Part shown: positions 1 to 64,000 of the stretch, piece by piece
Position numbering within the stretch: position 1 is the first letter of the stretch
Layout of the letters: every line of letters begins with the position of its first letter
Assembly: GCA_963711375.1 (NCBI GenBank)
Contig: CAVQDV010000002.1
Location: forward strand, 12,649 to 76,648
Direction of reading: 5' to 3'
DNA length: 64,000 nt
From: an uncultured Gammaproteobacteria bacterium
GTDB taxonomy: Bacteria; Pseudomonadota; Gammaproteobacteria; Coxiellales; Coxiellaceae
Position numbers and translations under genes: made by a program
The notes under the pieces: generated by a model
Database searches by the model: none
What the model was told of the DNA's origin: nothing
What the model saw: the letters and a program-made list of their open reading frames with translations, nothing else

Positions 1-72
1 AACGTCACTTTTGCCCCTGTAAACGGCGCTTTCGACCCCGTAAACGTCACTCCCTGTCCTGTAAATGTCACC
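1..72. repeat. Iteron-like direct repeats (CCYGTAAAYGKCRC): three full copies plus one cut by the window edge, about 21 bp periodicity
   Basis: Copies read at 16-29, 37-50 and 58-72, with a partial copy at 1-8. The reverse-complement form GGTGACRTYTACRGG recurs at 4147, 5791, 5945 and 5965. Confidence 0.7.
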
Positions 73-257
73 AAAAAATATTTATCTACCTGAAAGCATT
101 AAAAAAATTTAAGACTAAACAACAAATAAATATATTAAAAATTAAAACACGTTGTGTTTATCTTGTAAATAAGAAATTTTAATAAATTATTGTATTTTCA
201 TAAAAAGGTGGTTAAATTAGAATAACTGTGAAATTTCAACTTCTAGGGAAATAAACT
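73..257. other. Very AT-rich tract between iterons and parA; candidate oriV unwinding region and parA promoter
   Basis: Long A/T runs directly abut the iteron array, which is the classical iteron-plasmid origin layout. No convincing DnaA box was found. Confidence 0.4.
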
Positions 258-1472
258 ATGTTGGATACTCAAATTAATCCCTACGGGACGGAACAACCCG
301 AACTATTAATGGACAAATTTTATCAAGCCGGCAATGAAATGCTTTTAACCTTGAGAAATTTTGTGACAAGTCCTGATAAACGAAAAAGACCCAGAACCTG
401 GGGTGCAACGGAAGCCGCCAAAATGGTGGGAGTTTCCGATCCCACGTTTCGAAAATTACAGGACACAAACCCGAATATTCCTGGCATTTTAGCTGAAACT
501 TCTAGCAATGGCCGAAAGGTAAAAAAATATACGCTTTCTGCCATTAATGCGCTACGTGAGAAAGCGAATACTCGTTATGTCAGGCCAGTAGGCGCTCGTC
601 CACTAACCATTGCCGTTTCCAATTTAAAGGGTGGTGTTGGAAAAACGGAAACTACCGTCGATTTAGGAAAAAAGTTTGCCATAGAAGGTTTACGCGCCCT
701 TCTCCTGGATTTTGATGCACAGGGTTCAGCCACGCTTCTCAGTTCAGGACTTATTCCAGATCTTGAACTGCGTTATGAAGATACCATTACCAATTGTTTA
801 ATTTCCGATCCCAGCAATATTCGGAAAGTCATTTTAAAAACCCATTTTGATGGCTTTGATATTATTCCAGCCAATTTGGCGATCCAAGATTGCGATTTAA
901 TGTTGCCCAATGAAAAAGAAAACAATCATGAACGTTTAGGTTCCTCATTTATGCGATTATCCGAATCTTTAAAAATTATTAAAAACGATTATGATGTTAT
1001 TTTAATTGATTGTGGGCCTAATTTGGGTTTACTGACTTTAAATGCGATTATTGCTTGTGATGGCATGATTATCCCAATTCCGCCCAGCATGAACGATTAT
1101 TCAAGCTTTATCATGTACACGGCGACCTTGCGGAACATGTTCAGAGAACTTTCGACGAAAAAATTAGAATATCTGAGAATTTTGTTATCAAAGCACACGG
1201 GAAGTAATGAAGCCTTACAAATGGAAAGCATGATGCGAGAGCAATTTGGCCGGTATATTTTAACCAATCACATGTGTGAAACGGTTGAAGTTTCTAAAGC
1301 GGCCAATGAGATTGGAACCATTTATGATGTCTCCAAGCCACGGGGAAGTCGGGAGGCTCATCGTAGGGCTCTGCAACATCTGGATGATGTGAATATGGAA
1401 ATCATTAATAACTTTAAAGAAATTTGGCGTAAGCAAGCCAGCCTAAAAGCGGGAGAAAGTAATGGACAATAG
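258..1472 (+). CDS. parA: ParA-type partition ATPase (long N-terminal extension, type Ia-like)
   Basis: 404 aa. Deviant Walker A KGGVGKTETT. Overlaps the downstream parB by 11 nt. Confidence 0.9.
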   Translation: MLDTQINPYGTEQPELLMDKFYQAGNEMLLTLRNFVTSPDKRKRPRTWGATEAAKMVGVSDPTFRKLQDTNPNIPGILAETSSNGRKVKKYTLSAINALREKANTRYVRPVGARPLTIAVSNLKGGVGKTETTVDLGKKFAIEGLRALLLDFDAQGSATLLSSGLIPDLELRYEDTITNCLISDPSNIRKVILKTHFDGFDIIPANLAIQDCDLMLPNEKENNHERLGSSFMRLSESLKIIKNDYDVILIDCGPNLGLLTLNAIIACDGMIIPIPPSMNDYSSFIMYTATLRNMFRELSTKKLEYLRILLSKHTGSNEALQMESMMREQFGRYILTNHMCETVEVSKAANEIGTIYDVSKPRGSREAHRRALQHLDDVNMEIINNFKEIWRKQASLKAGESNGQ

Positions 1473-2481
1473 CAAAAGGAATATTCACAATTCTGGTCCC
1501 CTAGGAATGTTGGTAAAGACCGGCCAAGTGAAACGAATCGATCATCCTCTAGAAGAAAAAGAGGCTGATCTTAGCTTACAAACGCCACAACATAAAACAC
1601 CGGCGCCCTATTTTAAAACGGCATCTGGTATTGAATTTGTCGAACACGAGTTGATTTATATTGATCCGAGAGAATGTGAGCCTTGGAAATACGCCAATCG
1701 ACAGGATCAGGAACTTGGTGATATGGATGAGCTCATTGAGTCGATAAAAACCAACAAACAATTACAACCGGCGCTCATCAGAAAACACCCTAACCCGCAT
1801 GATCAAATCCGATATGAAATAATATTTGGCCGAAGACGACATTTGGCTTGTTTGAAATTGGGGATTCCGTTTCTGGCCATCCGTAAAGAAATTCCGAATG
1901 CCCAGGAGGCCATTGCTTCGCAAGATGCGGAAAATAAATTCAGAAAGGACGTCAGTTATTATTCAAATGCGATGCTCTATCAGCGTATTCTGAAAGATGG
2001 CATTTTTAAAACCGATAAAGAATTAGCGGATAAGCTCAGAATGTCGGCTTCCAGTTTAAATGAGTTGTTGGCGTTTGCCAAAATTCCGGAACATATCATT
2101 AAAAAAATTCCCAATGTGCATCGCTTATCCAAAAGTTTTGCCGTAAAAATCCAGATGCTTTCAAATAAATCCGTTAAGCATGAGACAATTCTTTCGGATT
2201 TAGCACCCAACATTGGCGAATCTATTAACTCCCCTGCCCGTCTTGAAAAAATCGTATTCAATAAGATTGAAAATAATGAGGCTATTCCGCCAAAAACCGA
2301 AAGTAAGCCATACAAGCTGAGTAATGGTAAGAAGCTATTTACCTTCAAATATGATCAACGTGGGATGCCCTGCATTGTGTTTAACCCACAGGAGATTCCG
2401 TTCATTAACATGGAAACCCTTTGCGATGCGATTAAACACACTATCGAAGGTATCAGGTCGAAAAATGGATACCAGAATTAG
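1462..2481 (+). CDS. parB: ParB/Spo0J-family partition protein
   Basis: 339 aa. ParB box IIFGRRRHLACLKLG. Translationally overlapped with parA. Confidence 0.85.
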   Translation: MDNSKRNIHNSGPLGMLVKTGQVKRIDHPLEEKEADLSLQTPQHKTPAPYFKTASGIEFVEHELIYIDPRECEPWKYANRQDQELGDMDELIESIKTNKQLQPALIRKHPNPHDQIRYEIIFGRRRHLACLKLGIPFLAIRKEIPNAQEAIASQDAENKFRKDVSYYSNAMLYQRILKDGIFKTDKELADKLRMSASSLNELLAFAKIPEHIIKKIPNVHRLSKSFAVKIQMLSNKSVKHETILSDLAPNIGESINSPARLEKIVFNKIENNEAIPPKTESKPYKLSNGKKLFTFKYDQRGMPCIVFNPQEIPFINMETLCDAIKHTIEGIRSKNGYQN

Positions 2482-2484
2482 GTG

Positions 2485-2520
2485 AAAATTCGGATATCCG
2501 AATTCGGATATCCGAATTTT
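2485..2520. promoter_or_regulatory. Perfect 36-bp palindrome (two overlapping TTCGGATATCCGAA units); candidate parS centromere and/or rep operator
   Basis: AAAATTCGGATATCCGAATTCGGATATCCGAATTTT equals its own reverse complement. It lies 3 nt after the parB stop and 15 nt before the rep start. Confidence 0.6.
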
Positions 2521-2534
2521 ACGGTTCACACTGA

Positions 2535-3836
2535 ATGGATGCACATATGGAAATTAGTACAGTACAAGAAAAACGTTCTGAGCTCAAAAAGCATGTGAAT
2601 GCCATTCATTGCTCTAATAACCTGTCCTTAATGCAAAGAAAGCTATTTAATGCCTTACTGTTTAATGCGTATCCCGAGCTGCCGCATCGATCTCAGTTTC
2701 AGATCACCAGTAAGGAGCTCTGTCGGTTAATTGGATTCAATAGTAATGATTATGCAAGACTCAAAAATGCGCTGAAAGGGCTTATGTCTATCGTTATTGA
2801 GTGGGATGTTTTAGATAGGGCCGATGAAAAGGACTCATGGAAGGCCAGTACTATCTTAGCGTCGGTTGAGTTAAAGAATGGCCTTTGCTCCTATGAATAC
2901 AGCCAAGTGATGAGTCAATATCTTTACCAACCTGAAATTTATGGCCGCATTAACATTGAGTTGGTGGCAAAGTTTAAATCCAGTTATGCCTTAGCCTTAT
3001 ATGAAAATTGCATTCGCTACCAAAACTTGCCTCAAACTCCCTGGTTTCCAATAGCGGTATTCAGGCCATTGATGGGCGTTGAAGAGGGAAAATACAAAGA
3101 GTTTAAAGCCTTTAAACGCCGAGTGCTGGATATTGCTATAGACGAAGTCAATAACATTTCACCCATCAAGATCGTTCCGGAAATTGATAGAAGAAATCAG
3201 TCCGTTACTCGAGTTCGTTTCCTGCTGGATAAGAATGGGCCTATTGATGCGGCTAAGCTTATGGTTGATCAGACCGTTTCTTCAGACGTCAAGACTTCTT
3301 TAATTGAGGTTTTTGGCTTCTCAGACGAAAAAGTGAAAGATATATTGGGTCAATACGAAGTAAATTATGTGAGAGAAAAAATTGATCAAATCCGATCGTC
3401 GAAGAGTTTCTTGTCGGGAAAAATTGAAGGCGTGGCGGGTTACTTAATTGACTCGCTTCGCCATGACTACAAAGCCAATAAATCCAGTAAAACTCTTGTT
3501 GCTGAGTTACGTTTAAAAAAGGTTCTCGAAGAAAAGGCTGAAGAGAGCCATGAAGAAGACTTGAAAAATCGTTATTCCCTCTATGTGAATAAGAAAATCC
3601 AAACTTACCTTTCAGGACTCACTGAACAACAGACAGGGGATTTAAAAGCGGAATTTGAACTCAAGGTGGTCAAAGAGAATGCCGTTTTGCATAAATGGTA
3701 TATCAAACATGGACTGGATCACCCTGGAACTAAGGCCAGTTTCAACACATTTGTTCGAACTGTTGGAGGTCACTTCATTGGGGAGATTTTGTCCTTTGAA
3801 TCGTTCATCCAGTTTCTAAAAGACTTTAATGAATAG
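2535..3836 (+). CDS. Plasmid replication initiator (Rep, iteron-type, winged-helix-like)
   Basis: 433 aa. N-terminal NNLSLMQRKLFNALLFNAYPEL resembles Rep_3-type initiators. It sits next to parAB and is flanked by iterons. The start could be 2547. Confidence 0.6.
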   Translation: MDAHMEISTVQEKRSELKKHVNAIHCSNNLSLMQRKLFNALLFNAYPELPHRSQFQITSKELCRLIGFNSNDYARLKNALKGLMSIVIEWDVLDRADEKDSWKASTILASVELKNGLCSYEYSQVMSQYLYQPEIYGRINIELVAKFKSSYALALYENCIRYQNLPQTPWFPIAVFRPLMGVEEGKYKEFKAFKRRVLDIAIDEVNNISPIKIVPEIDRRNQSVTRVRFLLDKNGPIDAAKLMVDQTVSSDVKTSLIEVFGFSDEKVKDILGQYEVNYVREKIDQIRSSKSFLSGKIEGVAGYLIDSLRHDYKANKSSKTLVAELRLKKVLEEKAEESHEEDLKNRYSLYVNKKIQTYLSGLTEQQTGDLKAEFELKVVKENAVLHKWYIKHGLDHPGTKASFNTFVRTVGGHFIGEILSFESFIQFLKDFNE

Positions 3837-4146
3837 AGAACCCATTCTCAATTTTCTAAACCCATCCAATGGTCGCTTTGCAGATCGATCTCTGCTTCAC
3901 CGAGGCTGGTTTCATTTTAATTTTACCATTAAAGCAAGTGCCAGCCGCCCCAACGGCGTTCATAGACTTTCTAGTTTTAATCATTAGAGAACTCATCTTG
4001 GCTCATTATTGTGGGATTGTCTCCTAAAAAAAAGCTCGAATCAGCTAGGTTTGCCACGCATTGCATTTTTTTTATAAAACAATCCAGTGAATTTGAAACC
4101 AATCTGATCGCGCTGATAGGAAAAAATAGTGCTGGGACGTACTAGG

Positions 4147-4161
4147 GGTGACGTTTACAGG
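4147..4161. repeat. Iteron copy in inverted orientation (GGTGACGTTTACAGG)
   Basis: Reverse complement of the motif at 1-72. It lies 10 nt before the split hairpin that carries the IS. Confidence 0.6.
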
Positions 4162-4182
4162 ATATTTTTCAGGAGTTCCGCT

Positions 4183-4442
4183 ATGTGCATAGTCAAGTAG
4201 AACCGTAAAAAAATCCCTCCCGGTTAAATCCAATATGGATAACGGGTCATATACCATCCTTGAGCACTTAGCTTGATACCAAACACATCGACAACGTTAT
4301 TTAAAAACCTTTATAGGCCAATCTGCTATTCGTGGTTATTTCCGTAAAAATACGCACAAGTTGTCCGTTCGATTTATAAAAATGCGTGCCCCAAACTCGC
4401 TAACGTGGCTGCCCCTACCAAGGTAAGAGCCCACAGGAACTG
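4183..4442 (-). ncRNA. Candidate bridge/seek guide RNA locus in the 3' non-coding arm of the IS
   Basis: The non-coding arm downstream of the transposase is 260 nt, against 91 nt upstream. The octamer AACTCGCT (4394-4401) repeats the terminal 8 nt of the opposite IS end (5627-5634). RNA structure was not evaluated. Confidence 0.3.
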
Positions 4443-5543
4443 CTACGAGGTCACGCAATCGTAATTGTTAGCATCAGCTTCTGTCGCTTGCAAGGATTTT
4501 ATTTCATACAGCACACCCTGTTGTACACAGGATCTCAATCGGCCTGCCAGCTTTCTGGCTATCGCCACAATAGCTCTCTTACCTCCCCTTGTACTGGCAA
4601 TGCGGTTATAGGCTTCTTTTAATACAGAATCCTGTTGAATAGCAATCCAGGCTGATTCAACAAACATATGACGAAGCACTGCTCGTCCCTGACGACTCAT
4701 GTGGCCTTGACGAACGCGTTCGCCAGATGAATATTCAACTGGTGTAAATCCCAAGTAATTAAATAATTTTTTTTCGTTCGTAAATTGACTCATATCCCCG
4801 AGCTCATCTTTCAACTTTAATGCTGTGATATCCCCAATTCCCGGCGCACTTTTGTAGATAGATAAAAGCGCTTTTTCCTTATCCGTTTGCATTTCCATTA
4901 GTTCACGCTCTATTTTTTTTAAATCCTCTGTAAATCTTAACCATTGATCAGAATAGTGCCTTAACGAGTAATAATAGCCCATTGGATAATTTAATTCTTT
5001 CACCTGTTCTACTTTTTTTCCAAGCCACGTTTTGCATAATATTGTATCGTCGTCCATTTTAATTAATCCTTGAGTAAATAATAATCCTTTAATTTTTTGC
5101 CCGACTTGATGTCGAAGCTTAACGATATTATTCCTCAATCGGGAGGCACTACGTTTTGCTTCTTGTTCAAGACTAGGAATATAAATACACTTCAAGCGCC
5201 CGGCCGCTAATTGCACCGCTATTTTTTTAGCATCTCGCTTGTCGGTTTTTACGCGATCTCTTGTTGCCACCTCTATCGAACCTGGATGAATGACTCGGTT
5301 TTTTATTCCGGCTTTTAGCAGCTCCCGATGAAGGTGGAACCCCGAAAATCCTGCTTCGTAGGCGGATTCAACCTGAGCATTTACAAAACAATTTTGAATA
5401 TAATTAATTAACGTCGCTGGGTCGGCCGGCATCGTATCTTTTTTAATCACTTCACCCTCGCAAACGCTAACACAGGCGTACGTTTTTTTGTGTACATCTA
5501 TGCCTAGATAAACTGTTTTTCCAGTATAATCGTATTTCCCCAT
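4443..5543 (-). CDS. IS110-family DEDD transposase/recombinase
   Basis: 366 aa. Motifs YLGIDVHKKTY, KTDKRDAKKIA, APGIGDITALKL and FTPVEYSSGE are typical of IS110/IS1111 transposases. Confidence 0.9.
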   Translation of the reverse strand: MGKYDYTGKTVYLGIDVHKKTYACVSVCEGEVIKKDTMPADPATLINYIQNCFVNAQVESAYEAGFSGFHLHRELLKAGIKNRVIHPGSIEVATRDRVKTDKRDAKKIAVQLAAGRLKCIYIPSLEQEAKRSASRLRNNIVKLRHQVGQKIKGLLFTQGLIKMDDDTILCKTWLGKKVEQVKELNYPMGYYYSLRHYSDQWLRFTEDLKKIERELMEMQTDKEKALLSIYKSAPGIGDITALKLKDELGDMSQFTNEKKLFNYLGFTPVEYSSGERVRQGHMSRQGRAVLRHMFVESAWIAIQQDSVLKEAYNRIASTRGGKRAIVAIARKLAGRLRSCVQQGVLYEIKSLQATEADANNYDCVTS

Positions 5544-5634
5544 GAGTTCTCTCCTTGTAGGTTGTTTGAAGTAAACGCAAGTTTACTCGGAGGGATTCTC
5601 TTGGGGTACCTCTAATGCAACATAGCAACTCGCT

Positions 5635-5766
5635 TCAGCGGGAACTCCTTCCTGGTTTTAACGCTGGCGCGGTGGGAGACCCACCGCTGGCGCCTAGGGG
5701 GAGCCTTGCTCCCCCTAGGGACCCCCAGCTTTTTGCAGCAATTCCCGCTTTAGCGGGAATTGCTGG
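5635..5766. repeat. GC-rich composite palindromic element, copy 1 (three hairpin modules); its terminal hairpin is the IS target
   Basis: Hairpins CCTAGGGGGAGCCTTGCTCCCCCTAGG, GGTGGGAGACCCACC and GCAGCAATTCCCGCTTTAGCGGGAATTGCTGG. An inverted copy lies at 6026-6264. Confidence 0.75.
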
Positions 5767-5790
5767 ATATTTTTAAAATTCTTCATTTGG

Positions 5791-5806
5791 GAGTGACATT
5801 TACGGG
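5791..5806. repeat. Iteron copy (GAGTGACATTTACGGG)
   Basis: Matches the iteron consensus in inverted orientation. Confidence 0.55.
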
Positions 5807-5944
5807 ATACTGAAATCAATGCCCTGGTCAGAGGAAAATATGAGCAAACAGATCTTTTTTAGTACGATCTTTTTTGTTTTTTCGGAAAATTCAGCAATAA
5901 TGTCAGTATCAGCCTTTGATTTAATCGATAAAATTACCTGAAGG

Positions 5945-5980
5945 GGTGACATTTACAGGATGGGGGTGACGTCTACAGGA
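5945..5980. repeat. Two tandem iteron copies (GGTGACATTTACAGGA, GGTGACGTCTACAGGA), 20 bp apart
   Basis: Direct reading; same motif as at 1-72 in the opposite orientation. Confidence 0.65.
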
Positions 5981-6025
5981 TGAAATAAAGAGACTCATTT
6001 AAATAAAATAGCTCAATAATTCAAA

Positions 6026-6264
6026 CTAAAGCGGGAATTGCTACAAAAAGCTGACGTCCTAGGGGGAGCAAGGCTCACTGCCATTGAATTAAGGATATCT
6101 GATACCCGATCGCTAAATTTTCAGAAGCTGATTCTGAAGCTTGTGTTTTAGGGGAATGCCTTAATTCAATGGCAGTGGAGCAAGGCTCCCCCTAGGCGCC
6201 AGCGGGCATCCCCACCGCGCCAGCGTTAATGCCAGGAAGGAGTTCCCGCTTAAGCGGGAACTCC
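6026..6264. repeat. GC-rich composite palindromic element, copy 2 (inverted relative to copy 1), interrupted by a 100-bp insert
   Basis: The reverse complement of 5635-5766 aligns over its whole length apart from the insert at 6077-6176 and a truncated outer arm of the first hairpin. It contains the intact hairpin GGAGTTCCCGCTTAAGCGGGAACTCC at 6239-6264. Confidence 0.75.
6077..6176. mobile_element. MITE-like 100-bp element with 18-bp perfect terminal inverted repeats
   Basis: ACTGCCATTGAATTAAGG (6077-6094) and CCTTAATTCAATGGCAGT (6159-6176). Flanked by the direct repeat GGAGCAAGGCTC (6065-6076 and 6177-6188). Absent from copy 1 of the host element. Confidence 0.65.
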
Positions 6265-6419
6265 TGAAAATAGCTTAGGTTTAGCAGTATAGCTTAGGAT
6301 GTCAAAATTGTTTCACGTAGAACACGAGCTTAGTGCCATAAGTTTATTGCTTGCGTAGATGTCAACTGGAAAGTATGCTAGCCTTAATTCGATTTACAAA
6401 CTAAACGTGAGTTTATAGC

Positions 6420-7202
6420 GTGTCAGATAATGGGAAAATAGAAAAAATGCGTAAGGCGGGTCAATTAACGGCCCAGGTATTAGAGGCCGTCAGCGAATTT
6501 ATTAAACCCGGCTTAACCACCTTAGAGCTCGATGCTTTTTGCGAAAATTTTATTGTTAATACACTAAAGGCCATTCCAGGCAGCAAAGGACAATATGGTT
6601 ATCCATTTACGATCAATACCTCTCTCAATAATGTTGTTTGCCACGGAATGCCCAATGATAAACCGCTTAAGAGTGGTGATATCGTCAATGTGGATGTGAC
6701 AGTGATATCTGAGGGTCATTACGGCGATAGTAGTAAAATGTTTTGCATCGGAAAAGTTGCTCCCCATGCCTTAAGGCTAGTGAACGTCACGCAGGAATGT
6801 CTTTATAAGGGAATAATGGCCGTCAAACCAGGAGCTACATTAGGCGACATTGGTCATGCTATTCAAACTCATGCGGAAAAAAATCATTACACAGTGGTAC
6901 GAGAATATTGTGGTCATGGCATTGGAACGAAAATGCACGAAGATCCCCAGGTTTTGCATTGGGGTAAAAAGGACACGGGTGTAGTGCTAAAGCCGGGTAT
7001 GACTTTCACTATCGAACCTATGATTAATCAAGGGAAGCGGGATGTAAAGGTGCTACAGGATGGTTGGAGTGTGGTGACGCGGGACAGGTCATTGTCCGCA
7101 CAGTGGGAGCACACAATTTTAGTGACCGAAACCGGATTTGAAATTTTAACCCTGCGAAAGGAAGAGCAGGCGCTTGTTGAGCAATACTCGGAACGGTCAT
7201 AA
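6420..7202 (+). CDS. map: Type I methionine aminopeptidase
   Basis: 260 aa, GTG start. All metal-ligand contexts are present (DIVNVDVT, YGDSSKMF, CGHGIG, FTIEPM, WEHTILV). Confidence 0.9.
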   Translation: MSDNGKIEKMRKAGQLTAQVLEAVSEFIKPGLTTLELDAFCENFIVNTLKAIPGSKGQYGYPFTINTSLNNVVCHGMPNDKPLKSGDIVNVDVTVISEGHYGDSSKMFCIGKVAPHALRLVNVTQECLYKGIMAVKPGATLGDIGHAIQTHAEKNHYTVVREYCGHGIGTKMHEDPQVLHWGKKDTGVVLKPGMTFTIEPMINQGKRDVKVLQDGWSVVTRDRSLSAQWEHTILVTETGFEILTLRKEEQALVEQYSERS

Positions 7203-7357
7203 ATAGTACATCCCTCTCTCCTATTCATCCACGAGCCAAACGATATTTTTGTTCTTTTTTTCCCTAGGACATTAAAAAAATTGAGCAATAGAGTCGCTAT
7301 TCCTGAGTTTTTTTAATGTACTATCACAAAAAAAACTAAGTCCTGGTCACGTAAAGC

Positions 7358-8305
7358 TCACTCCACTTTGGATTTTTCCATGTATAACAATTGGAGATAG
7401 AGCATTTCGGTAAGCGGCATAGAAACCTTATGTTTTTTCGCTATCTGTAGGGCATTGTGAAAAATGGCTCGCAGTTCCATTGGTCTTTTGGCATCATAAT
7501 CATCTTTCAGGCTTGGATAGCTTTTTTCCATATTTTTAAAGGCCTCAAATTTTTGGAGACGAGACTCGTAAAAATCATCGGGTATGGTAGCGCCACATTT
7601 TTTTGCAGCACATATAACTTCTATTGTGATTATTTTTAGCAAATCAAAACTTGGGGCGCTTTCAACAAGCTCCCGAGTGCTAGCATTTAGCACCACCGAG
7701 AGCCCGCTGCTGGGTATGTTAGCCATCAGTTTCTTCCATTTTATCGTAGAAAGATGCGCTGAAGCCACGCTGTCTAGTCCGGCCATTTTAAAATCTTCCG
7801 CGATTTCAGTGGCCCTTTCTGAAACCTCTTTTCGCGCATCATCCGTGTAATACTGAGCCCATTCAAAGGTCTTAAAACCAAAATGCTTAATCGTTCCAGG
7901 TGAAATTTTCGTGACTTTCAGAATACAACTTCCACCGACAATTTTTTCCGGTTCAACAAATGCCGCTATTTCATCTTCGATTCCGATTCCATTTTGAAGC
8001 AGGACAACGGTAGTCTTCGCATGGAGAAGGTCAAGCAATGCATTTTTTAAAATGGCATTTTCAGTGGTTTTTAGCGTAATTAAGACCACATCGCAGCGAG
8101 GCATGCTGTTGATATCGGGATAGACTTTTACAGGAGCGGAAATGATCTTATTATTTTCGATAATACTGAGCCCATTTTTTTGAACATATGAATAGTCGCT
8201 TCGCAATAAACAATGGACATCAAATCCGGCTTGATACAATTTCACGGCGCAATATCCACCTACAGCTCCAGTGCCAATAATGGCATAAGATTTTTTCTTT
8301 TTCAC
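7358..8305 (-). CDS. panE: 2-dehydropantoate 2-reductase (ketopantoate reductase family)
   Basis: 315 aa. N-terminal Rossmann IIGTGAVGGY. C-terminal ApbA/PanE-like region (SLKDDYDAKRPMELRAI). Confidence 0.7.
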   Translation of the reverse strand: MKKKKSYAIIGTGAVGGYCAVKLYQAGFDVHCLLRSDYSYVQKNGLSIIENNKIISAPVKVYPDINSMPRCDVVLITLKTTENAILKNALLDLLHAKTTVVLLQNGIGIEDEIAAFVEPEKIVGGSCILKVTKISPGTIKHFGFKTFEWAQYYTDDARKEVSERATEIAEDFKMAGLDSVASAHLSTIKWKKLMANIPSSGLSVVLNASTRELVESAPSFDLLKIITIEVICAAKKCGATIPDDFYESRLQKFEAFKNMEKSYPSLKDDYDAKRPMELRAIFHNALQIAKKHKVSMPLTEMLYLQLLYMEKSKVE

Positions 8306-8451
8306 TGAACCTCCTTAGAAAGCGATTTTGAAAAGCTTTTCTGCAAGCTTTTTCTATTTCTTAAAATTCGTATATATATCTATAATATAAAGAACTTCAA
8401 TTTTACCATTTTTCTAGTATGGTTCGAACCTAGTTTAATTTTTGGGTATTT

Positions 8452-9669
8452 TTAAATGACGGCAGACGCATTTCGTTCCGGGAATAATAAAGTGCTTAAT
8501 TCAGTGGGAAGCGAAGGTTTGGAATTTTTAATGGAAACGCATACCACCGTATTGATGGCCTCTGCAATGAGTTTATTGTCGGGTTGTCGGAATATTTTCT
8601 GTTTGAAGAGCATTTTAATACGCCCGGAAAGTTCGAGAGAGGAGGTCACATAAAATAGCTCGTTCGCTCGAAGAGGCGCTCTCAGACTCATATCAACATG
8701 AGCGAGCACAAGGTTGTAACCTATTTTATTCCAGACTTCCCAATCCACACCTTTTTCATGAAGCATCTTCAATCGTGCATGATCAAAATAATGCAAATAA
8801 TTGGCATTATTGACGATATTTTGAATATCAAGCTCATAACTGCGTACTTCAGAATGCCACACAGAATCCTGGGTATGGTTGATGGGCAAATTTTCCTTAA
8901 GCCAGCCAGCGATGGCTGATGTGGCGTTGAGCAACTCAGTGCTTCCGTCAGGTCGAGAAAGGATGTGATCAGCGTTTTTGATTATTTGTATTGATTTTGC
9001 GGGTGAAATGGCTTCTCGGTAAATTGATTCAGCATTCTCGCGAGAAAAATCCTGATCGCCTGCCATGCAAAAGAGAGATCCCTCATAATGTTTAATAGAA
9101 GCTAATGGATGGTGGCTTAATAAAGCGTCATAGAAGGCTCTTCCAATTCTAATGTTTCGCCATGGCAATTCTATTTCGATAAAATCCTGACACTGACGTA
9201 AATCATCCATTATTTTTTGGCCCAAGAAAGTCGTAAAATCCTGCTTTAAATTTAACGCAGGGGATAATAGCGCTAGTGCTCGGCATGGCACTTGGTTTGC
9301 GACGAGCATGGCTATTGCCGCACCAAGACTGAAACCAACCATTCCCACAGAGTGCCTATTGACGTAGGGGAGTTGAGATAGATAGTCGAAGGCGGCCAAT
9401 GCGTCTTCAAGCATCGTATCCATTGAAGCGTTTTCAGTTAGGCCATCACTTTCGCCAAATCCCCGAAAATCAATTCTCAAGCAGACGATATTTTTTTCAA
9501 TCAATAGCGAAGACATCGCCGTAAAAACAGAGTTCACTTCATTTTTATCGGTCCCAAATCCGTGTAAAAGTAGGGTAGCGGATAGAAGCTCTGCATGCGC
9601 TTCAACGTGATCAGGAAGCGATAATATTCCGATGAGACTGTTATTGATACGTATTTTTTGGTCGACCAT
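8452..9669 (-). CDS. Fusion protein: alpha/beta hydrolase (N-terminal) plus 4HBT/YbgC-like hotdog thioesterase (C-terminal)
   Basis: Nucleophile elbow GFSLGAA. The C-terminal NIVNNANYLHYFDHARLKMLHEKG is hotdog-like. I prefer the ATG at 9669 (MVDQK, AAGGA RBS) over the track start at 9840. Confidence 0.65.
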   Translation of the reverse strand: MVDQKIRINNSLIGILSLPDHVEAHAELLSATLLLHGFGTDKNEVNSVFTAMSSLLIEKNIVCLRIDFRGFGESDGLTENASMDTMLEDALAAFDYLSQLPYVNRHSVGMVGFSLGAAIAMLVANQVPCRALALLSPALNLKQDFTTFLGQKIMDDLRQCQDFIEIELPWRNIRIGRAFYDALLSHHPLASIKHYEGSLFCMAGDQDFSRENAESIYREAISPAKSIQIIKNADHILSRPDGSTELLNATSAIAGWLKENLPINHTQDSVWHSEVRSYELDIQNIVNNANYLHYFDHARLKMLHEKGVDWEVWNKIGYNLVLAHVDMSLRAPLRANELFYVTSSLELSGRIKMLFKQKIFRQPDNKLIAEAINTVVCVSIKNSKPSLPTELSTLLFPERNASAVI

Positions 9670-9865
9670 GGTTTTCCTTTTTACTTCAATATTCCATACG
9701 AGATTTTCATAATTTTGCCCTACTTTACTCGAAATTTTTGTATTCGTCCAACATCGATTAGAGTAGCATTCCGTGTAAGGCCAAAGCGCGCCAAGCAGAC
9801 GACGCGAGGCTTTAACGTGGTGACCCGAAGCTTTGCTCAAAAAGAAAACAATTGATGGAGAAATT

Positions 9866-10180
9866 ATGAGAGGCCTAAAAAACCAATTTTTAAAGATTTA
9901 GCAAAATATTATGATTTAACATATTCCTAGAAAGAATACAAAAATGAAGCGACCAAGATAAAATCGCTAATCAAAAAAAATAAAAAATCTTGAGGAAATG
10001 ATTTACTTGAAATTGCTTGTGGAACCGGAAAACACATTTTACTGAGCGACACGAATTGGCTATTTTCGACACCAATAATGTCCTTGAAATAATGAATAAA
10101 TATGGGTTAAAGGCTCATTTTTTGAAAATGGGCTGATGAAGGATCGTGGCTTGTATATTGGTAAAATGAGAATTCACTGA
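9866..10180 (+). pseudogene. Degraded class I SAM-dependent methyltransferase
   Basis: Across shifted frames I read ...YYDLTYS*KEYKNEATKIKSLIKK..., then LLEIACGTGKH (motif I), then ...MNKYGLKAHFLKNGLMKDRGLYIGKMRIH*. There are stops, frame changes and an internal deletion. Confidence 0.55.
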
Positions 10181-10273
10181 TCGTGGATTACAGGCTCGAC
10201 AATGATAGATGAAGAAATTATATAAAAGCGCACAATGAATTTATATTGCGCTAATAATGTTTAAGGAGAGCAA

Positions 10274-11056
10274 ATGACAAAAGTCACTTACGATGTTATC
10301 GGAAAAACCTATGACACCACTCGCAAACCAGATGGTGAAATCGTAGCAAGTCTTAAAGAATTATTGGCACTCAAATTAAATGGCCGTTGTTTGGATATTG
10401 GCTGTGGATCTGGTAATTATACCGGTACCTTAGCCCAGCAGGATCTAGAGATTGAAGGCATTGATCTTTCTGATGAAATGCTAAAAAAAGCGAGAAAAAA
10501 ATACCCCAATATCATTTTTCATCAGGGCGATGCAAAGGCATTAGCATTTAAAAATAATTCTTATGATGGCGCAACCTGCATACTGGCTACGCATCATATT
10601 GGTGATAATGGCCAACTGTTTAAAGAGGCCTTCCGCATTATTCGAGAAGGGCGGTTTGTTACTTTTACCGCTACACGAGAACAAATGCGGGGATATTGGC
10701 TTTGTCACTATTTCCCTATCATGATGGAAAATGCCATAAATAAAATGGCTAGTTTTGAAGAATTACAATTAGATTTGGAGCAAGCTGGATTTAACAATAT
10801 TAGAAAATTGCCTTTTTTTGTGACGAATCAGCTTCAAGATCTTTTTTTACAGTCTGGAAAATATCGCCCAGAAATATATTTAGACCCTATGGTTCGTCAA
10901 GGCATTTCATCATTTCACCTTTCTGTCGACCCGGAAGAGCTAAAGCTTGGATTGAATCAATTAAAGTCTGATATTAAAACAGGAAAAATTCAAGAAGTTA
11001 TCGAGAATTATGAAAATGATTTAGGGGATTATCTTTTTTTAGTCGCTGAGAAATGA
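10274..11056 (+). CDS. Class I SAM-dependent methyltransferase
   Basis: 260 aa. Motif I LDIGCGSGNYT. Confidence 0.8.
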   Translation: MTKVTYDVIGKTYDTTRKPDGEIVASLKELLALKLNGRCLDIGCGSGNYTGTLAQQDLEIEGIDLSDEMLKKARKKYPNIIFHQGDAKALAFKNNSYDGATCILATHHIGDNGQLFKEAFRIIREGRFVTFTATREQMRGYWLCHYFPIMMENAINKMASFEELQLDLEQAGFNNIRKLPFFVTNQLQDLFLQSGKYRPEIYLDPMVRQGISSFHLSVDPEELKLGLNQLKSDIKTGKIQEVIENYENDLGDYLFLVAEK

Positions 11057-11117
11057 TGTACAATAAATAATATTTCGTCTCCCTGCGAGCTAGGACTTCG
11101 TACTCATAGCTCTCCAT

Positions 11118-11885
11118 TTAACGCATATACAATCCGCCATTCACATCAACTGTTTCGCCCGTCATAAATTCATTATCGATTAACATGGCAACAACCTTCG
11201 CAATATGATCGGGTTCACCTATTCTTTTTAAAGGTGTCATTGCAATTACTTCTTGCATTTTTGCATCGGGTGTTACTCCTTCATGAAATGGCGTTTGAAT
11301 AACACCTGGCGCAATACCATTAACACGAATCTGTGGCGCTAAATCTCTTGCAAGACTACGCGTGAAAACATCAATTGCACCTTTTGTCGCGGCATACACA
11401 GGGCCAACAGTTCCACCACTACGAATAATCGCTGAGCTGATATTGATTACACAAGCATTTTCTCTCTGTTGCAATAATGGGGCGCATAATGCAGATAAAT
11501 ACATAACAGAAAAAGTATTGAGTCTGAATAATGTTTCGAGAAAATCCCATGTAATATCAGATGTATTATGCTGTTTAATCAAAGCACCGGCGTTATTGAT
11601 TAAAACATCTAATTTACCAAATTTTTGTTTCACAAAATTTACAACCGTATTGCATCCTTCTTCAGAAGCCAAATCGGATTGAATTAAATGTGCATTTCCG
11701 CCTAACTTATTGACCGCTTCAGAAACCTTCTCTGCTTCACTTTTGGATGAGTTGTAGTGAATGATGATTTGATTTCCCGGTGCTAAATATATTGCCGTAG
11801 CAGCACCAATCCCAGTGCTAGCACCTGTAATTAAGATTACTTTTCCTTTTGGGTCAACTGACTTCATCTTTGTTTCCTTCATCAT
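11118..11885 (-). CDS. Short-chain dehydrogenase/reductase (SDR)
   Basis: TGASTGIGAA cofactor motif, NNAG, and YAATKGA catalytic Y-x3-K. Confidence 0.85.
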   Translation of the reverse strand: MMKETKMKSVDPKGKVILITGASTGIGAATAIYLAPGNQIIIHYNSSKSEAEKVSEAVNKLGGNAHLIQSDLASEEGCNTVVNFVKQKFGKLDVLINNAGALIKQHNTSDITWDFLETLFRLNTFSVMYLSALCAPLLQQRENACVINISSAIIRSGGTVGPVYAATKGAIDVFTRSLARDLAPQIRVNGIAPGVIQTPFHEGVTPDAKMQEVIAMTPLKRIGEPDHIAKVVAMLIDNEFMTGETVDVNGGLYMR

Positions 11886-11948
11886 TTTAGAGAGACAAAA
11901 TAATCCATTTAATTATCTCATGATATAACACTCTAGTGTTTAAATATA

Positions 11949-12785
11949 TTAGTAAAGAACACTTTCCCCTTCACGCAGATCTAGAACTTCGTATCCGCTA
12001 TTTGTGACGGCCACCACATGTTCCCAAAAGCAGGCGAGTGCATTATTTTGCATCACCATAGTTGTCATGGAATTGTTAAGTCTTTTCCCCGTTCCATCTC
12101 CGGTGCAAATAGCAGGCTCGATGGTGATAGTCATTCCCTCTTCAAGAATATGGCCAGTATAAGGGGTTGCATCATAAAAAGGGATGAGCAAACCTTCACA
12201 GTGAACGCGGCCTATGCTGTGTGCTGTCATGCCAGGAATTCGGACCATGGAAAATCCCTGTTTTTCGACATAGTTTTGAACGGCGCTACTGATCGTTCCA
12301 ATATGTACACCGGGTTTTACCAGTTTTATTCCTATCCACATCGCTTCATAGGCGACGGCTAATAATCGTCTAGCTAAAGAAGAGGTTTCGTTCCCAATGA
12401 TCCACATTTTAGCGGTATCCGCACAAAACCCCCCTTTTTTAAGACTTACATCAATCCCAAATATTTCGCCTATTTTTAGGGGGGCATCATCGACTTCACC
12501 GAAGCCCAAAATGTGATTTCGCGAATAAGAAATAGTTTGTATGGTATTTCTATTGTTACCTTCTAAATCGGATCGATCGATTTCAGCATGATATTTATTT
12601 ACAATTAAATCATAAACAATTTTATCCAGCTCACGAGTGGTCACTCCTGGTTTAACATATTCATTTAGGTCCGTGAGAATGTTAGCCGCAATCTTTCCGG
12701 CTTCCCGCATTTTTTGAATTTCTTCGGGATTTTTAAGAGTGTAAAGTTCATTTTTATTCATTTGATCAAGAATGATTTCGCTCAT
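11949..12785 (-). CDS. Second, divergent M24 methionine aminopeptidase-like protein
   Basis: 278 aa. Ligand contexts are retained (FGIDVS, CADTAKMW, TAHSIG, ITIEPA, FWEHVVAV). Confidence 0.7.
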   Translation of the reverse strand: MSEIILDQMNKNELYTLKNPEEIQKMREAGKIAANILTDLNEYVKPGVTTRELDKIVYDLIVNKYHAEIDRSDLEGNNRNTIQTISYSRNHILGFGEVDDAPLKIGEIFGIDVSLKKGGFCADTAKMWIIGNETSSLARRLLAVAYEAMWIGIKLVKPGVHIGTISSAVQNYVEKQGFSMVRIPGMTAHSIGRVHCEGLLIPFYDATPYTGHILEEGMTITIEPAICTGDGTGKRLNNSMTTMVMQNNALACFWEHVVAVTNSGYEVLDLREGESVLY

Positions 12786-13073
12786 ATAAAAACCTCTCTA
12801 GCTAAGGCAATTGTACATCAAAATGGAAAAATGATAATGCTGAGAATTGTGAATAATTTATTTCTAAATGAGAAATAATTCTAATCGAAAGCGTTCTAGT
12901 CGGCAAGTTTGAAGGCGAGGTTCAGTAAGGTACTGATGGCTTCACTTGTTGCAGCAATAAAATCACAAAGAGGGCTGTGCTGAATAAATGCCCCGAACTT
13001 TTTCCTCCAATGAGAATTTTTTTGGACTTTAGACAATAATGATTCTGTAACAATATCCTAACATTGCAAGATC

Positions 13074-14534
13074 TTAAAAAAAATCCTCAAGTGTAATTTG
13101 GTTGGCGACCAGTTCATCAGAATAGGTATTTTTCAACAAGCCGGAGACAGTTATTATTGTCAAAAATATTTGTTTTTTACAATTTGTTTTTTCACGAAAA
13201 ATATCAATTTTATTTCCTAAAATTGTTGCATACTGTTTTGTGATGCGAAAGGGGTGCTTGGAATATTTTATTTCAATAATATTTATAACGCCATCGTCTC
13301 GGTCAACTAACAAATCAATTTGTGTGCCATGATCTTTACTGTCTTTTGCTTGATAGCGCCAAGTACCAATCGTATAGCCAACCTTAATATCAAGCGCTTT
13401 AGTGATATCTGCGATATGTTTATAACAAAATGCTTCAAACGCATAGCCCGCCCAATTGTTCCAAGCGGGTGTTTGTGATTTTGACTGCCAATATTGTGTA
13501 GATTCTGTAATCAACTTTATATGACTTCGAGCTGGCTTAATCCATTTTAAATAAAATAAAGTATATTCATCGATAACGCGGTAGTAGATTCCTTTTTTTG
13601 CATTGCCATAAGGAATAAAACTAATGATAAACCCGGCCTCTTCAAGCTCTTCAAGTCTTCGGGTAAATGTGCCGCCTGAGTGAGAATATTTTAGTTTAGC
13701 TAAAAGAGTTTCTTGATCAATTCCATACAGATTTTTTTCGATTGATTCAATTATCTCAATATGTGCTTGAGATCCAGAAAATAATGAAGCATATAAACGA
13801 GAAAATTCGCGGTATAGTAAACTGTCAGCCGTGAAGCACATGTTATTAATATTATTAACCGCTGAACTTCCTTTTTTAATGTCGTCCAGATAGAAAGGAA
13901 TACCACCCATCACCATGTAAAGATCCAAAATTTGAAGGTGGGTGAGCTTGATATGCTTGTGAAGAAGAAATTGTGTGGTTTCTCTTATATTAAAAGGACG
14001 TAAGGGTATTTGGCCAGTAATGCGATTGTGCAAGCCACCCTTTGCGTTAATGAGATTTTCCAGCATCCAAGAGGCAGCGGATCCACAAACAATAAGTTTT
14101 AACTTTTTTCTATAGCTCCAATTCGTGTTCCAAATGTGATCCAACGTTTCTATGAATCCAGATTTCTGCGTAGCTAGCCAAGGTAATTCATCAAAAAATA
14201 ATATGATTGTTTTATTCTTATTGTGCTGGTCGAGAGAGCGCGTTATCATTTCGAAAGCTTCGTTCCAACTATGAGGTGCTTGTATGGCAAAAGGAGCTTT
14301 AAAAGTAGCCTCAATTGCTCTCGTGAATAGATCGAGCTGGTCCTTCAAGGATCCCTTTTGTTTACCGGTTACTTCAAATTTTAATCCGCCATTTTGATCA
14401 ATGATGTGTTTAATAATGTGAGTTTTTCCAACACGACGTCTTCCATAAACTGCGATAAATTCAGCTTTATTTGATTTTAAATAAGATTTTAGTTTGTCCT
14501 GTTCTGACTTGCGACCGACAGTAAATGGAGTCAT
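13074..14534 (-). CDS. AAA-type ATPase of the 'archaeal ATPase'/DUF234-like family
   Basis: Walker A GRRRVGKTH, Walker B ILFFDELPW, winged-helix-like C-terminus. I prefer the ATG at 14534 (MTPFTVGRKSEQ, GAGGTG RBS) over the GTG at 14561. Confidence 0.65.
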   Translation of the reverse strand: MTPFTVGRKSEQDKLKSYLKSNKAEFIAVYGRRRVGKTHIIKHIIDQNGGLKFEVTGKQKGSLKDQLDLFTRAIEATFKAPFAIQAPHSWNEAFEMITRSLDQHNKNKTIILFFDELPWLATQKSGFIETLDHIWNTNWSYRKKLKLIVCGSAASWMLENLINAKGGLHNRITGQIPLRPFNIRETTQFLLHKHIKLTHLQILDLYMVMGGIPFYLDDIKKGSSAVNNINNMCFTADSLLYREFSRLYASLFSGSQAHIEIIESIEKNLYGIDQETLLAKLKYSHSGGTFTRRLEELEEAGFIISFIPYGNAKKGIYYRVIDEYTLFYLKWIKPARSHIKLITESTQYWQSKSQTPAWNNWAGYAFEAFCYKHIADITKALDIKVGYTIGTWRYQAKDSKDHGTQIDLLVDRDDGVINIIEIKYSKHPFRITKQYATILGNKIDIFREKTNCKKQIFLTIITVSGLLKNTYSDELVANQITLEDFF

Positions 14535-14563
14535 GCTCACCTCTTGAGCAGAGTCTATCACAT

Positions 14564-14635
14564 AGATTCCGCTGAGTATAGGTCTAATAAACTCAGCGGA
14601 ATCTTGGTTTTAGATTAGATTTCGCTGAGTATAGG
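14564..14635. promoter_or_regulatory. 14-bp perfect inverted repeat plus a third direct copy upstream of the ATPase gene; candidate operator
   Basis: AGATTCCGCTGAGT (14564-14577) and ACTCAGCGGAATCT (14591-14604). AGATTTCGCTGAGTATAGG at 14617-35 repeats AGATTCCGCTGAGTATAGG at 14564-82. Confidence 0.45.
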
Positions 14636-15263
14636 ATCATTCAGAGCAATCCACAAGAGAACGTGGTATACGTGACTACAGGTGCTCAGGGTTCTAGGCG
14701 GCAAGTTTGACAGTTTGAATCTGTGGTCGATCGATTTGATACAACGAATAGGTCAAGATCACTATATTTATGTAGGCCACCAACGATCGACGATTCGTAT
14801 AGACCCAAAGCATGTGGATTTTAGGTGTCGGGTTCCATCAGACCACTGTTCTTCCAATGCTTGCACCGCCATCAACAAATATAGCCTTTGGTTGTAACCG
14901 GAAATATGCCATTTGTTTTCTCAAGCAAATGAATGCGTTAACAGCAGTTGATTTAAAGAGATGGGCACAATTTATCTGCCTGGGAGGTGAATATGGTTAT
15001 CTTTTTTTAGTCGCTGAGAAATGTGAATAATTTATTTTTATATGGGAAATAGTGTTCATCCAAAGCCTTCTAGTTGGCAAGCTTGATAATTTGGTTAGTT
15101 TCTGTAAGCGATCTAAGTAAAGCTATTGGTTCAGTAATCTTGCGTGCCATCCTCCTGGCTTACAAAAATCTCTTGTTTCGATCTGTATTTTGGGATTTAA
15201 CCGCTTGCCACTTGCTGAGATAACAGAATATACTCCTTCCGAAACAAATTACTGAGAGATAAC

Positions 15264-17153
15264 ATGAGACCCAACCAGATTAAAGCCTACCTGCGATTGC
15301 TTTGCCTTGATCAAGAATTGCCATCTCTATCCTATTTGCGTAAACTACAACGTAGACATATAGAGACGATCCCTCATGAAAATGTTAATGCCATTTACAA
15401 TTTTCCAACTTCATTTAATTTAGATCATCTATTAAAAAAATACAAGGAAGAAAATCGTGGCGGCATGTGTTTTGAATTAAATTATTCATTTTGTGCCTTG
15501 CTTAAGGAGTTAGGTTTTGAAGCTCGACTCGTCCTCTGTGAGGTTAATGCCTATGAGCTTAATCAAGAAAATAATGCTTATCCAACGCATCCCATTATAG
15601 TGGTTGAGATTGATGGATCCTCTTGCCTTGTGGATGCAGGATGGTGCGACTCCTATCGGGAACCATTATCTTTAAAGGGTGAAATTTACAAAGACCACTC
15701 AGGGATGTACCGTGTTCTTGAAAAAAATACTCATGAATTTACTATGCAGAAATGGCTTTCTGAAAATAAAGGAGAAGCCAATGATTATAAATGGCATGAT
15801 CAATTTAGTTTTACCTACAATAGAGAGGAAGCGTATGTGAAAACGTTTCCATCTATTTTTTTAGCTGCAAATGCCTATACGCACTGTGCTCCAAAATATT
15901 TATTTTCATGGAAATTTAAATTCACCCGTGTTACACCAAATGGTCATTTATCATTATGGGATGATGTGGTTTTTAATCGTGTGAATGAAGAGAAATCACG
16001 GAAAGTACTAACAGTTTCAAGACCAGATTTTCTGAAAAATGATTTACATTTGCTGAAGCGAATTGCTGACCACTGTAAAAAATTGAAACGTACTGTTAGC
16101 ATGACGTTTTTTGAGGCAAGAATAAAGAATGACCTTTTACAATTAGCAAAAAATAATAAGCGCGTACCTAGTATTTTTAATTTAGATAATTACCTATTTA
16201 AAATAAAAGCCAAGAAGCTGCTTTTAGGCTCTCTTTCATATGATGATCAATTGTTTTATCTTAATGAAATTTTTCTAGCGCATGTTAAAACAATACCATT
16301 TCAAAATTTTGAACTTCTGAAAATCAGTCGACAACATCCCGTGTCTAGAGAGTCTTTACTGTTTGAGACATTTCCTAAAATAATGACGGTCCAAAACGGA
16401 GGTTTTTGTTTTCAAACATCGGCATTGCTTTATACCGCTCTAAAAAGGCTTGGATTTGATGCGCACTGTTCGCTTGCAAAAGTGTTAGCCGGGAGAGAAG
16501 TGGGTTCACCAGAAGCCCTAGACCTGCCAGAGACGCACCTTATTGTTGTTATCAAAATTAATCAGCAACGTTATTTGCTTGATCCTGGCCTAGTATCTTC
16601 TGGGAAACGATCTGCTTTTTTAATTACAGAGGAAGGCGAACCCGTGCAAGAGGGGAGTTATCAATTTAAATTGAGTCGACACCCAAATTTTCAAGATTTA
16701 TTTGTTTTTCAGGCTTTTCGAAATGAAAAATGGTTCACCGTTTTGCAATCCCGTTTAAGCGAATCCACACTCGTCCAGTGCCAAGAAAAATTGTGTCATC
16801 TTGAACGATTTCCTAAACCACTCCGAGTTCGTGACTCCTTAATTGTCGTCTACATTGCTACAAATCTTGGATTTAAAACATTTTCTTGGGACGCTCAACA
16901 AGAACGTTTGATTTACACAATTGAGGAGAATGGGGTTCCCCAAAAAATGGCCCTTGAAAGTTTTTCCGAAGGATGCGAAGTACTCTCTAAGGAATTTGGT
17001 ATTACTCATATTAGTGAGGGCACATTAAAAAGCTACTGTTCAAATTTATGTTTGCCGAGGCCTAAAAAAGCGTGGACCGTAGATTTCCCTTTGGATGAAA
17101 ATGAGCTTAATCAAATGTCAGAAAATTTGTCGCGGCGCCAATTACAACCATAA
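15264..17153 (+). CDS. Tandem double arylamine N-acetyltransferase (NAT-NAT fusion)
   Basis: 629 aa. Two NAT-like halves, each with Cys (GGMCFELN; GGFCFQTS) and His/Asp contexts (THPIIVVEIDGSSCLVDAGW; THLIVVIKINQQRYLLDPGL). Confidence 0.7.
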   Translation: MRPNQIKAYLRLLCLDQELPSLSYLRKLQRRHIETIPHENVNAIYNFPTSFNLDHLLKKYKEENRGGMCFELNYSFCALLKELGFEARLVLCEVNAYELNQENNAYPTHPIIVVEIDGSSCLVDAGWCDSYREPLSLKGEIYKDHSGMYRVLEKNTHEFTMQKWLSENKGEANDYKWHDQFSFTYNREEAYVKTFPSIFLAANAYTHCAPKYLFSWKFKFTRVTPNGHLSLWDDVVFNRVNEEKSRKVLTVSRPDFLKNDLHLLKRIADHCKKLKRTVSMTFFEARIKNDLLQLAKNNKRVPSIFNLDNYLFKIKAKKLLLGSLSYDDQLFYLNEIFLAHVKTIPFQNFELLKISRQHPVSRESLLFETFPKIMTVQNGGFCFQTSALLYTALKRLGFDAHCSLAKVLAGREVGSPEALDLPETHLIVVIKINQQRYLLDPGLVSSGKRSAFLITEEGEPVQEGSYQFKLSRHPNFQDLFVFQAFRNEKWFTVLQSRLSESTLVQCQEKLCHLERFPKPLRVRDSLIVVYIATNLGFKTFSWDAQQERLIYTIEENGVPQKMALESFSEGCEVLSKEFGITHISEGTLKSYCSNLCLPRPKKAWTVDFPLDENELNQMSENLSRRQLQP

Positions 17154-17213
17154 GCGACAAATCAGGATAGTAACATTGGTTTTCAAGGCAAATTAACAAT
17201 ACTGGAGTTGAAA

Positions 17214-18311
17214 ATGCGAAATTCTGTTAAATTAGGTAAAAATGGTCCGCTGGTTTCTAGGGTGGGTTTTGGTTGCATGGGGATGTCGGGAACTTATGAT
17301 GCTGATCGTAACGACGCTGAATCCATCAAAACAATTCGGGCTGCATATGAAGCTGGAATAAACCTTTTTGATACGGCAGATATTTACGGTGAAGGGCATA
17401 GCGAAACTTTACTAGGGAAGGCTCTTTTTGAATCTCTACAAAAAAAGCGAAATAGCATCATTATTGCTACAAAATGCGGATTTGTTTCAATTCCAGATGG
17501 TGGATTTTATATTGATGTCTCGCCGAAGCACATTTTAGAATCCTGTCAAAATTCATTAACTCGTTTAGGTGTCGATTATATTGATTTGTATTATTTGCAT
17601 CGCTTACCTAAAGGCGGAATTGATGAACTGCGGAATAGTCTGGATGCGCTTATTTCCTTGCTAAAAGAAGGTAAAATTAAGCACGTTGGCCTATCTGAGG
17701 CGGACGCAAAAAGTATCCGTTTCGCGCATCAATACTTTATTGAAAAAGGACTTCCTGAGGCTTTTATTGCCGTGCAATCTGAATTCAGCATTTTTGTGCA
17801 AGAACCTTTAAAGAATAACGTATTTATAACGTGCTATGAGTTAGGTTTAAGTTTTATTCCTTTTAGTCCTTTGTGTCGAGGGATGTTAACAGAAAAAATG
17901 CAGGCTGAAATAAAATTTGATCAGGGTGATTTTCGTCTTGAATTGCCAATGTTTCAAGGAGAAAATTTTAAAGCTAATCTCGCTATTCGTGATAAATTAG
18001 CTCAGTTCGCTGTCACAAAAAATTGTACTTTGCCACAATTGGGACTGGCATGGCTGATGGCGCAGGGAGAAAATATAATTCCAATTCCAGGGACAAAACA
18101 TATTGATAATTTAAACAATAATCTAGGGTCACTTTCGGTGGAATTGATCCCTGAAGATTTGAGCAATATTCAGAAAATTATGAAATGCGAAATTATTAAA
18201 GGCACACGATATCCTTGGGATTTGTTTGCCTTAATGAATATTGAATCCGCTGAACCCCAATCAGTAGACAACAACGATTCTGAACTTGTTTTACAAGCTG
18301 AGTTTAATTAA
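17214..18311 (+). CDS. Aldo/keto reductase
   Basis: AKR-like N-terminus GFGCMGMSGTYD, FDTADIYGEGHSE. ATG at 17214 with a GGAG RBS. Confidence 0.8.
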   Translation: MRNSVKLGKNGPLVSRVGFGCMGMSGTYDADRNDAESIKTIRAAYEAGINLFDTADIYGEGHSETLLGKALFESLQKKRNSIIIATKCGFVSIPDGGFYIDVSPKHILESCQNSLTRLGVDYIDLYYLHRLPKGGIDELRNSLDALISLLKEGKIKHVGLSEADAKSIRFAHQYFIEKGLPEAFIAVQSEFSIFVQEPLKNNVFITCYELGLSFIPFSPLCRGMLTEKMQAEIKFDQGDFRLELPMFQGENFKANLAIRDKLAQFAVTKNCTLPQLGLAWLMAQGENIIPIPGTKHIDNLNNNLGSLSVELIPEDLSNIQKIMKCEIIKGTRYPWDLFALMNIESAEPQSVDNNDSELVLQAEFN

Positions 18312-18313
18312 AA

Positions 18314-19258
18314 ATGTTAAATATAGGAATCATAGGCCCAGGTCGAATTTCTGAAAAACATGCCGCATCGATTCTCGTGATTTCAAATGCCCAATTATGG
18401 AGCGTTGCAGGGCGTACCCTTGAAAGCGCCAAAAAATTTTCTGAAAAATATCAGGCTCATAAAGCCTATGACAGTATTCAAGAAATGCTTGGTGATCCCC
18501 ATTTACATGCTGTGATTTTAGCTACCCCTGATAATCTCCATGCGGAGCAAGTAATTTTAGCCGCTAGAGCGGGGAAAGCGATTTTAGTTGAAAAACCCTT
18601 ATGCACTTCTATCCAGTCTTGTCAGGAAATATCGGCTGAAATAAAAAAACATCCCGTACCGATAAGCATAAACTATCATCTCAGATGGCATCATGGATTT
18701 AGATTGGTCGCTAAAAAAGCACATAATAATGAACTTGGAAAAATACAGACATTAAAACTTCAGTGGGGAATAAATTATATTGCTCAAGCTAAGTGGCATC
18801 TCGATTCCAATTTTGAAGGGTGGTGCAGCATTGGGATTCTGGGGACACATTTAGTCGATTTAGCTCGGTGGATTTTAATTCCGACCTGTGGTGATATTGT
18901 CAATCAAAGCAGCAAGGTAACGTATAGGCCAAACACAAAAATAGATGAAAAGGCTTCTATTTTACTAGAATTTGAATCTGGCGCTAAGGCTGAATTATTG
19001 TGCTCGCTAGTTTCTGATGAGCCATTGCAGATTGAAATTATAGCCGAAAATAAAAATGTGTGTGGCACAGATTTAGCAGGGCCTCAGGAAAATCGAGAAA
19101 TATTCATTGGCGATCAAATTTTTAATTGTCCAAAGGCGGATTTATATACCCTCCAATTACAAAATTTTGTATCTTCAATTATTGAAAATCGTCCCATGGA
19201 AGTGAGTCTTGAGGATGGGCTGAAGAATGTTCAATGCTTGTTGGCAATGCACTTGTAG
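18314..19258 (+). CDS. Gfo/Idh/MocA-family NAD(P)-dependent oxidoreductase
   Basis: IGIIGPGRISEKH Rossmann and EKPL motif. Starts 2 nt after the AKR stop. Confidence 0.75.
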   Translation: MLNIGIIGPGRISEKHAASILVISNAQLWSVAGRTLESAKKFSEKYQAHKAYDSIQEMLGDPHLHAVILATPDNLHAEQVILAARAGKAILVEKPLCTSIQSCQEISAEIKKHPVPISINYHLRWHHGFRLVAKKAHNNELGKIQTLKLQWGINYIAQAKWHLDSNFEGWCSIGILGTHLVDLARWILIPTCGDIVNQSSKVTYRPNTKIDEKASILLEFESGAKAELLCSLVSDEPLQIEIIAENKNVCGTDLAGPQENREIFIGDQIFNCPKADLYTLQLQNFVSSIIENRPMEVSLEDGLKNVQCLLAMHL

Positions 19259-19259
19259 C

Positions 19260-20141
19260 CTACCAGTAAATGCGTGCAGATTGTGTAGTCTTGCAAGCGT
19301 TGTTTGTATGTTGGCGCAAGCAAACAAAAAATGATTCAAAAGCCTCTATAACTTCGTGTTTTTTTTCGATCCAAGGAAAATGCCCAGCCCCTTCAATTTT
19401 TTTGAGTGTAATATTTTGGCGATGGAACTGTTTCGCTTTTTCAAAAAGAGAGAAGGGAGTAATAAAATCGTGGCTACTCCCTAGGATCAGAGTGGGCACT
19501 TTCTGCGGTATCCATTTAGCTTCGAAATTAATTTCTATGGCTTTATTCTGCCACCAAGCGGCGGCAAAATAATTAAAAGGCAGGCTATCAAGCAATATTT
19601 TCCCTTTTTCCAAAAAATCTTCAGTGAAATAATAGGGAGAACAGGCCAGTAAAGCGGCTTTAAATGTGCTAGGATTTGGATTATTTCGAAAATCATCTAA
19701 AGACAATTCAAAAGAGGGGAGTTTATTTTCTTTAGCACATTTTTGCGCTTCTTCGAACCAAAGACAGGGGGTTGAATTTAAAATAATGAATCCTTCTAAA
19801 AGATGTTCGAGTTCTTTAAAAAGTAATGGGAACATCCCACTAAATGAATGCCCAACATAAATGGGATTTTCAAAAGTCTTAATGCAATCTTGAAAGCAGG
19901 AATCCCATTTTTCAAAATCATAGGTTTCATTGGAATGTCGATTTTCTCCATTTTCTGGAAAATCTATCAACCAAAAATTTCCAGGAAGTTCCAGAACTTC
20001 AATTAGGTCTTTAAAATAAATAGAATCAGCCCCAGGCCCACCCGGCACAAAAATCCAATTCAAAACTCTATCACTTGCGTTAACTCGAATTAAGCGGTAA
20101 CGCGTTTTATTCTTATCCAGAAATTGGCAGATGGGTTTCAC
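19260..20141 (-). CDS. Alpha/beta hydrolase
   Basis: 293 aa. Nucleophile elbow VGHSFSG and C-terminal GAGHFPW. Confidence 0.7.
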   Translation of the reverse strand: MKPICQFLDKNKTRYRLIRVNASDRVLNWIFVPGGPGADSIYFKDLIEVLELPGNFWLIDFPENGENRHSNETYDFEKWDSCFQDCIKTFENPIYVGHSFSGMFPLLFKELEHLLEGFIILNSTPCLWFEEAQKCAKENKLPSFELSLDDFRNNPNPSTFKAALLACSPYYFTEDFLEKGKILLDSLPFNYFAAAWWQNKAIEINFEAKWIPQKVPTLILGSSHDFITPFSLFEKAKQFHRQNITLKKIEGAGHFPWIEKKHEVIEAFESFFVCLRQHTNNACKTTQSARIYW

Positions 20142-20162
20142 GTGATTTCCTTTATTGCTGCA

Positions 20163-20519
20163 TCAAAAATTCGCCAATTGATGATTTTTATCGCACTCCT
20201 TTTCTAAAATATGACAAATGAATTTATTGAGACTCATATTTTCGCGCTCTGCAGCTAAGGCAACGAGTTCGTGGAGTTTATGGCCCGTGCGAATATTGAA
20301 AGAGCCTTTAAAGGGCTTCTCAGGGGTGATTTCTTCTTTTTCGCACAATTGCAGATAATCATCTACTGCTTCTTCAAAGGACATTTTAATGCCGGCGGCA
20401 TCACTAGCCTCATAAGATACGAGCGCTTTTATAAATTCCAATTTCCCATAAAAAATCAGTGCATCCGCATCGTAATGCACAGAGCCATAATAGCCTTTGT
20501 ATTTCACCATATCTTTCAT
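20163..20519 (-). CDS. hicB: HicB-family antitoxin
   Basis: 118 aa. N-terminal YKGYYGSVHYDADALIFYGKL and a C-terminal RHH-like segment. 4-nt overlap with hicA upstream. Confidence 0.75.
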   Translation of the reverse strand: MKDMVKYKGYYGSVHYDADALIFYGKLEFIKALVSYEASDAAGIKMSFEEAVDDYLQLCEKEEITPEKPFKGSFNIRTGHKLHELVALAAERENMSLNKFICHILEKECDKNHQLANF

Positions 20520-20770
20520 AATTGGCCTCTTTTTTTTAAAGTCTCCGTAAGTTGTTTTATGATATATTCCTTCAAAATTGGTTTTGGGTGCGGTTTATGC
20601 AATGTTATTGGCTCATATTCTGCGTGCATAAATCGCACCCGAGAACCGCTTGTTTTGCCCGCCTGAGTTTCCTTGTACCCCAATCCCATGAGAAACTTTG
20701 TTAGCTCTGTCCAGGTAAAGTCTTTTGGTTTTGAAAGAAAACGCACCTTAAGTTTATCCACCTGTGTCAT
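20516..20770 (-). CDS. hicA: HicA-family mRNA interferase toxin
   Basis: KDFTWTELTKFLMGLGYKE...GSRVRF...ITLHKPHP is HicA-like. I prefer the ATG at 20770 (MTQVDKLK) over 20815. Confidence 0.75.
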   Translation of the reverse strand: MTQVDKLKVRFLSKPKDFTWTELTKFLMGLGYKETQAGKTSGSRVRFMHAEYEPITLHKPHPKPILKEYIIKQLTETLKKRGQL

Positions 20771-21074
20771 CGTTAAAGCAACCCTCATTTTTAACCTACT
20801 AAGATAAGATAGCAAAAATGAGTCTGAAAAGCAACTAACTTTAGTTGCTTTTATAGGGAGGGTGCCTCAATAGCACTAAAAACGCCAAAAGTGCACAGAC
20901 AGTAAAGATCAGGGGTTTTACCAAAATGAATATTTCCGCCCATAATTTTTTTCAAGTATTCATGGAGGTGATAAAAATTGAATTTTCACTTTAATACGAC
21001 TTTCTTAAGCGAAAACAACCTTGTGAAGCGCTTTTGGTTTCGATATTATCCAGCGATTAAAGTGGAGAACAAGT

Positions 21075-21767
21075 ATGAAACGTGGGCATTTAATTCTTAT
21101 TAATGGCGGATCGAGCGCGGGCAAATCTTCCACTTGTCGCGTATTTCAGGGGCTGACGGATGAACCTTATGTTCATTTAGGGATCGATCAGTTTTGGTAT
21201 GCTATTCCTCCAAAACAATTGCAAATTGCAAATGCTGAACCCCGATATTATCGAACACAAACTTATTATGAAAATGACAAACCCTATTTTCAGATTATGC
21301 CTGGTCCTTTGTTGGACGAAGTAATTTACGGAAGTTATAAAGCCATCGCCAGTTATCTGGAATTGGGAATAAATGTAATTTCCGATCAATTATTTTGGAA
21401 GCCAAAATGGTTTCGGGTGGCCCTGGATACTTTTAATTCTTATTCAGTTTTTTTTGTAGGATTAATTGTGTCAGATGATGAAGGCGCACGGAGAGAACAA
21501 CAACGTAGTCAAGGTGGCGCTCAACATTCAAAACAGGAAAATCGCCCAGATGGTTGGAACCGTTGCTCCTCATTAATCACGCATAAAAATATGGTCTATG
21601 ATTTTGAAATTGATAATACCAAACTCAGTATTAATGAGACGGCACAGCAATTGCTGTTGGCTGTTAAAAATTGCAAAAATCCTACCGCCTTTAAAAATCT
21701 TTATTGTCAGGAAAATCTGACGGCGATTAGTCTAACAAAAAATGCGGGAAATTCTGATGATACGTAA
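21075..21767 (+). CDS. Chloramphenicol-phosphotransferase-like (CPT family) P-loop kinase
   Basis: LILINGGSSAGKSS P-loop followed by HLGIDQFW, as in CPT-family proteins. Confidence 0.55.
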   Translation: MKRGHLILINGGSSAGKSSTCRVFQGLTDEPYVHLGIDQFWYAIPPKQLQIANAEPRYYRTQTYYENDKPYFQIMPGPLLDEVIYGSYKAIASYLELGINVISDQLFWKPKWFRVALDTFNSYSVFFVGLIVSDDEGARREQQRSQGGAQHSKQENRPDGWNRCSSLITHKNMVYDFEIDNTKLSINETAQQLLLAVKNCKNPTAFKNLYCQENLTAISLTKNAGNSDDT

Positions 21768-21938
21768 TCATGGCAAAAACCCTCATTATTCAATGATGAG
21801 TTTGTGATGCTTAAGAATCTACGTTCAGTAGACTTTGATGTTAAAAACCAGTATCTTAAACCGAAAATAGGGCCTGATGGCTGGCAGAAGTTAAAGCCAT
21901 CGTAATTGAGAGCAGAGTAAAATTTTTGGAGAAGTGGA

Positions 21939-22157
21939 ATGAGCACTTTAGCTGTTAAATTTGATGATCATGCCCTCGACGTGAGCTTCCCAAAGACGTC
22001 CTTGCGCTTTGTATTGGCCGATGGCCGAGAAATTTCGGCGCCCTTAGAGTAGTCCAAGTCTTCGTGATGCCACTGATAGCGACCGGAATGAATGGCGTTT
22101 TATTGGTAATGGCATTGGCGTATCGCTGTTAATACGCTTATGAGCGGTCGCGACTAA
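21939..22157 (+). pseudogene. Degraded DUF2442-like small gene
   Basis: MSTLAVKFDDHALDVSFPKTSLRFVLADGREISAPLE* then, in shifted frames, ...RDATDSDRNEWRFIGNGIGV... This resembles DUF2442, with stops and a frameshift. Confidence 0.4.
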
Positions 22158-22176
22158 ATGCCCTACAAGGAAAAAA

Positions 22177-22821
22177 ATGAAAAATAATTTTACACTTTAT
22201 ACCACACCCATTTCAGCTAATGGTCGTAAAGTATTGGCATTAACACATCATTTGCAATTATCTCCTGAAGTAAAAATCGTTAATGTTTATACCGGTGAAG
22301 GGCAACACTCGGATTATCTCGCTATTAATCCATTCGGTAAAATTCCAACCTTAGTTGAAGGCGATTTTATACTTTGGGAATCCAATGCAATATTACAATA
22401 TATTGCTGATAGCTACGGTAAATATCAATTGTCGTCATGTGACTCGAAATTACGTGCTGATATTTCTCGCTGGATGTTTTGGGAATCCTCCCACTGGCAA
22501 CCTGCTATTTCAATAGTATTGGCAGGTGTGGTAGGCCATGCATTAGTGCCGCATTTAGTGCCTGCTCCAGCTACGGATCCCGATTGGCAGAATCCCGCAT
22601 TTCTGTTGCATGTAGGTTATCTTAATCAATATTTAGGAGTCCATTCATTTCTTGTAAACGATGCATTAACCGTCGCTGATTTTTCTGTCGCTGGGATGAT
22701 GACTTATTTTCGCTTCGGAAAATTTCCATTTGATAATTATCCGAATATCACTCGATGGTACGACCGCATAGAGTCACTTGAAGCATGGAAAAGTACTGAA
22801 GCCACTATTTGGCAATCATGA
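22177..22821 (+). CDS. Glutathione S-transferase family protein
   Basis: 214 aa. The N-terminal thioredoxin-like part (SANGRKV..., GKIPTLVEGDFILWESNAILQYI) is typical of GSTs. Confidence 0.75.
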   Translation: MKNNFTLYTTPISANGRKVLALTHHLQLSPEVKIVNVYTGEGQHSDYLAINPFGKIPTLVEGDFILWESNAILQYIADSYGKYQLSSCDSKLRADISRWMFWESSHWQPAISIVLAGVVGHALVPHLVPAPATDPDWQNPAFLLHVGYLNQYLGVHSFLVNDALTVADFSVAGMMTYFRFGKFPFDNYPNITRWYDRIESLEAWKSTEATIWQS

Positions 22822-22912
22822 ATTAGTTCGGCTAATTTTGCATCAAAAATTGATGGAGAGGTTTCATAAACTATTGAAGGCTTAGCTAGTTGCAGCTATG
22901 AAATCACAAATT

Positions 22913-22944
22913 GCAGCAATTCCTGCTTTAATGGGAATTGCCGG
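22913..22944. terminator. Solo hairpin module of the palindromic element family between convergent genes; probable bidirectional terminator
   Basis: GCAGCAATTCCTGCTTTAATGGGAATTGCCGG matches the module at 5735-5766 at 28 of 32 positions. Confidence 0.45.
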
Positions 22945-22968
22945 TCTTTTCCCAGCGGCAATTACAAA

Positions 22969-24438
22969 TCATTTATATTTTAGGGCGAAGCCTTGATTAA
23001 ATTTTTCCAAGTAAATATCCGCGGTTGTCCCACTAGCATCCGCCAGCGTGGCGTCTGCACCACTTTGCAGAAGTAACAGAATTAAGTCACAATTTCCAAT
23101 TTTAGCCGCATGATGAATTGCCGCTTTTTTCTCAACGCCAACCTGTTCATTAATCTGGATAGCGAGGGGTTCTTTGAAGTGCAGCAAGACTTTTGCAGTG
23201 GATACAGCTAAGGCATGTGTCTGAACGGTGCAAATTCTTCTTAAAGCCTGTGAATAGTAGCGATTATTAATCGAGTCCCAAAAGGGCTTCATCTTGTGCT
23301 CTGGATCGATTTTCTTCAAGCGCTCCATCAAACGCTCGTGTGCGTCCCCGGTAACCGTGACAGGAGATTGCACTCGTTTAGAGGGGGTGCTTGTAATGGT
23401 AAGACGTGTATACTTCTTGTGATCAACAATTTCTCCAGTTTTAGTAAATAACTCTGGAGTCGCTCCACACTTTTCCCAATAGTCTCCACAGTAATCAAAG
23501 CCGAGCATTTGACCTTTCAGGATTTTTCGAGAGGCAACAAGAACTTTGACGGGAATGCCATCAATTGAATAAATTCTTCGGTCAACATTCTCGATAGCAA
23601 TGCTAGCTTTAATCTCTGGTGAGGCAAATTTTATAGTATCAAACTCCGACTGCGTATACTTAGGATTCTGGAGCCTTTTCATGGTGTTTTTAGCTAAATA
23701 AACCCTGTAGTTGTCTGTTAGCAAACCCTCTTTTTTTAATTCCTCGAGTGGCTTACGGCAAAATTTTGCAAGAAAGTCATTATCTTGGAACTTTTTAAGC
23801 AGGTCACGCTCTTCTTGGTCAAGATCAATAGGTAAATGCGCCATTAATCCTGCCATACACCGGACATTTTGTGCAGAGACGATAAAGTCGTCCTGAATTA
23901 TCTGACAGTAATAGTCAGGCTCATCTTTTTTAGCTTCAATAGTTGTTAATTCCCCAGAATAAAGGCAGAGCACGGCACCTTCCTCAAAATCTTGAGTGGC
24001 AATAACGCAATGCCCTATTTTTTGGTTCATCCATACAATACCCAATCCTGAAACCCCATTTTCCCTGAGTTTTTTTATACCTCGCTCAAACTTTTCTAAA
24101 TCAAGACAATTTTTCGGCTTCACTTGGAAACGATGGTTTTGCTTGTCATATTCCTCGGGGTCCATAAGAATCGATTCGGTAAAGTACTTACATCCCAATT
24201 TTTTTTTGAGCTCTTCTACAGTGAGATAACTGAGCTCTCCGCCTAGTTTAGCAAAATAGGGAATCATACCCGCTCTTGGAATTCTGATAATCTCACGCAC
24301 TCTATACCCCCATTGAAATGAGCAAATGATATACGCACTCAGGCCCATATGAGTCAAGTTTTTTGTAGCAGTTCCCAGAATCAAGATCTTTTTCAACTCG
24401 TCTGAAATAGGTGTATTCTGTGACAGGCTTAAATCCAA
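22969..24438 (-). CDS. Eukaryotic-like SET-domain methyltransferase with C-terminal ankyrin repeat(s)
   Basis: SET-like core (GHCVIATQDFEEGAVLCLYSGEL ... GQMLGFDYCGDYW). C-terminal ankyrin consensus (AAIHHAAKIGNCDLILLLLQSGADATLAD). The start is uncertain because it overlaps the upstream GNAT ORF by 137 nt. Confidence 0.6.
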   Translation of the reverse strand: MDLSLSQNTPISDELKKILILGTATKNLTHMGLSAYIICSFQWGYRVREIIRIPRAGMIPYFAKLGGELSYLTVEELKKKLGCKYFTESILMDPEEYDKQNHRFQVKPKNCLDLEKFERGIKKLRENGVSGLGIVWMNQKIGHCVIATQDFEEGAVLCLYSGELTTIEAKKDEPDYYCQIIQDDFIVSAQNVRCMAGLMAHLPIDLDQEERDLLKKFQDNDFLAKFCRKPLEELKKEGLLTDNYRVYLAKNTMKRLQNPKYTQSEFDTIKFASPEIKASIAIENVDRRIYSIDGIPVKVLVASRKILKGQMLGFDYCGDYWEKCGATPELFTKTGEIVDHKKYTRLTITSTPSKRVQSPVTVTGDAHERLMERLKKIDPEHKMKPFWDSINNRYYSQALRRICTVQTHALAVSTAKVLLHFKEPLAIQINEQVGVEKKAAIHHAAKIGNCDLILLLLQSGADATLADASGTTADIYLEKFNQGFALKYK

Positions 24439-24790
24439 ACTTTGGGTAAAACTCTAAAACGGATTCCATTAAAAAACGACACAAATTTTGATTTCGATAA
24501 TTGTCATCTGTCATGACGGTTCCGATTTGAATATATCGTTTGTGATCGCCCAGAATGTTAAAATCTATAGTATTCACAGATATATTAGCGATAGCGGTCT
24601 CTTCGTCAAATAGAGTGTAGGGTATATATTTTTCATTCCAATACCCTAATTGATACCAGTCTTCAAACGAAATGCCAAATACCTTTTTTGCTAAATTATT
24701 GAATGCGGCTCTGTATAAGTCTTGACTTCGATATCCAATTAAAAATGTATATTCTTTATTTGCTATGCTTACTTTCATTAATAGTCTCAA
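24302..24790 (-). CDS. GNAT-family acetyltransferase, possibly truncated or remodelled at the 3' end
   Basis: YIQIGTVMTDDNYRNQNLCRFLMESVLEFYPKFGF is GNAT-like. The tail overlaps the SET gene ORF, so one of the two is mis-delimited or decayed. Confidence 0.5.
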   Translation of the reverse strand: MRLLMKVSIANKEYTFLIGYRSQDLYRAAFNNLAKKVFGISFEDWYQLGYWNEKYIPYTLFDEETAIANISVNTIDFNILGDHKRYIQIGTVMTDDNYRNQNLCRFLMESVLEFYPKFGFKPVTEYTYFRRVEKDLDSGNCYKKLDSYGPECVYHLLISMGV

Positions 24791-24821
24791 TATTTTATTT
24801 CAGGAAAATGTTAGAAGCTCT

Positions 24822-25331
24822 TCAGAGCTGAATAAGATATCTTTTTTCCCTGAGGCTTATATTTTTTAATTTGGTATGATTGTCATAAACTTTGTCAAGG
24901 TGCAGACCTAACTTCTCATAAAATCGGCAAGCTGGTAGATTTGTCGCAAGCAGTTTGATGCAAATACATTCATAATTTTCAGCCTTAATAATTTTTTCGG
25001 CTTCTCGGTAAATCAACTCACCATATCCCTTTCCGCGAGCATTCGAATCAAAATAGATGCAGATTATTTCCGCAGTTTTAATGCCCTTAAGTTCTGCATC
25101 ATCGCAGGGGCCAAAATAGACGAAACCCAGTACTTTTTGGGAATCTTCAAAAACTAAAGCGCGATAAATGGGATCATTGAGATGCTTTTGCCAACGCTGA
25201 TTAAATTCTTCGGAAGATAATGAATTGAGATAATCATCCGGAATAAGTCCTTTATAGACCGTCTTCCAGGCCGAATAATGAATATTCGCAATGGCATCTG
25301 CATCACTTAATCTGGCGGTTCTGATTTTCAT
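24822..25331 (-). CDS. GNAT-family N-acetyltransferase
   Basis: 169 aa. ARGKGYGELIYREAEK (acetyl-CoA motif A) and FYEKLGL. Confidence 0.8.
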   Translation of the reverse strand: MKIRTARLSDADAIANIHYSAWKTVYKGLIPDDYLNSLSSEEFNQRWQKHLNDPIYRALVFEDSQKVLGFVYFGPCDDAELKGIKTAEIICIYFDSNARGKGYGELIYREAEKIIKAENYECICIKLLATNLPACRFYEKLGLHLDKVYDNHTKLKNISLREKRYLIQL

Positions 25332-25480
25332 AAGTTAGCGGAAATGCTAGCAATAGCCTCTCTAGCTGTCAATCAAAATCTCGCTGAATATCGCCTGTTT
25401 ACACTTGCTTTGACGAGTTCACCTCTGTAATATCCTACCGAGAAAAAACCCGGGGTTGTAACTAAATTAATAAGCATGAG

Positions 25481-26281
25481 GTGGAAGTTGTGAGAAATAA
25501 AGCAGCCGAGGAAAATGCTAAGCAAAATTCAAGACAAGTTTTTCTCGCGAATTTCAAAAAAAACTTTCTTTTGGCACTGGGCACCGTTCCATTCGAAGGT
25601 ATGGCATTACATCGAATATTATATATGCATGCACATCCTAAAGTTAAACCCCTAAGCTACGCCGATACTTTAAAAGAAATTGGGCTCAATGGACTTTTTG
25701 CAGGCCTGATGACTAGAGCCACCTATTGTTTAACCGGAAATTTTGCAACCCTTGAAGGCATGCGTTATTTTGGCTCAGACTTTCAAGGACTTTTTTTGAC
25801 AGCTTTGGCAAAAAATTCGATTTTACCACTATTTCTGGCGAGCAATGCTCGTCAAATTAATTATAATTGGCCACAAACATTTCATTATGTTGCTAAAGGC
25901 GTTGTAAACCCGGTATTTCACTTCTCATTTTGTTTTAGAAATCTAGTGGCTAATTTCTGTTTAGCGCCTGGATTGAAAGTAAGAGACAAAACCTATGAAA
26001 AAATGAATGAATCAAATACACAGATTCCAATGCTCCTTGGTTTTGGTACCTCGGTTCTTGCATCAGCAGTCATAAATTCGTTTTTAAAACCCTTTTTCAC
26101 AGGGGTCGACACTTATTCGCTAAAAATGCGTTACCTGACAGCCCTTAGAACTCCTGCCATGCTCCCATTGCTGCTGCGTGAAAGTGCCTCGCTAGGCTTA
26201 ATATTTTTCAACACTTCTCCGAAAAAAGCAGGCTCGAAAGAAGAAAATCTCGAAAATGGAAAAATCAATTTAAAGTTTTAA
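25481..26281 (+). CDS. Six-helix membrane protein with a three-fold (2-TM x3) internal repeat; function unknown
   Basis: 266 aa, GTG start. Six hydrophobic segments fall in three pairs, each pair preceded by a Pro-containing segment. Confidence 0.45.
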   Translation: MEVVRNKAAEENAKQNSRQVFLANFKKNFLLALGTVPFEGMALHRILYMHAHPKVKPLSYADTLKEIGLNGLFAGLMTRATYCLTGNFATLEGMRYFGSDFQGLFLTALAKNSILPLFLASNARQINYNWPQTFHYVAKGVVNPVFHFSFCFRNLVANFCLAPGLKVRDKTYEKMNESNTQIPMLLGFGTSVLASAVINSFLKPFFTGVDTYSLKMRYLTALRTPAMLPLLLRESASLGLIFFNTSPKKAGSKEENLENGKINLKF

Positions 26282-26428
26282 CTGAAACTATGGTCTAACA
26301 TAAAGAGAAAACTTTCCCATTCGAAAACAATTTGAATATTCATCTGGAGAACCTAGTCGCCGGAGTCTTGGCCAATGACCAAAAATTTAAAATGTGAATA
26401 AAGCAAAGCCCCTTATTTAAATAAAAAA

Positions 26429-27973
26429 TCACTCACCTTGAAGGTATTCTAGCGAATTTTTCATTTCGCTTAAAATTAATTTTGTTAGTGGCTCAAAATT
26501 TTGAGATTCGTCTGCTATGCCAAGAGCCGCCATATATTTTGAGCGATTTTTCATATTAATGACCGTCCAATGGTAACCACCGGAAACCAATAAAAAATTC
26601 ATTAAAAAACGTGCCATTCGTCCATTTCCATCCATATAAGGATGAATAAACACAAAAATATAATGCATTAACACAGCGGCTACGCCCAAGTGACTTTCCT
26701 TCTGCACACATTCAAAAAGTGCATACATGCAGTCACCAACAGCATTATAGTGGGGTGGCGCATGACGCGAATTTCTGATGAAAACTTGATTATTGCGATA
26801 ACCAAATAAATGCTTTTTTTCAATGATGCCGGCATGCGCGCAGGGTGCAAATAAACTGGTATACCAATCTTGATGATCACTCTCAATAACCTCACCTGCC
26901 AGTTCACCAGCAAACACTCGATTAAGGCTTATTTTAACGGCATTAAACGCTTCATAGTAACCTCGTGCCGCCAATGCATTTTTTATGTTCTGATCATCTT
27001 GATTACCTTCTGGGTTCCAGTGATTATTCTTGACCTTAAGAATTAATTCTGGAGTTACTCGATAGCCCTCAATGGATAATGAATTATAAGCATCATGCTC
27101 ATAAATAAGATCAATTTCATGCAAATATTTTCGGGGAGATTCAGTAATGCCTGGAGGATTTGGCATGAATGTTTCTACTTGATTTCGCGCACTTTGCCAT
27201 AATGCTTTAATGCGATTCGCATAGGGTGAGCGATCTCGGTTTTTTCCCAGTAGCGGTTCTTCGGTTTGGAAAGGATTAACATGATTGAGCTTCATTCCTG
27301 CCATAGTCAGTTCGTTATGGAGTGCTTTTGCCATAGTTTGATCACCAATAAATTCATACGCACCGATTAATCGATTTGCTGCAGTGATCAAATTATTTTT
27401 AATGAGGAACTTTGCCATCGAGTCAGTATTACGCACCATTCGCAGTGCAATTTCGACTTCTTGTGGCTGGCTTTGAAAGTATTTGGGTGTCATCCGACAT
27501 AAGGCCTGTGGTAAAGAGAATACTTGCAAACCTTTAAGGACTTCTTTTTGCTCGGGGATATTTTTAGGATCAGCATAGATTAATAATGAAGTATTATAGA
27601 GTAAAGAAATGGGCTCCCCGCCACCATGTGGTGCAATCACGATAATCTGCCGCGGGATGAGGGGTTTATCAACGTGCAGTTCTAATGAATTTTCGGCCGA
27701 CAAGCAGTATTGATCTTGATAACGACTTTGCAGGTAAATACGGGCAAAATCCCAGAAATTGGTATACCAGGAAGTGGAGTCGCCGGTCGCTACGTCTGGG
27801 CGAACGATCATGTACCAGCCTTTAATTATTTCTTGCAACCAACCAGTGCGTTGCAGCAATTCACGATCCTTTCGATCAATATCGGCGCTTACTACGATGT
27901 CTGCGCCATTTTTGTCGGCAACTTTACGTACTCTGGCTAACGCAGCCCCGATATTTTCATGGATTGATGGCAT
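26429..27973 (-). CDS. Fic-domain protein (AMPylase family) with an internal inhibitory-helix motif
   Basis: Fic motif HPYMDGNGRMARFLMN. The upstream SLSIEG fits (S/T)xxxE(G/N). Confidence 0.85.
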   Translation of the reverse strand: MPSIHENIGAALARVRKVADKNGADIVVSADIDRKDRELLQRTGWLQEIIKGWYMIVRPDVATGDSTSWYTNFWDFARIYLQSRYQDQYCLSAENSLELHVDKPLIPRQIIVIAPHGGGEPISLLYNTSLLIYADPKNIPEQKEVLKGLQVFSLPQALCRMTPKYFQSQPQEVEIALRMVRNTDSMAKFLIKNNLITAANRLIGAYEFIGDQTMAKALHNELTMAGMKLNHVNPFQTEEPLLGKNRDRSPYANRIKALWQSARNQVETFMPNPPGITESPRKYLHEIDLIYEHDAYNSLSIEGYRVTPELILKVKNNHWNPEGNQDDQNIKNALAARGYYEAFNAVKISLNRVFAGELAGEVIESDHQDWYTSLFAPCAHAGIIEKKHLFGYRNNQVFIRNSRHAPPHYNAVGDCMYALFECVQKESHLGVAAVLMHYIFVFIHPYMDGNGRMARFLMNFLLVSGGYHWTVINMKNRSKYMAALGIADESQNFEPLTKLILSEMKNSLEYLQGE

Positions 27974-28207
27974 TTATAGCCCCTTAACTTTACTTTTATG
28001 TTTATATTAACCTTACTATTATGTTTATGCAAACCTTATTATTCTGTATTCCCGAAAAGCTTTCTTGCTTGGGGTGGAGGGGAATAAGGCCTGTCTAAGC
28101 ATGCGATAGGGCGGGACTCACGAGCATTCGAATCAAATAGGTCTAATAATCATACTCCCGGGCGATCCTAAGACAGAAAAATAGTAAGGTGAGATTAGGA
28201 TTTGTGT

Positions 28208-28954
28208 TTAAGCGCTCATTTTTTCTTTAAACAGCTCTAAATCTACGATGGTGTCATAGCCTACATTAAATGTGTCCTTTTCTTTTCCCATCTTAATGTT
28301 ACGCAGATTAAAGCTCTTTAATTGAGTTAAATCCGATAAATGTGTGCCGCCGCAAGGGTATTTTTTGTCTCGGCCAATTTTTACAAATCGCATTCCCTGC
28401 TTATCTTCGCTAACTTCCACAAGAAGAGAGGTATTTTTTATTGTTGCCAATCGTTGTTTTACTATATTTTCAAGAGTGTTTTTCTCGGGTAATGAATGTC
28501 CATTTAACTGCTCGGTAATTTTAGCCTGACCAGGAAAATGATTGCCGGAAGGGTGCGTATAACCCATTTCTTCTAAAACCATTCCAATAATGTGGCCCAT
28601 CGAATGGGAAGTAGCATTATTCGCCCGTTTTTCGACATTTACTTTGCACAGAACAATAGTATTGATGGGAACAACATTGATGTTATTCGCCTCAATATAA
28701 TGATTAATTTGAGTCTTGTCCGTCATATCCACGTAAACACCTGTCACATGAAATGCGCCAATAGTGCCAGTATCAGAGGGCTGTCCACCACCTTGTGGAT
28801 GAAAAATAGTTTCAGCAAGCCGTACGAAAATTCCTTTGTCATCTTGGGCAACTGAACATAATTGCGTCATATGATGCAAGCGATAAGTTGATGTCATATA
28901 CAGTTTTTTAGTGGAATTCATATGGGGGCTCCTATTCATCTTTGCATACTTCAT
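28208..28954 (-). CDS. AlaX-like alanyl-tRNA editing domain protein (Thr/Ala-tRNA synthetase second additional domain)
   Basis: TIFHPQGGGQPSDTG, HSMGH (HxxxH) and PCGGTH motifs. Confidence 0.7.
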   Translation of the reverse strand: MKYAKMNRSPHMNSTKKLYMTSTYRLHHMTQLCSVAQDDKGIFVRLAETIFHPQGGGQPSDTGTIGAFHVTGVYVDMTDKTQINHYIEANNINVVPINTIVLCKVNVEKRANNATSHSMGHIIGMVLEEMGYTHPSGNHFPGQAKITEQLNGHSLPEKNTLENIVKQRLATIKNTSLLVEVSEDKQGMRFVKIGRDKKYPCGGTHLSDLTQLKSFNLRNIKMGKEKDTFNVGYDTIVDLELFKEKMSA

Positions 28955-29008
28955 TGATTAAACGAATGAGTAATGGTAGCGTAAGCCATCCCATTCGATC
29001 AAGTAATC

Positions 29009-29515
29009 ATGAAAAAAACGACACAACATTCCAAAGCGGCCTTAGTTTGGATAATGCAGATTCTGAATGAACTCGACATCCCCTACCAAATTGCTGGTGG
29101 GCTTGCGGCAAAAGCTTATGGCGCTAGCCGGTCTTTGAATGACATCGACATTGATATTCCTGAAGATAAATTTGAAATTCTGAAAGAAAAAGTGTCTGAA
29201 TTTATTATTTTTGGTCCATCCCATTTTAAAGATGAATATTGGGATTTATTGCTAATGACTTTGAATTATCAAGGTCAAGAAATTGATTTATCCGGCGCCC
29301 ATGAGGTAAAAGTATTTAATAAATCGACTGGAAAGTGGCACAATTTTGCTACTGATTTTTCAAGAACAGTCCCCATGGAAATATTTGGCTTAAACATACC
29401 AGTCATTCGACGAGAGGAATTAGTAGCGTATAAAAAAATCTTGGCGCGTGAAGTGGATATTTCAGATATTAATGAAATTGAAAATGCCATCTTGCCCATT
29501 AAAGTAAGGTACTAA
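29009..29515 (+). CDS. Small nucleotidyltransferase, ANT(2'')-like fold
   Basis: IPYQIAGGLAAKAYGASRSLNDIDIDIP resembles the GG...DIDL signature of aminoglycoside 2''-nucleotidyltransferase-like proteins. Confidence 0.45.
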   Translation: MKKTTQHSKAALVWIMQILNELDIPYQIAGGLAAKAYGASRSLNDIDIDIPEDKFEILKEKVSEFIIFGPSHFKDEYWDLLLMTLNYQGQEIDLSGAHEVKVFNKSTGKWHNFATDFSRTVPMEIFGLNIPVIRREELVAYKKILAREVDISDINEIENAILPIKVRY

Positions 29516-29523
29516 AAACTCCT

Positions 29524-30141
29524 ATGATCGAATTATTTTTGAAAGGGCTGATAATCGGATTTGCCATAGCCGCACCCGTTGGGCCTATTGGTATACTGTG
29601 TATTCAGCGATCACTGCATGAGGGCTTCAAAATTGGGCTGATGACAGGCCTTGGCGCTGCACTGGCAGACGGCACTTATGGATTAATGGCGGGTTTTAGT
29701 TTAACCGCCGTATCGTCTTTATTAATTAGCCATCAATTTTGGATACGAATAATGGGCGGAATTTTTTTGTTGTACCTTGGCATTACATTAATGAAAGCCA
29801 GCCCAAAAAAAAATTCTTTGCAAGAGAAAGTAGACCGATCTCCCTGGCATGCTTGTGCTACAACATTTTTATTAACTTTGGCGAATCCAGCCACTATTTT
29901 GTCATTTATTGCCGTATTTGCAGGATTAGGTTTAGGCACGATTCATCCAGATTATATTCATGCGGTGATTCTTGTTATTGGCATCATACTGGGATCAGCA
30001 ATGTGGTGGCTGCTCTTAAGCGCAAGTACGGCACTTATTTTTCATCGGTTTATAAGCCTATCTTTAATGCGAATTATTAATTGGATTTCCGGCGGCATTA
30101 TGTTGCTCTTCGGTCTATTTGCCTTAAAGGTGCTGCTATGA
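29524..30141 (+). CDS. LysE/RhtB-family amino-acid exporter
   Basis: 205 aa, about six TM segments. The N-terminal GLIIGFAIAAPVGPIGILCI is typical of the LysE family. Confidence 0.75.
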   Translation: MIELFLKGLIIGFAIAAPVGPIGILCIQRSLHEGFKIGLMTGLGAALADGTYGLMAGFSLTAVSSLLISHQFWIRIMGGIFLLYLGITLMKASPKKNSLQEKVDRSPWHACATTFLLTLANPATILSFIAVFAGLGLGTIHPDYIHAVILVIGIILGSAMWWLLLSASTALIFHRFISLSLMRIINWISGGIMLLFGLFALKVLL

Positions 30142-30671
30142 GCTCACTAAAGTTTGAAACACTCAAAGAAAAAGATCTGGAACGTCTTTTTGAGTGGTTT
30201 CAAGAGCCGATCATTAATCGGTGGTACGCGAGAAATCAAGAATGGTCTCTTGATGATATAAAGAAGAAATATCTGCCAAGAATCGATGGAAAAGAAAATG
30301 TTCCGAGTTTTATTGTTTTCATAGAAGATCGACCGATTGGATTTATTCAATATTATTTACTTACTGAGAATTTTCCAGAGGGGATTGAAAACCAAAATAA
30401 CCCTTTGTTTAAGAAATTTGACTCGGAAGACATGGTTGGAATTGATCTATTTATCGCTGAAAAAATGAATCGTAACAAAGGTCTTGGTTTAGAAATTCTG
30501 ACCCTTTTTATTGGTAAATTTTTAGCTGATAAATTTAAAGTGATTATTGTCGATCCAGATAAAAAAAATAGCCAAGCCATAAAATTTTATTTGAAATCTG
30601 GATTTGAGATAACAGAGTACAGCGAAAATCAAAAGCATATTGTAATGACAAGAGTATTTGATCAATTTTAA
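30138..30671 (+). CDS. GNAT acetyltransferase, AAC(6')-like
   Basis: ATGA overlap with the LysE stop. NRNKGLGLEIL and AIKFYLKSGFE motifs. Confidence 0.55.
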   Translation: MSSLKFETLKEKDLERLFEWFQEPIINRWYARNQEWSLDDIKKKYLPRIDGKENVPSFIVFIEDRPIGFIQYYLLTENFPEGIENQNNPLFKKFDSEDMVGIDLFIAEKMNRNKGLGLEILTLFIGKFLADKFKVIIVDPDKKNSQAIKFYLKSGFEITEYSENQKHIVMTRVFDQF

Positions 30672-30798
30672 AGTATGAATTGCTAGAAAATAAGAATGCG
30701 GCAATCGGGTAAGTTTTGATTTAGTCGCGTGCTTCAAATTTCGATTTCTCCTGTTTCGGAAATTGAAATTAATATTTCCGGGGTTCCCCAATTTTTAC

Positions 30799-31815
30799 CT
30801 AATGGTGAGGGGCAGAGCTCACAATATTGACTATTTTTTCTTTGTGAGAAATTAGAGATTTCCAGAAATCGAAAAGTAGAGTCCGTTTGTTGCCGAATAA
30901 AAAAGCATGGCTTTGAGTTTCATTCAAGCATGCTGGTAAGCCCAAGGAAATTATTTTTTGTAAATCGACAATATAATCAGGTTCTTTATCTTGCAAACGT
31001 AATTTATGCACTATTTTACGATCCTTTAAATTACTTGAGGGGAAGAAGCCAAATTTTTGATAAAGAGGCTTAGCGGAATCCGTAAATAAAATCCATTCGG
31101 TCACTTTTTCTAATTTTGGGTGCTTGAAAATATGTTCCATCAAAAGGCTTGCAATACCTTGTTTTCGACAAGATTCATCTACTGCGACATCCCATAGTGA
31201 AGCAAAATTATTTTTGTTTGTGCAAACACGTGCAAAAGCCACGATTTTATTTTCTCTCGTAGCAATAAAACAAAAGGAGTTCTTTAATATAAGCTCGAAA
31301 ACTTCTTGAGATGAGTTTTGCCTCCAATAAGCATTTTTCTTGAGCAATAAGAAGGCTTCCTTAGATTGCTCTTCAGAAAGACGGTCACTAATAACAAGCT
31401 CTTTAGGCTCCGTCGCTACAAAAGTAAAATGGCCTTTTGGACGAATCATAATTTCATCTTCGATGTCAGTGCCTTTTCCTTGATCGAAGTGAAATTTAAG
31501 AGCAATTTCTTTTAAATTTAGAGGCACATCTAAAATAAATCTAAATTCAAGTTTTCTAACGGAACTCGGAAATTTTATCAAAAATTTGAGCAGAACTTCA
31601 CCCAATTTTCGCCCATTGGGAAATACATGATTGACATGATCATTATGCACTTCGATGTGTGTAATACAAGAGACATCAACTTGATCAGTGACGAGTCGTG
31701 CATTACCAACTGGAAGATCATTTTTAAAAATTGATACGTCAATATCGTCTTGATCGGTTTTAACCCTCAATTCGTAAGCATCGCCAAGAGCCCAAATGGC
31801 GTTATTGTTTCTCAC
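30799..31815 (-). CDS. Two-domain protein with a C-terminal GNAT acetyltransferase domain
   Basis: VAVDESCRKQGIASLLMEHIF and PLYQKFGF motifs. The N-terminal ~170 aa were not recognised. Confidence 0.6.
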   Translation of the reverse strand: MRNNNAIWALGDAYELRVKTDQDDIDVSIFKNDLPVGNARLVTDQVDVSCITHIEVHNDHVNHVFPNGRKLGEVLLKFLIKFPSSVRKLEFRFILDVPLNLKEIALKFHFDQGKGTDIEDEIMIRPKGHFTFVATEPKELVISDRLSEEQSKEAFLLLKKNAYWRQNSSQEVFELILKNSFCFIATRENKIVAFARVCTNKNNFASLWDVAVDESCRKQGIASLLMEHIFKHPKLEKVTEWILFTDSAKPLYQKFGFFPSSNLKDRKIVHKLRLQDKEPDYIVDLQKIISLGLPACLNETQSHAFLFGNKRTLLFDFWKSLISHKEKIVNIVSSAPHH

Positions 31816-32002
31816 TGGAATGACCTCACTATTGAATTAAATTTTCGCCATTTTAAATTAGCTTGCCGCTATCATCAAGACTTTCTAGTCATTACTAGCA
31901 ATTTTTGGGTCGCCGCTAAGTGAATTGCTTGGGCAGAGGCAAATTAAATCTTGCGTAGGGATCAAAAAATTTCCTGAGTATAATGCTTATATTGCGAAGC
32001 CT

Positions 32003-32674
32003 TTAAGGGCATTCAACGTTGCCACTCAATAAATCAGAAAATCCATTTACGATTTTATCAGCTTGACGAAGTTGATCTCGATTATGCGTTGTTAAAAGGG
32101 CAATGACAAACATACCCGCTTTTTTAGCGGCGTTTACTCCATGGGGAGAGTCTTCTATTACAACACATTTGAAGGGGGGAACTTTTAAACGCTCAGCGGC
32201 GAGTAGATAACCTTCTGGTGAAGGTTTCCCATTTTGGACATTATCTGCCGTGATGATGGTGTGAAAATAAGGCATTAATTTACCACCATTTAATTTAACA
32301 AGTGCAGAGTTGATTTTTTTTGTTGAGGCTCCACTACAAATCGCTAGCGATTTTTTTGAGTTTAAAAGAAAATTAATATAAAGATCCGCATCGGAAATCA
32401 GAGGTAAGTCAACTTTATCGTTAAGAATTTCCGTATAGAATGCGATTTTTCTTTCAATAAACAATTCAATTTCAGAAAGAGAAGCATTCAAACCTTTATT
32501 TTTCAATAATTTTGGAAAAATTTCTTTATCTGATAATCCAATATATTTTCCCATATATTCAGGGTGAGAAATAGTTAAGCCGATTTCATTTAAAACATGA
32601 GAATAAGCCTCAAAATGAATTGGCTCACTATCTAAAATCACCCCATCAAAATCAAAAATGACTGCTTCAAACAT
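32003..32674 (-). CDS. HAD-superfamily hydrolase (beta-phosphoglucomutase-like subfamily)
   Basis: VIFDFDGVILDSEP (DxDG), GKPSPEGY and VIEDSPHGV motifs. Confidence 0.8.
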   Translation of the reverse strand: MFEAVIFDFDGVILDSEPIHFEAYSHVLNEIGLTISHPEYMGKYIGLSDKEIFPKLLKNKGLNASLSEIELFIERKIAFYTEILNDKVDLPLISDADLYINFLLNSKKSLAICSGASTKKINSALVKLNGGKLMPYFHTIITADNVQNGKPSPEGYLLAAERLKVPPFKCVVIEDSPHGVNAAKKAGMFVIALLTTHNRDQLRQADKIVNGFSDLLSGNVECP

Positions 32675-32683
32675 AAAAGAGCT

Positions 32684-33103
32684 TTAACGATTCTTGAGGG
32701 GTTGGAATTGTTCGTCAACTGCAACCTGGTAGCCAGTGACAAGCTTATTCGTTTCATTGGCTTTGCCAATTACAGCTTGCAATTCCTGAAACATGGCCTC
32801 AGTCATCCCTTTTTTAAAGGCCGAAGTAGTATGCGAAGCAATGCAATACTGACAATTGTTTGTCACGCTTACCGCGATATAAATGAGTTCTTTGGTGAGT
32901 GGATCGAGTGCGCCAGGGCCCATGATTTTCTTGAGACTCTCCCAGGTGCGCTTAAGCATTTCGGGATCGTGAGCGATGGCCTTCCAGAAATTGTTAATCC
33001 AATCCGTCTTGCGCGTGGCCATGATGTCATCATAAATTTCGTGAACTTCCGGGCTCGCATCTTGGTATTCTATCAGTCCAAATGTTGCCATTGAATTCTC
33101 CAA
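32684..33103 (-). CDS. Carboxymuconolactone decarboxylase/AhpD-like family protein
   Basis: The NCQYCIASH (CxxC...H) context is typical of the CMD family. Confidence 0.7.
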   Translation of the reverse strand: MENSMATFGLIEYQDASPEVHEIYDDIMATRKTDWINNFWKAIAHDPEMLKRTWESLKKIMGPGALDPLTKELIYIAVSVTNNCQYCIASHTTSAFKKGMTEAMFQELQAVIGKANETNKLVTGYQVAVDEQFQPLKNR

Positions 33104-33227
33104 GTGTAAACGTGAAAATGAGGTGGAAACGTTAGCAAAAATCAGTAATCAGCACAAGCGAAAAGATATTCACGGGGCTCATGATAAGTATTTGAAAGCT
33201 TTACTGCAATAAGGCTTATCCATTGAG

Positions 33228-33863
33228 TTATTCTTCGTTTTTAATGGCTACACCCTTGATACTTGGGCGGACAATGGCCGGAACACCGCGTATGCTTTGT
33301 CTGCTTATTTCCTCGAATTTAAATCCTGAATTTATAATTGCTTCTTCCGTTTGGCGCGCTAAGTGGCATCCACAAGCTATTATTTTCCAAATAGGCTGAA
33401 GTCTCAATTGCCACTTTAGACGTTTAGGATTATTACTAGCAGCGACATGCTCAATAAAAATAAGCTTTCCTCTTGGTTTCAAAATACGATGAATTTCGGA
33501 TAATGCTTTTTTTAAGTCTTTAACTGAGCATAGCACTAAGGTGCTTACGACAGAATCGCAAGAAGCATCAGGGAGCGGAATCGATTCCGCACTACAATTT
33601 AAAACCTCAATTTTAGGCTGGTTTTTGGCTGTTATTTTCTCCTGCATTTTAGCACGCATTCTAGCATCCGGCTCAACGAGGAAAAGATGTTCTATTGCAT
33701 CAGGATAATGATTTAAATTTAGACCTGTTCCAGATCCGATTTCTAAAACATCACCAGACAAATGACTAAGCAGGGCCTTGCGCCAATCTTGCAGACATTT
33801 TGCTTCGGCATCTTGCATTATTTTGTCATAGTATTTGGCCATCAACCACGAAAAAAAAGACAT
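33228..33863 (-). CDS. Class I SAM-dependent methyltransferase
   Basis: Motif I VLEIGSGTGLNL, post-I motif and KPRGKLIFIEH. Confidence 0.8.
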   Translation of the reverse strand: MSFFSWLMAKYYDKIMQDAEAKCLQDWRKALLSHLSGDVLEIGSGTGLNLNHYPDAIEHLFLVEPDARMRAKMQEKITAKNQPKIEVLNCSAESIPLPDASCDSVVSTLVLCSVKDLKKALSEIHRILKPRGKLIFIEHVAASNNPKRLKWQLRLQPIWKIIACGCHLARQTEEAIINSGFKFEEISRQSIRGVPAIVRPSIKGVAIKNEE

Positions 33864-34168
33864 AATAACTCTTCCATATTAATCCTCTTTAATGTGAGCA
33901 GCAATTTTCTCAATGCCTAGATTTCTGGTGAAGAGTCTTCTAAAGGAATACGATTCCCAGAATCAGAGGATAATTAAAATTAAAGTAGTTTGATGGGGAT
34001 TGTTCCAAAACTCTTTACCCATACTTTCCACATCATTTATCAAATGAGCAATAAAACATCTGAATTCCACGTTATGCTCTCAGGGCTTAATCTACACTCA
34101 AGCACTTTGAATGTCGAGGCTTCAGAGTAGAATTTTTGGGCAGGACCATCCTCTTGTTTCTCAAAATT

Positions 34169-34519
34169 TTATTCATTTAAAATAATCATCAGATATTTTC
34201 TTAAACCTTCACTGGCGGCTCGAGTGATATGTCCTTGTCCGCTGGTATCTTCAGCTAATAGAATATCGCCTTCATTAAAAATGCGTTTACTACCATCGCC
34301 AATTTCAATTTCCATGGAGCCTTGTAGCATAATAATATATTGTCGGAATGGCGGATTATGCCAGGGGGTGTCTTTCAGGTCTTCAATTTCCCCAAACATT
34401 ACGCTACTCACGGCTGATGAGTCGGTTGTTTTCCCAAATTCGGCTTTTTTAAGTGGCATTTCCAGATCTTGAAAATGTGATTTTTTGTCAAGTCCAGTAA
34501 ATAATCGTGTTAATTTCAC
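34169..34519 (-). CDS. Small cupin-like protein
   Basis: 116 aa. The beta-rich GDGSKRIFNEGDILLAEDTSGQGH segment resembles a cupin barrel. Weak call. Confidence 0.35.
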   Translation of the reverse strand: MKLTRLFTGLDKKSHFQDLEMPLKKAEFGKTTDSSAVSSVMFGEIEDLKDTPWHNPPFRQYIIMLQGSMEIEIGDGSKRIFNEGDILLAEDTSGQGHITRAASEGLRKYLMIILNE

Positions 34520-34690
34520 GCCTTATTCTCCTTTACTTAGTTACTACATATTTGGCCTAATCATATCTCTGTTTGTCCTTTCCTGCTAGCAGATAAGCCT
34601 TAGAGCCGGGTTTTAGGTATCACTGGCATTGACAGGTATATACATCATTGCTAGCATTTGGCCTTAAAACCCATATTCCAAGGAAATAAA

Positions 34691-35119
34691 ATGAAACAAT
34701 ATTTAGCTATTTTTGCTGTTTTTTTAGCTCCTTCCATCAGTTTGGCTGCTGGCCAATCCGAAAATACTAGCTTGCATTATACAAACCAGCGTGGATCTGA
34801 ACTTACTATCACCCTTCACAAAGAATCTAGAAATGCAGGGACAGTGACGGGTACGTTTAAAACTGCAGTTGCCGGTAAAGACTGTCAGCGTGCTGTGGGG
34901 AAATCCGAATCCGTCACCGGCTTTTATGCAGGAAATGCGATTACCTTAAGTATCAGCTATCCGCACTGTGGATCTGCTGTCGCAATTGTGGGAAATTTTG
35001 ATAAGAAAAATAATATTGAAACCATGTGGATGCTCGCAAAACAAGGTCGTGATAGTGATGGCGAAAATTGGAATAATCGCCTAGTCGGCTACGACAAATA
35101 TCAAATTATTCCTAAATGA
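34691..35119 (+). CDS. Secreted avidin/streptavidin-family protein (divergent)
   Basis: Signal peptide MKQYLAIFAVFLAPSISLAAG. YTNQRGSELTITL..GTVTGTFKTAVAG..VTGFY..IETMWMLA..ENWNNRLVGYDKY aligns by eye to the streptavidin core (WYNQLGSTFIVT..LTGTYESAVG..INTQWLL..NAWKSTLVGHDTF). Confidence 0.6.
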   Translation: MKQYLAIFAVFLAPSISLAAGQSENTSLHYTNQRGSELTITLHKESRNAGTVTGTFKTAVAGKDCQRAVGKSESVTGFYAGNAITLSISYPHCGSAVAIVGNFDKKNNIETMWMLAKQGRDSDGENWNNRLVGYDKYQIIPK

Positions 35120-36141
35120 TTGTATTACTGCCTTACGATCCAAAATGGAAAGGATTGTTTGAAGAAGAGAAATTAAACATTCAGGCTTCTCTGGGTGATA
35201 TTGTCGCTAATATTGAGCATATTGGTAGCACGGCCATTCCAGGTATTCACGCAAAGCCTGTTATTGATATACTCATTGGTGTTAATGATTTAGATTCTTT
35301 TACTGAAGAGCACATTAAAAAGCTTAATGTATTGGGATATTATTACCAGCCTCTGTTTGAAAATGAATTTCCAAACCGGCGCTATTTTTTCAAAAATAAT
35401 GAGTCTGGAAATCGAACGCATCAAATTCATTTGGTGAATTATCCTTCTTCGTGGTGGATTCGTCATATTTTGTTTCGAGACTATATGAGAGCTTATCCAA
35501 AAGCGGCGCTCGATTATGAAAAACATAAATTTGTTTTAGCAAATGAACTTGAAGATACGCTGAGCTATGCCAAAGCGAAAACGAATTTTTGTGAAGGCAT
35601 TTTTCAGCGAGCCTTTTTTGATTTTAACATTCATCGCCCTGCTGTCATCACCGATCGTCTTTATGGCTATATTCCACAAATAGCTTGTTTTGAGGTGTAT
35701 AAAGCAATGTTTCAGGATCCCGATTTTGTTCGGTGTTTTGGGATTAAGCTCAATGATGAAAAAATAGAATCTATCTTAAAACGAGATTCTACCTATTGGG
35801 ATGCTTTTCGATTTGGTCCCTATGTTTGGTTTGAAAAAGAGACACATGAGTTTGTAGGGGAGGGCGGTTTAAATCATACCTTCGTTGAAGGTAAGCCTGA
35901 AATTGAACTCACCTATTCACTTTCAAAAAAATATTGGGGAAAAGGTTTTGCCTTTGAAATAGGGCGGCAGGCAATTAAGGAGGCCTTTACAATGCTTGGA
36001 CTTGATCATCTGGTTTGTTTTACCATGCCAAGCAATACGCAATCGCTGCGCGTCATGGAAAAACTCGGTTTTGCTTATGTTAAAGAGTTCACTCATGCTG
36101 ATTTACCCCATGTTTTAATGAGGCTGTCCAATATTAACTAA
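35116..36141 (+). CDS. GrpB-domain (UPF0157) protein fused to a C-terminal GNAT (RimJ/RimL-like) domain
   Basis: The N-terminal YDPKWKGLFEEE...IEHIGSTAIPGIHAKPVIDIL is GrpB-like. C-terminal YWGKGFAFEIGRQAI...MEKLGF. ATGA overlap with the avidin-like gene. Confidence 0.65.
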   Translation: MIVLLPYDPKWKGLFEEEKLNIQASLGDIVANIEHIGSTAIPGIHAKPVIDILIGVNDLDSFTEEHIKKLNVLGYYYQPLFENEFPNRRYFFKNNESGNRTHQIHLVNYPSSWWIRHILFRDYMRAYPKAALDYEKHKFVLANELEDTLSYAKAKTNFCEGIFQRAFFDFNIHRPAVITDRLYGYIPQIACFEVYKAMFQDPDFVRCFGIKLNDEKIESILKRDSTYWDAFRFGPYVWFEKETHEFVGEGGLNHTFVEGKPEIELTYSLSKKYWGKGFAFEIGRQAIKEAFTMLGLDHLVCFTMPSNTQSLRVMEKLGFAYVKEFTHADLPHVLMRLSNIN

Positions 36142-36170
36142 AAAATATTTTAATGTAAGGAAAAAGCGTA

Positions 36171-36881
36171 ATGACTATTCTAGATATTAAAAACTTAAAA
36201 TGTATTGATCTCACGCATACTTTGTCTCCCAATATTCCACATTGGAGCGGTAGCTGTGGTTTTTCACTTAAATCTGTTTGCGATTATTCTGATTCCACTC
36301 AGGGTACTGCGTTTCGCGTTCAGTCTATCGAAATGTCTGCGGGCATAGGAACGCATATGGATGCTCCCGCACATTGCATTCCTGGTGGCGCTGACATTGC
36401 AAGGCTTCCAATTGAGCAACTCATTGCCTCTTGTGTGGTCATCGATGTCTCAGCAAAAGCGCATGAAAGCTACCAGATCATAGCTGATGATATTCAAGAT
36501 TTTGAGGAGAAATATGGCGATATTTCTAAAAATTCTTTTGTGATTTTTCGAACGGGGTGGGATCAATTTTGGAACGCTCCGGAAAAATATCGCAACCATT
36601 TGCGATTCCCAACCATTTCCGCGCAGGCTGCCGAATGGCTGCTTTTAAGGGAGATTGTGGGACTTGGTATTGATACGTTGAGCCCTGATAATGGCGCTGA
36701 TGGTTTCCCAGTGCATGAATTAATTTTAGGAGCAGGTAAATACATAGTTGAAAACGTTGCAAATGCTGGGCTAATTCCACCTGTTGGTGCGTATACTGTT
36801 GCATTACCCATTAAAATCGGAAAAGGCACAGAGGCTCCCATTCGTTTAGTTGCAATGGTACCGGGTCTGCTAGTGGTTTAG
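36171..36881 (+). CDS. Cyclase-family protein (kynurenine formamidase-like)
   Basis: GTHMDAPAHC motif; size 236 aa. Confidence 0.6.
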   Translation: MTILDIKNLKCIDLTHTLSPNIPHWSGSCGFSLKSVCDYSDSTQGTAFRVQSIEMSAGIGTHMDAPAHCIPGGADIARLPIEQLIASCVVIDVSAKAHESYQIIADDIQDFEEKYGDISKNSFVIFRTGWDQFWNAPEKYRNHLRFPTISAQAAEWLLLREIVGLGIDTLSPDNGADGFPVHELILGAGKYIVENVANAGLIPPVGAYTVALPIKIGKGTEAPIRLVAMVPGLLVV

Positions 36882-36898
36882 GTAAGAGGTTTAAAAAA

Positions 36899-37819
36899 AT
36901 GCCTGTTGATGAAAATAAATATCGTATTGTAGCGGTTGATGACAGTTATCACGATACGGGCTGTGTTTATGTGAAAATCCAACGGGTGGGACATAGCCAA
37001 ACGTTTAATCGACCAGTCAAAGAACTCTATCAAAAAGAATGGCTGGAGGCTTTCTCGAAAGAAGATGTAGCTCATATTGCGGCACTTTTTACCGCCGAGC
37101 ATACCCATAATTTATCGCTCATCAAAAAATTTCCACTAAAAAATTCTTCTACCAAGGCTAGTATTGTCATTGTGGGTATTTTATTTACGGCATTTTTAAT
37201 TTTGTCTAACTTAACGGCTTTTAAATTAGTGCAATATGCTGGGCTGATATTTCCTGCTGGGCTTATATTTTTTCCCATCACGTATATTTTCGATGATATT
37301 TTAACCGAAGTGTATGGTTTTAAAGTGAGTAGAAGAGTGATCTGGACAGCTTTAGTAGCGAATGCGATTATCGTGTTGGGAACCTTAGCCACTATTTACT
37401 TAAATCCTGCACCTTATTGGCATGATCAAGGTGCTTACGCGTTAATTTATCAGGCGGTCCCTCGGGTTCTCATTGCGTCGATGTTTGGCTATCTTGTTGG
37501 AGAATTTACGAATTCCATAATTTTAGCAAAATTAAAAATACTAACTTCAGGACGTTATTTCTGGCTAAGAGCGATATCCAGCACGGCCATCGGTGTTGGT
37601 ATTGATACGGTTATTTTCATTCACATCGCGTTTCTATTGACCGTGCCTTACTATCTCATTTGGAAAATTATATTGAGTATGTATTTTTTTAAGGTCCTCT
37701 ATGAAACGCTCGCACTGCCCATTACTTTTAAACTCTCTCAGTATTTAAAACGTAAAGATAATGTTGATCACTATGACCTCGAAACAAAATTTAATCCTTT
37801 TTCCGTGGCCGTAGATTGA
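36899..37819 (+). CDS. VUT/YhhQ-family (queuosine-precursor transporter-like) membrane protein with an extra ~80-aa N-terminal domain
   Basis: FPAGLIFFPITYIFDDILTEVYGFKVSRRVIW and later helices match the YhhQ/DUF165 pattern. The N-terminal soluble extension was not recognised. Confidence 0.65.
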   Translation: MPVDENKYRIVAVDDSYHDTGCVYVKIQRVGHSQTFNRPVKELYQKEWLEAFSKEDVAHIAALFTAEHTHNLSLIKKFPLKNSSTKASIVIVGILFTAFLILSNLTAFKLVQYAGLIFPAGLIFFPITYIFDDILTEVYGFKVSRRVIWTALVANAIIVLGTLATIYLNPAPYWHDQGAYALIYQAVPRVLIASMFGYLVGEFTNSIILAKLKILTSGRYFWLRAISSTAIGVGIDTVIFIHIAFLLTVPYYLIWKIILSMYFFKVLYETLALPITFKLSQYLKRKDNVDHYDLETKFNPFSVAVD

Positions 37820-37842
37820 AGGCGATAAGGATAGTCTAGCTC

Positions 37843-37858
37843 GCAAAATTGTCATACT
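37843..37858. repeat. 16-bp target-site duplication, left copy (GCAAAATTGTCATACT)
   Basis: An identical 16-mer lies at 39621-39636, directly outside the imperfect terminal IRs. Confidence 0.7.
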
Positions 37859-39620
37859 GTTGGAGCCATTTAGAAATGTCCTCCTCTTAGCCACTTAGAA
37901 ATGTCCTCTTGAGGCAGGTCATCGCCCATTCTACGACACTTAGTTTTTGGGAGCAAAACTACGTGTTTCCAATGCAAATGAGCCTCAAAATCCTGTTTTG
38001 GGCTCTGGACCTTCTTCCTCAAAAAAATATTTATACTGTTGCTGTATTTAAATGGGCCGTCTGTGGGCGAAGGGAGGGCAAGCTGGTGATAACCTCGTGG
38101 AGAATGTATTCCATTATCCATCAGGTTATCACTGGCTTGTCCTCGCTTCGTCCACAGACACCTTTTTCTTACGAAATTGAATACTTCAATAAGAGCCTGG
38201 CTTGAGGTAAATTTTTAGATGCTGGGATTTTATTTACCACCAGACTTCGCCACGGATGCGATGCACTGGGTTTTCTGGATTTATTCGCATTTATATTTTT
38301 GTCGAAAATCGCATTCAGCTCTTTTTCATCAACCACTTTTGGCCTTTTTTCGTTTCTACTAAATTCTTTGTATTCCAATTTTTCATTTTTATAGAGAATA
38401 TCAATTTTGCTATCGAGTGCTTTGCAAACCGTAATAGTCGCTTGCTGAAGTCTTCGTCCTTTTCCTTGGTTTTGAATTTGATAAATTTTTCCATTGAAAG
38501 AAATTTCTAAATTCTTCGTGACTTTCCTTTCTTCTTGCTCGCTCAGAATATAATTTAATTCTTCTGGAGTTCGGGTATTTGGACTAAATAAGCTTTGCTT
38601 TTCTCTCGCTGCTTGTGCAAAGCGTTGATTGTGCTTTTTCCTGTATTTTTCTTCTAGAAATTTATTTGCAGCATCAATGTCACTGATATTTTCTAAACGT
38701 AATTCCTTCGTCAGTCGATCCTGTAGGGTTTTATTGGCACGTTCTACTCGACCTTTTGCTTGTGGCGAGCGCGCGTTAATAAGATCTATCCTCAATTCTT
38801 CACAGGCGCGTCCAAACTGCGTTTGCGCTTCTGGATCATCGCATTGATTCACTCGAAATATTCCGTGGCGATCACTATAAAAACCCAACGGGATTCCGTA
38901 CTTTTCAATGGTATGCAAAAGACCCCGAAAATACGCGAAAGTCGTCTCCGTTTTTTCAAAGTGCAAATACAAAATTTCACTCGTGGCATCATCGATAAAA
39001 ACAATTAAGCAGCATTTTGGTCCTCGACTTTCGAACCAATCGTGCGGCGAGCCATCAATTTGAATTAATTCGCCAAAGCAAGCTCGTCGTTCTCTTTGTT
39101 GATGGATAGTTTTTATTTTTTGTCGGGCAGGCTTCCAATAACCTTCTTCAATTAGCAAAAGACGCAGAGTTTCTTTGCCAATTTTAATTTGATTTTTTTC
39201 CAATAATATCTCAGCCATGAAGGTTGGGCCAAACCCCAAATAAGCACTGGATGCTAGCCCAATTATTTGCGATCGCGTGGACTCCGGTATTCTGCGATTA
39301 CTCATCTTGCCTCGACCTTTATGGAGTAAACCTTTGCTTTCTTCCTGCCTATAGGCTTTGCATAGCCGCCTTATTTGGCGCGTACTCAAAGCCAATTTCT
39401 TCGCCGCTTGCGTTTGTTTTAGCGACCCTTCGCAGGTACCTTGAATCACCCTATCTCGTTCAATATCTTTTTGACTCATTAGCAATCGTCCCCCTGAGTT
39501 CATGTTCGGCCTCCTACCGTTTGCTACCTGAGAACTACGATAACATCGCTTCCACAAGTGGCTTTTTAAGGGGACATTTCTAAATGGCTGGAAGAGGACA
39601 TTTCTACTTGGCCGCTACAC
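37859..39620 (-). mobile_element. IS1202-group (ISNCY) insertion sequence, 1762 bp
   Basis: About 50-bp imperfect terminal IRs, each holding two TAGAAATGTCCYC repeats (37870-37910 and 39570-39610). A single rve-type transposase. 16-bp direct duplication of the flank. Confidence 0.7.
38169..39479 (-). CDS. rve-type DDE transposase (IS1202/ISNCY-like)
   Basis: N-terminal HTH (LKQTQAAKKLALSTRQIRRLCKAY). DDE contexts IQIDGSPHDW, FYSDRHGIF, GRVERANKTLQDRL. I prefer the ATG at 39479 (MSQKDIERD). Confidence 0.8.
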   Translation of the reverse strand: MSQKDIERDRVIQGTCEGSLKQTQAAKKLALSTRQIRRLCKAYRQEESKGLLHKGRGKMSNRRIPESTRSQIIGLASSAYLGFGPTFMAEILLEKNQIKIGKETLRLLLIEEGYWKPARQKIKTIHQQRERRACFGELIQIDGSPHDWFESRGPKCCLIVFIDDATSEILYLHFEKTETTFAYFRGLLHTIEKYGIPLGFYSDRHGIFRVNQCDDPEAQTQFGRACEELRIDLINARSPQAKGRVERANKTLQDRLTKELRLENISDIDAANKFLEEKYRKKHNQRFAQAAREKQSLFSPNTRTPEELNYILSEQEERKVTKNLEISFNGKIYQIQNQGKGRRLQQATITVCKALDSKIDILYKNEKLEYKEFSRNEKRPKVVDEKELNAIFDKNINANKSRKPSASHPWRSLVVNKIPASKNLPQARLLLKYSIS

Positions 39621-39636
39621 GCAAAATTGTCATACT
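39621..39636. repeat. 16-bp target-site duplication, right copy
   Basis: GCAAAATTGTCATACT, identical to 37843-37858. Confidence 0.7.
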
Positions 39637-39664
39637 TGACAATGACAATTATACAAACTAAATT
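39636..39664 (+). promoter_or_regulatory. Sigma70-like promoter of the thi operon
   Basis: TTGACA (39636-39641), 17-nt spacer, TAAATT (39659-39664). It lies just upstream of the riboswitch. Confidence 0.5.
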
Positions 39665-39671
39665 AGCTTAA

Positions 39672-42528
<2,857 letters not shown>

Positions 42529-42532
<4 letters not shown>

Positions 42533-42732
42533 TTTCAATAGAATTGAGCAATAAAATACTTGAAATCTCAAATCATTCCTCGCTATTGGAGCTTCTCGAG
42601 CAACAGGGATTGAGTCACAACGCTTATGCCGTGGCACTCAATGGGCGATTTATTCCGCTAGGGGATCATGGGAATACGATTTTGCAGCAGCATGATGTTA
42701 TTGAGATTGTTGTTCCGATGCAGGGGGGATAA
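42529..42732 (+). CDS. thiS: Sulfur-carrier protein ThiS
   Basis: 67 aa, ends in ...PMQGG. GTG start overlapping the thiO stop. Confidence 0.8.
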
Positions 42733-42735
42733 ACG

Positions 42736-43524
42736 ATGTGGACACTAGCAGACAAAAATATTAACAGTCGTTTCTTATTGGGGACTGCACAATATCCCTC
42801 CTTAGACATCCTGCGAAATTCTATTATTCACGCAGAAACGGATGTTATTACGCTTTCCCTGAAACGACAATCTCACCATGAAAAACGTGAAAATGTTTTT
42901 TGGAATGCTATAAAAAAATTAAACTGTCATCTGCTTCCGAACACGGCTGGTTGCCGCACAGCAGAGGAGGCCATCACCACCGCAGAAATGGCGCGTGAAA
43001 TATTTCAAACCACTTGGATTAAATTAGAAGTCATTGGCGATGAATATAACCTTCAACCGGATCCTATTGAATTAATAAAAGCCTCGAAAATTCTGTGTGA
43101 AAAAGGCTTTACTGTCTTTCCTTATTGCACCGACGATTTAGTCCTCTGCCAACGTTTACGGAATGTGGGCTGTAAAATATTAATGCCTTGGGCCTCACCG
43201 ATTGGATCCGGTATGGGCCCTATTAATTTGCATGCATTAGAAACACTGCGCCATCGTTTACCAGAAATCGTACTGATAATTGATGCCGGAATTGGAAAAC
43301 CCTCTCATGCCACTCAAGTGATGGAATTGGGTTATGACGCTGTTTTACTGAACAGCGCTGTTTCGCTGGCCCGTGATCCGGTTCAGATGGCCGGAGCCTT
43401 TCGTGATGGTATTCGTGCTGGCCGTGCCGCTTTTGAAGCCGGTATTATCCCGGAAAGAAATATGGCTCATCCTAGCACCACCTTATTAGACACTCCTTTT
43501 TGGCATCAAGAGAAAATAGTATGA
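42736..43524 (+). CDS. thiG: Thiazole synthase ThiG
   Basis: 262 aa. SRFLLGTAQYPS N-terminus and TIM-barrel pattern (KLEVIGD, LMPWASPIGSG, IIDAGIG). Confidence 0.9.
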   Translation: MWTLADKNINSRFLLGTAQYPSLDILRNSIIHAETDVITLSLKRQSHHEKRENVFWNAIKKLNCHLLPNTAGCRTAEEAITTAEMAREIFQTTWIKLEVIGDEYNLQPDPIELIKASKILCEKGFTVFPYCTDDLVLCQRLRNVGCKILMPWASPIGSGMGPINLHALETLRHRLPEIVLIIDAGIGKPSHATQVMELGYDAVLLNSAVSLARDPVQMAGAFRDGIRAGRAAFEAGIIPERNMAHPSTTLLDTPFWHQEKIV

Positions 43525-45020
43525 CAGCAAAAATCGCATGGACCATCGCAGGGTCAGATTCAGGAGGCTCAGCTGGCATCCAAAATGATGGGCTCACGTT
43601 TCATCATCTCGGCGTTCAGACCTGTTCGGTAATCAGTGCCATTACATCACAAAACATCGATGAAATTCGGAGTATTTTTTATTTGAATGCCGAAAGCATT
43701 GCCTCACAAATTCATGCACTCGCACAACAAATGCCACCAAATGCAATTAAAATTGGGATGCTGGGAAATGCTCCGGCTATCAATATTCTCAATAATTTTT
43801 TGGAATCGTATACGGGTTACATCGTGTTAGATCCTTTGCTAGCGTCTTCCTCCGGGTGTAACTTATTTGAAGGGGATCTCGAGGATTATTTATCTGAGCT
43901 CAGGAAATTATTTAAATTCGTGGATGTGTTGACTCCCAATCTTAGCGAAGCTGAGAAAATATCTGGGCATTTTATTCAGTCGCATGACGATATGAAAAAA
44001 GCGGCAGAAATTATTTTATCGCTGGGTGCTAAAAGTATTTTGATAAAAGGAGGGCATTTTCAAGGCGATAAATTCAGCCAAGATTATTGGACAAATGGTT
44101 CAGATCACTTTTGGCTTTCGAAAGAACGTCTGAAAAAAAAGAATTGTCGAGGAACGGGCTGCGCACTTTCTTCTGCCATTGCGGCGAGCTTAGCGTTGGA
44201 ATATGGTATCAAGGATTCCATAGTAATCGCGAAAATGTATGTTAACCGAGGAATTCGTTTGTCGCATTCTGGAAGTACATTCTCCGCACAGTTTTTTCAT
44301 GGTGGATGGCCAGAGGAACAACTAGATCTTCCCTACTTATCCCCGCATCCAATTAAAAATTCACCTCATCAATTTAATTCACTGACTCATAAATCCATCG
44401 GGCTTTATCCCATTGTGGACAGCCTTGAATGGCTAAAGAAATTATTAGCGCTTGGTGTAAAAACGTTGCAATTACGAGTAAAAAATAAATTAAGCAACGC
44501 GTTGGAACAGGACATTATTGAAAGTATTCGACTCGCGAAAGAATATCAGGCCATATTATTTATTAATGATTATTGGGAATTAGCCCTCAAACATGGTGCC
44601 TATGGCGTTCATTTAGGGCAGGGTGATTTGGTTCATGCAGATCTCAATAAAATTCGAGAAGCCGGTTTACGTTTAGGACTGAGTACGCACTGCTATTATG
44701 AAGTGGCCCGAGCCCATGCCTTAAATCCCTCCTATATAGCCTGCGGCCCTATTTTTTTCACCACAAGCAAAAAAATGCCATTTTTGCCACAAGGTGTTGA
44801 AAAACTCAGACGATGGCGACGAACATTAAATTACCCACTCGTGGCCATTGGTGGCATTAATTCGGAAAATTTGGATGAAATTCTCGAGACAAACGTCGAT
44901 GGTATCGCAATAATGTCGGCCATTACTCAACATAAACAAGCAAATGAGATTACAAAAAAATTCTTAAAACGGGTAAATGAGTCAATCTGTAAACAAAACG
45001 ATGAGCGCTTCATTGAATAA
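43521..45020 (+). CDS. thiDE: Bifunctional ThiD (HMP/HMP-P kinase) - ThiE (thiamine-phosphate synthase) fusion
   Basis: N-terminal IAGSDSGGSAGIQND... (ThiD). C-terminal LYPIVDS...LQLRVK...GPIFFTTSK (ThiE). ATGA overlap with thiG. Confidence 0.85.
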   Translation: MTAKIAWTIAGSDSGGSAGIQNDGLTFHHLGVQTCSVISAITSQNIDEIRSIFYLNAESIASQIHALAQQMPPNAIKIGMLGNAPAINILNNFLESYTGYIVLDPLLASSSGCNLFEGDLEDYLSELRKLFKFVDVLTPNLSEAEKISGHFIQSHDDMKKAAEIILSLGAKSILIKGGHFQGDKFSQDYWTNGSDHFWLSKERLKKKNCRGTGCALSSAIAASLALEYGIKDSIVIAKMYVNRGIRLSHSGSTFSAQFFHGGWPEEQLDLPYLSPHPIKNSPHQFNSLTHKSIGLYPIVDSLEWLKKLLALGVKTLQLRVKNKLSNALEQDIIESIRLAKEYQAILFINDYWELALKHGAYGVHLGQGDLVHADLNKIREAGLRLGLSTHCYYEVARAHALNPSYIACGPIFFTTSKKMPFLPQGVEKLRRWRRTLNYPLVAIGGINSENLDEILETNVDGIAIMSAITQHKQANEITKKFLKRVNESICKQNDERFIE

Positions 45021-45285
45021 CGCTTATTCTGAAAACCTATTCGCTTGGTAAAAACCATTTCTTTATTTTTCTCGATGGAAAATATTTCAAATATCATATT
45101 TTTATCGGGATTGTCTTGGAAGCAGACTTTTTTTGCAACTGGGCATGGCGCTTTTGGAAATCATCCTGAAATTGCTACCTACGATTGGCGTAAAATTTGC
45201 TGGAAGGACTGGAATACTGCAAAAATTAATGGTAATTTGTGACTACTCTGTAAGTAATATGCACAACAATATAAGGATTCAAATC

Positions 45286-46146
45286 ATGTTAAATCCTAGA
45301 GCCATTCGTTCGATTATGTTTACCCCCGCTTTACGACTGGATCGTTTTCACCAGATTTTTGGATCTTTTTCTGATTTATGTCTATTGGATTGTGAAGACT
45401 CTGTAAGTGTGGTTGATAAAGAAGAGGCCAGAAAAAATCTTTATGTATATTTAGAACAATCAAAAGTAGTCAATAAACCCATGGGAGTGCGAGTTAATGG
45501 GCTGAATACGGCTGATGGTAAGGCCGATATATTGGCTCTAAAAAATTGCAGAAACCTACCAGACTATATTGTTATTCCTAAAGTTGAGACCGGACGAGAT
45601 ATTATTTCTGTTGTGGATGAGTTGGATTGTCGTGCAAGAGGTACTCAAATTATCGCGTTAATAGAAAATATTAAAGGGGTACAAAATGTGGAAAAAATTG
45701 CAGCCGCTTCTCCTGATTTAGCGGCACTCATGTTTGGTGCTGCTGATTACACTCGAAGTATTGAAGGAGAGATTTGCTGGGACACGCTTCTGTTTCCTAG
45801 AACGATGATTATTCATGCCGCTTGCAACAATAATATTGGTGCGATCGACACGCCGTATTTTGATATGCAAGACCTCGACGGTCTCAGAAATGATTGTAAG
45901 CGTGTCAAGAACTTGGGATTTACAGGACGTTGTGTAATACATCCCTCTCAAGTTTCCGTTATTAATGAAATGTTTTCATATTCATCCTTGGATCTTGAAC
46001 AAGCAAAACGTATCGTAACGGCTGCGCGCTTAAATAAAGGCAATATTTGTCGCGTTGATGGAAAAATGGTAGGCACTGCTATTATTCAAAAAGCGTTTGA
46101 TGTTTTGAAAAGTCATGAATTGGCTGAGCTCAATCACAATAATTAA
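45286..46146 (+). CDS. CitE/HpcH-family CoA-ester lyase (citryl/malyl-CoA lyase-like), copy 1
   Basis: RSIMFTPA..., LLDCEDSV, IPKVETG, ALIENIKG, FGAADY and GRCVIHPSQV fit the CitE pattern. ATG at 45286 with an AAGGA RBS. Confidence 0.7.
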   Translation: MLNPRAIRSIMFTPALRLDRFHQIFGSFSDLCLLDCEDSVSVVDKEEARKNLYVYLEQSKVVNKPMGVRVNGLNTADGKADILALKNCRNLPDYIVIPKVETGRDIISVVDELDCRARGTQIIALIENIKGVQNVEKIAAASPDLAALMFGAADYTRSIEGEICWDTLLFPRTMIIHAACNNNIGAIDTPYFDMQDLDGLRNDCKRVKNLGFTGRCVIHPSQVSVINEMFSYSSLDLEQAKRIVTAARLNKGNICRVDGKMVGTAIIQKAFDVLKSHELAELNHNN

Positions 46147-46156
46147 GGACGATGAT

Positions 46157-47164
46157 ATGGGACAAATCACACAATCAATCATATACCAATCGCCTGGAGA
46201 AAACGGACAATTGCGTTCAATTCAGCATGAACTAGGCGATCTTCAAGATTCAGAGTTAATGATAAAAGTTTCTGCTGCTGGACTTAATAGAGCAGATCTT
46301 TTACAGAGACAGGGAATTTATAAAGTCCCTGCTGGAGAAACCGAAGTACCTGGAGTTGAGATTGTTGGTGTAGTGGTGGCAAGAGGCCTAGCCGCTAAAA
46401 ATATAAATCTGGGTAGTCGAGTCTGCGGTGTAGTCAGTGGCGGCGGATTTTCAGAATATTGCGCATTAGATAGTAGAATGGCGATCAATGTTCCTAAAAT
46501 ATGGTCTGATATTGAGGGTGCCGCTTTTCCAGAAGCCGCATTAACTGCGAATCAGGCATTAATTCATTTAGGAGAAGTAAAGTCTGGAGACCAAGTGGTG
46601 ATTCATGCTGCTTCAAGTGGCGTGGGAACGATGCTGGTAACGATGGGAAAAGCGCTCGGTGCGAAGATTATTTGTACAACAACGTCTCAAAACAAAGTAC
46701 AGCCACTCTATGACATAGGCGCAGATATTGTGATAGCTGGGAAAGGAGTGGATTTTGCCGAATCTGTTTTAGAAATAACAGAAGGGAGAGGTGCTGATGT
46801 TGTGATAGATTTTTTAGCAGGCCATTATTTTAATAACAATGTACTGGCGCTTAAGGCCGGTGGTAGATTGGTTATGGCGGGTATTCTTGATGATCATCAA
46901 AGTCACGTAAATTGGATTCCTCTAATTAATAAACGAATCAGTGTTCATCCCCTTTCTCTCAGGATGAAACCCTTATCTGAAAAACGATTGGTGACCTCTA
47001 ATTTTTTAAATCGATGGTGGGATGGCTGTGCTTATGGAAGACTTCGTCCGATTATTCACGCTCAGTTTTCTGTATCTGATTTAGATGTTGCTCTGAAACA
47101 AATGTTAAAAAATCAACACGTAGGTAAAATAGTGATTACTATGCAAAAAGAATGTAATTTCTAA
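46157..47164 (+). CDS. Quinone-oxidoreductase-like MDR (zinc-independent alcohol dehydrogenase superfamily)
   Basis: AAGLNRADLLQRQGIY, PGVEIVG, IHAASSGVGT. ATG at 46157 with an AAGGA RBS. Confidence 0.75.
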   Translation: MGQITQSIIYQSPGENGQLRSIQHELGDLQDSELMIKVSAAGLNRADLLQRQGIYKVPAGETEVPGVEIVGVVVARGLAAKNINLGSRVCGVVSGGGFSEYCALDSRMAINVPKIWSDIEGAAFPEAALTANQALIHLGEVKSGDQVVIHAASSGVGTMLVTMGKALGAKIICTTTSQNKVQPLYDIGADIVIAGKGVDFAESVLEITEGRGADVVIDFLAGHYFNNNVLALKAGGRLVMAGILDDHQSHVNWIPLINKRISVHPLSLRMKPLSEKRLVTSNFLNRWWDGCAYGRLRPIIHAQFSVSDLDVALKQMLKNQHVGKIVITMQKECNF

Positions 47165-47195
47165 ATATGAATTTTTAAAAGATAGGCCGTGTTTC

Positions 47196-48209
47196 ATGCA
47201 TCAATACAAACAATTTTTACTGGATAAATTACTTCTAAAAAGTAATAGCGCGATCAATATTATTCCCGTTTGTGACCATTATGCTGGCACTGAGCGCTCA
47301 ATACAAAAATCATTATTATTTCAGAATAAATTCGGGTCAGCTCTAGATCTTACTCTCGATTTTGAAGATGGGAGTGCTATGGGTGATGAAGAATATCAGC
47401 GTACGTTGATAAATGACACTTTAAACAACCAACATAATATTCATGGGCGAGTTGGCGTCCGTATTCATAGTGTAGAAACACTTCATTGGCAGCTAGATGT
47501 GGACGCCGTAATAACTAAAAAAGGAAATTTACCAGCCTTTATTAATATACCCAAGGTACAAAGAATTGAAGAAATTAAAAAGGTCGATTTTTATATTAAG
47601 CAAAGATTATCAACTCATGGTCGAAAGTCAAATATCCCGATTCATATCATGTTGGAGGATGCACCGGCTATCTCTCGAGCTCATGATTTAGTAAATTGTG
47701 GCATGGTGGAATGCTGCAGTTTTGGTTTGTTAGATTTTGTGAGTTCCTTCGGAGGAGCAATTCCTGCCAGTGCCATGCACAGCCCAGCTCAATTTGAACA
47801 TCCACTGGTAAGGGAAGCCAAAATTAAACTTGCTTTTGCTTGTCATGCAGCTGGTGTGATACCCTCTCATTCGATAACAGTCGATATCGGGGATCCAGAG
47901 CAGGCCTATCAGGATGCGCGCCGAGCTCGAGAAGAATTCGGGTATTTGAGAATGTGGAGTATTCACCCCTCTCAAATTGAGCCAATTATTAGTGCTTTTC
48001 AATATAGCCAAGAGGAACTTGAAGAAGCGATAGTAATTTTGGAGCAGGCTTTAAAAATAAATCTAGCGCCGATTCTGTTTAAAGGAAAAATGCATGATAG
48101 AGCATCATATCGTTTCTTTTGGATAAAAATTCGAAGAGCTTTATTAAATGAAGATGCATTTTCAAAGGAACTAGAACGGTTATTAGAAAAATTATTAATA
48201 TTAAATTAA
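47196..48209 (+). CDS. CitE/HpcH-family lyase-like protein, divergent copy 2
   Basis: LTLDFEDGSA, NIPKVQ, IMLEDAPA, LLDFVSS, MWSIHPSQIEPI. Confidence 0.55.
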   Translation: MHQYKQFLLDKLLLKSNSAINIIPVCDHYAGTERSIQKSLLFQNKFGSALDLTLDFEDGSAMGDEEYQRTLINDTLNNQHNIHGRVGVRIHSVETLHWQLDVDAVITKKGNLPAFINIPKVQRIEEIKKVDFYIKQRLSTHGRKSNIPIHIMLEDAPAISRAHDLVNCGMVECCSFGLLDFVSSFGGAIPASAMHSPAQFEHPLVREAKIKLAFACHAAGVIPSHSITVDIGDPEQAYQDARRAREEFGYLRMWSIHPSQIEPIISAFQYSQEELEEAIVILEQALKINLAPILFKGKMHDRASYRFFWIKIRRALLNEDAFSKELERLLEKLLILN

Positions 48210-48231
48210 TTATTGAAACACCGAATATGAA

Positions 48232-49851
48232 ATGAGTCAGATTATGAAAATGGAAAATATGACCTATATAACTACCCCAATTTATTATGTAAATGATGAT
48301 CCCCATATTGGACATATATATACTACAATCAGTGCAGATGTGTTAGCTCGGTTTTTTCGATTAATTGGCCAGACTACTTATCTATTAACGGGTACAGATG
48401 AACATGCTCTAAAAGTGGTTGAGGCCGCTAAAGCAAATGGTATGACGCCAACGGATTGGGCCCAAAGTAAGGCACTTGTTTTTGCAGAGGCGTTTAATCA
48501 GTATGGTATTCAATACACCGATTTTATCAGAACGAGTGACGAAAGGCATATTCAACAAGTTCAAAAAAGAGTGAAAGATTTTTTGGATTCCGGAGATATT
48601 TATTTTGGTAATTATGAGGGTTGGTATGATAAAGGCCAAGAAGAATATATCTCTGACCAGCGGGCAGAAGCTAATCATTATTTGTCGCCGATCAATAAAA
48701 AACCTTTGGTCCGACGCCAAGAATCATGCTTATATTTTAGGTTGTCAAAATATTCTGAGGATGTGAAAAATCTTATTTTAAATGACACTTTGAAAATTAG
48801 ACCAGTGTCACGCCGCCAGGAAATCTTAGCCAGGATTCGGGATGGTATTAATGACATTCCGTGTTCTAGACCTCGTGTTGAAAATTGGGGCGTTGCTGTT
48901 CCAGGCTACGAAGATCAAACGGTTTATGTTTGGATTGATGCCCTCCTTAATTATCTCACGGCAGTAGATTCAGATCTTAACAGAGAGTTTTGGCCACCAA
49001 AAATTCAAATTATAGGAAAAGACATTCTTTGGTTTCATGCACTTATTTGGCCAGCTATGTTGTTGGCTTTGCAAAAAATTCCCCATAAAAAAAATGAATG
49101 GATTGAGTTGCCTGAAATTATCAGAGCTCATGGATTTTGGATATGTGATGGGGAAAAAATGTCTAAAAGTCTTGGTAATTTTATTTCTCTATCCGTTTTA
49201 AACACTTATTCTGAAATCTATGGCCGAGATTCAATAAGATTTTTTCTGATGTTTGCAGGTCCAAATGAGGGCAGTGATGCTGATTTTAGCGAAGAACGAT
49301 TACATGAAACATATACTTCTTTACTGGCAAATACCCTTGGAAATTCTTGTTCACGCGTACTTGCCATGATTTCAAAATATTGCGAAGCCAAAATCCCGAA
49401 TGCTTTGGTGAAAAGTGATTTTCCTGTTGAGCAGGTCATGGAAGCGGTAAAAAGCGCTTGTACTTCCGCAACAGAAGGTGAGTTTCCGACATTAATAACG
49501 GAGGCTTTAAAAATTGTTAGATTAACGGATGCATTTATTCAAAACCGTCAACCCTTTCAGTTGATCAAAGATCCTTCTAAAGTTCTTGAAGTTCAAGCTA
49601 TTTTGCATGATTGTCTCGAAGCTCTTCGCTTAGCTTCAGTGCTTTTGTGGCCAATAATGCCTGAGCGTATGCAGAATTTTTGGAATGCTATTTCGTTTGA
49701 TAAAAAAATGGAAAGTTTAATGAATGGTGGCTTAGTGGAGTCTAAGGATATTTTGCAATGGGGACAGTTAGCGGTTGGGACTTCAGTAGCTAAATTAAAT
49801 GCCCTATTTCCTCGTATCGAATTGCCCAACGTGCTTAATGTTCAACGATAA
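48232..49851 (+). CDS. metG: Methionyl-tRNA synthetase, short knuckle-less form without a C-terminal appended domain
   Basis: TTPIYYVNDDPHIGHIYT (HIGH), GEKMSKSLGNF (KMSKS), anticodon-domain LANTLGNSCSRV. No CxxC pairs in the connective peptide. 539 aa. Confidence 0.85.
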   Translation: MSQIMKMENMTYITTPIYYVNDDPHIGHIYTTISADVLARFFRLIGQTTYLLTGTDEHALKVVEAAKANGMTPTDWAQSKALVFAEAFNQYGIQYTDFIRTSDERHIQQVQKRVKDFLDSGDIYFGNYEGWYDKGQEEYISDQRAEANHYLSPINKKPLVRRQESCLYFRLSKYSEDVKNLILNDTLKIRPVSRRQEILARIRDGINDIPCSRPRVENWGVAVPGYEDQTVYVWIDALLNYLTAVDSDLNREFWPPKIQIIGKDILWFHALIWPAMLLALQKIPHKKNEWIELPEIIRAHGFWICDGEKMSKSLGNFISLSVLNTYSEIYGRDSIRFFLMFAGPNEGSDADFSEERLHETYTSLLANTLGNSCSRVLAMISKYCEAKIPNALVKSDFPVEQVMEAVKSACTSATEGEFPTLITEALKIVRLTDAFIQNRQPFQLIKDPSKVLEVQAILHDCLEALRLASVLLWPIMPERMQNFWNAISFDKKMESLMNGGLVESKDILQWGQLAVGTSVAKLNALFPRIELPNVLNVQR

Positions 49852-49867
49852 TAAACTGGGGTACAGA

Positions 49868-50629
49868 ATGCGATTAAAAGGCAGTAACGTTTTTATAACC
49901 GGCGGTAGCAGCGGAATCGGCTTTGCTCTAGTAAAAGGTTTTCTTGAAGAAGGCGCGAATGTTGCGTTTACCTATCGAAAAGAAGATTCGCTTAAACGAT
50001 CTCATGTACAAGAGCTTTTAAATCAATACCCAGAGGTTTATCCTATACCCTCCGATTTTTCAAATTCTATAGATGCTGAAAACCTTCTCAATAATATGGC
50101 TGAGAAATTTGGGACTCCTATTAATGTGTTAATTAATAATGCCGCTGCATTTTCTCGAGCCACATTCCTTGAGACAACGAGAAACAGTTTAACAGAGATA
50201 CTCAATGTTAATCTCGTTACTCCTTTTGTTCTAATTTCAGCTTTCGCAAAAATGTTAATTGCCTCTAACCAACCGGGTAGTATTATCAATATATCTTCAC
50301 TTAGTGCGACGATGGCGAGAAGCAAAATGGCCGCTTATCAAGCCTCAAAAGCCGGGCTAGAAATGTTATCAACAAGTGCGGCCTATGAACTTGCACCCTA
50401 CAATATTCGTTCAAACATAATTGCCCCAGGTCTAACTGAAACTCCCGCTAATGAAGAGCAAAGAAAAACGAAAGCAGAAATCTGGGCAGAACGATCGGCT
50501 TTAATACCTTTAGGAAGAGCTGGGGTACCGCAGGATTTTATTGGTGCTGCAGTTTACCTTGCTTCTTTGGAAGCTCGTTGGGTTACTGGGGCAAAGATTA
50601 TTATTGACGGTGGGATGAGTTCCTTTTAA
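49868..50629 (+). CDS. Short-chain dehydrogenase/reductase (SDR)
   Basis: ITGGSSGIGFA, NNAA, YQASKAG. Confidence 0.85.
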   Translation: MRLKGSNVFITGGSSGIGFALVKGFLEEGANVAFTYRKEDSLKRSHVQELLNQYPEVYPIPSDFSNSIDAENLLNNMAEKFGTPINVLINNAAAFSRATFLETTRNSLTEILNVNLVTPFVLISAFAKMLIASNQPGSIINISSLSATMARSKMAAYQASKAGLEMLSTSAAYELAPYNIRSNIIAPGLTETPANEEQRKTKAEIWAERSALIPLGRAGVPQDFIGAAVYLASLEARWVTGAKIIIDGGMSSF

Positions 50630-50642
50630 TTCTTCAAAAAAA

Positions 50643-51851
50643 ATGGCGACAAAGTCTATGAATCAATATCAGAACTTGAGCAGAATGATCACATTGAGCG
50701 AAGATTCATGGACTACCGCGAGCGAAAATAATTTGGTTGATTTAGCGGTGCGGCATCTGGAGGCGCCTTTTATGCAAGCTAATGGTCAAAATTTCGTTAA
50801 TATGTGTTCCTGTTCTTATTTGGGGTGGGATCGACATCCTGCAATTCTAGAAGGGGCCATTAATGCCATTCGACAATCTGGGACCTTACATCTTACTACA
50901 GCACGTTGCCGGTTATTTTTGGATTTATTAGGGGAATTTGAGGAGAAATTAAGCGAACATTTTCAGGCAACTGCCGTTGCTTATAATTCTTGCGCGGCAG
51001 CAAGTTCAGCGGCATTGCCGTTACTGGCTTCAGGTGTTTTAACAAAAAACATCAAACCAGTCATGGCTTTTGATAAATTCGCCCATTTTTCGCTTGCTCA
51101 CATGAAGCCACTTTGCGCTGATGAAACACAGATTATCACGATCGACAATAATGATATGCAAACGCTTGAAATGCTTTGTCGGAAACATGCTCAAGTGGCC
51201 TATGTTTCGGATGCAACTTACAGTATTAAAGGATTTTCAAATCTCAAAGAATTAAAATCATTACAAGCGCAATATGGGCTTTTTCTTTATTTGGATGATT
51301 CTCATGGTTTAACAATAAACGGTGAGCTGGGACAGGGAGTTGCAATGGAAATGCTAGGGCCACCGAATGAATTGACATTGATTGTAGCATCTTTGGCAAA
51401 AGCATTTGGTTCTTCGGGCGGGGCACTTTTCTCGGGCAACAAACAGATTAAAAAATTATTGGTTCGATATGGTAATGCCTGGTCTCAATATCTTAATTCA
51501 GCAAGTATTGGCGGTGGAATTTCTTCTTTGGATTTACATAAATCTCAAGAACTTTCTATAGCGCAAAGTTCATGGCGTGACAATTTGGCTTTATTTGACA
51601 GTTGCTTTAACACAGTCAATCGTTGTGAACTGAGTCCTATTCGTGTGATTAACATTAAAACCCCATCAGCGGCTGTTAAAGCAGCCAAGCGCTTAATGGA
51701 TGCCGGTTATTATACTTCTGCCGTATTTTTTCCGGTAGTGCCCAAAAATTCAGCGGGTCTTAGGATTATGCCACGAGCCGATATTAGAAAAGAAACGATG
51801 CAAGAGTTTTGCACTTTAGCACAGGAAATATGTGCAGATGATCTCTTATGA
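50643..51851 (+). CDS. PLP-dependent alpha-oxoamine synthase family enzyme (AONS/SPT/CqsA-LqsA-like)
   Basis: NMCSCSYLGWDRHPAILEGA, LDDSHGLTINGELGQG and SLAKAFGSSGG (Schiff-base Lys context). Confidence 0.75.
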   Translation: MATKSMNQYQNLSRMITLSEDSWTTASENNLVDLAVRHLEAPFMQANGQNFVNMCSCSYLGWDRHPAILEGAINAIRQSGTLHLTTARCRLFLDLLGEFEEKLSEHFQATAVAYNSCAAASSAALPLLASGVLTKNIKPVMAFDKFAHFSLAHMKPLCADETQIITIDNNDMQTLEMLCRKHAQVAYVSDATYSIKGFSNLKELKSLQAQYGLFLYLDDSHGLTINGELGQGVAMEMLGPPNELTLIVASLAKAFGSSGGALFSGNKQIKKLLVRYGNAWSQYLNSASIGGGISSLDLHKSQELSIAQSSWRDNLALFDSCFNTVNRCELSPIRVINIKTPSAAVKAAKRLMDAGYYTSAVFFPVVPKNSAGLRIMPRADIRKETMQEFCTLAQEICADDLL

Positions 51852-52687
51852 AAGAAAAAATTATTTTAGAAAAATTCTCCAACAATCGGCACAAACTTTT
51901 TAATAATATTTTGGAACCATCCTCTCATGCATTGCTACGCCATGTTGAAATGAAAGGAATTCACGTGGTTGATCTGGGCTGTGGAGAAGGGGCATTGACC
52001 TTGTTCATGTGTCAATTAGTTGGGGCAGATGGCCGTGTGACGGCGGTCGATAAAGACGAAGTAAAGTTGAAGCGACTATATGAAAAAGCTAAAAAGTCAG
52101 GAATCAATAACCTTGTGATCTTACATGCTGATGCGACTGTAGCATTACAAAAAATTGATAACGTCGATATGGTTTACTCTCGTTTTTTCTTGATGCATAT
52201 TTCTGATCCTGTCGCGATGCTGTCTCAGATATTCCAGTGTATAAAACGAGATGCTTGTATCGTTTTAGAAGAGCCTGTACTGAGCGCAAGCCTTGATTTT
52301 CCAAAGACAAATTTTTGGGTAAAAGCAATTTTTGCCTATGAAAAACTTTGTGAGCAAACAGGCATAAATCCGAATTATGGTCTTCATCTGATACGAGATC
52401 TGCAATCAGTAGAATTTAAGATACATTTTGCGCAACAAATACAGCCAATCATTAGCGCTGAATTAGCGCAGGAATATAGTAAATATGCCATTTATTCTCA
52501 TCAAAAAGATTACTTAATTTCCGGAGTACTAAACGAAACTGAGTATAATTCTTTACTCAAAACAATTGAACAGCATCCCATCAAGAAAATTGACTATTGT
52601 GGTTTTCATGGAGTAATGCAAGTGGTATGTGGTAAAATTCGTGCGCTTGATGATTTTTTTACACATTCACAACTTCAAGATTTATAA
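51848..52687 (+). CDS. Class I SAM-dependent methyltransferase
   Basis: VVDLGCGEGALTL motif I. 4-nt overlap with the preceding gene. Confidence 0.75.
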   Translation: MKEKIILEKFSNNRHKLFNNILEPSSHALLRHVEMKGIHVVDLGCGEGALTLFMCQLVGADGRVTAVDKDEVKLKRLYEKAKKSGINNLVILHADATVALQKIDNVDMVYSRFFLMHISDPVAMLSQIFQCIKRDACIVLEEPVLSASLDFPKTNFWVKAIFAYEKLCEQTGINPNYGLHLIRDLQSVEFKIHFAQQIQPIISAELAQEYSKYAIYSHQKDYLISGVLNETEYNSLLKTIEQHPIKKIDYCGFHGVMQVVCGKIRALDDFFTHSQLQDL

Positions 52688-52710
52688 AAATAAAATGGGT
52701 AGGGGGAAAA

Positions 52711-54183
52711 TTGAATCGTCAGCCAATACATTCCGATAAAGCAGTGTTGATTATTGGTTCAGGGCCTTGTGGAATAGCGGTTGCAGACACGTTGCGATCC
52801 CAGGGGGTTAGCAGTATTGTCTTTGAAGCGGGTCCACTTCCTATTATTCATGATGGTATAAGTTATCGTAATATGGAAGAGTATCGTCAACAATTAAAAG
52901 CCTACTTATTCGTCAATGACGATGAGTGGAGATATGAAACTAATTCAAAAGATTTTGACTGGATTAGGGTCAGAGCTGCTGGGGGAAGAACACTTCGCTG
53001 GAATGGTTGGCTAGCTCACCCTAGGAAAGAGAATTTTATTTCAGCTGAAAGCCAGGAATGGCAGTGGCCATTTACGGAATTGGAACTTGAAAAACTGTTA
53101 ACACGATCCAAAAAATGGTTGAATGGTCAGGCAAGTTTTTTGGCATCTAGATATGTTAATTTAAAAAATCAACTGGGTTGTGTTGTCTTACCAAAAGCAG
53201 CTGCAATGGCTGAAAATTTAATTCGACCATTTTGTTCGCTGGACCGTTTATCTTGGTCTGCCTATAATTCGCAAACTTCAGCACAAATTCGTCTAGAGGA
53301 TCGTGTTATTGTCACGAGTATTCTGTGTGGTCGTGATGGCGTTGAGGGTGTTGAATATATTGATTGCCGAACGCGAGTAGCGCATCGCATTAAAGCTCGA
53401 GTGGTTATTCTTAGTGCATCTACAATTGAAACTACACGTATTTTATTATGTTCAGAATTAAATCGCAGTGAGGCTTATACCAAAATTGGTAAAGGATATA
53501 CAGATCATATTGCAGCCAGCTATCTGGCTATTTTACCTGATAAATTTAAAGGTGATAAAATCGCCAGCCCCTTAGCGCGTGGTGCTACAATACCCAATCC
53601 ACTTAATTCTCATCGAAGTCTTTTGCAACGGGGAGGGTTTAGCATTGAATTACATGGTCCTAATCCAGCCGAAATATATGAACCAGAGGTACTTGCCGTA
53701 GCAGGTCTTGATGCAGTTAAAGACGCAGATGTTTCTTGCATTAGCGTGAACGCCATTGGTGAGCTCTGTTCTTCGCCGAGACGTTATGTTGGCATTTCTG
53801 ATCAAGTGGATAGCCTTGGTCGTAAAATACCTAAAATTTCTCTTGAATGGGATGAAGAAGTAAAAGCGCTTGTCTTTTCGATGGAAGCTGAAGCCAAACG
53901 GGTAGCAACTGAATTAGCTGGAACGCATGGGCATGCTGTAAAGGTCCGAGAAACGTTAACGCTTGGCGGAACTGGGACCTCTCATGAAGCCAGCACCTGT
54001 CAGATTGGAATCGATGCAAATCATTCTGTCGTCGATCGAGATGGACAGGTTCATGGCATAAAAGGTTTATTTATAGCTGATGCTTCGCTGTTGCCTTCAG
54101 GGTTGGATTGTCACCCAACACTTACCATAGTGAGTTTAGCATTAAATACCGCAGATGGTGTAATTCGCTCCCTAATGATGTAG
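52711..54183 (+). CDS. GMC-family FAD-dependent oxidoreductase
   Basis: VLIIGSGPCGIA FAD fold. C-terminal HEASTCQIG...VVDRDGQVHGIKGLFIADASLLPS. TTG start as in the track. Confidence 0.75.
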   Translation: MNRQPIHSDKAVLIIGSGPCGIAVADTLRSQGVSSIVFEAGPLPIIHDGISYRNMEEYRQQLKAYLFVNDDEWRYETNSKDFDWIRVRAAGGRTLRWNGWLAHPRKENFISAESQEWQWPFTELELEKLLTRSKKWLNGQASFLASRYVNLKNQLGCVVLPKAAAMAENLIRPFCSLDRLSWSAYNSQTSAQIRLEDRVIVTSILCGRDGVEGVEYIDCRTRVAHRIKARVVILSASTIETTRILLCSELNRSEAYTKIGKGYTDHIAASYLAILPDKFKGDKIASPLARGATIPNPLNSHRSLLQRGGFSIELHGPNPAEIYEPEVLAVAGLDAVKDADVSCISVNAIGELCSSPRRYVGISDQVDSLGRKIPKISLEWDEEVKALVFSMEAEAKRVATELAGTHGHAVKVRETLTLGGTGTSHEASTCQIGIDANHSVVDRDGQVHGIKGLFIADASLLPSGLDCHPTLTIVSLALNTADGVIRSLMM

Positions 54184-54217
54184 AGATAAATATTAATTAA
54201 TAAAAGGAAGAATAAAA

Positions 54218-55507
54218 ATGAATATCTATTCGATTCAACAAATCGTAGCCCTAGCAAAATTTACCTCTCCTATTTACAAGGAATTATATGCCGATATTGA
54301 ACCTACCACACCGTTTGATGAGCTTCCAATTCTTACCAATGAACGATTAATGGATATTGTTCATGCTAAGCGTCCTGACTTCGTTTTTGCGGATGGAAAT
54401 ACCCATGGGTTGATTTTTGAATCCTCTGCATCAACCGGTAAGCCCAAAGTGACTCTTTGGGGGAGAGATGAGTGGGAAACTTCAATGCGAATATTGGCTA
54501 CTTATCATTGGCGAAATGGCTTGTTGAAAGACAATGATCGAGTTTCTAATTTGTGTGCCAGTCCCTATCTTTCTTATCGGATTGTGCACAGTGTGATTGA
54601 AAATTATCCTGGCAAATGCTCTGAAATACCTGTGGGTTGTGAAATGGAATTTTCGGAATTAAACGATATCGTTATGAAGTATGAGTCTAATGTTTTAGCG
54701 GGAATAAATTCAACATTTTTGGGTCTTGCAATGGACCTCTTAGATCGGGGAATTCAAAATAAACGGGTCGAGAGAATTCTGGCCGGTGGGGAACTGCTCT
54801 ATGGTAAACAACGCGAAGTAATACAACTGGCCTTCCCAAATGTCACCATGGTTTCTTTTTTATTTGGCACAACGGAAAGTGGTATTATCGGATTCAGTCA
54901 TTTGGATGATCAACTTGATGTTTTTAGACCATTTCCCGGAGTCAGTATCGTGGAGATTATCGATGAAAAAACCAATAAAAAAATTACAACCCCAGGTCAA
55001 GTAGGTAAATGCGTGGTTACTTCATTACTACGGGTAGCCGCTCCGGCTATCCGTATTGATACTGGTGATTATGCTGAGTGGGTGGATAACATGGATAGTA
55101 ATTCACCCTGTTTTAGAGTGCTTGGAAGAAAATTTCCTTTTAATCATAGCATCAATAACGCCCAGTTTAGTGAGACAGACATTTGGGCTTTAATTAAATA
55201 TGTAGAGGATCATATCCCTATTACAAAATTACAGGTTGAACTGCATCACGATTCGATAGAAGTGGTATACGCCTTACTCGATGGGAATAAACATGATCCT
55301 AAAATTGTTGAGGCAGCCATAAACCAAGGAATTTATAATAGGGTGCCTATTTTACATGACTCCGCCATTACACTAAAAATGCGTTTAGAAAATTTCTCTC
55401 ATTTTATTGGAGCTACTCGAAAGAAAGGCCGGCTTATCAAAGATTGCCGCACACCCAGCGGTTCGGCGTTTATCAATGCCGTATCACAGGATGGTGCAAC
55501 TCAATAA
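54218..55507 (+). CDS. Adenylate-forming ligase of the PaaK / coenzyme F390 synthetase-like family
   Basis: ESSASTGKPKVTLW (AMP-binding core), about 430 aa, with the PaaK-like N-terminal ELPILTNERL. Confidence 0.65.
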   Translation: MNIYSIQQIVALAKFTSPIYKELYADIEPTTPFDELPILTNERLMDIVHAKRPDFVFADGNTHGLIFESSASTGKPKVTLWGRDEWETSMRILATYHWRNGLLKDNDRVSNLCASPYLSYRIVHSVIENYPGKCSEIPVGCEMEFSELNDIVMKYESNVLAGINSTFLGLAMDLLDRGIQNKRVERILAGGELLYGKQREVIQLAFPNVTMVSFLFGTTESGIIGFSHLDDQLDVFRPFPGVSIVEIIDEKTNKKITTPGQVGKCVVTSLLRVAAPAIRIDTGDYAEWVDNMDSNSPCFRVLGRKFPFNHSINNAQFSETDIWALIKYVEDHIPITKLQVELHHDSIEVVYALLDGNKHDPKIVEAAINQGIYNRVPILHDSAITLKMRLENFSHFIGATRKKGRLIKDCRTPSGSAFINAVSQDGATQ

Positions 55508-56959
55508 TTGGCTACAACAACTTTTTTTCTCGCGTTTTGGTCTATGGGCCAATAGGGTGAAAGGGTTATTGATCATCGCTAAATCATTTTGAGTGTCTGC
55601 TTGTTCATCAATTTCCTGGGCTTCGATTACATTTTTTGCTGTCAGGTTTTGAATAAAGGCTTGCACATAAGCGGGGGGTAAGGTATTTAACACGATTCGA
55701 TATTTTTCAAATAAGGCTTGTCGAATATAGTCATTTCCATTTAAGCGTAAGGCCATGAAACGGTTTTGAATGTCAATAACATTACCCGTAATGGCAAAAA
55801 ATTTGGAAATGATTGCTCCTGAAATGACCCAACCCAGAATAGCGTGTTGCAGAGTAGGGTCAGAAAAGAGGTCGATCACAACTTTGGATCGGCCTGAAAA
55901 TGCCAATATAGTGAAGGCATAGGCAATGAATAAAAAAACAAGCGTTGTTTTCGGGTGATTAATGAAAGCAGGATTTAGATTATTAATACCATAAAGTTTG
56001 TTGGTAATAAAGGTGTAAATTGTGGAAACCAAGGTAGTCGAAAATAAAAATTCCAGGAAATAGGTTGGTAATGTAGTGATTAATCCAATTAACCCTGAAA
56101 AAAATCTAGGGATCGAAAAATTCTTGATCATACCTTCATAAGTTAAATAGGTGGTAACGACTTCCCAAGATAAAGGCAACAAGAAACCCAATACTTTGCT
56201 ACTGCTATGAAGCCCATAAAAAAAAATTTTAGGGTGGGCCTGTCGAATTCGATAGGTTGGTAAAAATTGCACTCCAGCATTATAAAATTCCATAATAATA
56301 GGTTCAAGATTTTCCAACGTGAGCGGTGTTTCGCTGAAAGCGCTTTTGTGGACCCCATATTCTAAAAAGGCAAGAATAAGATCTCTTTGCTCTCGCAAGT
56401 GTGGAAGTTTTCGGTATCGAATTATATCGTTATATATTTGTCGAAATAAAATATTAAAACTGGCTGAATTCGTAGAGATGTCGAGAAATAGTGAAAATGG
56501 TAACATCCAGGGAGAATTGTATCTTAAAGTAATTAATGCCCCTGGTACAGCGGATCCAACGCCTAATATAATTGAGGATAGAGTAATGACTAATTCTGGG
56601 GCTCGATTTGTTTTTGGATTGCTGCGAATAAGGCCGATATAATCAAAAAAGTTGCGTACTGACCAGACGCTCACAGATCCCAGAGCTACATAGATGCTAA
56701 TTCCATAAGCCACGCCTAAATAAGGGTTTGAGGCAAATTGATACGCTGGAATGATATAAGGAACACCCGCGTTAACCGAAAGCAGATAACAAACACCTTT
56801 CGAGAGATCAACATACCAGGGGCTTTGATGAGGTTTGATTGTTTGATTATAAATAGTTTGCAATTGTCTAAAGACACGTGTGGAAAGTTCGTCAAGTTCG
56901 ACTGTGTTTTGATAACCGCTCTCATTGGTTTGATCGAGATCAATAGATTGATTACGCAT
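55484..56959 (-). CDS. Large polytopic membrane protein, function unknown
   Basis: About 10-12 hydrophobic segments. I prefer the ATG at 56959 (MRNQSIDL). The 3' end overlaps the convergent ligase gene by 24 nt. Confidence 0.5.
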   Translation of the reverse strand: MRNQSIDLDQTNESGYQNTVELDELSTRVFRQLQTIYNQTIKPHQSPWYVDLSKGVCYLLSVNAGVPYIIPAYQFASNPYLGVAYGISIYVALGSVSVWSVRNFFDYIGLIRSNPKTNRAPELVITLSSIILGVGSAVPGALITLRYNSPWMLPFSLFLDISTNSASFNILFRQIYNDIIRYRKLPHLREQRDLILAFLEYGVHKSAFSETPLTLENLEPIIMEFYNAGVQFLPTYRIRQAHPKIFFYGLHSSSKVLGFLLPLSWEVVTTYLTYEGMIKNFSIPRFFSGLIGLITTLPTYFLEFLFSTTLVSTIYTFITNKLYGINNLNPAFINHPKTTLVFLFIAYAFTILAFSGRSKVVIDLFSDPTLQHAILGWVISGAIISKFFAITGNVIDIQNRFMALRLNGNDYIRQALFEKYRIVLNTLPPAYVQAFIQNLTAKNVIEAQEIDEQADTQNDLAMINNPFTLLAHRPKREKKSCCSQLLSCTIL

Positions 56960-57092
56960 GTTCTTCCCTAGATTATGTAAAACGAGAAACTGTAACAAAT
57001 CTTGCGGAATTAATACACTTGTATTTTAAGACGACAAGTCTCTTCTTTTGTATGGGCTGTAGCTGAATTTCGGGGGCAGTGTATTCTCTGAA

Positions 57093-58748
57093 TTAAATGG
57101 GTACTTCATGCTTCGAGGCGATGATGTTAAGAATCTCAGTGAGATGATGAAATACTTTATTTTCAGCAATCCATCGTAAAATTTCCATATTTTCTAATTT
57201 ATGTAACACCCTGGCATTCGCCCCACATAGATAGACTTTGACACTTCTTTTATGATAGTGCTCGAGCAATTCATTAAAAGTTTCGAGACCAGTCATGTCC
57301 ATAAAAGGCACTTCTTTAAGCTGAAAAATAATGATTTTTGGATCCTCGTGAGTGGTGGCTAGCGCATGCTCTATTTTTTCGGCCACTCCAAAAAAGAAGG
57401 GACCTTGAATCGTGTATACCATAACGCCCGGGGGTAAAATGCGCTTTTCCAATTCGGCTAACTCGCGTTGCAGAACTTCTGGCTTTTGCTCCTCGACGAT
57501 GACCGATTGGTGCATTCGAGCCACAAAAAATAGCATGGCGAGAAGCACTCCAACATTGACGGCGACGACTAAATTCGTAAACACCGTTAATAAAAAAGTG
57601 ACCACTAAAATCAATACATCATAACGCGGAGCGCGTTTAATAATGCGAATAACATGCGGGACATCGCTCATATTGTAGGAAACAACAAATAAAATCGCAG
57701 CTAGTGTGCATAGGGGAATATCAGAGGCTAATGGTGCTAATAATAGAAGTATGAGCACCAAAAGGAGGGAGTGAACAATCGCCGCAATGGGGCTATTTCC
57801 GCCATTTCGAATATTCGTTGCAGTGCGCGCAATTGCGCCGGTTGCCGCGAAACCACCAAAAAGCGGGGCGATAATATTCGCTAGGCCTTGTCCGATTAAT
57901 TCCTGGTTTGAATTATGTCGAGTGCCAGCCATGCCATCGGCAGCGGCGGCCGAGAGCAGGGATTCGATGGCACCCAATAAAGCTATGGTAAATGCCGGAC
58001 CAATTAATTCCAGAGTCTGGCCAAATGATTTTAACGGAATGTGAAAAGAGGGTAATTGCTGAGCGATTCCACCAAACGCACTGCCGAGTGTAGCCACATT
58101 TTTAAAATGAAAATAAGACTGTAATGCCGTAACGACGAGCATCGCAACTAAGGGGCCTGGAACGCGTCTTAAAAGTCGAGGGGTTATCAGCACCAAAAAA
58201 ATACTAAGAGCAGCCAAGCTGGTCGTCGTGAAGTTAAAATATGGCAAGGCTTGAGTGAGCAGAATTATTTTTTGATAAAAAACGGCATTTAATGGAATAT
58301 GCACGGATAATCCAAAAAAATCCTTCCACTCTCCAACAAAAATAATAACCCCAATTCCACCCGTAAATCCTACGATGACAGGATCGGGAATAAATTTAAT
58401 GACATTACCAAGCTTCACAAAGCCCATAAAAAGCAGAATAAAACCCGCCATGATGCAAGCCACTTGTAGACCACTTATACCATAATGCGCCGTGACGCTG
58501 GCAAGAATAACGATAAAGGCGCCCGTTGGGCCGGCGATCTGTACACGGCTTCCACCAAAAAGACCCACTACTAATGCAGCAATCATCGCCGTGTAAAGAC
58601 CCTGTTCTGGCTTTACGCCAGACGCAATCGCAAAGGCCATTGCCAGGGGTAGTGCTACGATACCCACAATTAATCCAGCCACGATATTGGGCCACCAATT
58701 TTTGTATTTTAATAAGCCAGCGCGATAGGCCTCAACAATTGTGATCAT
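57093..58748 (-). CDS. SulP-family anion transporter with a C-terminal STAS domain
   Basis: 551 aa. SulP signature region (GLYTAMIAALVVGLFGGSRVQIAGPTGAF) and a STAS-like tail. Confidence 0.85.
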   Translation of the reverse strand: MITIVEAYRAGLLKYKNWWPNIVAGLIVGIVALPLAMAFAIASGVKPEQGLYTAMIAALVVGLFGGSRVQIAGPTGAFIVILASVTAHYGISGLQVACIMAGFILLFMGFVKLGNVIKFIPDPVIVGFTGGIGVIIFVGEWKDFFGLSVHIPLNAVFYQKIILLTQALPYFNFTTTSLAALSIFLVLITPRLLRRVPGPLVAMLVVTALQSYFHFKNVATLGSAFGGIAQQLPSFHIPLKSFGQTLELIGPAFTIALLGAIESLLSAAAADGMAGTRHNSNQELIGQGLANIIAPLFGGFAATGAIARTATNIRNGGNSPIAAIVHSLLLVLILLLLAPLASDIPLCTLAAILFVVSYNMSDVPHVIRIIKRAPRYDVLILVVTFLLTVFTNLVVAVNVGVLLAMLFFVARMHQSVIVEEQKPEVLQRELAELEKRILPPGVMVYTIQGPFFFGVAEKIEHALATTHEDPKIIIFQLKEVPFMDMTGLETFNELLEHYHKRSVKVYLCGANARVLHKLENMEILRWIAENKVFHHLTEILNIIASKHEVPI

Positions 58749-58936
58749 TTATTTTCTCGGGGTTTTTTATCGGGAATTTTTACTTCAAAAGGTAGACCTT
58801 TGGCTAAGCAAATTTGAGTATAAAAAAGCCGTATTGCTTCTGCTGAAGAAAGGCCAACTTTCTGCAGTATTTTTTCTGCCTGGGCTTTAAGCTCAGGTTC
58901 TATGCGGGTATTAATGGTGGCGTCCTTAAAGGGCAT
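58745..58936 (-). CDS. RelB/DinJ-family ribbon-helix-helix antitoxin-like protein (orphan)
   Basis: MPFKDATINTRIEPELKAQAEKILQKVGLSSAEAIRLFYTQI...LPFEV is DinJ-like. Its stop overlaps the SulP ATG (ATGA). GAGGA RBS. Confidence 0.65.
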   Translation of the reverse strand: MPFKDATINTRIEPELKAQAEKILQKVGLSSAEAIRLFYTQICLAKGLPFEVKIPDKKPRENK

Positions 58937-59687
58937 GAGTTTATTCCTCGTTTCGGATTGTATAACACATGTTACACAAATTATCAACGACGCGGATCCT
59001 TAATGTCAAACCAAAATGAAAATCGTTGACAGCTGAGAAAGACGCACGAATCGAAAAAATGGCCCAAGAGCTCGTGAAAAAAATAAATGGCATTCAAACG
59101 CCACGGAATTGATTGATGAAATTCGCTTCTCTCTTTTATGCCCCACTACCTACACGCAAGCGGGAAATGATTTTTTAAAAAACTCAACACTCTTGTAAAA
59201 TGCTTTCGAGAGGGTCGTTGGGCGCTCGCCATAGCTAAACACAAAAAAGCCTAAGCTGAATTGAAGAAATTTAATCAATCACAAATGCAGGCGAAAAATT
59301 CATCGATAGGGGAGGGCAGCTAATGAACGCGCCACCCAGCCGAGAAATAATTCAACCCATCAGGCAATTTGTAGCGCGATATCGAACCACTGGTCGCCTG
59401 AAATTACCACATCAAGAATGGGAACAATTTTCTGGGTTTTTTCAAAAGCAAAAAGTACTTGAAATTATCACCGTTTTTAGTGCAAGATAAATACCCAAAG
59501 CCTCTTGATTTTAGGTTCTGCGCCTTGTTCTTTTTTTCGCTCTAGTTTAAAAAAATGTCGACAATGTCCCAGACATCTAAAATCAAAAGGCTTTGGGTAT
59601 ACGGCAGCCGTTCTAGAAAAAATCAAATTTTGAAAAAATAGCCTTGATTAATCAGAAAAGGAATTTACACAAGTGAGAATAGTAACG

Positions 59688-59930
59688 ATGTCAAAAGTAT
59701 CCATATCACGTCTAGACATATTAAAAGCGCAAGCAGCCAAATTGGCCGTGCAGATTCAAACCACTGAGGGCTGTCTTAAAACAAGCGAAGGTAAACAAGA
59801 AATGCGTCGTAAAATTTTGATTGGCTCTTACTCACTTGAAGAGACCAGAAAAAATAATATCCTAGTAAAGCGTAAAGCTACAATACTTAAGTTCTTAAAT
59901 TGCGATGGCGAAAAAGCCTTGTATGAATAA
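59688..59930 (+). CDS. Small TraD-like (conjugal-transfer accessory) protein, possibly a remnant
   Basis: A coiled-coil N-terminus followed by RRKILIGSY resembles the RRKILxG motif of small TraD-family proteins. Weak call. Confidence 0.3.
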   Translation: MSKVSISRLDILKAQAAKLAVQIQTTEGCLKTSEGKQEMRRKILIGSYSLEETRKNNILVKRKATILKFLNCDGEKALYE

Positions 59931-61512
59931 TATAATGCCAAATTACGAGGTCATCATTATCGGCGGTGGACCAACCGGGGTAGCATTAGGCATAGAGCTG
60001 GGTCTTCACGATATCAAGACATTAATTCTTGAAAAATATGCTTCTCCTTTAATCTCACCTCGTGCCCAACTAATCAATGCGAGATCAATGGAATTTTTCA
60101 TGCGCTGGAAGTTGGATTCTGTGCTAAAAGAAAAACAAATATCTTCGACGGCTTTTCCGAACCAAGGCGTCTGGTGCTCAAAATTGAACGGTGAAATCTA
60201 CGCCGTTAGCAGATCCAATGATTGCTTGCATGATGCTTTATCACCCCAAAGAAATGTTCGTATTCCCCTTTGGATTACTGAAACCGTACTGAGAAATAAA
60301 TTAAAGGATTTTTCATCAGTAACGTATTTGACGGAACATGAAGCGATGGATATTCATTTCGAAGAAAATCACGTTATTGTCAACGCAAAAAATAATGACA
60401 AGCTACACGTCTGTACATCAAAATTTTTAGTCGGTTGCGATGGGGTTAATAGCCTTGTACGAAAGAGAGCCGAAATTTCTTTCAAAAAGCTAGCGCCAAC
60501 AAAACGCGTGATCAGCATTGTATTTGAGGCTCCTGAAATTGAAAAAGTTATTACCGTGACAAAGGGAAGTCTTTTTTTTCTGATGGATAATGAATTCCCC
60601 AGTGCTATTGGTTCCATCGATCCCAATAAAGGACTTTGGTATGCGCAAATTATTTATACGGGCGATGCTAAGACGATTGAAGAAATCGACCTTGTTCAAC
60701 TGCTTGATGAGATATCCGGAGTTAATTTTCCTAAAAAAATTATTCGAGCCCATTTTTGGGATATGCAAATTCAACTGGCGGAACACTTTGCAAAGGATAA
60801 TCGTATTTTTTTAGTGGGTGATAGCGCACATGGATTTGTTCCGACGGGCGCACTTGGATTAAATACTGGTTTTGGGGACGTGGTAAATTTAGGATGGAAA
60901 TTAGCGGCTGTATTAAAGCATCAAACTCCAAAAAAAGCCCTTGGTACTTACCAAATCGAAAGACTTCCTATTTGTCTCCGTAATTTAGAAATAGCTCAAC
61001 GAAATGCTGACGAATTATCCTCAGTAAGAAAAAAATTCCCATCAAAGCAGGAAGCTGGGAACTTTGCAAAGGCTAATTCAGCGCTGGCAAAGCAATTTTC
61101 GAGATCCATAGGAGCGACAATGGGCTATGCCTATTTTAATTCCTTTTTTATTTGTTTGAATGAGGGCCAGGATACGACATCGATGCCGGATGGTGAGTAT
61201 CATTCAAAAGCAAGTCCCGGGTATTTTTTGCCGCATGTGGCGATTGATGAGCAGCAGTCGATTTATTGCGTCTTATCCCCGACAAACTGGACTTTGCTAG
61301 TTTCAGGAATGGCCGATTCAACCACCATAAACCGATGCAAAGAAAAATTTAGAAGGTATAATATCGAATTGGATATATTGAATTTGAGGGAAAATACGTA
61401 TCCTCCAAAATATCTTTTGATTAGGCCAGATTGGCATATTGCTTATGCCAAGGAAGACTTAAATGAAGATTTTTTTATTTTCATTGAAAACATTTTTGGT
61501 CAAGGGGAATAA
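59905..61512 (+). CDS. FAD-dependent aromatic-ring monooxygenase (PheA/TfdB-like)
   Basis: VIIIGGGPTGVALG, CDGVNSLVR, LVGDSAHGFVPTGALGLNTGFGDVVNLGWKL. The start may be 59923 or 59935. Confidence 0.8.
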   Translation: MAKKPCMNNIMPNYEVIIIGGGPTGVALGIELGLHDIKTLILEKYASPLISPRAQLINARSMEFFMRWKLDSVLKEKQISSTAFPNQGVWCSKLNGEIYAVSRSNDCLHDALSPQRNVRIPLWITETVLRNKLKDFSSVTYLTEHEAMDIHFEENHVIVNAKNNDKLHVCTSKFLVGCDGVNSLVRKRAEISFKKLAPTKRVISIVFEAPEIEKVITVTKGSLFFLMDNEFPSAIGSIDPNKGLWYAQIIYTGDAKTIEEIDLVQLLDEISGVNFPKKIIRAHFWDMQIQLAEHFAKDNRIFLVGDSAHGFVPTGALGLNTGFGDVVNLGWKLAAVLKHQTPKKALGTYQIERLPICLRNLEIAQRNADELSSVRKKFPSKQEAGNFAKANSALAKQFSRSIGATMGYAYFNSFFICLNEGQDTTSMPDGEYHSKASPGYFLPHVAIDEQQSIYCVLSPTNWTLLVSGMADSTTINRCKEKFRRYNIELDILNLRENTYPPKYLLIRPDWHIAYAKEDLNEDFFIFIENIFGQGE

Positions 61513-61865
61513 TGGAAACGATTGAAAACGAGTATTGTCTGAATTTCTTATATTCAGCATAATGCCTTACCCAGCGCCTACAATGCGCTTCATCTCTCTA
61601 AAAAATCAATACTCCCTTGGAGAATTGTTGATTCATTTGGAGTTAAATTCCGCTAAGTGAGTTTCTCTTGTGCTTTTTTAGAAAAAAGTTGAAGAAATTT
61701 GCAATAAAGGTTTAGGCGCTAGGCTTTTTTAATCCTAGTGTTACCATTCGGATGATCCATCATCCAAGAGTTTTTTAAAGCAATGAAAGGAATTGAATTT
61801 AATCTGTCATTCTGCCTCTTGCAGAAATTCAATTTTTACCTTAGATTAAAGATCCAATAAATTCT

Positions 61866-62867
61866 GTGGACAAGAAGATGAGAAAAGAATCGAAAAACCC
61901 CCTGCTGAAAATCCCTGAGACTGTCATAAACTATAGTGAGCTTGTGCCAGGCGATTTTTTACTTGTACGACATGATCCATTAGGAATTTTTAAACATATT
62001 TGTGTAGTGGCTGAGAGCCAATGCGACGGGGTTAATAATCGAATTCATGCGGCTGGTTTATCCAAAGTTACGGGTTTGATTGTTTCACCCATGTTTAGCC
62101 ATGAAGAGCTTAAGAAAGCCAACAGTACTGTAGCGGTTGTTAGAATTCTTGATGAAAAGATTCGCAAAAATTTTCTCGCGATTCTTGTAAATTGGGTTTC
62201 TTGGGCCGTTTCATATGATTTTAAACGCTTCAACAATTTATGTAATAAGCTTAGTGAATTTTATAACACTGAATTTAATCCTGAAACGAAAACTTGCCCT
62301 AATATGAATGAGATGCCTGTTGAAAAAATCAGCCATGCTCTTTCTGAATGCGCTAAACTTTTTCGTATTGAAGACGCTATCAAGTATGCGCAGAGAAGGG
62401 AGGTAAGTCCTATAAGACCTAAAGAAAATCTCAAAGATGAACGAGGTTTTTCTTGTAGTATGTCTATGATCGCTGCGTTGCAAGCAGCCTATGTGATGGA
62501 AAAAGTTACTCCCGTGAACGACAAGTGGTGCTCTAATAGGAATGTATTTTTTAAACCACCACCATTAGAGGAGGCACTCGAAAATCGCAAGGCTTCTTTA
62601 GAAGAATATAAAGATGAAAATGAATATAAAAATGTGCTGATAAATCTTATTCCAGAGGAACTTCGTCTACCGCCCAAGTTTACAGATTGTGATTTATTGA
62701 TGTGGAGTATTTATAAGGGGAATTCCTTAAAAATTCTTGGAAAATTTAGCGCTCCGGACGATCATTTATTCATTCATAAAAATGAAATGGAAGAAGAAAT
62801 CTTAAAGGCTAAGAAAACTGGCCAAGAGAAAAAAGAGGAATTCAGGGGGAAAGTATTTGGAAAATGA
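61866..62867 (+). CDS. Hypothetical protein (Lys/Glu-rich C-terminus)
   Basis: 333-aa ORF with a GTG start. No recognisable motif. Coding-like composition. Confidence 0.4.
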   Translation: MDKKMRKESKNPLLKIPETVINYSELVPGDFLLVRHDPLGIFKHICVVAESQCDGVNNRIHAAGLSKVTGLIVSPMFSHEELKKANSTVAVVRILDEKIRKNFLAILVNWVSWAVSYDFKRFNNLCNKLSEFYNTEFNPETKTCPNMNEMPVEKISHALSECAKLFRIEDAIKYAQRREVSPIRPKENLKDERGFSCSMSMIAALQAAYVMEKVTPVNDKWCSNRNVFFKPPPLEEALENRKASLEEYKDENEYKNVLINLIPEELRLPPKFTDCDLLMWSIYKGNSLKILGKFSAPDDHLFIHKNEMEEEILKAKKTGQEKKEEFRGKVFGK

Positions 62868-63376
62868 GGACCCTTGACGTAAAGAATAACACATGCGATA
62901 TTTCCAACCCTGATAAATCTGCATAATTTAGTGGCATAAAAATGAAGATTTTAACAAGAAAAGGCCCATGATTAAACTCAGTGATCTTGGGCTTAACATG
63001 CTGACAAATAATTTTTGTACTCTTGTGCCCTTAATTTATTGCAAAATCAGTCTTGCTGAAAAGAAACTGGATATTGGTTGGACATGGTTTGCCAAAAGTC
63101 ATCAGCGATCGCCACTTAATACCAATTGCAAGTTGCTTTTACCAAACCGCTGTTTTGCGATTGGGAGCAAATTTTGTTGTCGTTTGCAGCTGTTTCTCGC
63201 CCAAGAAAAATCCCAGCTAGATGGGGCGGTGAAGCAATTGCAAAGAACAATAGGTTGAAATGCAGATAGTTATCGGCATAATCAATGCATAAAATATTGA
63301 TCGATAAATGGGAACGTGGTAAAACCACATCAACTGTCAAAAGCAGCGTTAATATTCTTTTACTAATGGAGGATCG

Positions 63377-63676
63377 ATGAGATTATTTACAGACAGACAA
63401 AAAGAACGTGCCGCACTTGAAACCATACGAGACCAGAACACTCCAGAGCCTTTGAAAACCTATCAAAGCTGGGTCCGTGAAAACGATCACGACCTATATG
63501 TATTACATAATTTGTATGGATGGCCGAAAGTAGAGGCCAATGGATTCCTTGTGATAGGTAGCCGCATGATTTCAAAACTTCAGCAAGCAGAAGCATGGGG
63601 TAAGGCGTTTTCAAATAATACGTCTGTGGCAAATTCTGACGCAAATGCTGCTTCTACGTGGGTTCCCGGGCTATAG
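63377..63676 (+). CDS. Hypothetical protein
   Basis: 99-aa ORF with GGAGG 5 nt upstream of the ATG. Confidence 0.35.
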   Translation: MRLFTDRQKERAALETIRDQNTPEPLKTYQSWVRENDHDLYVLHNLYGWPKVEANGFLVIGSRMISKLQQAEAWGKAFSNNTSVANSDANAASTWVPGL

Positions 63677-63831
63677 AATTTTGTAGATTAAATTAAGGAA
63701 ATTGGGTAAACATGCGGGGAAATTGCAAAGTAGATCGGCGAAAAATATTTTTAAATCAGTTTGTGATAGCCATGTTGAGTTTGGCTGATACAGAAAAGGG
63801 GCAAATATGTAATTTGACCCAAAATGTGAAT

Positions 63832-64000
63832 TCACGTCAGCAACCACTGATACACTGGCAAGACCGTCACCGTTTGATGTTGCGAAAGCACAATAGTTTC
63901 AGTCTCATTCAGCGTCAAAATTAGGCCATTTTTAATGCCGAGTTCGGTCATTGCTGTCGTGAGTGCTGTTAATTCGCGTTGGCGCGTTTTTTCATTGGTT
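63832..64000 (-). CDS. 3' end of a DUF4143-type AAA ATPase gene (5' part lies beyond the window)
   Basis: The minus-strand translation ...NEKTRQRELTALTTAMTELGIKNGLILTLNETETIVLSQHQTVTVLPVYQWLLT* resembles the C-terminus of AAA_14/DUF4143 ATPases. Confidence 0.5.
   Translation of the reverse strand, partial: TNEKTRQRELTALTTAMTELGIKNGLILTLNETETIVLSQHQTVTVLPVYQWLLT

What the first reader, a model, noticed from the sequence alone, without database searches (positions are those of the whole stretch)
4183..5634. IS1111-type element caught inside a hairpin target, with a long 3' non-coding arm that could encode a bridge/seek guide RNA
An intact hairpin GGAGTTCCCGCTTAAGCGGGAACTCC exists at 6239-6264. 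The same hairpin is split here into GGAGTTCCGCT (4172-4182) and TCAGCGGGAACTCC (5635-5648), which gives base-level IS boundaries. CGCT is shared at both junctions (a core-like overlap). There are no terminal IRs and only 9-bp subterminal IRs. The transposase has IS110-family DEDD motifs. The non-coding arms are asymmetric, 91 nt upstream and 260 nt downstream. IS110-family recombinases are known to use a structured RNA from a non-coding end that base-pairs with both target and donor DNA, and in the IS1111 group this RNA comes from the downstream end. Inside the downstream arm, AACTCGCT (4394-4401) repeats the last 8 nt of the opposite IS end (5627-5634), as a donor-recognition guide segment might. 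Because an intact copy of the target lies in the same window, this is a well-defined case for decoding guide-target rules.
Basis: partly seen in the sequence, partly recalled or inferred. Interest (0 to 1): 0.8.

Follow-up and report, generated by a model that had tools for sequence, protein, structure and literature searches.

The report
RNA-guided IS1111-type insertion sequence in hairpin
This is an intact jumping gene of the known IS110/IS1111 "RNA-guided transposase" kind, inserted in a repeated hairpin; I could locate its guide RNA and read which bases match the hairpin, so it is a clean but ordinary example of a mechanism described in 2024.

Summary
A 1.45-kb element with a 366-aa DEDD transposase gene (4443-5543, minus strand) splits a hairpin, and an intact copy of that hairpin lies at 6239-6264.

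The best boundaries are 4180-5630 (1451 bp), not 4183-5634. Only these rejoin the flanks into a 26-nt hairpin that aligns without a gap to the intact copy.

The downstream arm does encode a structured RNA (about 4306-4456, minus strand). It starts 14 nt inside the transposase ORF. A covariance model built only from 39 relatives finds it at 131 bits (E 6e-30). Of its 25 base pairs, 17 show compensatory changes.

The RNA has two parallel loops:
- **Target loop:** UAGCAGUUCC pairs with the right flank GGAACTCCTG, and AGCG copies the last 4 nt of the left flank. Both segments covary with the flanks across 34-38 relatives (z about 13).
- **Donor loop:** CAACU and AUAGC-AG match the element's own ends.

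The shared CGCT is a coincidence. The likely core is the dinucleotide AG/GG.

Verdict: a new member of a known kind (the IS1111-group bridge/seek RNA system). NCBI's model already names this protein family "RNA-guided transposase". Interest is moderate to low.

The parts
4180..5630 (-). The insertion sequence (1451 bp, counting one copy of the 2-nt core). In sense it reads AGTTGCTATG...CACATAGC.
   Evidence: Rejoined flanks align gap-free to the intact site only with these boundaries. The ends AGTTGCTATG and CACATAGC are conserved in relatives that have unrelated flanks.
4443..5543 (-). Transposase/recombinase gene, 366 aa. It has a DEDD RuvC-like domain and a Tnp domain with an SSG motif.
   Evidence: Pfam PF01548 and PF02371. 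NCBIfam NF033542 'IS110 family RNA-guided transposase', 213 bits against a cut-off of 140. D16, E63, D101, D104, S272, S273 and G274 are invariant in 30 homologues. PDB relatives are ISCro4 and IS621.
4306..4456 (-). Predicted bridge/seek RNA. The covariance-model match covers 4311-4456, and the P5 hairpin extends to 4306.
   Evidence: The leave-one-out covariance model R1 scores 131.4 bits, E 5.8e-30, full length, and this is the only hit in the window. 96.8% of cells are paired and 17 of 25 pairs have compensatory changes.
4446..4456 (-). P1 5' strand GCGUGACCUCG. It lies inside the last codons of the transposase gene (C-V-T-S).
   Evidence: It pairs with 4384-4393. This helix is 99.1% paired, with changes on both sides in 8 of 10 pairs.
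4436..4445 (-). Right-target guide UAGCAGUUCC. It includes the UAG stop codon and pairs with the top strand of the right flank GGAACTCCTG.
   Evidence: 9 of 10 positions pair in the window, counting G-U. Across the family, elements pair with their own flank at 6.85 of 9 positions against 3.97+-0.22 for shuffled partners.
4404..4435 (-). P2 hairpin (UGUGG...CCACG) that separates the two target guides.
   Evidence: Its base pairs are conserved and show covariation. The hairpin is also recovered when the arm is folded alone.
4396..4401 (-). Left-target guide AGCG (4398-4401) plus AG (4396-4397). AGCG has the same sense as the last 4 nt of the left flank.
   Evidence: Positions -1 to -4 are identical to the element's own left flank in 33, 34, 29 and 26 of 38 distinct elements; position -5 matches in 10 of 38. 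Own flank scores 3.21 of 4 against 1.23+-0.15 for shuffled partners.
4384..4393 (-). P1 3' strand UGGGGCACGC.
4359..4363 (-). Right-donor guide CAACU, complementary to the first 5 nt of the element (AGTTG).
   Evidence: The 5th base covaries with the left end in relatives: AGTTC with GAACU (5 elements), AGTTT with AAACU, AGTGA with UCACU.
4331..4358 (-). P4 hairpin (UGUG...CCACG) that separates the two donor guides.
   Evidence: 11 pairs, 7 with changes on both sides.
4323..4329 (-). Left-donor guide AUAGC (4325-4329) plus AG (4323-4324). It has the same sense as the last 5 nt of the element followed by its first 2 nt, which is the circle junction.
   Evidence: ATAGC pairs with AUAGC in 34 elements. 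The two variants change on both sides: ATAGG with AUAGG, and ATAAC with AUAAC.
4306..4321 (-). P5 hairpin UUGGCCUAUAAAGGUU, which closes the conserved RNA region.
   Evidence: The stem changes in step in relatives (GGCC/GGUU, GCC/GGC, AGGC/GCCU), judged by eye. It was not counted formally.
4191..4196 (-). -35 half (TTGACT) of the promoter that would form when the ends are joined in a circle.
   Evidence: TTGACT, a 17-nt spacer and TATGTT appear across the joined ends. The motif is conserved in relatives. Junction promoters are known for this family (PMC11187229, PMC2104537).
5619..5624 (-). -10 half (TATGTT) of the junction promoter.
   Evidence: Same as for the -35 half. No sigma-70-like promoter was found on the minus strand inside the integrated element.
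5620..5626 (-). Left subterminal inverted repeat GCTATGT. It pairs with ACATAGC at 4180-4186.
   Evidence: In the exact 7-bp repeat scan it is found at the same positions in 9 of 32 distinct elements, including this one.
5631..5648 (+). The larger part of the split target hairpin (CGCTTCAGCGGGAACTCC). This is the left flank in the element's sense.
4172..4179 (+). The smaller part of the split target hairpin (GGAGTTCC). This is the right flank in the element's sense. 4178-4179 (CC, or GG in sense) is the target copy of the core.
6239..6264 (.). Intact, unoccupied copy of the target hairpin. AGCGGGAACTCCTG at 6253-6266 (+) is an exact predicted target.

Best explanation
**What it is.** Window 4180-5630 (minus strand) is an intact IS1111-group member of the IS110 family. 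It consists of a DEDD recombinase gene followed by a bridge/seek RNA of about 150 nt that overlaps the last 14 nt of the ORF.

**RNA anatomy.** The RNA has two loops built on the same plan: a 5' guide, a UGUG...CCACG hairpin, then a 3' guide followed by AG and (U/A)UUGG.
- *Target loop.* It is closed by helix P1. Its 5' guide UAGCAGUUCC pairs with the top strand of the hairpin's right part (GGAACTCCTG). Its 3' guide AGCG(+AG) pairs with the bottom strand of the 4 nt to the left of the cut.
- *Donor loop.* CAACU pairs with the element's first bases (AGTTG). AUAGC-AG copies its last bases plus the junction.

**Inferred mechanism, by analogy with IS621 and ISEc11.** Exchange takes place at a 2-nt core, AG in the donor and GG or AG in targets. 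The element excises as a circle whose joined ends form the promoter TTGACT-N17-TATGTT. That promoter drives transcription of the recombinase gene and the RNA. The RNA is processed and bound by recombinase tetramers, which bring the circle junction and a hairpin repeat together and recombine them without duplicating the target.

**What is shown and what is inferred.**
- Shown here: the RNA's conservation and structure, the covariation of guides with flanks and with ends, the boundaries, and the protein family.
- Inferred: expression and processing of the RNA, circle formation, the exact core, and current activity.
For: **Protein.** Pfam, NCBIfam and PDB matches. Catalytic D, E, D, D and SSG residues are invariant.

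**RNA conservation.** Bases 33-144 of the arm are 70-93% identical in DNA among relatives whose proteins share only 47-76% identity.

**RNA structure.**
- The RNAalifold consensus has 17 compensatory pairs.
- 96.8% of cells are paired. None of 500 shuffles reaches any observed measure, and slid controls pair at 32-56%.
- The covariance model built without the window sequence scores 131 bits on 4311-4456. [quoted passage not shown]

**Target guides.** Permutation tests give z of about 13 for both guides. Three lineages show the same rule:
- the window itself;
- a 17-copy family, with guide UAGCAAUUCC, right flank GGAATTGCTG and left flank ending AGCG;
- a 10-copy family in another hairpin repeat, with guide GCGGG and a left flank ending GCGGG.

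**Donor guides.** They covary with end variants in 7 + 2 elements.

**Boundaries and absence of duplication.**

**Order of guides.** The top-strand guide lies 5' of the bottom-strand guide, as reported for IS1111-type seekRNAs (PMC11187229).

**Junction promoter.** Sequence; published precedent.
Against: - No transcript, circle or transposition data exist for this element.
- It is single-copy. The exact protein occurs on only 3 public contigs, and the two contigs read are this same locus. Exact predicted targets 600 bp away are empty, so the element may be inactive or newly arrived.
- The left-target guide is only 4 nt long.
- The window's right guide has one C-C mismatch with its own flank.
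- Relatives use two registers for the right guide, one nucleotide apart (12 against 14 lineages). A rigid geometry does not predict this.
- The core AG/GG is inferred only from conserved dinucleotides. The window has AG on one side and GG on the other.
- The donor guides are nearly invariant, so their covariation rests on few variants.
- The model does not hit enterobacterial IS1111-group elements. Homology to the experimentally studied seekRNAs therefore rests on architecture and position, not on sequence.
Confidence: 0.82

Rival explanations
1. The element is 4183-5634. CGCT is the crossover core shared by donor and target. AACTCGCT (4394-4401) is the donor-recognition guide that matches the opposite end.
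For: The sequences are present as described, and 9 nt (TAGCGAGTT) equal the joined ends under those boundaries. In this one element the data cannot separate 'matches the left end' from 'matches the left flank plus the left end'.
Against: - In relatives the 4 nt equivalent to AGCG differ (CCCA, GGGC, GGTA, ATAA, GCGA and others). They follow that element's own left flank, while the ends stay AGTTGC...CATAGC.
- Copies of one multi-copy element differ in these flank bases: AGCG, AGTG and GGCG.
- AGC follows CACAT in 33 of 34 distinct relatives with a mapped right end, irrespective of target.
- These boundaries force a 1-nt gap against the intact site.
Confidence: 0.06
2. The hairpin is recognised by the protein as a DNA structure, which was the view before 2024. 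On this reading the conserved downstream arm is a cis-acting DNA or mRNA element (recombinase binding sites, terminator, mRNA stabiliser) and not a guide.
For: - All three lineages with recognisable targets insert in palindromic repeats.
- Older work on IS1111 proposed stem-loop recognition (PMC2104537).
- The arm alone is no more stable than shuffled sequence.
- A hairpin followed by a U-run lies further downstream, at 4207-4248.
Against: - Compensatory base-pair changes in three helices show selection on RNA structure.
- The unpaired loop segments change together with the flanks, in the strand pattern expected for pairing.
- Other relatives insert in non-palindromic sequence that still matches their guides, for example L055 and L016.
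- Experiments on ISEc11, ISPa11 and ISKpn4 show that the downstream RNA is essential and programmable (PMC11187229).
Confidence: 0.05
3. The element is a correctly built but no longer mobile copy: a single, possibly plasmid-borne arrival that has not spread. On this reading the guide-target match is a historical record and not a working system.
For: - There is one copy in the window, and the exact protein is on 3 contigs; the two contigs read carry this same locus.
- Perfect predicted targets at 6253-6266(+), 6237-6250(-) and 5637-5650(+), and wobble-compatible targets at 5736-5765, are unoccupied.
- No promoter was detected inside the integrated element.
- It sits among iteron-like repeats next to a RepM-like gene.
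Against: - The ORF, catalytic residues, RNA helices, guides, both ends and the junction-promoter halves are all intact.
- Low expression in the integrated state is normal for this family (PMC13626964, PMC11187229).
Confidence: 0.25

Closest known systems
IS1111-group seekRNA elements ISEc11, ISPa11, ISKpn4 and ISPst6 (Siddiquee et al. 2024, PMC11187229)
   Same: - A DEDD transposase, subterminal inverted repeats and a long non-coding region downstream of the transposase gene.
- An RNA of about 80-150 nt that starts near the stop codon.
- One segment complementary to the target's top strand, placed 5' of one complementary to the bottom strand.
- No target duplication, and a junction promoter on the circle.
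- ISPa11 also targets a repeated extragenic palindrome.
   Different: - The protein is only about 25-30% identical to the enterobacterial relatives I could fetch, and my RNA model does not detect their RNAs.
- Here the bottom-strand guide is only 4 nt (plus AG).
- The top-strand guide overlaps the stop codon.
- Nothing here has been tested experimentally.
IS621 bridge RNA (Durrant et al. 2024, PMC11208160; Hiraizumi et al. 2024, PMC11208158)
   Same: - Two loops, one for the target and one for the donor. Each loop has one guide for the top strand and one for the bottom strand, meeting at a 2-nt core.
- The catalytic D, E, D, D and Ser residues are conserved.
- The constant AG-UU after the left-target guide matches the element's first bases. 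This is reminiscent of handshake bases.
   Different: - The RNA is downstream of the gene, not upstream.
- The order of guides within each loop is reversed.
- The core is AG/GG, not CT.
- The inverted repeats are long.
- The donor loop may be part of a multi-branch region.
- The protein resembles IS621 detectably only in the C-terminal domain (E 1e-9).
IS1111 of Coxiella burnetii in repeated stem-loop targets (QMITE2/REP) (PMC2104537, PMC5896051)
   Same: The layout is the same. 'Outer' inverted repeats are the two halves of a chromosomal stem-loop that occurs many times in the genome. 'Inner' repeats are the element's termini and are predicted to form a promoter in a circle. Here too the target hairpin sits at the end of a larger MITE-like repeat.
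   Different: - I could not retrieve the Coxiella element to compare it. It was not among the 120 closest proteins in two searches.
- The host here is a different organism with 39% G+C. The closest named relatives are from Aquicella, Facilibium and uncultured Gammaproteobacteria.
ISPpu9 of Pseudomonas putida (PMC12288879)
   Same: An IS110-family element that inserts in repeated extragenic palindromes and recombines at a conserved AG dinucleotide present at both termini.
   Different: ISPpu9 belongs to the IS110 group: it has no subterminal repeats and a different RNA arrangement. Its circles do not create a new promoter.

Membership tests
IS110 family, IS1111 group (insertion sequence) | Transposase with an N-terminal DEDD (RuvC-like) domain and a C-terminal Tnp domain carrying a conserved S/T-G | tested here: met
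   PF01548 (E 9e-13) and PF02371 (E 6e-21). NF033542 at 213 bits against a cut-off of 140. D16, E63, D101, D104 and S272-S273-G274 are invariant in 30 homologues.
IS110 family, IS1111 group (insertion sequence) | Subterminal inverted repeats of about 7-17 bp | tested here: met
   GCTATGT / ACATAGC is 7 bp perfect, and 11 of 12 with one bulge. It lies 4 nt in from the left end and at the right end. In the exact 7-bp repeat scan it was found at the same positions in 9 of 32 distinct elements, including this one. The offsets differ from the 7 and 3 bp I recall for IS4321, which I did not verify.
IS110 family, IS1111 group (insertion sequence) | The longer non-coding region lies downstream of the transposase gene | tested here: met
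   263 nt downstream against 87 nt upstream, using the corrected boundaries.
IS110 family, IS1111 group (insertion sequence) | Sequence-specific insertion without target-site duplication | tested here: met
   The rejoined flanks equal the intact site with no gain or loss of bases. Multi-copy relatives always sit in the same sequence.
IS110 family, IS1111 group (insertion sequence) | A circular intermediate whose joined ends create a promoter | tested here: inconclusive
   The sequence would give TTGACT-N17-TATGTT, and both halves are conserved in relatives. The circle itself cannot be observed with these tools.
IS110 family, IS1111 group (insertion sequence) | Transposase related over its full length to that of IS1111 of Coxiella burnetii | not tested
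   The Coxiella protein could not be retrieved.
Bridge / seek RNA | A conserved structured non-coding RNA encoded in the long non-coding end | tested here: met
   131-bit leave-one-out model hit, 17 of 25 compensatory pairs, 0 of 500 shuffles reaching the observed values.
Bridge / seek RNA | [quoted passage not shown] | tested here: met
   In the window, 9 of 10 (right guide) and 4 of 4 (left guide). Across the family, 6.85 of 9 against 3.97+-0.22, and 3.21 of 4 against 1.23+-0.15, for own flanks against shuffled partners.
Bridge / seek RNA | Segments that match the element's own joined ends (donor recognition) | tested here: met
   CAACU with AGTTG, and AUAGC-AG with ATAGC|AG. There are changes on both sides in 7 + 2 variant elements and 5-6 mismatching elements. 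The amount of variation is limited.
Bridge / seek RNA | The RNA is made, binds the recombinase, and is required and programmable for recombination | not testable with these tools
   This needs RNA sequencing, pull-down and transposition assays.
Rfam families | A match to a curated RNA family | tested here: not met
   No relevant match even at E up to 10 in 3500-7000. At gathering thresholds the only hit in the whole window is a TPP riboswitch. Rfam 15 appears to hold no model that detects this RNA.

The most novel reading that the evidence does not exclude
This clade of IS1111-type elements may use a guide code that differs in detail from the studied systems. The clade is widespread in uncultured Gammaproteobacteria, Chlamydiae, Verrucomicrobia, Cyanobacteria and Bacteroidota. 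Four features stand out:
- The target and donor loops look like tandem duplicates sharing the frame CCACG-N-[guide]-AG-(U/A)UUGG.
- The left-target guide is only 4 nt long.
- The right-target guide is written over the end of the transposase ORF, stop codon included, so retargeting changes the protein's C-terminus.
- The right guide is read in either of two registers one nucleotide apart in different lineages. This implies a flexible spacing between top-strand and bottom-strand recognition, which the rigid IS621 geometry does not predict.
Probability: 0.35. Interest if true: 0.5.

Novelty: new member of a known kind. Interest (0 to 1): 0.35.

Why it matters
This is a tidy natural example. An intact element, its split target and an intact copy of that target lie within 2 kb. 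About 50 distinct relatives then allow the guide rules of this sub-family to be read from sequence alone.

It offers three things:
- a covariance model for an RNA that Rfam does not detect;
- corrected end definitions (AGTTGC...CATAGC, with core AG);
- candidate recombinase-RNA pairs from many phyla for engineering.

It does not change what is known. RNA-guided target choice in IS110/IS1111 elements, hairpin-repeat targeting by IS1111, and junction promoters have all been published, and NCBI's annotation model already labels this protein family 'RNA-guided transposase'.

Tried and rejected
- **Folding the 260-nt arm alone.** It is no more stable than shuffled sequence (z = +0.38), and the fold misses helix P1 because its 5' strand lies in the ORF. 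This was not informative.
- **Rfam at permissive and gathering thresholds.** Nothing relevant was found.
- **Near-identical DNA in plasmids.** No match.
- **Independent insertions of the same element.** The two public contigs read that carry the exact protein are the same locus, so they give no independent flanks. I used relatives from genome and metagenome scans instead.
- **Core models.** A 4-nt (AGCG) or 3-nt (AGC) duplicated core is rejected, because in relatives the left flank does not end in AGC. A 1-nt duplicated core is rejected because the bases on the two sides differ.
- **Alternative boundaries.** 4180-5631 and 4182-5632 need a gap or extra mismatches.
- **Helix P3.** A helix closing the donor loop (AAUC/GAUU) was not consistently supported by eye and was left out of the model.
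- **Link to experimentally studied elements.** Five enterobacterial IS1111-group loci (IS5708, ISEc45 and others) gave no significant hit with my RNA model.
- **Retrieving Coxiella IS1111.** A second protein search found no Coxiella burnetii entry in the top 120. Partridge & Hall 2003 is not held.
- **Naming the source organism.** The cluster look-up returned no names.
Full report
**1. The observation**

- The 26-nt perfect palindrome at 6239-6264 is unique in the window at up to 3 mismatches, and none is expected by chance.
- Between the two hairpin halves lies one ORF of 366 aa on the minus strand (4443-5543). It carries Pfam DEDD_Tnp_IS110 and Transposase_20.
- It scores 213 bits on NCBIfam NF033542, 'IS110 family RNA-guided transposase', against a cut-off of 140.
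- D16, E63, D101, D104 and S272-S273-G274 are invariant in an alignment of 30 homologues sharing 56-100% identity. They correspond by analogy to the D11, E60, D102, D105 and S241 catalytic residues of IS621 (PMC11208158).
- The nearest solved structures are the ISCro4 and IS621 recombinases.
- The window holds only one copy of the element.
- The similarity between the flanks and the intact site extends well beyond the hairpin: 46 nt at 93%. A split target is therefore not a chance resemblance.

**2. Boundaries**

With 4180-5630 (1451 bp) the rejoined flanks read GGAGTTCCCGCTTCAGCGGGAACTCC. That is 26 nt, 25 of 26 identical to the intact hairpin, and the alignment stays gap-free into both flanks.

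Relatives agree with this. Whatever their flanks, they begin AGTTGCTATG and end CACATAGC in the sense of the gene. The CGCT shared by both junctions is a coincidence between the element's constant end and the hairpin arm.

The conserved inverted repeat is GCTATGT / ACATAGC (11 of 12 with one bulge).

**3. A conserved RNA**

The two public contigs read that carry the exact protein are the same locus. I therefore collected relatives: 79 loci from species-representative genomes and 80 from metagenomes.
- Bases 33-144 of the downstream arm are 70-93% identical in DNA among elements whose proteins share only 47-76% identity with the window's. This is the signature of a constrained non-coding function.
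- An alignment of 47 distinct sequences (A2) gives a consensus fold with three helices.
- Counted on a structure I specified, 96.8% of cells are paired and 17 of 25 pairs show changes on both sides. None of 500 shuffles reaches any measure, and sliding the partners drops pairing to 32-56%.
- Helix P1 joins GCGUGACCUCG (4446-4456) to UGGGGCACGC (4384-4393). The first strand lies inside the last four codons of the ORF. This explains why folding the arm alone was uninformative (z = +0.38).
- A covariance model built from 39 relatives without the window sequence (A3, R1) finds window 4311-4456 (minus) at 131.4 bits, E 5.8e-30, full length. It finds nothing else in the 64 kb.
- The same model finds the RNA downstream of the gene in 63 of 79 genome loci. 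These include Chlamydiae, Verrucomicrobia, Cyanobacteria, Bdellovibrionales and Bacteroidota, where protein identity falls to about 28-32%.
- It does not detect anything significant next to five enterobacterial IS1111-group genes.
- Rfam 15 has no matching family.

**4. Target guides**

Two short segments inside this otherwise constant RNA vary between relatives.

*Right-target guide.* The first segment lies between P1 and the P2 hairpin and is the reverse complement of the element's right flank.
- In the window, UAGCAGUUCC (4436-4445, including the UAG stop codon) pairs with GGAACTCCTG at 9 of 10 positions, counting one G-U.
- Across 34 distinct elements with a right flank, own-flank pairing is 6.85 of 9. 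With partners shuffled it is 3.97+-0.22, and the maximum of 5000 shuffles is 4.74.

*Left-target guide.* The second segment lies between P2 and the return strand of P1. It has the same sense as the last 4 nt of the left flank.
- In the window, AGCG (4398-4401) matches ...GAAGCG.
- Across 38 elements, positions -1 to -4 match in 33, 34, 29 and 26 cases, and position -5 in only 10.
- Own flank scores 3.21 of 4 against 1.23+-0.15 for shuffled partners.

*Multi-copy families.* Two families confirm that these bases come from the target.
- One element has 17 copies in one genome. All have the right flank GGAATTGCTG or GAAATTGCTG, opposite the guide UAGCAAUUCC. Their left flanks end AGCG, AGTG or GGCG, opposite the guide AGCG.
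- Another element has 10 copies. All lie in the loop of a CCCCTCTCCC...GGGAGAGGGG hairpin, with the left flank ending GCGGG and the guide reading GCGGG.

It resembles the opposite end of the element only because that end happens to adjoin ...AGCG in this hairpin.

The order of guides, top-strand match 5' of bottom-strand match, is the one reported for IS1111-type seekRNAs (PMC11187229).

**5. Donor guides and core**

A second hairpin, P4 (4331-4358), has the same frame as P2.
- Just 5' of it, CAACU (4359-4363) is complementary to the element's first five bases, AGTTG.
- Just 3' of it, AUAGC-AG (4323-4329) copies the last five bases plus the first two, which is the circle junction.
- These segments are nearly constant, as the ends are, but where an end varies the RNA follows. 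AGTTC pairs with GAACU in five elements, AGTTT with AAACU, AGTGA with UCACU, ATAGG with AUAGG, and ATAAC with AUAAC. There are 5-6 exceptions.

The two loops are thus parallel: CCACG-U-[AGCG]-AGUUUGG and CCACG-A-[AUAGC]-AGAUUGG.

The element begins with AG, and the right flank begins with AG (24 elements) or GG (10) in all cases. I infer a 2-nt core: AG in the donor and AG or GG in targets. This parallels CT in IS621 and the AG reported for ISPpu9 (PMC12288879). In the window the two copies are AG (5629-5630 in sense) and GG (4178-4179 in sense). This part is inference.

**6. Expression**

Joining the ends gives TTGACT (4191-4196), a 17-nt spacer and TATGTT (5619-5624). Both halves are conserved in relatives. 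A simple scan finds no sigma-70-like promoter on the minus strand inside the integrated element.

This fits the published picture, in which the junction promoter of the circle drives one transcript and the RNA is processed from it (PMC11187229; PMC12288879). The same was proposed long ago for IS1111 (PMC2104537).

A hairpin followed by a U-run at 4207-4248 may end the transcript. It does not meet the scanner's terminator rule.

**7. Predicted free targets**

At up to 1 mismatch to AGCGGGAACTCCTG, the window holds only hairpin sites:
- 6253-6266 (+), an exact match;
- 6237-6250 (-);
- 5637-5650 (+), the other arm of the occupied hairpin.

A second hairpin type (5738-5763, GCAATTCCCGCTTTAGCGGGAATTGC) pairs with the right guide at 10 of 10 positions if two G-U pairs are allowed. 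The guide thus sits between the two repeat sub-types. All these sites are empty, and the element appears to be single-copy, so present activity is unknown.

**8. What remains unexplained**

Among relatives the right guide is used in two registers one nucleotide apart. The U before the P2 helix either pairs with the first base of the right flank or does not. The split is about 14 against 12 lineages. The window, the 17-copy family and several others use the second register, in which the two guides overlap the target by one more base. I could not decide whether this reflects flexible geometry or a wrongly placed cut.

**9. Comparison and verdict**

Every defining feature of an IS1111-group element that I could test is met, and the same holds for a bridge/seek RNA. 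Expression, binding and requirement cannot be tested here. The layout, with 'outer' repeats as a chromosomal stem-loop target and 'inner' repeats as the element's termini, is the one described for IS1111 in Coxiella (PMC2104537, PMC5896051).

The specific assignments (donor guide, core, boundaries) are wrong. The thing itself is a new member of a known kind.

Noticed in passing
window 35-73 (-), 4144-4163, 5789-5808, 5942-5961, 5962-5981 (+); ORF 2535-3836: A 20-nt motif, AGGGGTGACRTTTACAGGAT, occurs six times, where 0.06 occurrences are expected by chance. The copies lie around a 433-aa ORF that resembles the replication initiator RepM (74 bits, below the family cut-off). They look like plasmid-type iterons. 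The insertion sequence and the hairpin-repeat cluster sit between copies of the array.
   Followed up: partly
window 5631-5770 and 6013-6275: The target hairpin is the end of a larger repeat built of nested palindromes (CGCTGGCGC..., CCTAGGGGGAGC...GCTCCCCCTAGG, GCAATTCCCGCTTTAGCGGGAATTGC). This repeat is present in inverted copies: 46 nt at 93% and 29 nt at 100% complementary. It resembles the way Coxiella IS1111 targets a palindrome inside the QMITE2 element.
   Followed up: partly
window 5738-5763 and 6028-6045: A second hairpin sub-type (GGAATTGC arms) and a half copy of it are predicted alternative targets. The right-target guide pairs with them at 10 of 10 positions if two G-U pairs are allowed. 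That is better than with the occupied site, which has one C-C mismatch.
   Followed up: partly
window 5589-5597 and 4212-4220 (within inverted repeat 4202-4227 / 5582-5607): There is an inner 9-bp inverted repeat, AATCCCTCC / GGAGGGATT, about 32-34 nt from each end. Seven of 32 relatives have an inner repeat of 9-12 bp at similar positions but with different sequences, where about one would be expected by chance. It could be a pairing between the two ends of the transcript or a protein site. It is unexplained.
   Followed up: partly
relatives L005, L016, L055, L088, L098, L106 against window, L006-L015, L035, L072, L086, L095, L096: The right-target guide is read in two registers one nucleotide apart in different lineages. 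In the second register the two target guides overlap by one extra base.
   Followed up: partly
window 4443-4456: The RNA's closing helix and its right-target guide overlap the last four codons and the stop codon of the transposase gene. The target specificity and the protein's C-terminus are therefore written in the same bases. The C-terminus is the most variable part of the protein alignment.
   Followed up: no
L094:1228-1460: In one relative the sequence that matches the right guide (GGAATTGCTG) is separated from the element's end CACATAGC by an extra AGC. This could be a variant junction or a footprint.
   Followed up: no
L163:2114-2154: About 100 nt downstream of an ISEc45 transposase gene there is a weak, non-significant match (E 2.9) to the target-loop part of my RNA model, with the same guide-hairpin-guide-AGUUUG layout. 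This hints that more distant IS1111-group RNAs share the plan.
   Followed up: no
window 39669-39758 (+): A TPP riboswitch: Rfam RF00059, 66 bits against a gathering score of 54.3.
   Followed up: no

Follow-up and report, generated by a model that had tools for sequence, protein, structure and literature searches.

Nine co-directional genes at positions 45286-55507 of the 64,000-nt stretch of DNA analyzed here (the window) are supported as a conserved, co-inherited specialized-metabolism cluster. At about even odds (roughly 0.5), judging from homology, they form one operon whose product would be a specialized metabolite made by the logic of ketomemicin and arphamenine biosynthesis, the embedded methionyl-tRNA synthetase (MetRS) being the producer's spare, insensitive version of the target. 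The operon would thus probably yield a new compound aimed at an essential enzyme, MetRS, and is a good lead for genome mining.

Structure of the cluster

ORF calls and inspection of starts and stops yielded nine ORFs on the + strand (Table 1), with successive junctions of 10, 31, 22, 16, 13, -4, 23, and 34 nt. This agrees exactly with the preliminary description (one overlap of 4 nt, the other junctions being gaps of 10-34 nt), and the domain assignments proposed there were borne out for all nine products by Pfam and NCBIfam. The presumed promoter region is the sole long non-coding gap bordering the nine genes; when consensus promoters and terminators were scanned for, shuffled sequence gave more matches than the real one. 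A thiamine biosynthesis operon (thiDE) immediately precedes the nine-gene operon. The α-oxoamine synthase (AOS) gene has an alternative start at 50658. The large membrane protein noted at the 3' end is indeed convergent, but it stands outside the conserved cluster, and a Pfam search of this ORF gave no family.

Table 1. Genes and other features of the cluster region, in window coordinates
Feature	Coordinates	Strand	Basis or remark
Presumed operon promoter region	45021..45285	+	265-nt intergenic stretch, thiDE to CitE1; inference only
CitE1, HpcH/CitE-family acyl-CoA aldolase/lyase, KtmA-like	45286..46146	+	Pfam, NCBIfam, PDB, L038 comparison
MDR, PIG3 / acrylyl-CoA-reductase-like, KtmF-like, proposed enoyl-CoA reductase	46157..47164	+	NCBIfam
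CitE2, second divergent HpcH/CitE-family protein	47196..48209	+	Pfam, PDB
Short complete MetRS, 539 aa, proposed immunity copy	48232..49851	+	TIGR00398, motifs
SDR ketoreductase, FabG-like	49868..50629	+	adh_short_C2
AOS, KtmB/Alb29 family, NF005697	50643..51851	+	NCBIfam, PDB
MT, class I SAM-dependent methyltransferase	51848..52687	+	Methyltransf_31/25/11
GMC-family FAD oxidoreductase, TTG start	52711..54183	+	GMC_oxred_C and N-terminal FAD-binding motif
PaaK/F390-type adenylate-forming ligase	54218..55507	+	NCBIfam, ANL motifs
Convergent hydrophobic ORF, 504 aa	55484..56998	-	Overlaps ligase stop by 24 nt

Ketomemicin-type core

The gene set had been described as unlike any characterized pathway, but CitE1 is homologous to KtmA, AOS to KtmB, and MDR to KtmF. 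CitE1 matches HpcH_HpaI (119 bits, Pfam) and RipC_Ccl (247 bits, under the NCBIfam cut-off of 375), is closest to PDB 3qll among solved structures (E 1e-58), and shares 36% identity with the gene at the KtmA position of a ktm-type locus, L038. As a KtmA homologue, it is most likely an aldolase making alkyl-malyl-CoA, rather than the lyase initially suggested. Similarly, the MDR protein, first described as quinone-reductase-like, is most likely an enoyl-CoA reductase, given its homology to KtmF: it scores 303 bits in TIGR02824, over the cut-off of that model, with weaker NCBIfam matches to acryloyl-CoA reductase, YhdH, crotonyl-CoA reductase, and PKS ER domains, and is 46-64% identical to its homologues in related MetRS-containing loci.

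AOS scores 450 bits against the 342-bit cut-off of NF005697, a model also passed by the KtmB-position protein of L038 (515 bits). The PLP lysine K253, as well as H148, D218, and H221, are unchanged across 37 homologues. These data support the central step of the preliminary description, a PLP-dependent Claisen condensation to an α-aminoketone. The closest solved structure is that of Alb29 (PDB 8xha, E 9e-80), which uses L-glutamate and small acyl-CoAs (PMC11906848), so membership in an NF005697-type family alone is no proof of a ketomethylene dipeptide.

The neighborhood of AOS was surveyed in 80 species-representative loci, a CitE1 homologue being counted if it was at most 8 kb from AOS. A CitE1-like gene was present in 60 of the 80 loci, a MaoC hydratase also in 60, and both in 59, while an MDR homologue was found in 39. 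Such an arrangement, in which AOS is accompanied by a hotdog hydratase, a CitE-like aldolase, and often MDR, is by homology the KtmA/B/C/F logic. L038 itself has the ktmA-F order (HpcH, AOS, MaoC, PGM1-type ATP-grasp, a 387-aa protein, MDR); the genome paper of its strain reports a ketomemicin-like antiSMASH cluster (PMC7317104), and published ktm gene functions (PMC11943689) agree with its gene order and content.

CitE2 and proposed tailoring enzymes

CitE2 (HpcH_HpaI, 47 bits in Pfam) strongly matches structural-genomics "citrate lyase" entries (3r4i, E 1e-82; 3qqw, E 1e-73) and is more weakly similar to malyl-CoA lyase in PDB. Present in L089, L087, L002, and L006 and absent from L174/L005 and L175, it is an optional member of the cluster family. 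In every close relative SDR (adh_short_C2, 187 bits in Pfam) is encoded directly upstream of AOS, as also in L007, L008, and L085, and the methyltransferase (MT) downstream of it, followed by the GMC oxidoreductase. The nearest solved relatives of MT are small-molecule N-methyltransferases, with the alignment limited to the SAM-binding region. The GMC protein (GMC_oxred_C, 62 bits, and an N-terminal FAD-binding motif in Pfam) is nearest in structure to sugar and alcohol oxidases or dehydrogenases, suggesting a tailoring role by alcohol oxidation. The ligase, a distant relative of these enzymes, matches the DVU_1553-family CoA ligase (E 1.8e-12) and PaaK (1.6e-8) in NCBIfam, and PDB PaaK entries no better than E 1e-4; SSASTGKPK and further ANL motifs are invariant.

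Conservation in other genomes

A near-identical gene set including MetRS occurs in at least six other loci, from Pseudomonas shirazica, P. brassicae, a Janthinobacterium MAG, and three metagenome lineages, with the GC content of 39-64% and four gene orders. As the same set turns up in unrelated genomes, the nine-gene arrangement is beyond chance. The window gene order is unchanged in L089/L090, where Htd2 and MFS genes are added, and identity to the window is 73% for AOS, 71% for MetRS, and 74% for the ligase. Further loci bearing the set are L087, L002-L004 (P. shirazica), L006 (P. brassicae), L174 with L005 (J. lividum MAG), and L175. Pairwise identities across the loci correlate between MetRS and AOS (Spearman 0.77), and between SDR or MDR and AOS (0.69 and 0.83, respectively). 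Hence the cluster genes are co-conserved in other genomes, and no match to a primary-metabolic operon, which would have spoken against the pathway initially proposed, was found. Flanking genes, LuxR/LuxI at L087 and exporters (MFS, PTR2) at L089 and L085, are typical of secondary metabolism. The distribution is patchy, with two of the many Pseudomonas species and a single Janthinobacterium MAG carrying the cluster, which can also be plasmid-borne.

Missing hydratase

All close relatives (L089/90, L087, L002, L006, L174, L175) have an Htd2-like gene, and no Htd2 or MaoC homologue was found in the whole 64-kb window. Homology of the ligase to its relatives stops at ...RKKGRLIKDCR, which is the relatives' own end, followed there by the hydratase gene; in the window the ligase has a further 18 aa, a unique C-terminal tail overlapping the unrelated convergent gene. 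Apparently, the hydratase was lost via a rearrangement just 3' of the ligase, the window copy being alone in lacking it. The copy may hence be incomplete, and the cluster may depend on an enzyme encoded in trans, or else lack activity. These observations, together with transposases on the Coxiella/Legionella-type plasmid-like replicon that carries the cluster, make it possible, if doubtful, that the window holds an incomplete and possibly decaying remnant, with the family product no longer made or replaced by a hydroxylated shunt product. On the other hand, the nine ORFs are uniformly intact, free of frameshifts and premature stops, and the GC content of the cluster equals that of its surroundings; moreover, the contig extends to at least 107 kb, so that the hydratase could sit outside the 64 kb of the window, and a housekeeping enoyl-CoA hydratase might stand in.

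Embedded MetRS

The suggestion that MetRS belongs to the cluster proved genuine: the gene is stably linked, being co-conserved in the relatives. The protein passes TIGR00398 (387 bits, cut-off 336), has the HIGH and KMSKS motifs, lacks the C-terminal tRNA-binding domain, and in its catalytic and anticodon-binding domains shows about 45% similarity to the A. aeolicus and T. thermophilus enzymes. HIGH, KMSKS, and the anticodon residues N371/R375 are identical in five cluster copies. Its oddities, KDILWFH, F/Y at the position of E. coli W461, and no Zn-knuckle cysteines, are common to the 120 nearest homologues. Among the latter, enzymes of 655-688 aa from Planctomycetota, Deltaproteobacteria, and Acidobacteriota look like housekeeping copies, and therefore the cluster MetRS is not degenerate. 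Comparison with these 120 homologues gave no cluster-specific substitution able to explain resistance.

The cluster-linked copies, including that of the window, form one clade. Nested in it is P0132 (L171), 63% identical, with a housekeeping-like neighborhood and no cluster, and so a window-type MetRS can occur outside the cluster; in 80 metagenome MetRS loci at or below 44% identity, no cluster genes were found. Two further, unrelated short MetRS lineages sit inside related SDR-AOS-CitE-hydratase clusters, an E. coli-type core in L007 and a Thermus-like enzyme in L178. Thus, three unrelated short lineages with all motifs intact are found in three cluster variants, while the fourth variant, L179, has the architecture of L178 without MetRS, making the gene dispensable for the chemistry of the L178/L179 variant. 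Such convergent recruitment favors self-resistance over a biosynthetic role, and self-resistance would in turn imply a product targeting MetRS, although literature searches found no natural-product MetRS inhibitor as a precedent. MetRS is most likely a complete tRNA-charging enzyme and an insensitive spare copy of the target of the product; given the plasmid-like location, it is unlikely to be the only MetRS of the host.

We consider it unlikely that MetRS is instead biosynthetic, providing Met-tRNA(Met) for an aminoacyl-tRNA-dependent transferase, or Met-AMP that acylates the amine or hydroxyl of the pseudodipeptide, to yield a methionyl-pseudotripeptide, MetRS taking over from the ATP-grasp ligase KtmD. 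Window-type clusters lack a KtmD-like ATP-grasp ligase, which leaves an amide-forming function vacant, but the PaaK-like ligase could take it. tRNA-independent MetRS-like ligases, PyrN, Spb40, and Tri28, operate in natural-product pathways (PMC8664883), and L178/L179 encode a LanB-like enzyme, from a family that uses aminoacyl-tRNA, pointing to tRNA-dependent chemistry in at least one relative; in window-type and L007-type clusters, however, Pfam and NCBIfam reveal no recognizable aminoacyl-tRNA-dependent transferase, cupin, or N-hydroxylase. The gene lies within the operon in the window, L089, L174, L175, L007, and L178, but in the Pseudomonas loci and L087 it is on the opposite strand and borders the cluster, as is common for resistance genes. 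Finally, the full anticodon-binding domain and all canonical motifs are kept, as in the apparent housekeeping relatives, L179 does without the gene, and recruitment of three unrelated lineages is easy for resistance and harder for newly evolved catalysis.

Other functional assignments

A catabolic or primary operon, for itaconate/citramalate-type C5-dicarboxylate degradation or methionine metabolism, with MetRS as a housekeeping gene, is very improbable. It would fit the likeness of CitE1 to the itaconate-degradation lyase RipC/Ccl (including PDB 3qll), the thiamine operon just upstream, and the context of P0132. Yet the RipC_Ccl score is below the cut-off, a CoA-transferase is absent, and AOS, the methyltransferase, the GMC oxidase, and the adenylating ligase are foreign to such routes; the patchy distribution, plasmid carriage, and the exporter and LuxIR genes bordering the relatives also argue against it. 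Besides, the E. coli-type metG of Pseudomonas, about 680 aa, is a separate gene.

LqsA signaling is known in Legionellales, to which type the host apparently belongs, and a hydroxyketone could in principle arise from AOS and a subsequent reductase, but a CqsA/LqsA-type autoinducer synthase making an α-hydroxyketone signal is hardly credible, because AOS, at 71 bits, falls short of the 428-bit cut-off of that model, no LqsR/LqsS-type sensor genes were found adjacent in the ORF list, and the conserved partners, CitE, hydratase, and MDR, have no part in Cqs/Lqs systems. Accordingly, of the two product types named in the preliminary description, α-aminoketone is supported, whereas α-hydroxyketone is unlikely.

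Proposed pathway

The chemical steps, substrates, and resistance role that we infer for the ketomemicin-like operon are as follows. CitE1 would form 2-alkylmalyl-CoA by condensing a 2-oxoacid with either acetyl- or malonyl-CoA, and a hotdog hydratase (the gene missing from the window), of the Htd2-like kind in close relatives and of the MaoC/KtmC-like kind in more distant ones, would dehydrate it. Reduction of the double bond by MDR would give 2-alkylsuccinyl-CoA, and AOS would join it to an amino acid with the release of CO2 and CoA, forming a ketomethylene pseudodipeptide, chemically a 5-amino-4-oxo acid. This scaffold may then be tailored by SDR, the methyltransferase, the GMC oxidase, and the PaaK-like ligase, the likely reactions being keto-reduction to a hydroxyethylene or amino-alcohol, with the aminoketone carbonyl as the proposed substrate of SDR, methylation, oxidation, and carboxylate activation or amidation. 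The predicted product is a methionine-derived aminoketone or amino-alcohol inhibiting MetRS.

Comparison with known systems

The actinomycete ketomemicin cluster ktmA-F has the same implied product logic; alkylsuccinyl-CoA and an amino acid reportedly give a ketomethylene pseudodipeptide in the route attributed to Kawata et al., 2017. The window cluster, proteobacterial and plasmid-borne, differs in sequence, identity being only 25-42%, and lacks the PGM1-type ATP-grasp ligase KtmD and the amidinotransferase KtmE. The MaoC hydratase KtmC is replaced by an Htd2-like protein in the close relatives, neither being present in the window. SDR, the SAM methyltransferase, the GMC oxidase, the PaaK-like ligase, and MetRS are new relative to the ktm core, and CitE2 is a further addition.

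Arphamenines A and B from Chromobacterium violaceum, ketomethylene mimics of Arg-Phe/Tyr that inhibit aminopeptidase B, are Gram-negative pseudodipeptides in whose formation a PLP-dependent C-acyltransferase is thought to be involved (PMC9239090; PMC11943689). The window AOS family includes a Chromobacterium member, P0102, but we found no defined arphamenine gene cluster for comparison; arphamenines act on a peptidase rather than an aaRS, and no association with MetRS is reported. Alb29 of the albogrisin pathway (PDB 8XHA), compared as an enzyme alone, belongs to the same family as the window AOS and shows that this family extends beyond ketomethylene dipeptides.

The (S)-citramalyl-CoA lyase RipC/Ccl of itaconate degradation, the best named family and solved structure for CitE1, hints at a possible aldol partner among small 2-oxoacids, for instance pyruvate; that route, however, has the Ict CoA-transferase, absent from the window, where the context is biosynthetic. 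In the cupin/MetRS-like N-N bond-forming systems of PyrN, Spb40, and Tri28, a MetRS homologue is likewise part of a natural-product cluster (PMC8664883). Those systems depend on a zinc cupin together with a lysine/ornithine N-hydroxylase, neither of which is in the window, and work without tRNA, while the window enzyme is a full MetRS passing the metG model.

A second aaRS provides self-resistance in several antibiotic clusters: IleRS MupM for mupirocin, ThrRS BorO for borrelidin, TrpRS for indolmycin, and SerRS for albomycin. The chemistry of the window cluster is neither polyketide nor nucleoside, and its MetRS is a candidate for this role; as in those systems, the biosynthetic genes have a stably linked, intact aaRS whose type is foreign to the host (Pseudomonas, Janthinobacterium), often at the cluster edge and on its own strand.

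Gene content and surroundings of the cluster

Nine genes lie on the same strand between the thiamine operon and a convergent membrane-protein gene, as established by ORF listing, translation and inspection of start and stop codons. The successive junctions, from gene 1 to gene 9, measure 10, 31, 22, 16, 13, –4, 23 and 34 nt, bearing out the co-directional layout and spacing of the preliminary description, and Pfam and NCBIfam scans support all nine of its product assignments (see the table). The nearest relatives of CitE2 are 3r4i and 3qqw, both “citrate lyases” from structural genomics. The upstream thi operon is separated from the first cluster gene by a 265-nt non-coding gap, and the GC-content of the cluster (39.4%) equals that of the remainder of the window (39.3%). 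A scan for consensus promoters and terminators gave fewer matches than in shuffled sequence and carries no information.

Features of the window and of compared loci (positions in the respective sequence)
Sequence	Feature	Position	Strand	Assignment
Window	parA	258-1472		
Window	parB-like gene	1462-2481		
Window	RepM-like replication initiator	2535-3836		
Window	Esterase fusion	8452-9840	-	esterase fused to YbgC-type hotdog thioesterase
Window	629-aa protein	15264-17153	+	N-terminal arylamine N-acetyltransferase-like region
Window	Transposase	38169-39557	-	ISNCY family
Window	TPP riboswitch	39669-39758	+	66 bits
Window	thi operon	39743-45020		complete thiC-thiO-thiS-thiG-thiDE
Window	Nine-gene cluster	45286-55507	+	
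Window	CitE1			CitE/HpcH-type; top family RipC_Ccl, 247 bits, under cut-off (Pfam, NCBIfam)
Window	MDR			PIG3-type (Pfam, NCBIfam)
Window	CitE2			divergent second HpcH protein (Pfam, NCBIfam)
Window	MetRS			metG model passed, 387 vs 336 bits; without C-terminal tRNA-binding domain (NCBIfam, Pfam)
Window	SDR			FabG-like (Pfam, NCBIfam)
Window	AOS (alpha-oxoamine synthase)			NF005697/PRK07505 passed, 450 vs 342 bits
Window	MT			class I SAM methyltransferase (Pfam, NCBIfam)
Window	GMC			GMC flavoprotein (Pfam, NCBIfam)
Window	Ligase			distant PaaK/DVU_1553-type adenylating enzyme; ANL motifs conserved (NCBIfam, alignment)
Window	Convergent membrane protein	55484-56998	-	504 aa, multi-pass hydrophobic
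L085	Minimal SDR-AOS-MT-GMC block	736-7501		
L086	Minimal SDR-AOS-MT-GMC block	391-8743		
L087	LuxR-type and LuxI-type genes	1-1450		
L171	MetRS homologue P0132	10001-11560		
L178	LanB-like protein	18505-21224		full-length, Lant_dehydr_N + Lant_dehydr_C, ~1070 aa
L179	LanB-like protein	11649-14843		full-length, Lant_dehydr_N + Lant_dehydr_C, ~1070 aa

The partition/replication module at the start of the window shares about 71% DNA identity with that of the Coxiella burnetii QpH1-type plasmid, and Legionella plasmids are also similar. The window probably belongs to a plasmid with a size of at least 107 kb, or to one that has integrated, in a bacterium of the Legionellales type; proteins identical to those of the window are also found on a 107-kb NCBI contig and a 36-kb ENA contig. 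The window has no tRNA genes, and the transposase gene is immediately upstream of the riboswitch that precedes the thi operon. The esterase–thioesterase fusion and the 629-aa protein are accessory genes of an unusual kind for this replicon. In a second public assembly of the locus (ENA contig_99624, L001), thiC and the MetRS and ligase genes are split by frameshifts; as the window is free of them, these breaks are probably assembly errors rather than marks of pseudogenes.

Conservation in other genomes

AOS homologues at 43–73% identity are widespread, and their contigs show the same gene set in other genomes, MetRS included, so the absence of co-conservation that would have spoken against the proposed pathway is not observed. 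Two metagenomic loci (L089 and L090) match the window in gene order throughout (CitE1-MDR-CitE2-MetRS-SDR-AOS-MT-GMC-ligase) and then continue with an Htd2-like hydratase gene and a convergent MFS gene, with proteins 56–74% identical to those of the window. The same genes are present in the metagenomic locus L087, with MetRS convergent at the far end, while in P. shirazica (three loci) and P. brassicae the set is rearranged and MetRS is divergent at the edge. In a J. lividum MAG, Htd2-CitE1-MDR-MetRS-SDR are found at one contig end and SDR-AOS-MT-GMC-ligase at another, and a further metagenomic locus (L175) has the order Htd2-like-CitE1-MDR-MetRS-SDR-AOS-MT-GMC-ligase. From this shared content, the conserved set comprises Htd2, CitE1, MDR, MetRS, SDR, AOS, MT, GMC and ligase, with CitE2 optional.

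Seven window-type loci, representing four arrangements, contain MetRS, and the host GC-content of cluster-carrying loci ranges from 39 to 64%. Pairwise identities of MetRS in six loci track those of AOS (Spearman 0.77), about as closely as do those of SDR (0.69) and MDR (0.83), a purely descriptive correlation based on 15 non-independent pairs; the agreement with AOS indicates that MetRS diverged together with the biosynthetic genes. Such stable co-inheritance of an aminoacyl-tRNA synthetase gene with biosynthetic genes agrees with the target-duplicate model of self-resistance. No cluster family of this type containing MetRS was found described in our literature searches.

Some loci differ in their surroundings. 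In L087, LuxR-type and LuxI-type genes are directly upstream of the complete MetRS-containing cluster, which suggests quorum-sensing control in this lineage, and additional genes encode a 2H-phosphoesterase-like protein, one more AMP-binding enzyme, TauD and an M20 peptidase. A minimal SDR-AOS-MT-GMC block without CitE, MDR, MetRS and ligase (L085, L086) is flanked by genes for a WelO5-like Fe/2OG enzyme, a PLP enzyme of Cys/Met metabolism, RidA and a PTR2 peptide transporter. In the plasmid collection, AOS relatives at about 42% identity were found in Ralstonia, Rhizobium and Pantoea, with uninformative annotation and no MetRS beside them.

The hydratase is where the window departs from this set. 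An Htd2-like hotdog gene is present in every close relative, but tblastn with Htd2 and KtmC homologues reveals no Htd2 or MaoC homologue in the 64-kb window. Homology of the ligase runs to ...RKKGRLIKDCR, the point where the relatives have their stop and where, in L089, Htd2 starts 23 nt later; the window ligase extends from there into a unique 18-residue tail overlapping the convergent membrane-protein gene. We read this junction as a putative rearrangement breakpoint that deleted the hydratase, and the window copy may be incomplete or defective, or may rely on an enzyme encoded elsewhere.

The convergent membrane protein was rejected as a cluster member, since it never adjoins related clusters and belongs to a small family without a Pfam entry. 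A word-indexed search of 5.8 billion proteins returned the protein itself only, and full HMMER found 35 representatives among 1.84 billion, with 11 scoring below 1e-30.

A ketomemicin-type core

An AOS alignment was used to scan a single genome of each species, which yielded 80 loci, and neighbors within 8 kb of AOS were counted by tblastn with window and reference proteins. CitE1-like genes accompany AOS in 60 of the 80 loci, genes of the MaoC/mesaconyl-CoA-hydratase type also in 60, both together in 59, and MDR in 39. As loci combining AOS, a CitE-like protein and a hydratase come from Pseudomonas, myxobacteria, Streptomyces, Mycobacterium and Acidobacteriota, the core corresponding to the ketomemicin genes ktmA, ktmB and ktmC, with or without ktmF, is widespread.

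For a direct comparison we used the ktm-type locus L038 of Streptomyces sp. I05A-00742, a genome with a reported ketomemicin-like antiSMASH cluster (PMC7317104); its gene order is HpcH, AOS, MaoC, PreATP-grasp/PGM1 ligase, a 387-aa protein and MDR. The protein at the KtmB position scores 515 bits in NF005697 and is 42% identical to the window AOS. Window CitE1 is 36% identical to the protein at the KtmA position, which likewise matches RipC_Ccl under the cut-off (216 bits). The window MDR is only 25% identical to the protein at the KtmF position, although the Pfam architecture is the same, and is 33–44% identical to MDRs adjoining AOS in myxobacterial loci. The NF005697 scores and the shared sub-cut-off RipC_Ccl matches identify window CitE1, AOS and MDR as homologues of KtmA, KtmB and KtmF, and by sequence the core is predicted to work like a ktm/arphamenine-type pathway.

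KtmA, KtmC and KtmF reportedly convert a malonyl- or acetyl-CoA unit and phenylpyruvate into a benzylsuccinyl-type CoA ester, which KtmB is said to condense with an amino acid. An analogous course of the present pathway would lead to a 5-amino-4-oxo acid, a ketomethylene pseudodipeptide, that SDR, MT, the GMC enzyme and the ligase would then modify. The likeness of CitE1 to the citramalyl-CoA lyase RipC (PDB 3qll) makes a small 2-oxoacid, for example pyruvate, conceivable as a substrate, which is speculation. The closest solved structure to the window AOS is Alb29 from the albogrisin pathway, whose substrates are L-glutamate and small acyl-CoAs (PMC11906848), so that membership in the AOS family alone does not fix the substrates.

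The MetRS enzyme

The window MetRS aligns along its full length with the Aquifex and Thermus enzymes, and retains HIGH, KMSKS, the Met-pocket motifs and the anticodon-recognition residues N371 and R375; HIGH, KMSKS and the anticodon N and R are invariant in five cluster copies. As far as sequence can tell, the cluster MetRS should be competent in both catalysis and tRNA binding. Three features look odd at first sight, namely F/Y where E. coli has W461, absence of Zn-knuckle cysteines, and KDILWFH, but each is shared by the 120 nearest homologues, among them housekeeping-looking enzymes of 655–688 aa with PF01588 from Planctomycetota, Deltaproteobacteria and Acidobacteriota. They were hence discarded as marks of resistance or of lost tRNA binding, and the cluster MetRS is an ordinary intact member of its subfamily, without signs of decay. 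Comparison with the same 120 homologues revealed no identifiable cluster-specific substitutions of the resistance type.

In a neighbor-joining tree, the cluster-linked copies group as a single clade, outside of which are the homologues P0143 and P0146, both from unrelated contexts. The exception within the clade is P0132, 63% identical and with no cluster nearby, which represents an orphan immunity gene or else the regular MetRS of its organism. Its neighborhood is housekeeping-like (ccs/resB, smpB, fur, recN, NAD kinase), and the organism has 34% GC. As a negative control, distant MetRS (44% identity or less) had no cluster genes nearby among the 80 JGI metagenome loci listed, and close relatives were not among the matches listed.

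Role of MetRS in the cluster

Related clusters have also acquired MetRS of other lineages. Locus L007 from a gammaproteobacterial MAG encodes MaoC, an amino-acid dehydrogenase, an FMN dehydrogenase, a glyoxalase-fold protein, MetRS, SDR, AOS and CitE, spaced 10–37 nt apart. The L007 MetRS is a core enzyme of the E. coli type (1qqt, 652 bits), with zinc knuckle and W461 retained and the C-terminal domain missing. Locus L178 from Rhizobacter sp. encodes AOS, MetRS, ligase, CitE, a 2OG oxygenase, SDR, MaoC, OCD and a LanB-like protein, and here MetRS is Thermus-like (KDILRPH, APW), with 36% identity to the window enzyme and 23% to that of L007. The architecture of L178 recurs in P. savastanoi pv. 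glycinea (L179), with MetRS absent. Three independent captures of a short intact MetRS by related SDR-AOS-CitE-hydratase clusters tie the product to MetRS, and at the genomic level point strongly to a compound directed at MetRS.

The simplest reading of the cluster MetRS is a spare insensitive target enzyme. It is favored by the dispensability of MetRS in L179, by the lack of an aminoacyl-tRNA-dependent transferase in clusters of the window and L007 types, by the peripheral location of MetRS in the Pseudomonas and L087 clusters, and by the plasmid-like replicon carrying the window copy. Pseudomonas and Janthinobacterium have an E. coli-type metG, and the occurrence of the cluster MetRS in these genera, together with its plasmid-like location, argues for an additional copy, with the context of P0132 urging caution.

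A biosynthetic role of MetRS we consider unlikely. It has a precedent in the tRNA-independent MetRS-like ligases that participate in N-N bond formation (PMC8664883), but the obligatory cupin and N-hydroxylase partners of these ligases are absent from the cluster; we retain it because the LanB-like enzyme of L178 and L179 brings tRNA-dependent chemistry into one relative. This protein may perform tRNA-dependent modification of a small pseudopeptide, and no obvious precursor peptide is encoded beside it in either cluster. Quite improbable is a full-length MetRS working in the assembly line, where Met-tRNA(Met) or enzyme-bound Met-AMP would aminoacylate the ketomethylene/hydroxyethylene pseudodipeptide, a canonical synthetase would replace the ketomemicin ATP-grasp ligase, and different MetRS lineages would have been repeatedly recruited for non-ribosomal pseudopeptide synthesis.

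We favor the less radical, and also new, possibility that this cluster family encodes the first natural-product MetRS inhibitors; our literature searches found no natural-product inhibitor of MetRS. The likeliest function is thus the production of a tailored methionine mimic of the ketomethylene/hydroxyethylene type, accompanied by a self-resistance MetRS. We assign a probability of about 0.5 to this statement as a whole, grading the biosynthetic core higher and the target lower.

As a drug target against bacteria and parasites, MetRS is already validated. Since cultivable Pseudomonas strains, P. shirazica (CP075569.1, about 3.76–3.78 Mb) and P. brassicae MAFF 212427 among them, have complete versions of the cluster, the prediction is directly testable. 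That a Coxiella/Legionella-type plasmid carries the window copy suggests mobility of such chemistry among bacteria linked to intracellular life. The cluster is a well-supported lead for genome mining, with an unusual, convergently recruited aminoacyl-tRNA synthetase and a function that remains predicted.

Comparison with known systems

The alpha-hydroxy-ketone type of product, considered in the preliminary description, is not supported, as AOS scores only 71 bits in NF005526 (cut-off 428), far from an autoinducer synthase of the CqsA/LqsA type. A primary-metabolic operon was likewise not recognized: for itaconate degradation (Ict-Ich-Ccl), CitE1 falls below the RipC_Ccl cut-off (247 vs 375 bits), and the CoA-transferase and hydratase are absent from the window. 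The cupin/MetRS-like hydrazine system combines its MetRS-like protein with a lysine/ornithine N-hydroxylase and a zinc cupin, either as neighboring genes or as a fusion (PMC8664883). Neither domain occurs in any of the nine proteins or in the flanks.

Natural ketomethylene pseudopeptides were described as limited, as of 2025, to the ketomemicins and arphamenines (PMC11943689). The window cluster is not itself a ktm cluster, because the KtmC dehydratase of the MaoC type is absent, as are the PGM1-type ATP-grasp ligase KtmD and the amidinotransferase KtmE, the latter two from the entire window family. None of the nine window proteins has a Pfam match to an ATP-grasp domain, and tblastn detects homologues of KtmD and KtmE of L038 in four Streptomyces loci only. 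Unlike ktm, the window family has the SDR-AOS-MT-GMC block, the PaaK-like ligase, MetRS and, in some loci, CitE2; within the Proteobacteria, one sub-family has acquired tailoring genes for redox, methylation and ligase steps as well as a dedicated MetRS. The earlier view that the gene set represents no characterized pathway therefore holds for the tailoring genes and MetRS and does not hold for CitE1, AOS and MDR as homologues of KtmA, KtmB and KtmF: the core chemistry is known in principle, and the tailoring genes and MetRS are new.

Follow-up and report, generated by a model that had tools for sequence, protein, structure and literature searches.

The stretch of DNA analysed here (64,000 nucleotides, hereafter the window) raises the question of why a small-genome bacterium of the Coxiellaceae carries a second methionyl-tRNA synthetase (MetRS) gene in the middle of a biosynthetic-type operon, and on a 107-kb plasmid-like contig (C2). 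The gene, at 48232-49851 on the forward strand, is a stop-free reading frame of 539 aa. Its product passes the MetRS model TIGR00398 (386.9 bits, cut-off 336.35) and the Pfam model PF09334 (273.9 bits, cut-off 20.1), and the solved MetRS of Aquifex aeolicus and Thermus thermophilus align to its residues 7-507 with E values of 1e-97 and 8e-96. It is nearer to MetRS1 than to MetRS2 (461.8 bits for PRK12267 against 263.3 for PRK00133); its best PDB matches are the enzymes of A. aeolicus, T. thermophilus, Brucella and S. aureus, with E. coli-type chains reaching just E 1e-26. The cut-off of PRK12267, a full-length MetRS1 equivalog, is missed (461.8 < 598), as expected for a protein without the C-terminal domain.

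Both active-site motifs that a preliminary description of this locus had called intact are present: PHIGH at residues 24-28, with HIGH (H25-I-G-H28) at 48304-48315, and KMSKS (residues 309-313) at 49156-49170, both on the forward strand and unchanged in all 13 members of the clade alignment. The helical anticodon-binding domain noted there was also recovered (49342-49557, forward strand). Alignment to solved MetRS continues through this domain to residue 484-507, and the AlphaFold model (pLDDT 85.1, pTM 0.86; TM 0.80-0.86 against MetRS1 structures) places a helical bundle at residues 354-497 with a block pLDDT of 87-98, while none of the Pfam anticodon-domain models matches the protein at E 0.001 or better. 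N371 and R375 are kept in 124/124 MetRS1 rows examined; position 442, a Trp in the two solved enzymes, is F442 here and F or Y in the same 124 rows. From the intact motifs and the invariant anticodon-helix residues we infer that the enzyme is probably catalytically competent. The genome has three CAU tRNA genes, all of them chromosomal.

The description of a protein without a C-terminal domain holds. A Pfam scan finds no tRNA-binding domain PF01588, and the protein stops just past LFPRI, the motif that closes the core; the sole PF01588 match in the whole genome is an 822-aa reading frame elsewhere, which we take to be pheT. The length of 539 aa probably needs correction, since the closest homologues begin at residue M10 (MTYITTP...) and residues 1-8 have a pLDDT below 50, so that the true start is probably 48259 and the protein 530 aa long.

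In the stretch equivalent to the zinc knuckles (residues 133-159; 48628-48708, forward strand), aligned to 2csx and 3vu8, none of the four ligand columns of the A. aeolicus and T. thermophilus enzymes holds a cysteine; D133, Q136, S152 and N155 or L159 take their place, in agreement with the reported lack of CxxC pairs. Calling the protein atypical on these grounds was, however, an overstatement: in the first three knuckle columns the best 120 database matches all read D-Q/E-S, and at 442 F or Y. These matches include forms of 655-688 aa that do carry PF01588 (Planctomycetota, Acidobacteriota and others), as well as apparent housekeeping MetRS of Planctomycetota. We therefore rejected the idea that the cluster copy lost its zinc, or exchanged Trp for Phe at 442, as an adaptation. 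The yardstick of about 680 aa fails as well for this host, whose own housekeeping MetRS has 554 aa and no C-terminal domain; Pseudomonas housekeeping MetRS reading frames measure 698-712 aa. Judged from these alignments, the missing knuckles and the missing C-terminal domain are subfamily traits and do not point to a special adaptation. The protein matches in fold and size class the short MetRS1 structures from M. smegmatis (2x1l), M. tuberculosis (5xet/6ax8) and Brucella (4dlp), which we take to be zinc-free (Foldseek TM 0.81-0.84, query-normalised); those, at 30-31% identity, are the sole housekeeping enzymes of their hosts, whereas the cluster MetRS is an extra copy. A clade-signature search, with five Lysobacter-type rows, P0112 and the host metG set aside, returned just three strictly conserved clade-specific changes (L51, R113 and L462), and looser ones at positions 23, 308 and 314, next to HIGH and KMSKS.

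The host's other metG lies on the chromosome (C5). It is of the MetRS2, E. coli type, passing the equivalog PRK00133 (729 bits, cut-off 587), and is 22% identical to the plasmid MetRS, which bears out the earlier proposal of a second enzyme. All three of the genomes carrying the MetRS1 clade that were checked (the host G000, G525 and G424) also keep a MetRS2-type gene. The cluster MetRS has no match in 40 relatives (24 genomes of the same family and 16 of the same class), and among other genomes of the class 3/399 have a matching MetRS, at 38-39% identity. In a tree of 63 of 125 rows (P0001-P0030, 26 chosen later matches, three translated loci, the host metG and two class loci) the cluster copy nests among non-proteobacterial MetRS1, inside a clade whose accessory copies come from Pseudomonas, Paraburkholderia, a Janthinobacterium MAG and Lysobacter-type MAGs. 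We rejected a sole or vertically inherited metG on the strength of the chromosomal gene, the absence from relatives and the rarity in the class, and the comparisons support the horizontal acquisition that had been proposed. A plasmid collection gave no DNA match and protein matches all below 37% identity, a first scan of genome contigs for MetRS relatives together with their neighbours found nothing, and a metagenome scan with the homologue P0003 returned relatives at 35-43% identity, P0003's own contig not being among them.

The mid-operon position reported for the gene was confirmed. Nine co-directional genes on the forward strand form the cluster, with gaps of 22 nt upstream and 16 nt downstream of MetRS. 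Domain models assign the first (45133-46146; its true start is probably later) to the CitE/RipC-like CoA-ester lyases (HpcH_HpaI), the second (46115-47164) to the MDR/quinone-oxidoreductase reductases of the PIG3 family, and the third, which adjoins MetRS, to a second, divergent CitE-like lyase (47196-48209). Downstream follow an SDR reductase (49868-50629, from an ATG 16 nt past the MetRS stop; the longest reading frame opens at 49799), a PLP-dependent alpha-oxoamine synthase, or amino acid C-acyltransferase (50643-51851), a SAM-dependent methyltransferase (51848-52687) that overlaps the synthase gene by 4 nt, a GMC-family FAD oxidoreductase recognised by domain models (52711-54183) and, by family match, a phenylacetate-CoA-ligase-family (PaaK/DdaG-like) adenylating ligase (54218-55507). 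The synthase falls in the PRK07505 subfamily (450 bits, cut-off 342); we rejected an LqsA/CqsA autoinducer synthase, as the NF005526 model gives 71 bits where 428 are required. A convergent gene on the reverse strand (55484-56998) encodes a 504-aa membrane protein without a family match; neither the Pseudomonas cluster nor the G115 cluster described below has a homologue of it, which makes it a doubtful cluster member. No excess of promoter- or terminator-like sites was seen in the cluster. The GC3 of MetRS (0.296) lies within the cluster range (0.285-0.333), with means of 0.344 for the plasmid and 0.367 for the chromosome.

The same association recurs elsewhere. In a Pseudomonas genome (G525, contig C378) we found homologues of all nine genes in a different gene order, with a MetRS (46% identity) that is adjacent and divergent; the first lyase there is 50% identical to that of the window. 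In a sample of 301 Pseudomonas genomes, G525 is the sole genome with a close synthase (59%) and, besides the sample's chosen centre, the sole one with a MetRS1-clade gene. Metagenomic homologues point the same way: those of MetRS and those of the synthase or second CitE-like lyase agree exactly in the length of their longest contig, and in its source, at 16138 bases (jgi), 12978 bases (lgn), 22614 bases (jgi, lgn, ena) and 181535 bases (P. citronellolis). These four coincidences, of contig size and source rather than of gene neighbourhood, are an indirect link between the two genes. The MetRS clade (28 rows, SH-aLRT 95) splits into a group of window, metagenome, Janthinobacterium and Paraburkholderia sequences and a Pseudomonas group, and the synthase clade (20 rows, SH-aLRT 99), which contains all six MetRS1-linked synthases, splits in the same way; the two trees agree. 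Both came from a 'quick' search with SH-aLRT support only, and the synthase tree from LG+G4 without a mixture model, with a long-branch warning in its distant clade. By these neighbourhoods and trees MetRS is a conserved member of the cluster, an association new here.

An extra synthetase beside biosynthetic genes recalls the resistant-target enzymes of antibiotic producers, such as MupM, the IleRS2 encoded with mupirocin biosynthesis, and the ThrRS copies in the clusters for borrelidin and obafluorin. We know of no such case demonstrated for MetRS. In the agrocin 84 cluster the LeuRS AgnB2 confers immunity, as described in PMC8323819. Like these enzymes, the window MetRS is a second essential synthetase, divergent from the housekeeping one, that lies within or beside biosynthetic genes and is inherited with them; unlike in those four systems, the pathway is neither nucleotide-, polyketide- nor NRPS-based, and resistance is a prediction. 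Closer in target are actinobacterial agrocin-84-like clusters, whose additional MetRS is predicted, in the account by Travin et al. (PMC8323819), to give immunity to a MetRS-targeting product. They too hold an extra MetRS with proposed immunity, but belong to another phylum and to nucleotide scaffolds with AgnC1 homologues, and the likeness is one of description rather than of MetRS sequence. In Streptococcus pneumoniae, according to PMC7916415, a second MetRS of the MetRS2 type protects against synthetic MetRS1 inhibitors; there also a MetRS of the other type, gained horizontally, changes inhibitor sensitivity while translation goes on. In the present case the direction is the opposite one, with MetRS1 in hosts of the MetRS2 type, and the gene goes with a biosynthetic operon.

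[quoted passage not shown] Counterparts of the C-acyltransferase, lyase and dehydrogenase are recognisable by family and description rather than by comparison with Ktm sequences. The window ligase differs in being PaaK-like, not ATP-grasp, and the window cluster lacks an amidinotransferase and a dehydratase but has in addition an SDR, a methyltransferase and a GMC oxidase. PMC11943689 names six ktm genes, none of them for a synthetase.

We consider it moderately probable that the cluster MetRS is a resistant-target immunity enzyme, a working monomeric MetRS1-type synthetase gained horizontally together with a nine-gene small-molecule pathway. As an extra, foreign copy of an essential gene that sits in the operon, is conserved with the cluster and has a phylogeny at odds with that of its host, it shows features by which resistant targets are recognised. 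For the pathway we infer a chemistry, by analogy with ketomemicin and arphamenine, as well as a target and a means of resistance. The CitE-like lyases and the reductases would build a substituted succinyl-type acyl-CoA, which the oxoamine synthase would join to an amino acid, probably methionine, giving an alpha-amino ketone (a ketomethylene pseudopeptide) that the SDR, methyltransferase, GMC oxidase and PaaK-like ligase would tailor. The predicted compound would retain the free amine and side chain of methionine and could not be turned over; it, or an intermediate, may block the host's MetRS2-type housekeeping enzyme, while the co-expressed MetRS1 would keep tRNA-Met charged.

Several observations count against this proposal. 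None of the nine window genes encodes a dehydratase; the G525 and G115 clusters each contain a MaoC-type gene, and plasmid C2 has one elsewhere. In the G525 cluster the ligase and GMC genes look frameshifted. Known ketomethylene pseudopeptides are presented in PMC11943689 as inhibitors of proteases or aminopeptidases, not of synthetases. Moreover, the active-site motifs of the cluster MetRS are near-identical to those of apparent housekeeping MetRS1 relatives, so any resistance would have to be a property of the MetRS1 type as such, and this sits awkwardly with G115, whose cluster uses a MetRS2 paralogue.

The main rival holds that the enzyme is a dedicated supplier, making Met-tRNA (or Met-AMP) as an activated methionine donor for one of the pathway enzymes, as the cluster-encoded seryl-tRNA synthetase VlmL does with serine in valanimycin biosynthesis. 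The place of MetRS inside an operon with which it is conserved would suit this role, as would the way in which the type of synthetase (MetRS1, MetRS2 or LeuRS) tracks the synthase clade, which fits a tRNA-delivered amino-acid building block; the invariant anticodon-helix residues, too, suggest that tRNA binding is kept. We nevertheless hold it to be unlikely. The host already charges tRNA-Met, oxoamine synthases use free amino acids and acyl-CoA, and the other eight cluster proteins are all assigned elsewhere, none of the eight belonging to the families known to use aminoacyl-tRNA. MetRS1 copies also persist without synthase or ligase in P. alabamensis (G424) and a Lysobacteraceae MAG (G425), a pattern easier to reconcile with an immunity gene than with a pathway enzyme. 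Were the supplier model true, pseudopeptide biosynthesis would gain a new step that depends on tRNA.

It is more improbable still that MetRS is a passenger or back-up housekeeping enzyme, kept for some general benefit (dosage, a stress isoform, or chromid-style relocation of translation genes) and brought into the operon by chance insertion. Such a history would agree with the other contents of the plasmid, namely two MetAP-like genes, panE and a thi operon, and with the unrelated setting of the P. alabamensis MetRS1, which adjoins an Opp-type ABC transporter. Against it, the nine genes are found together again in Pseudomonas although their order has changed, the MetRS and synthase trees are congruent, related clusters have independently recruited extra synthetases, and none of the at least 80 MetRS1 loci listed from other genomes (at most 50% identity) has the cluster neighbours. 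A tRNA-independent enzyme of the hydrazine-synthetase kind (PyrN/Spb40-type), moving an activated amino acid to a small-molecule acceptor, can be dismissed: such cluster roles of MetRS-like domains are described in bioRxiv 10.1101/2025.08.22.671884, but PyrN-C (9L8V, 9VQ4) matches just residues 20-106 at E ~6e-9 against 1e-97 for true MetRS, the PyrN motif given there is KFSTG against KMSKS here, the cluster has no cupin or N-hydroxylase family, and a real example with KFSTS, on contig C201 of G115, looks quite different.

Returning to immunity, extra synthetases of other kinds recur in related oxoamine-synthase clusters. In G115 the order is MetRS2 paralogue, SDR, synthase and CitE; the paralogue is 51% identical to the housekeeping MetRS of the same genome and departs from the housekeeping MetRS2 compared (n=3) at four motif positions on which these agree. 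A more distant Pseudomonas synthase cluster holds a second LeuRS in 3/5 syntenic examples. For that distant clade a second LeuRS was found in 4/54 synthase-positive genomes, against 1/19 controls, a frequency that counts against immunity. The recurrence of different synthetases (MetRS1, MetRS2, LeuRS) nonetheless suggests a general rule. Tentatively, and with considerable doubt, one may ask whether the oxoamine-synthase (ketomemicin-like) clusters of Proteobacteria form an unrecognised family whose amino-acid-derived ketomethylene or hydroxyethylene products inhibit the cognate synthetase, each with its matching immunity enzyme: MetRS1 in the window and in Pseudomonas, the MetRS2 paralogue in G115 and the second LeuRS in other Pseudomonas.

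On that tentative reading, the window cluster would make the first natural-product inhibitor of MetRS; our literature searches, including the available text of two synthetase-inhibitor reviews, returned none, and found no paper whose main text reports an oxoamine-synthase cluster with a gene for MetRS or LeuRS. MetRS is being actively pursued as a drug target, the central problem being selectivity between the MetRS1 and MetRS2 types. A target duplicate kept with a compact non-NRPS/PKS operon in Pseudomonas, in Burkholderiales-type MAGs and on this plasmid is a concrete lead for target-directed genome mining: it indicates the likely target ahead of the molecule itself. On the same tentative reading, the product could, in its effector-rich plasmid setting, hit MetRS2-type enzymes in competitors or in a eukaryotic host, and the two MetAP-like genes of the plasmid might likewise be immunity copies related to methionine. 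As a separate observation, a Fic gene was found, which is part of the basis for reading an intracellular lifestyle.

The open reading frame at 48232-49851 (+) is stop-free and encodes a 539-aa protein that scores above the cut-off of the methionyl-tRNA synthetase (MetRS) family TIGR00398 (386.9 bits versus 336.35; 273.9 bits for PF09334) and aligns over nearly its full length with two MetRS of known structure, from Aquifex aeolicus (E 1.2e-97) and Thermus thermophilus (8e-96). As the preliminary description had proposed, the HIGH (residues 25-28) and KMSKS (309-313) motifs are unbroken and the helical anticodon-binding domain is present: an AlphaFold prediction that drew on 13 close homologues (mean pLDDT 85.1, pTM 0.86) superposes on MetRS1 structures, this domain included, with TM 0.80-0.86. 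It was also right that the protein lacks a zinc knuckle, the zinc-ligand columns of the A. aeolicus and T. thermophilus enzymes being occupied by D133, Q136, S152 and N155/L159, and that there is no C-terminal domain. The protein ends just past the LFPRI motif closing the MetRS core, and the only PF01588 domain of this genome lies inside an 822-aa ORF elsewhere. The length of 539 aa holds for the ORF, but the true start is probably 48259, because homologues begin at codon 10 and the model gives residues 1-8 a pLDDT <50.

The emphasis on these absences as atypical was misplaced. In an alignment of the best 120 database hits and four translated loci, all MetRS1 rows have D-Q/E-S at the first three knuckle columns, and residue 442, a Trp in A. 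aeolicus and T. thermophilus MetRS, is F or Y in every row. The rows are labelled Planctomycetota, Phycisphaerae, Acidobacteriota, Gemmatimonadetes and Deltaproteobacteria, among others; some are 655-688 aa long and carry the PF01588 C-terminal domain. Among the matches listed in species-representative genomes, the cluster's neighbours were absent at all of at least 80 loci with this MetRS type. Judged from these rows and loci, zinc loss and F/Y442 are therefore traits shared by a whole lineage, a large MetRS1 subfamily that looks like the ordinary enzyme in several phyla. The yardstick of about 680 aa for a housekeeping enzyme fails for the host itself: its chromosomal MetRS, with CxxC knuckles, is 554 aa long, and passes the equivalog PRK00133 (729 bits versus 587) while covering only profile positions 5-540 of 676.

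That this is a second, horizontally acquired MetRS is borne out. The window lies on a contig of 107,185 bases and opens with a ParA-type gene; the assembly otherwise comprises a 2.92-Mb chromosome and two contigs of ~80 kb. The plasmid protein is 22% identical to the chromosomal MetRS2-type metG product, and all three CAU tRNA genes are on the chromosome. No match at E 1e-60 was found in 24 genomes of the same family and 16 of the same class, and an even sample of the class yielded MetRS1, at 38-39% identity, in 3 of 399 other scored genomes (one genome was unscorable). The closest relatives come from metagenomes and MAGs (74-52% identity), with a Janthinobacterium lividum MAG (60%) and a Paraburkholderia sp. 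(member of a 53% cluster) among the named ones; Lysobacter/Xanthomonadaceae MAGs (~50%) and several Pseudomonas (46-47%) are farther. In a 63-row tree rooted on the host metG, whose SH-aLRT values come from a quick search and are to be taken cautiously, these proteobacterial MetRS1 copies form a single 28-row clade (95), or 33 rows including a Lysobacter-type group (99), nested among non-proteobacterial MetRS1. Two Pseudomonas genomes with MetRS1, G525 and G424 (P. alabamensis), each retain a long MetRS2-type gene. The GC3 of the plasmid MetRS gene (0.296) falls within that of the rest of the cluster (0.285-0.333) and a little below the plasmid (0.344) and chromosome (0.367) means; in composition the cluster looks like one unit that has resided for long in an AT-rich genome.

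The gene's placement inside a biosynthetic-type operon is likewise confirmed. Nine co-directional genes span 45133-55507, encoding a CitE/RipC-like lyase, a PIG3-type MDR reductase, a second CitE-like protein, MetRS, an SDR, an alpha-oxoamine synthase of the PRK07505 subfamily (450 bits versus 342), a SAM methyltransferase, a GMC oxidoreductase and a phenylacetate-CoA-ligase-family enzyme. The preceding stop lies 22 nt ahead of the MetRS ORF, and 16 nt separate its own stop from the SDR ATG at 49868, which is preceded by GGGG. Neither promoter-like (30 observed versus 37.6) nor terminator-like matches (7 versus 9.4) were enriched relative to shuffled sequence.

Ketomemicin-type pathways, to which the arphamenines are akin, are described as yielding ketomethylene pseudopeptides (PMC11943689, PMC9239090). 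At the level of enzyme families the window cluster has counterparts to their scheme in its CitE-type lyases, reductases, C-acyltransferase and a ligase of another fold; by this analogy the pathway probably works like the ketomemicin type, and we claim no family membership. Mesaconyl-CoA-hydratase/MaoC genes are present in the cluster versions of G525 and of G115, a genome of the same class, and the single MaoC-type gene of the window's genome lies elsewhere on the plasmid, outside the cluster. Upstream of the window (G000:C2:7369-10686), a further CitE-like gene, whose product is 33% identical to the first lyase of the cluster, adjoins a two-domain MaoC/mesaconyl-CoA-hydratase-like gene; this pair could belong to an itaconate-/mesaconate-type CoA pathway, or provide the cluster's missing dehydratase.

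Three lines of evidence agree that the MetRS is part of the cluster. Homologues of MetRS, the second CitE-like protein and the synthase coincide exactly in longest-contig size and source in four cases: 16138 (jgi; MetRS 71%, CitE 61%, synthase 73%), 12978 (lgn; MetRS 52%, synthase 64%), 22614 (jgi, lgn, ena; 53% and 61%) and 181535 (P. citronellolis; 46% and 59%). Among 301 Pseudomonas genomes, sampled as the genus of P. alabamensis, the close synthase (59%) occurs only in G525, which is also, the chosen centre aside, the sole genome with this MetRS. Its 16-kb contig holds homologues of all nine cluster genes in altered order, with MetRS (46%) divergently adjacent to SDR-QOR-ligase-CitE2-MaoC-CitE1-synthase-methyltransferase-GMC (QOR being the PIG3-type reductase), followed by a hexapeptide transferase and an AMP-binding enzyme. 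Finally, the MetRS and synthase trees have matching shapes: a single 20-row synthase clade (99) contains all six synthases linked to a MetRS1, and it splits into the same Pseudomonas and window/metagenome subgroups. In G525 (L119, contig C378) neither the ligase gene nor the GMC gene stays in one reading frame, each being divided over two (6229-7403 and 12388-13918), which may reflect decay or draft-assembly errors.

Related clusters carry other extra synthetases. Of the other class genomes, G115 alone has a close synthase (54%), and its 28-kb contig has the order MetRS-SDR-synthase-CitE (L128, G115:C65, 1171-9692), the MetRS being a MetRS2-type paralogue. This paralogue is 51% identical to the G115 housekeeping MetRS, while the housekeeping enzymes of G115, the host and Pseudomonas share 54-58%; it differs from all of these comparators, only three in number, at four motif positions, beside HLGH, DAHG, FH-LFWPAML and KMSKS. 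Upstream in L128 are genes for a glyoxalase/dioxygenase-fold protein, an FMN-dependent hydroxyacid dehydrogenase, a Glu/Leu/Phe/Val-type dehydrogenase and a mesaconyl-CoA-hydratase-like protein. A more distant synthase clade (41-46% identity) occurs in 53 of the 301 Pseudomonas genomes, one syntenic cluster type being synthase-CitE-OCD-hydroxyacid dehydrogenase-aldolase II-aminotransferase-MFS. A second LeuRS ends this cluster in three of five read, L120 (G687:C32), L152 (G662:C1) and L151 (G480:C49), where the dehydrogenase is of the 2-hydroxyacid type and the aldolase class II; it is missing in G713 and G661. A second match to the LeuRS editing domain occurs in 4 of all 54 synthase-positive genomes (3 near the synthase) and, weakly, in 1 of 19 synthase-negative controls. 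The majority of distant-clade clusters have no extra synthetase. From the G115 paralogue and the Pseudomonas LeuRS, extra synthetases have therefore been recruited repeatedly, and their kind tracks the synthase clade. Literature searches turned up no earlier account of oxoamine-synthase clusters that contain MetRS or LeuRS genes.

The MetRS gene is a cluster-embedded target duplicate, and the earlier interpretation is supported. The best-supported reading, which we hold on balance to be probable, is that it encodes a putative immunity enzyme of the cluster, a resistant target. This accounts for an extra essential enzyme of another type than the host's, for its inheritance with the pathway, and for the other synthetases in related pathways. 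It also accounts for the orphan MetRS1 copies in P. alabamensis and in a Lysobacteraceae MAG (G425), both without oxoamine synthase and ligase, and for the P. alabamensis copy having an Opp-type peptide importer, and no pathway, as its neighbour. Precedents are AgnB2 and a MetRS immunity gene predicted in actinobacterial clusters (as described in PMC8323819), and the reading fits the type-selective inhibition of MetRS1 versus MetRS2 reported in PMC7916415. Against it, the catalytic motifs scarcely differ from those of apparent housekeeping relatives, with three strict clade-specific changes and less strictly kept ones flanking HIGH and KMSKS (positions 23, 308 and 314); the G115 cluster employs a same-type (MetRS2) paralogue; and the ketomethylene compounds known so far are reported as protease inhibitors (PMC11943689). 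In P. alabamensis (L037, 5681-11551) the orphan, of the same clade, lies immediately downstream of an Opp/Dpp-type ABC peptide transporter operon.

The main rival, a dedicated supplier of Met-tRNA to the pathway, seems rather unlikely: the host already charges tRNA-Met, and to our knowledge no cluster protein falls in a family that uses aminoacyl-tRNA. A chance passenger is more doubtful still, being hard to reconcile with the Pseudomonas cluster and with congruent MetRS and synthase trees. A role of the hydrazine-synthetase type is in practice excluded; a genuine protein resembling that type, unlike the plasmid MetRS, was found in G115 (L135, G115:C201, 592-2214 (-); 541 aa, MetRS-like, with zinc-knuckle cysteines and KFSTS replacing KMSKS).

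Two Peptidase_M24 (methionine-aminopeptidase-like) genes, at 6420-7202 (+) and 11949-12785 (-), share the plasmid with the extra MetRS. The chromosome has one such gene (33% and 44% identical to the pair) and a longer M24 protein, and no MetAP gene was found near related clusters in the other genomes read. Against the 420-position ThiC radical-SAM model, the thiC ORF (39743-41350 (+)) already ends at position 393, which would fit a frameshift before the cluster ligands. The window also encodes an IS110-family transposase (4443-5543 (-)), a 629-aa protein with two arylamine N-acetyltransferase matches (15264-17153 (+)), a Fic-domain protein (26429-27973 (-)), an FAD monooxygenase with a 49% identical chromosomal paralogue (59905-61512 (+)) and a 333-aa family-less protein (61866-62867 (+)) with a 79% identical copy on contig C3.
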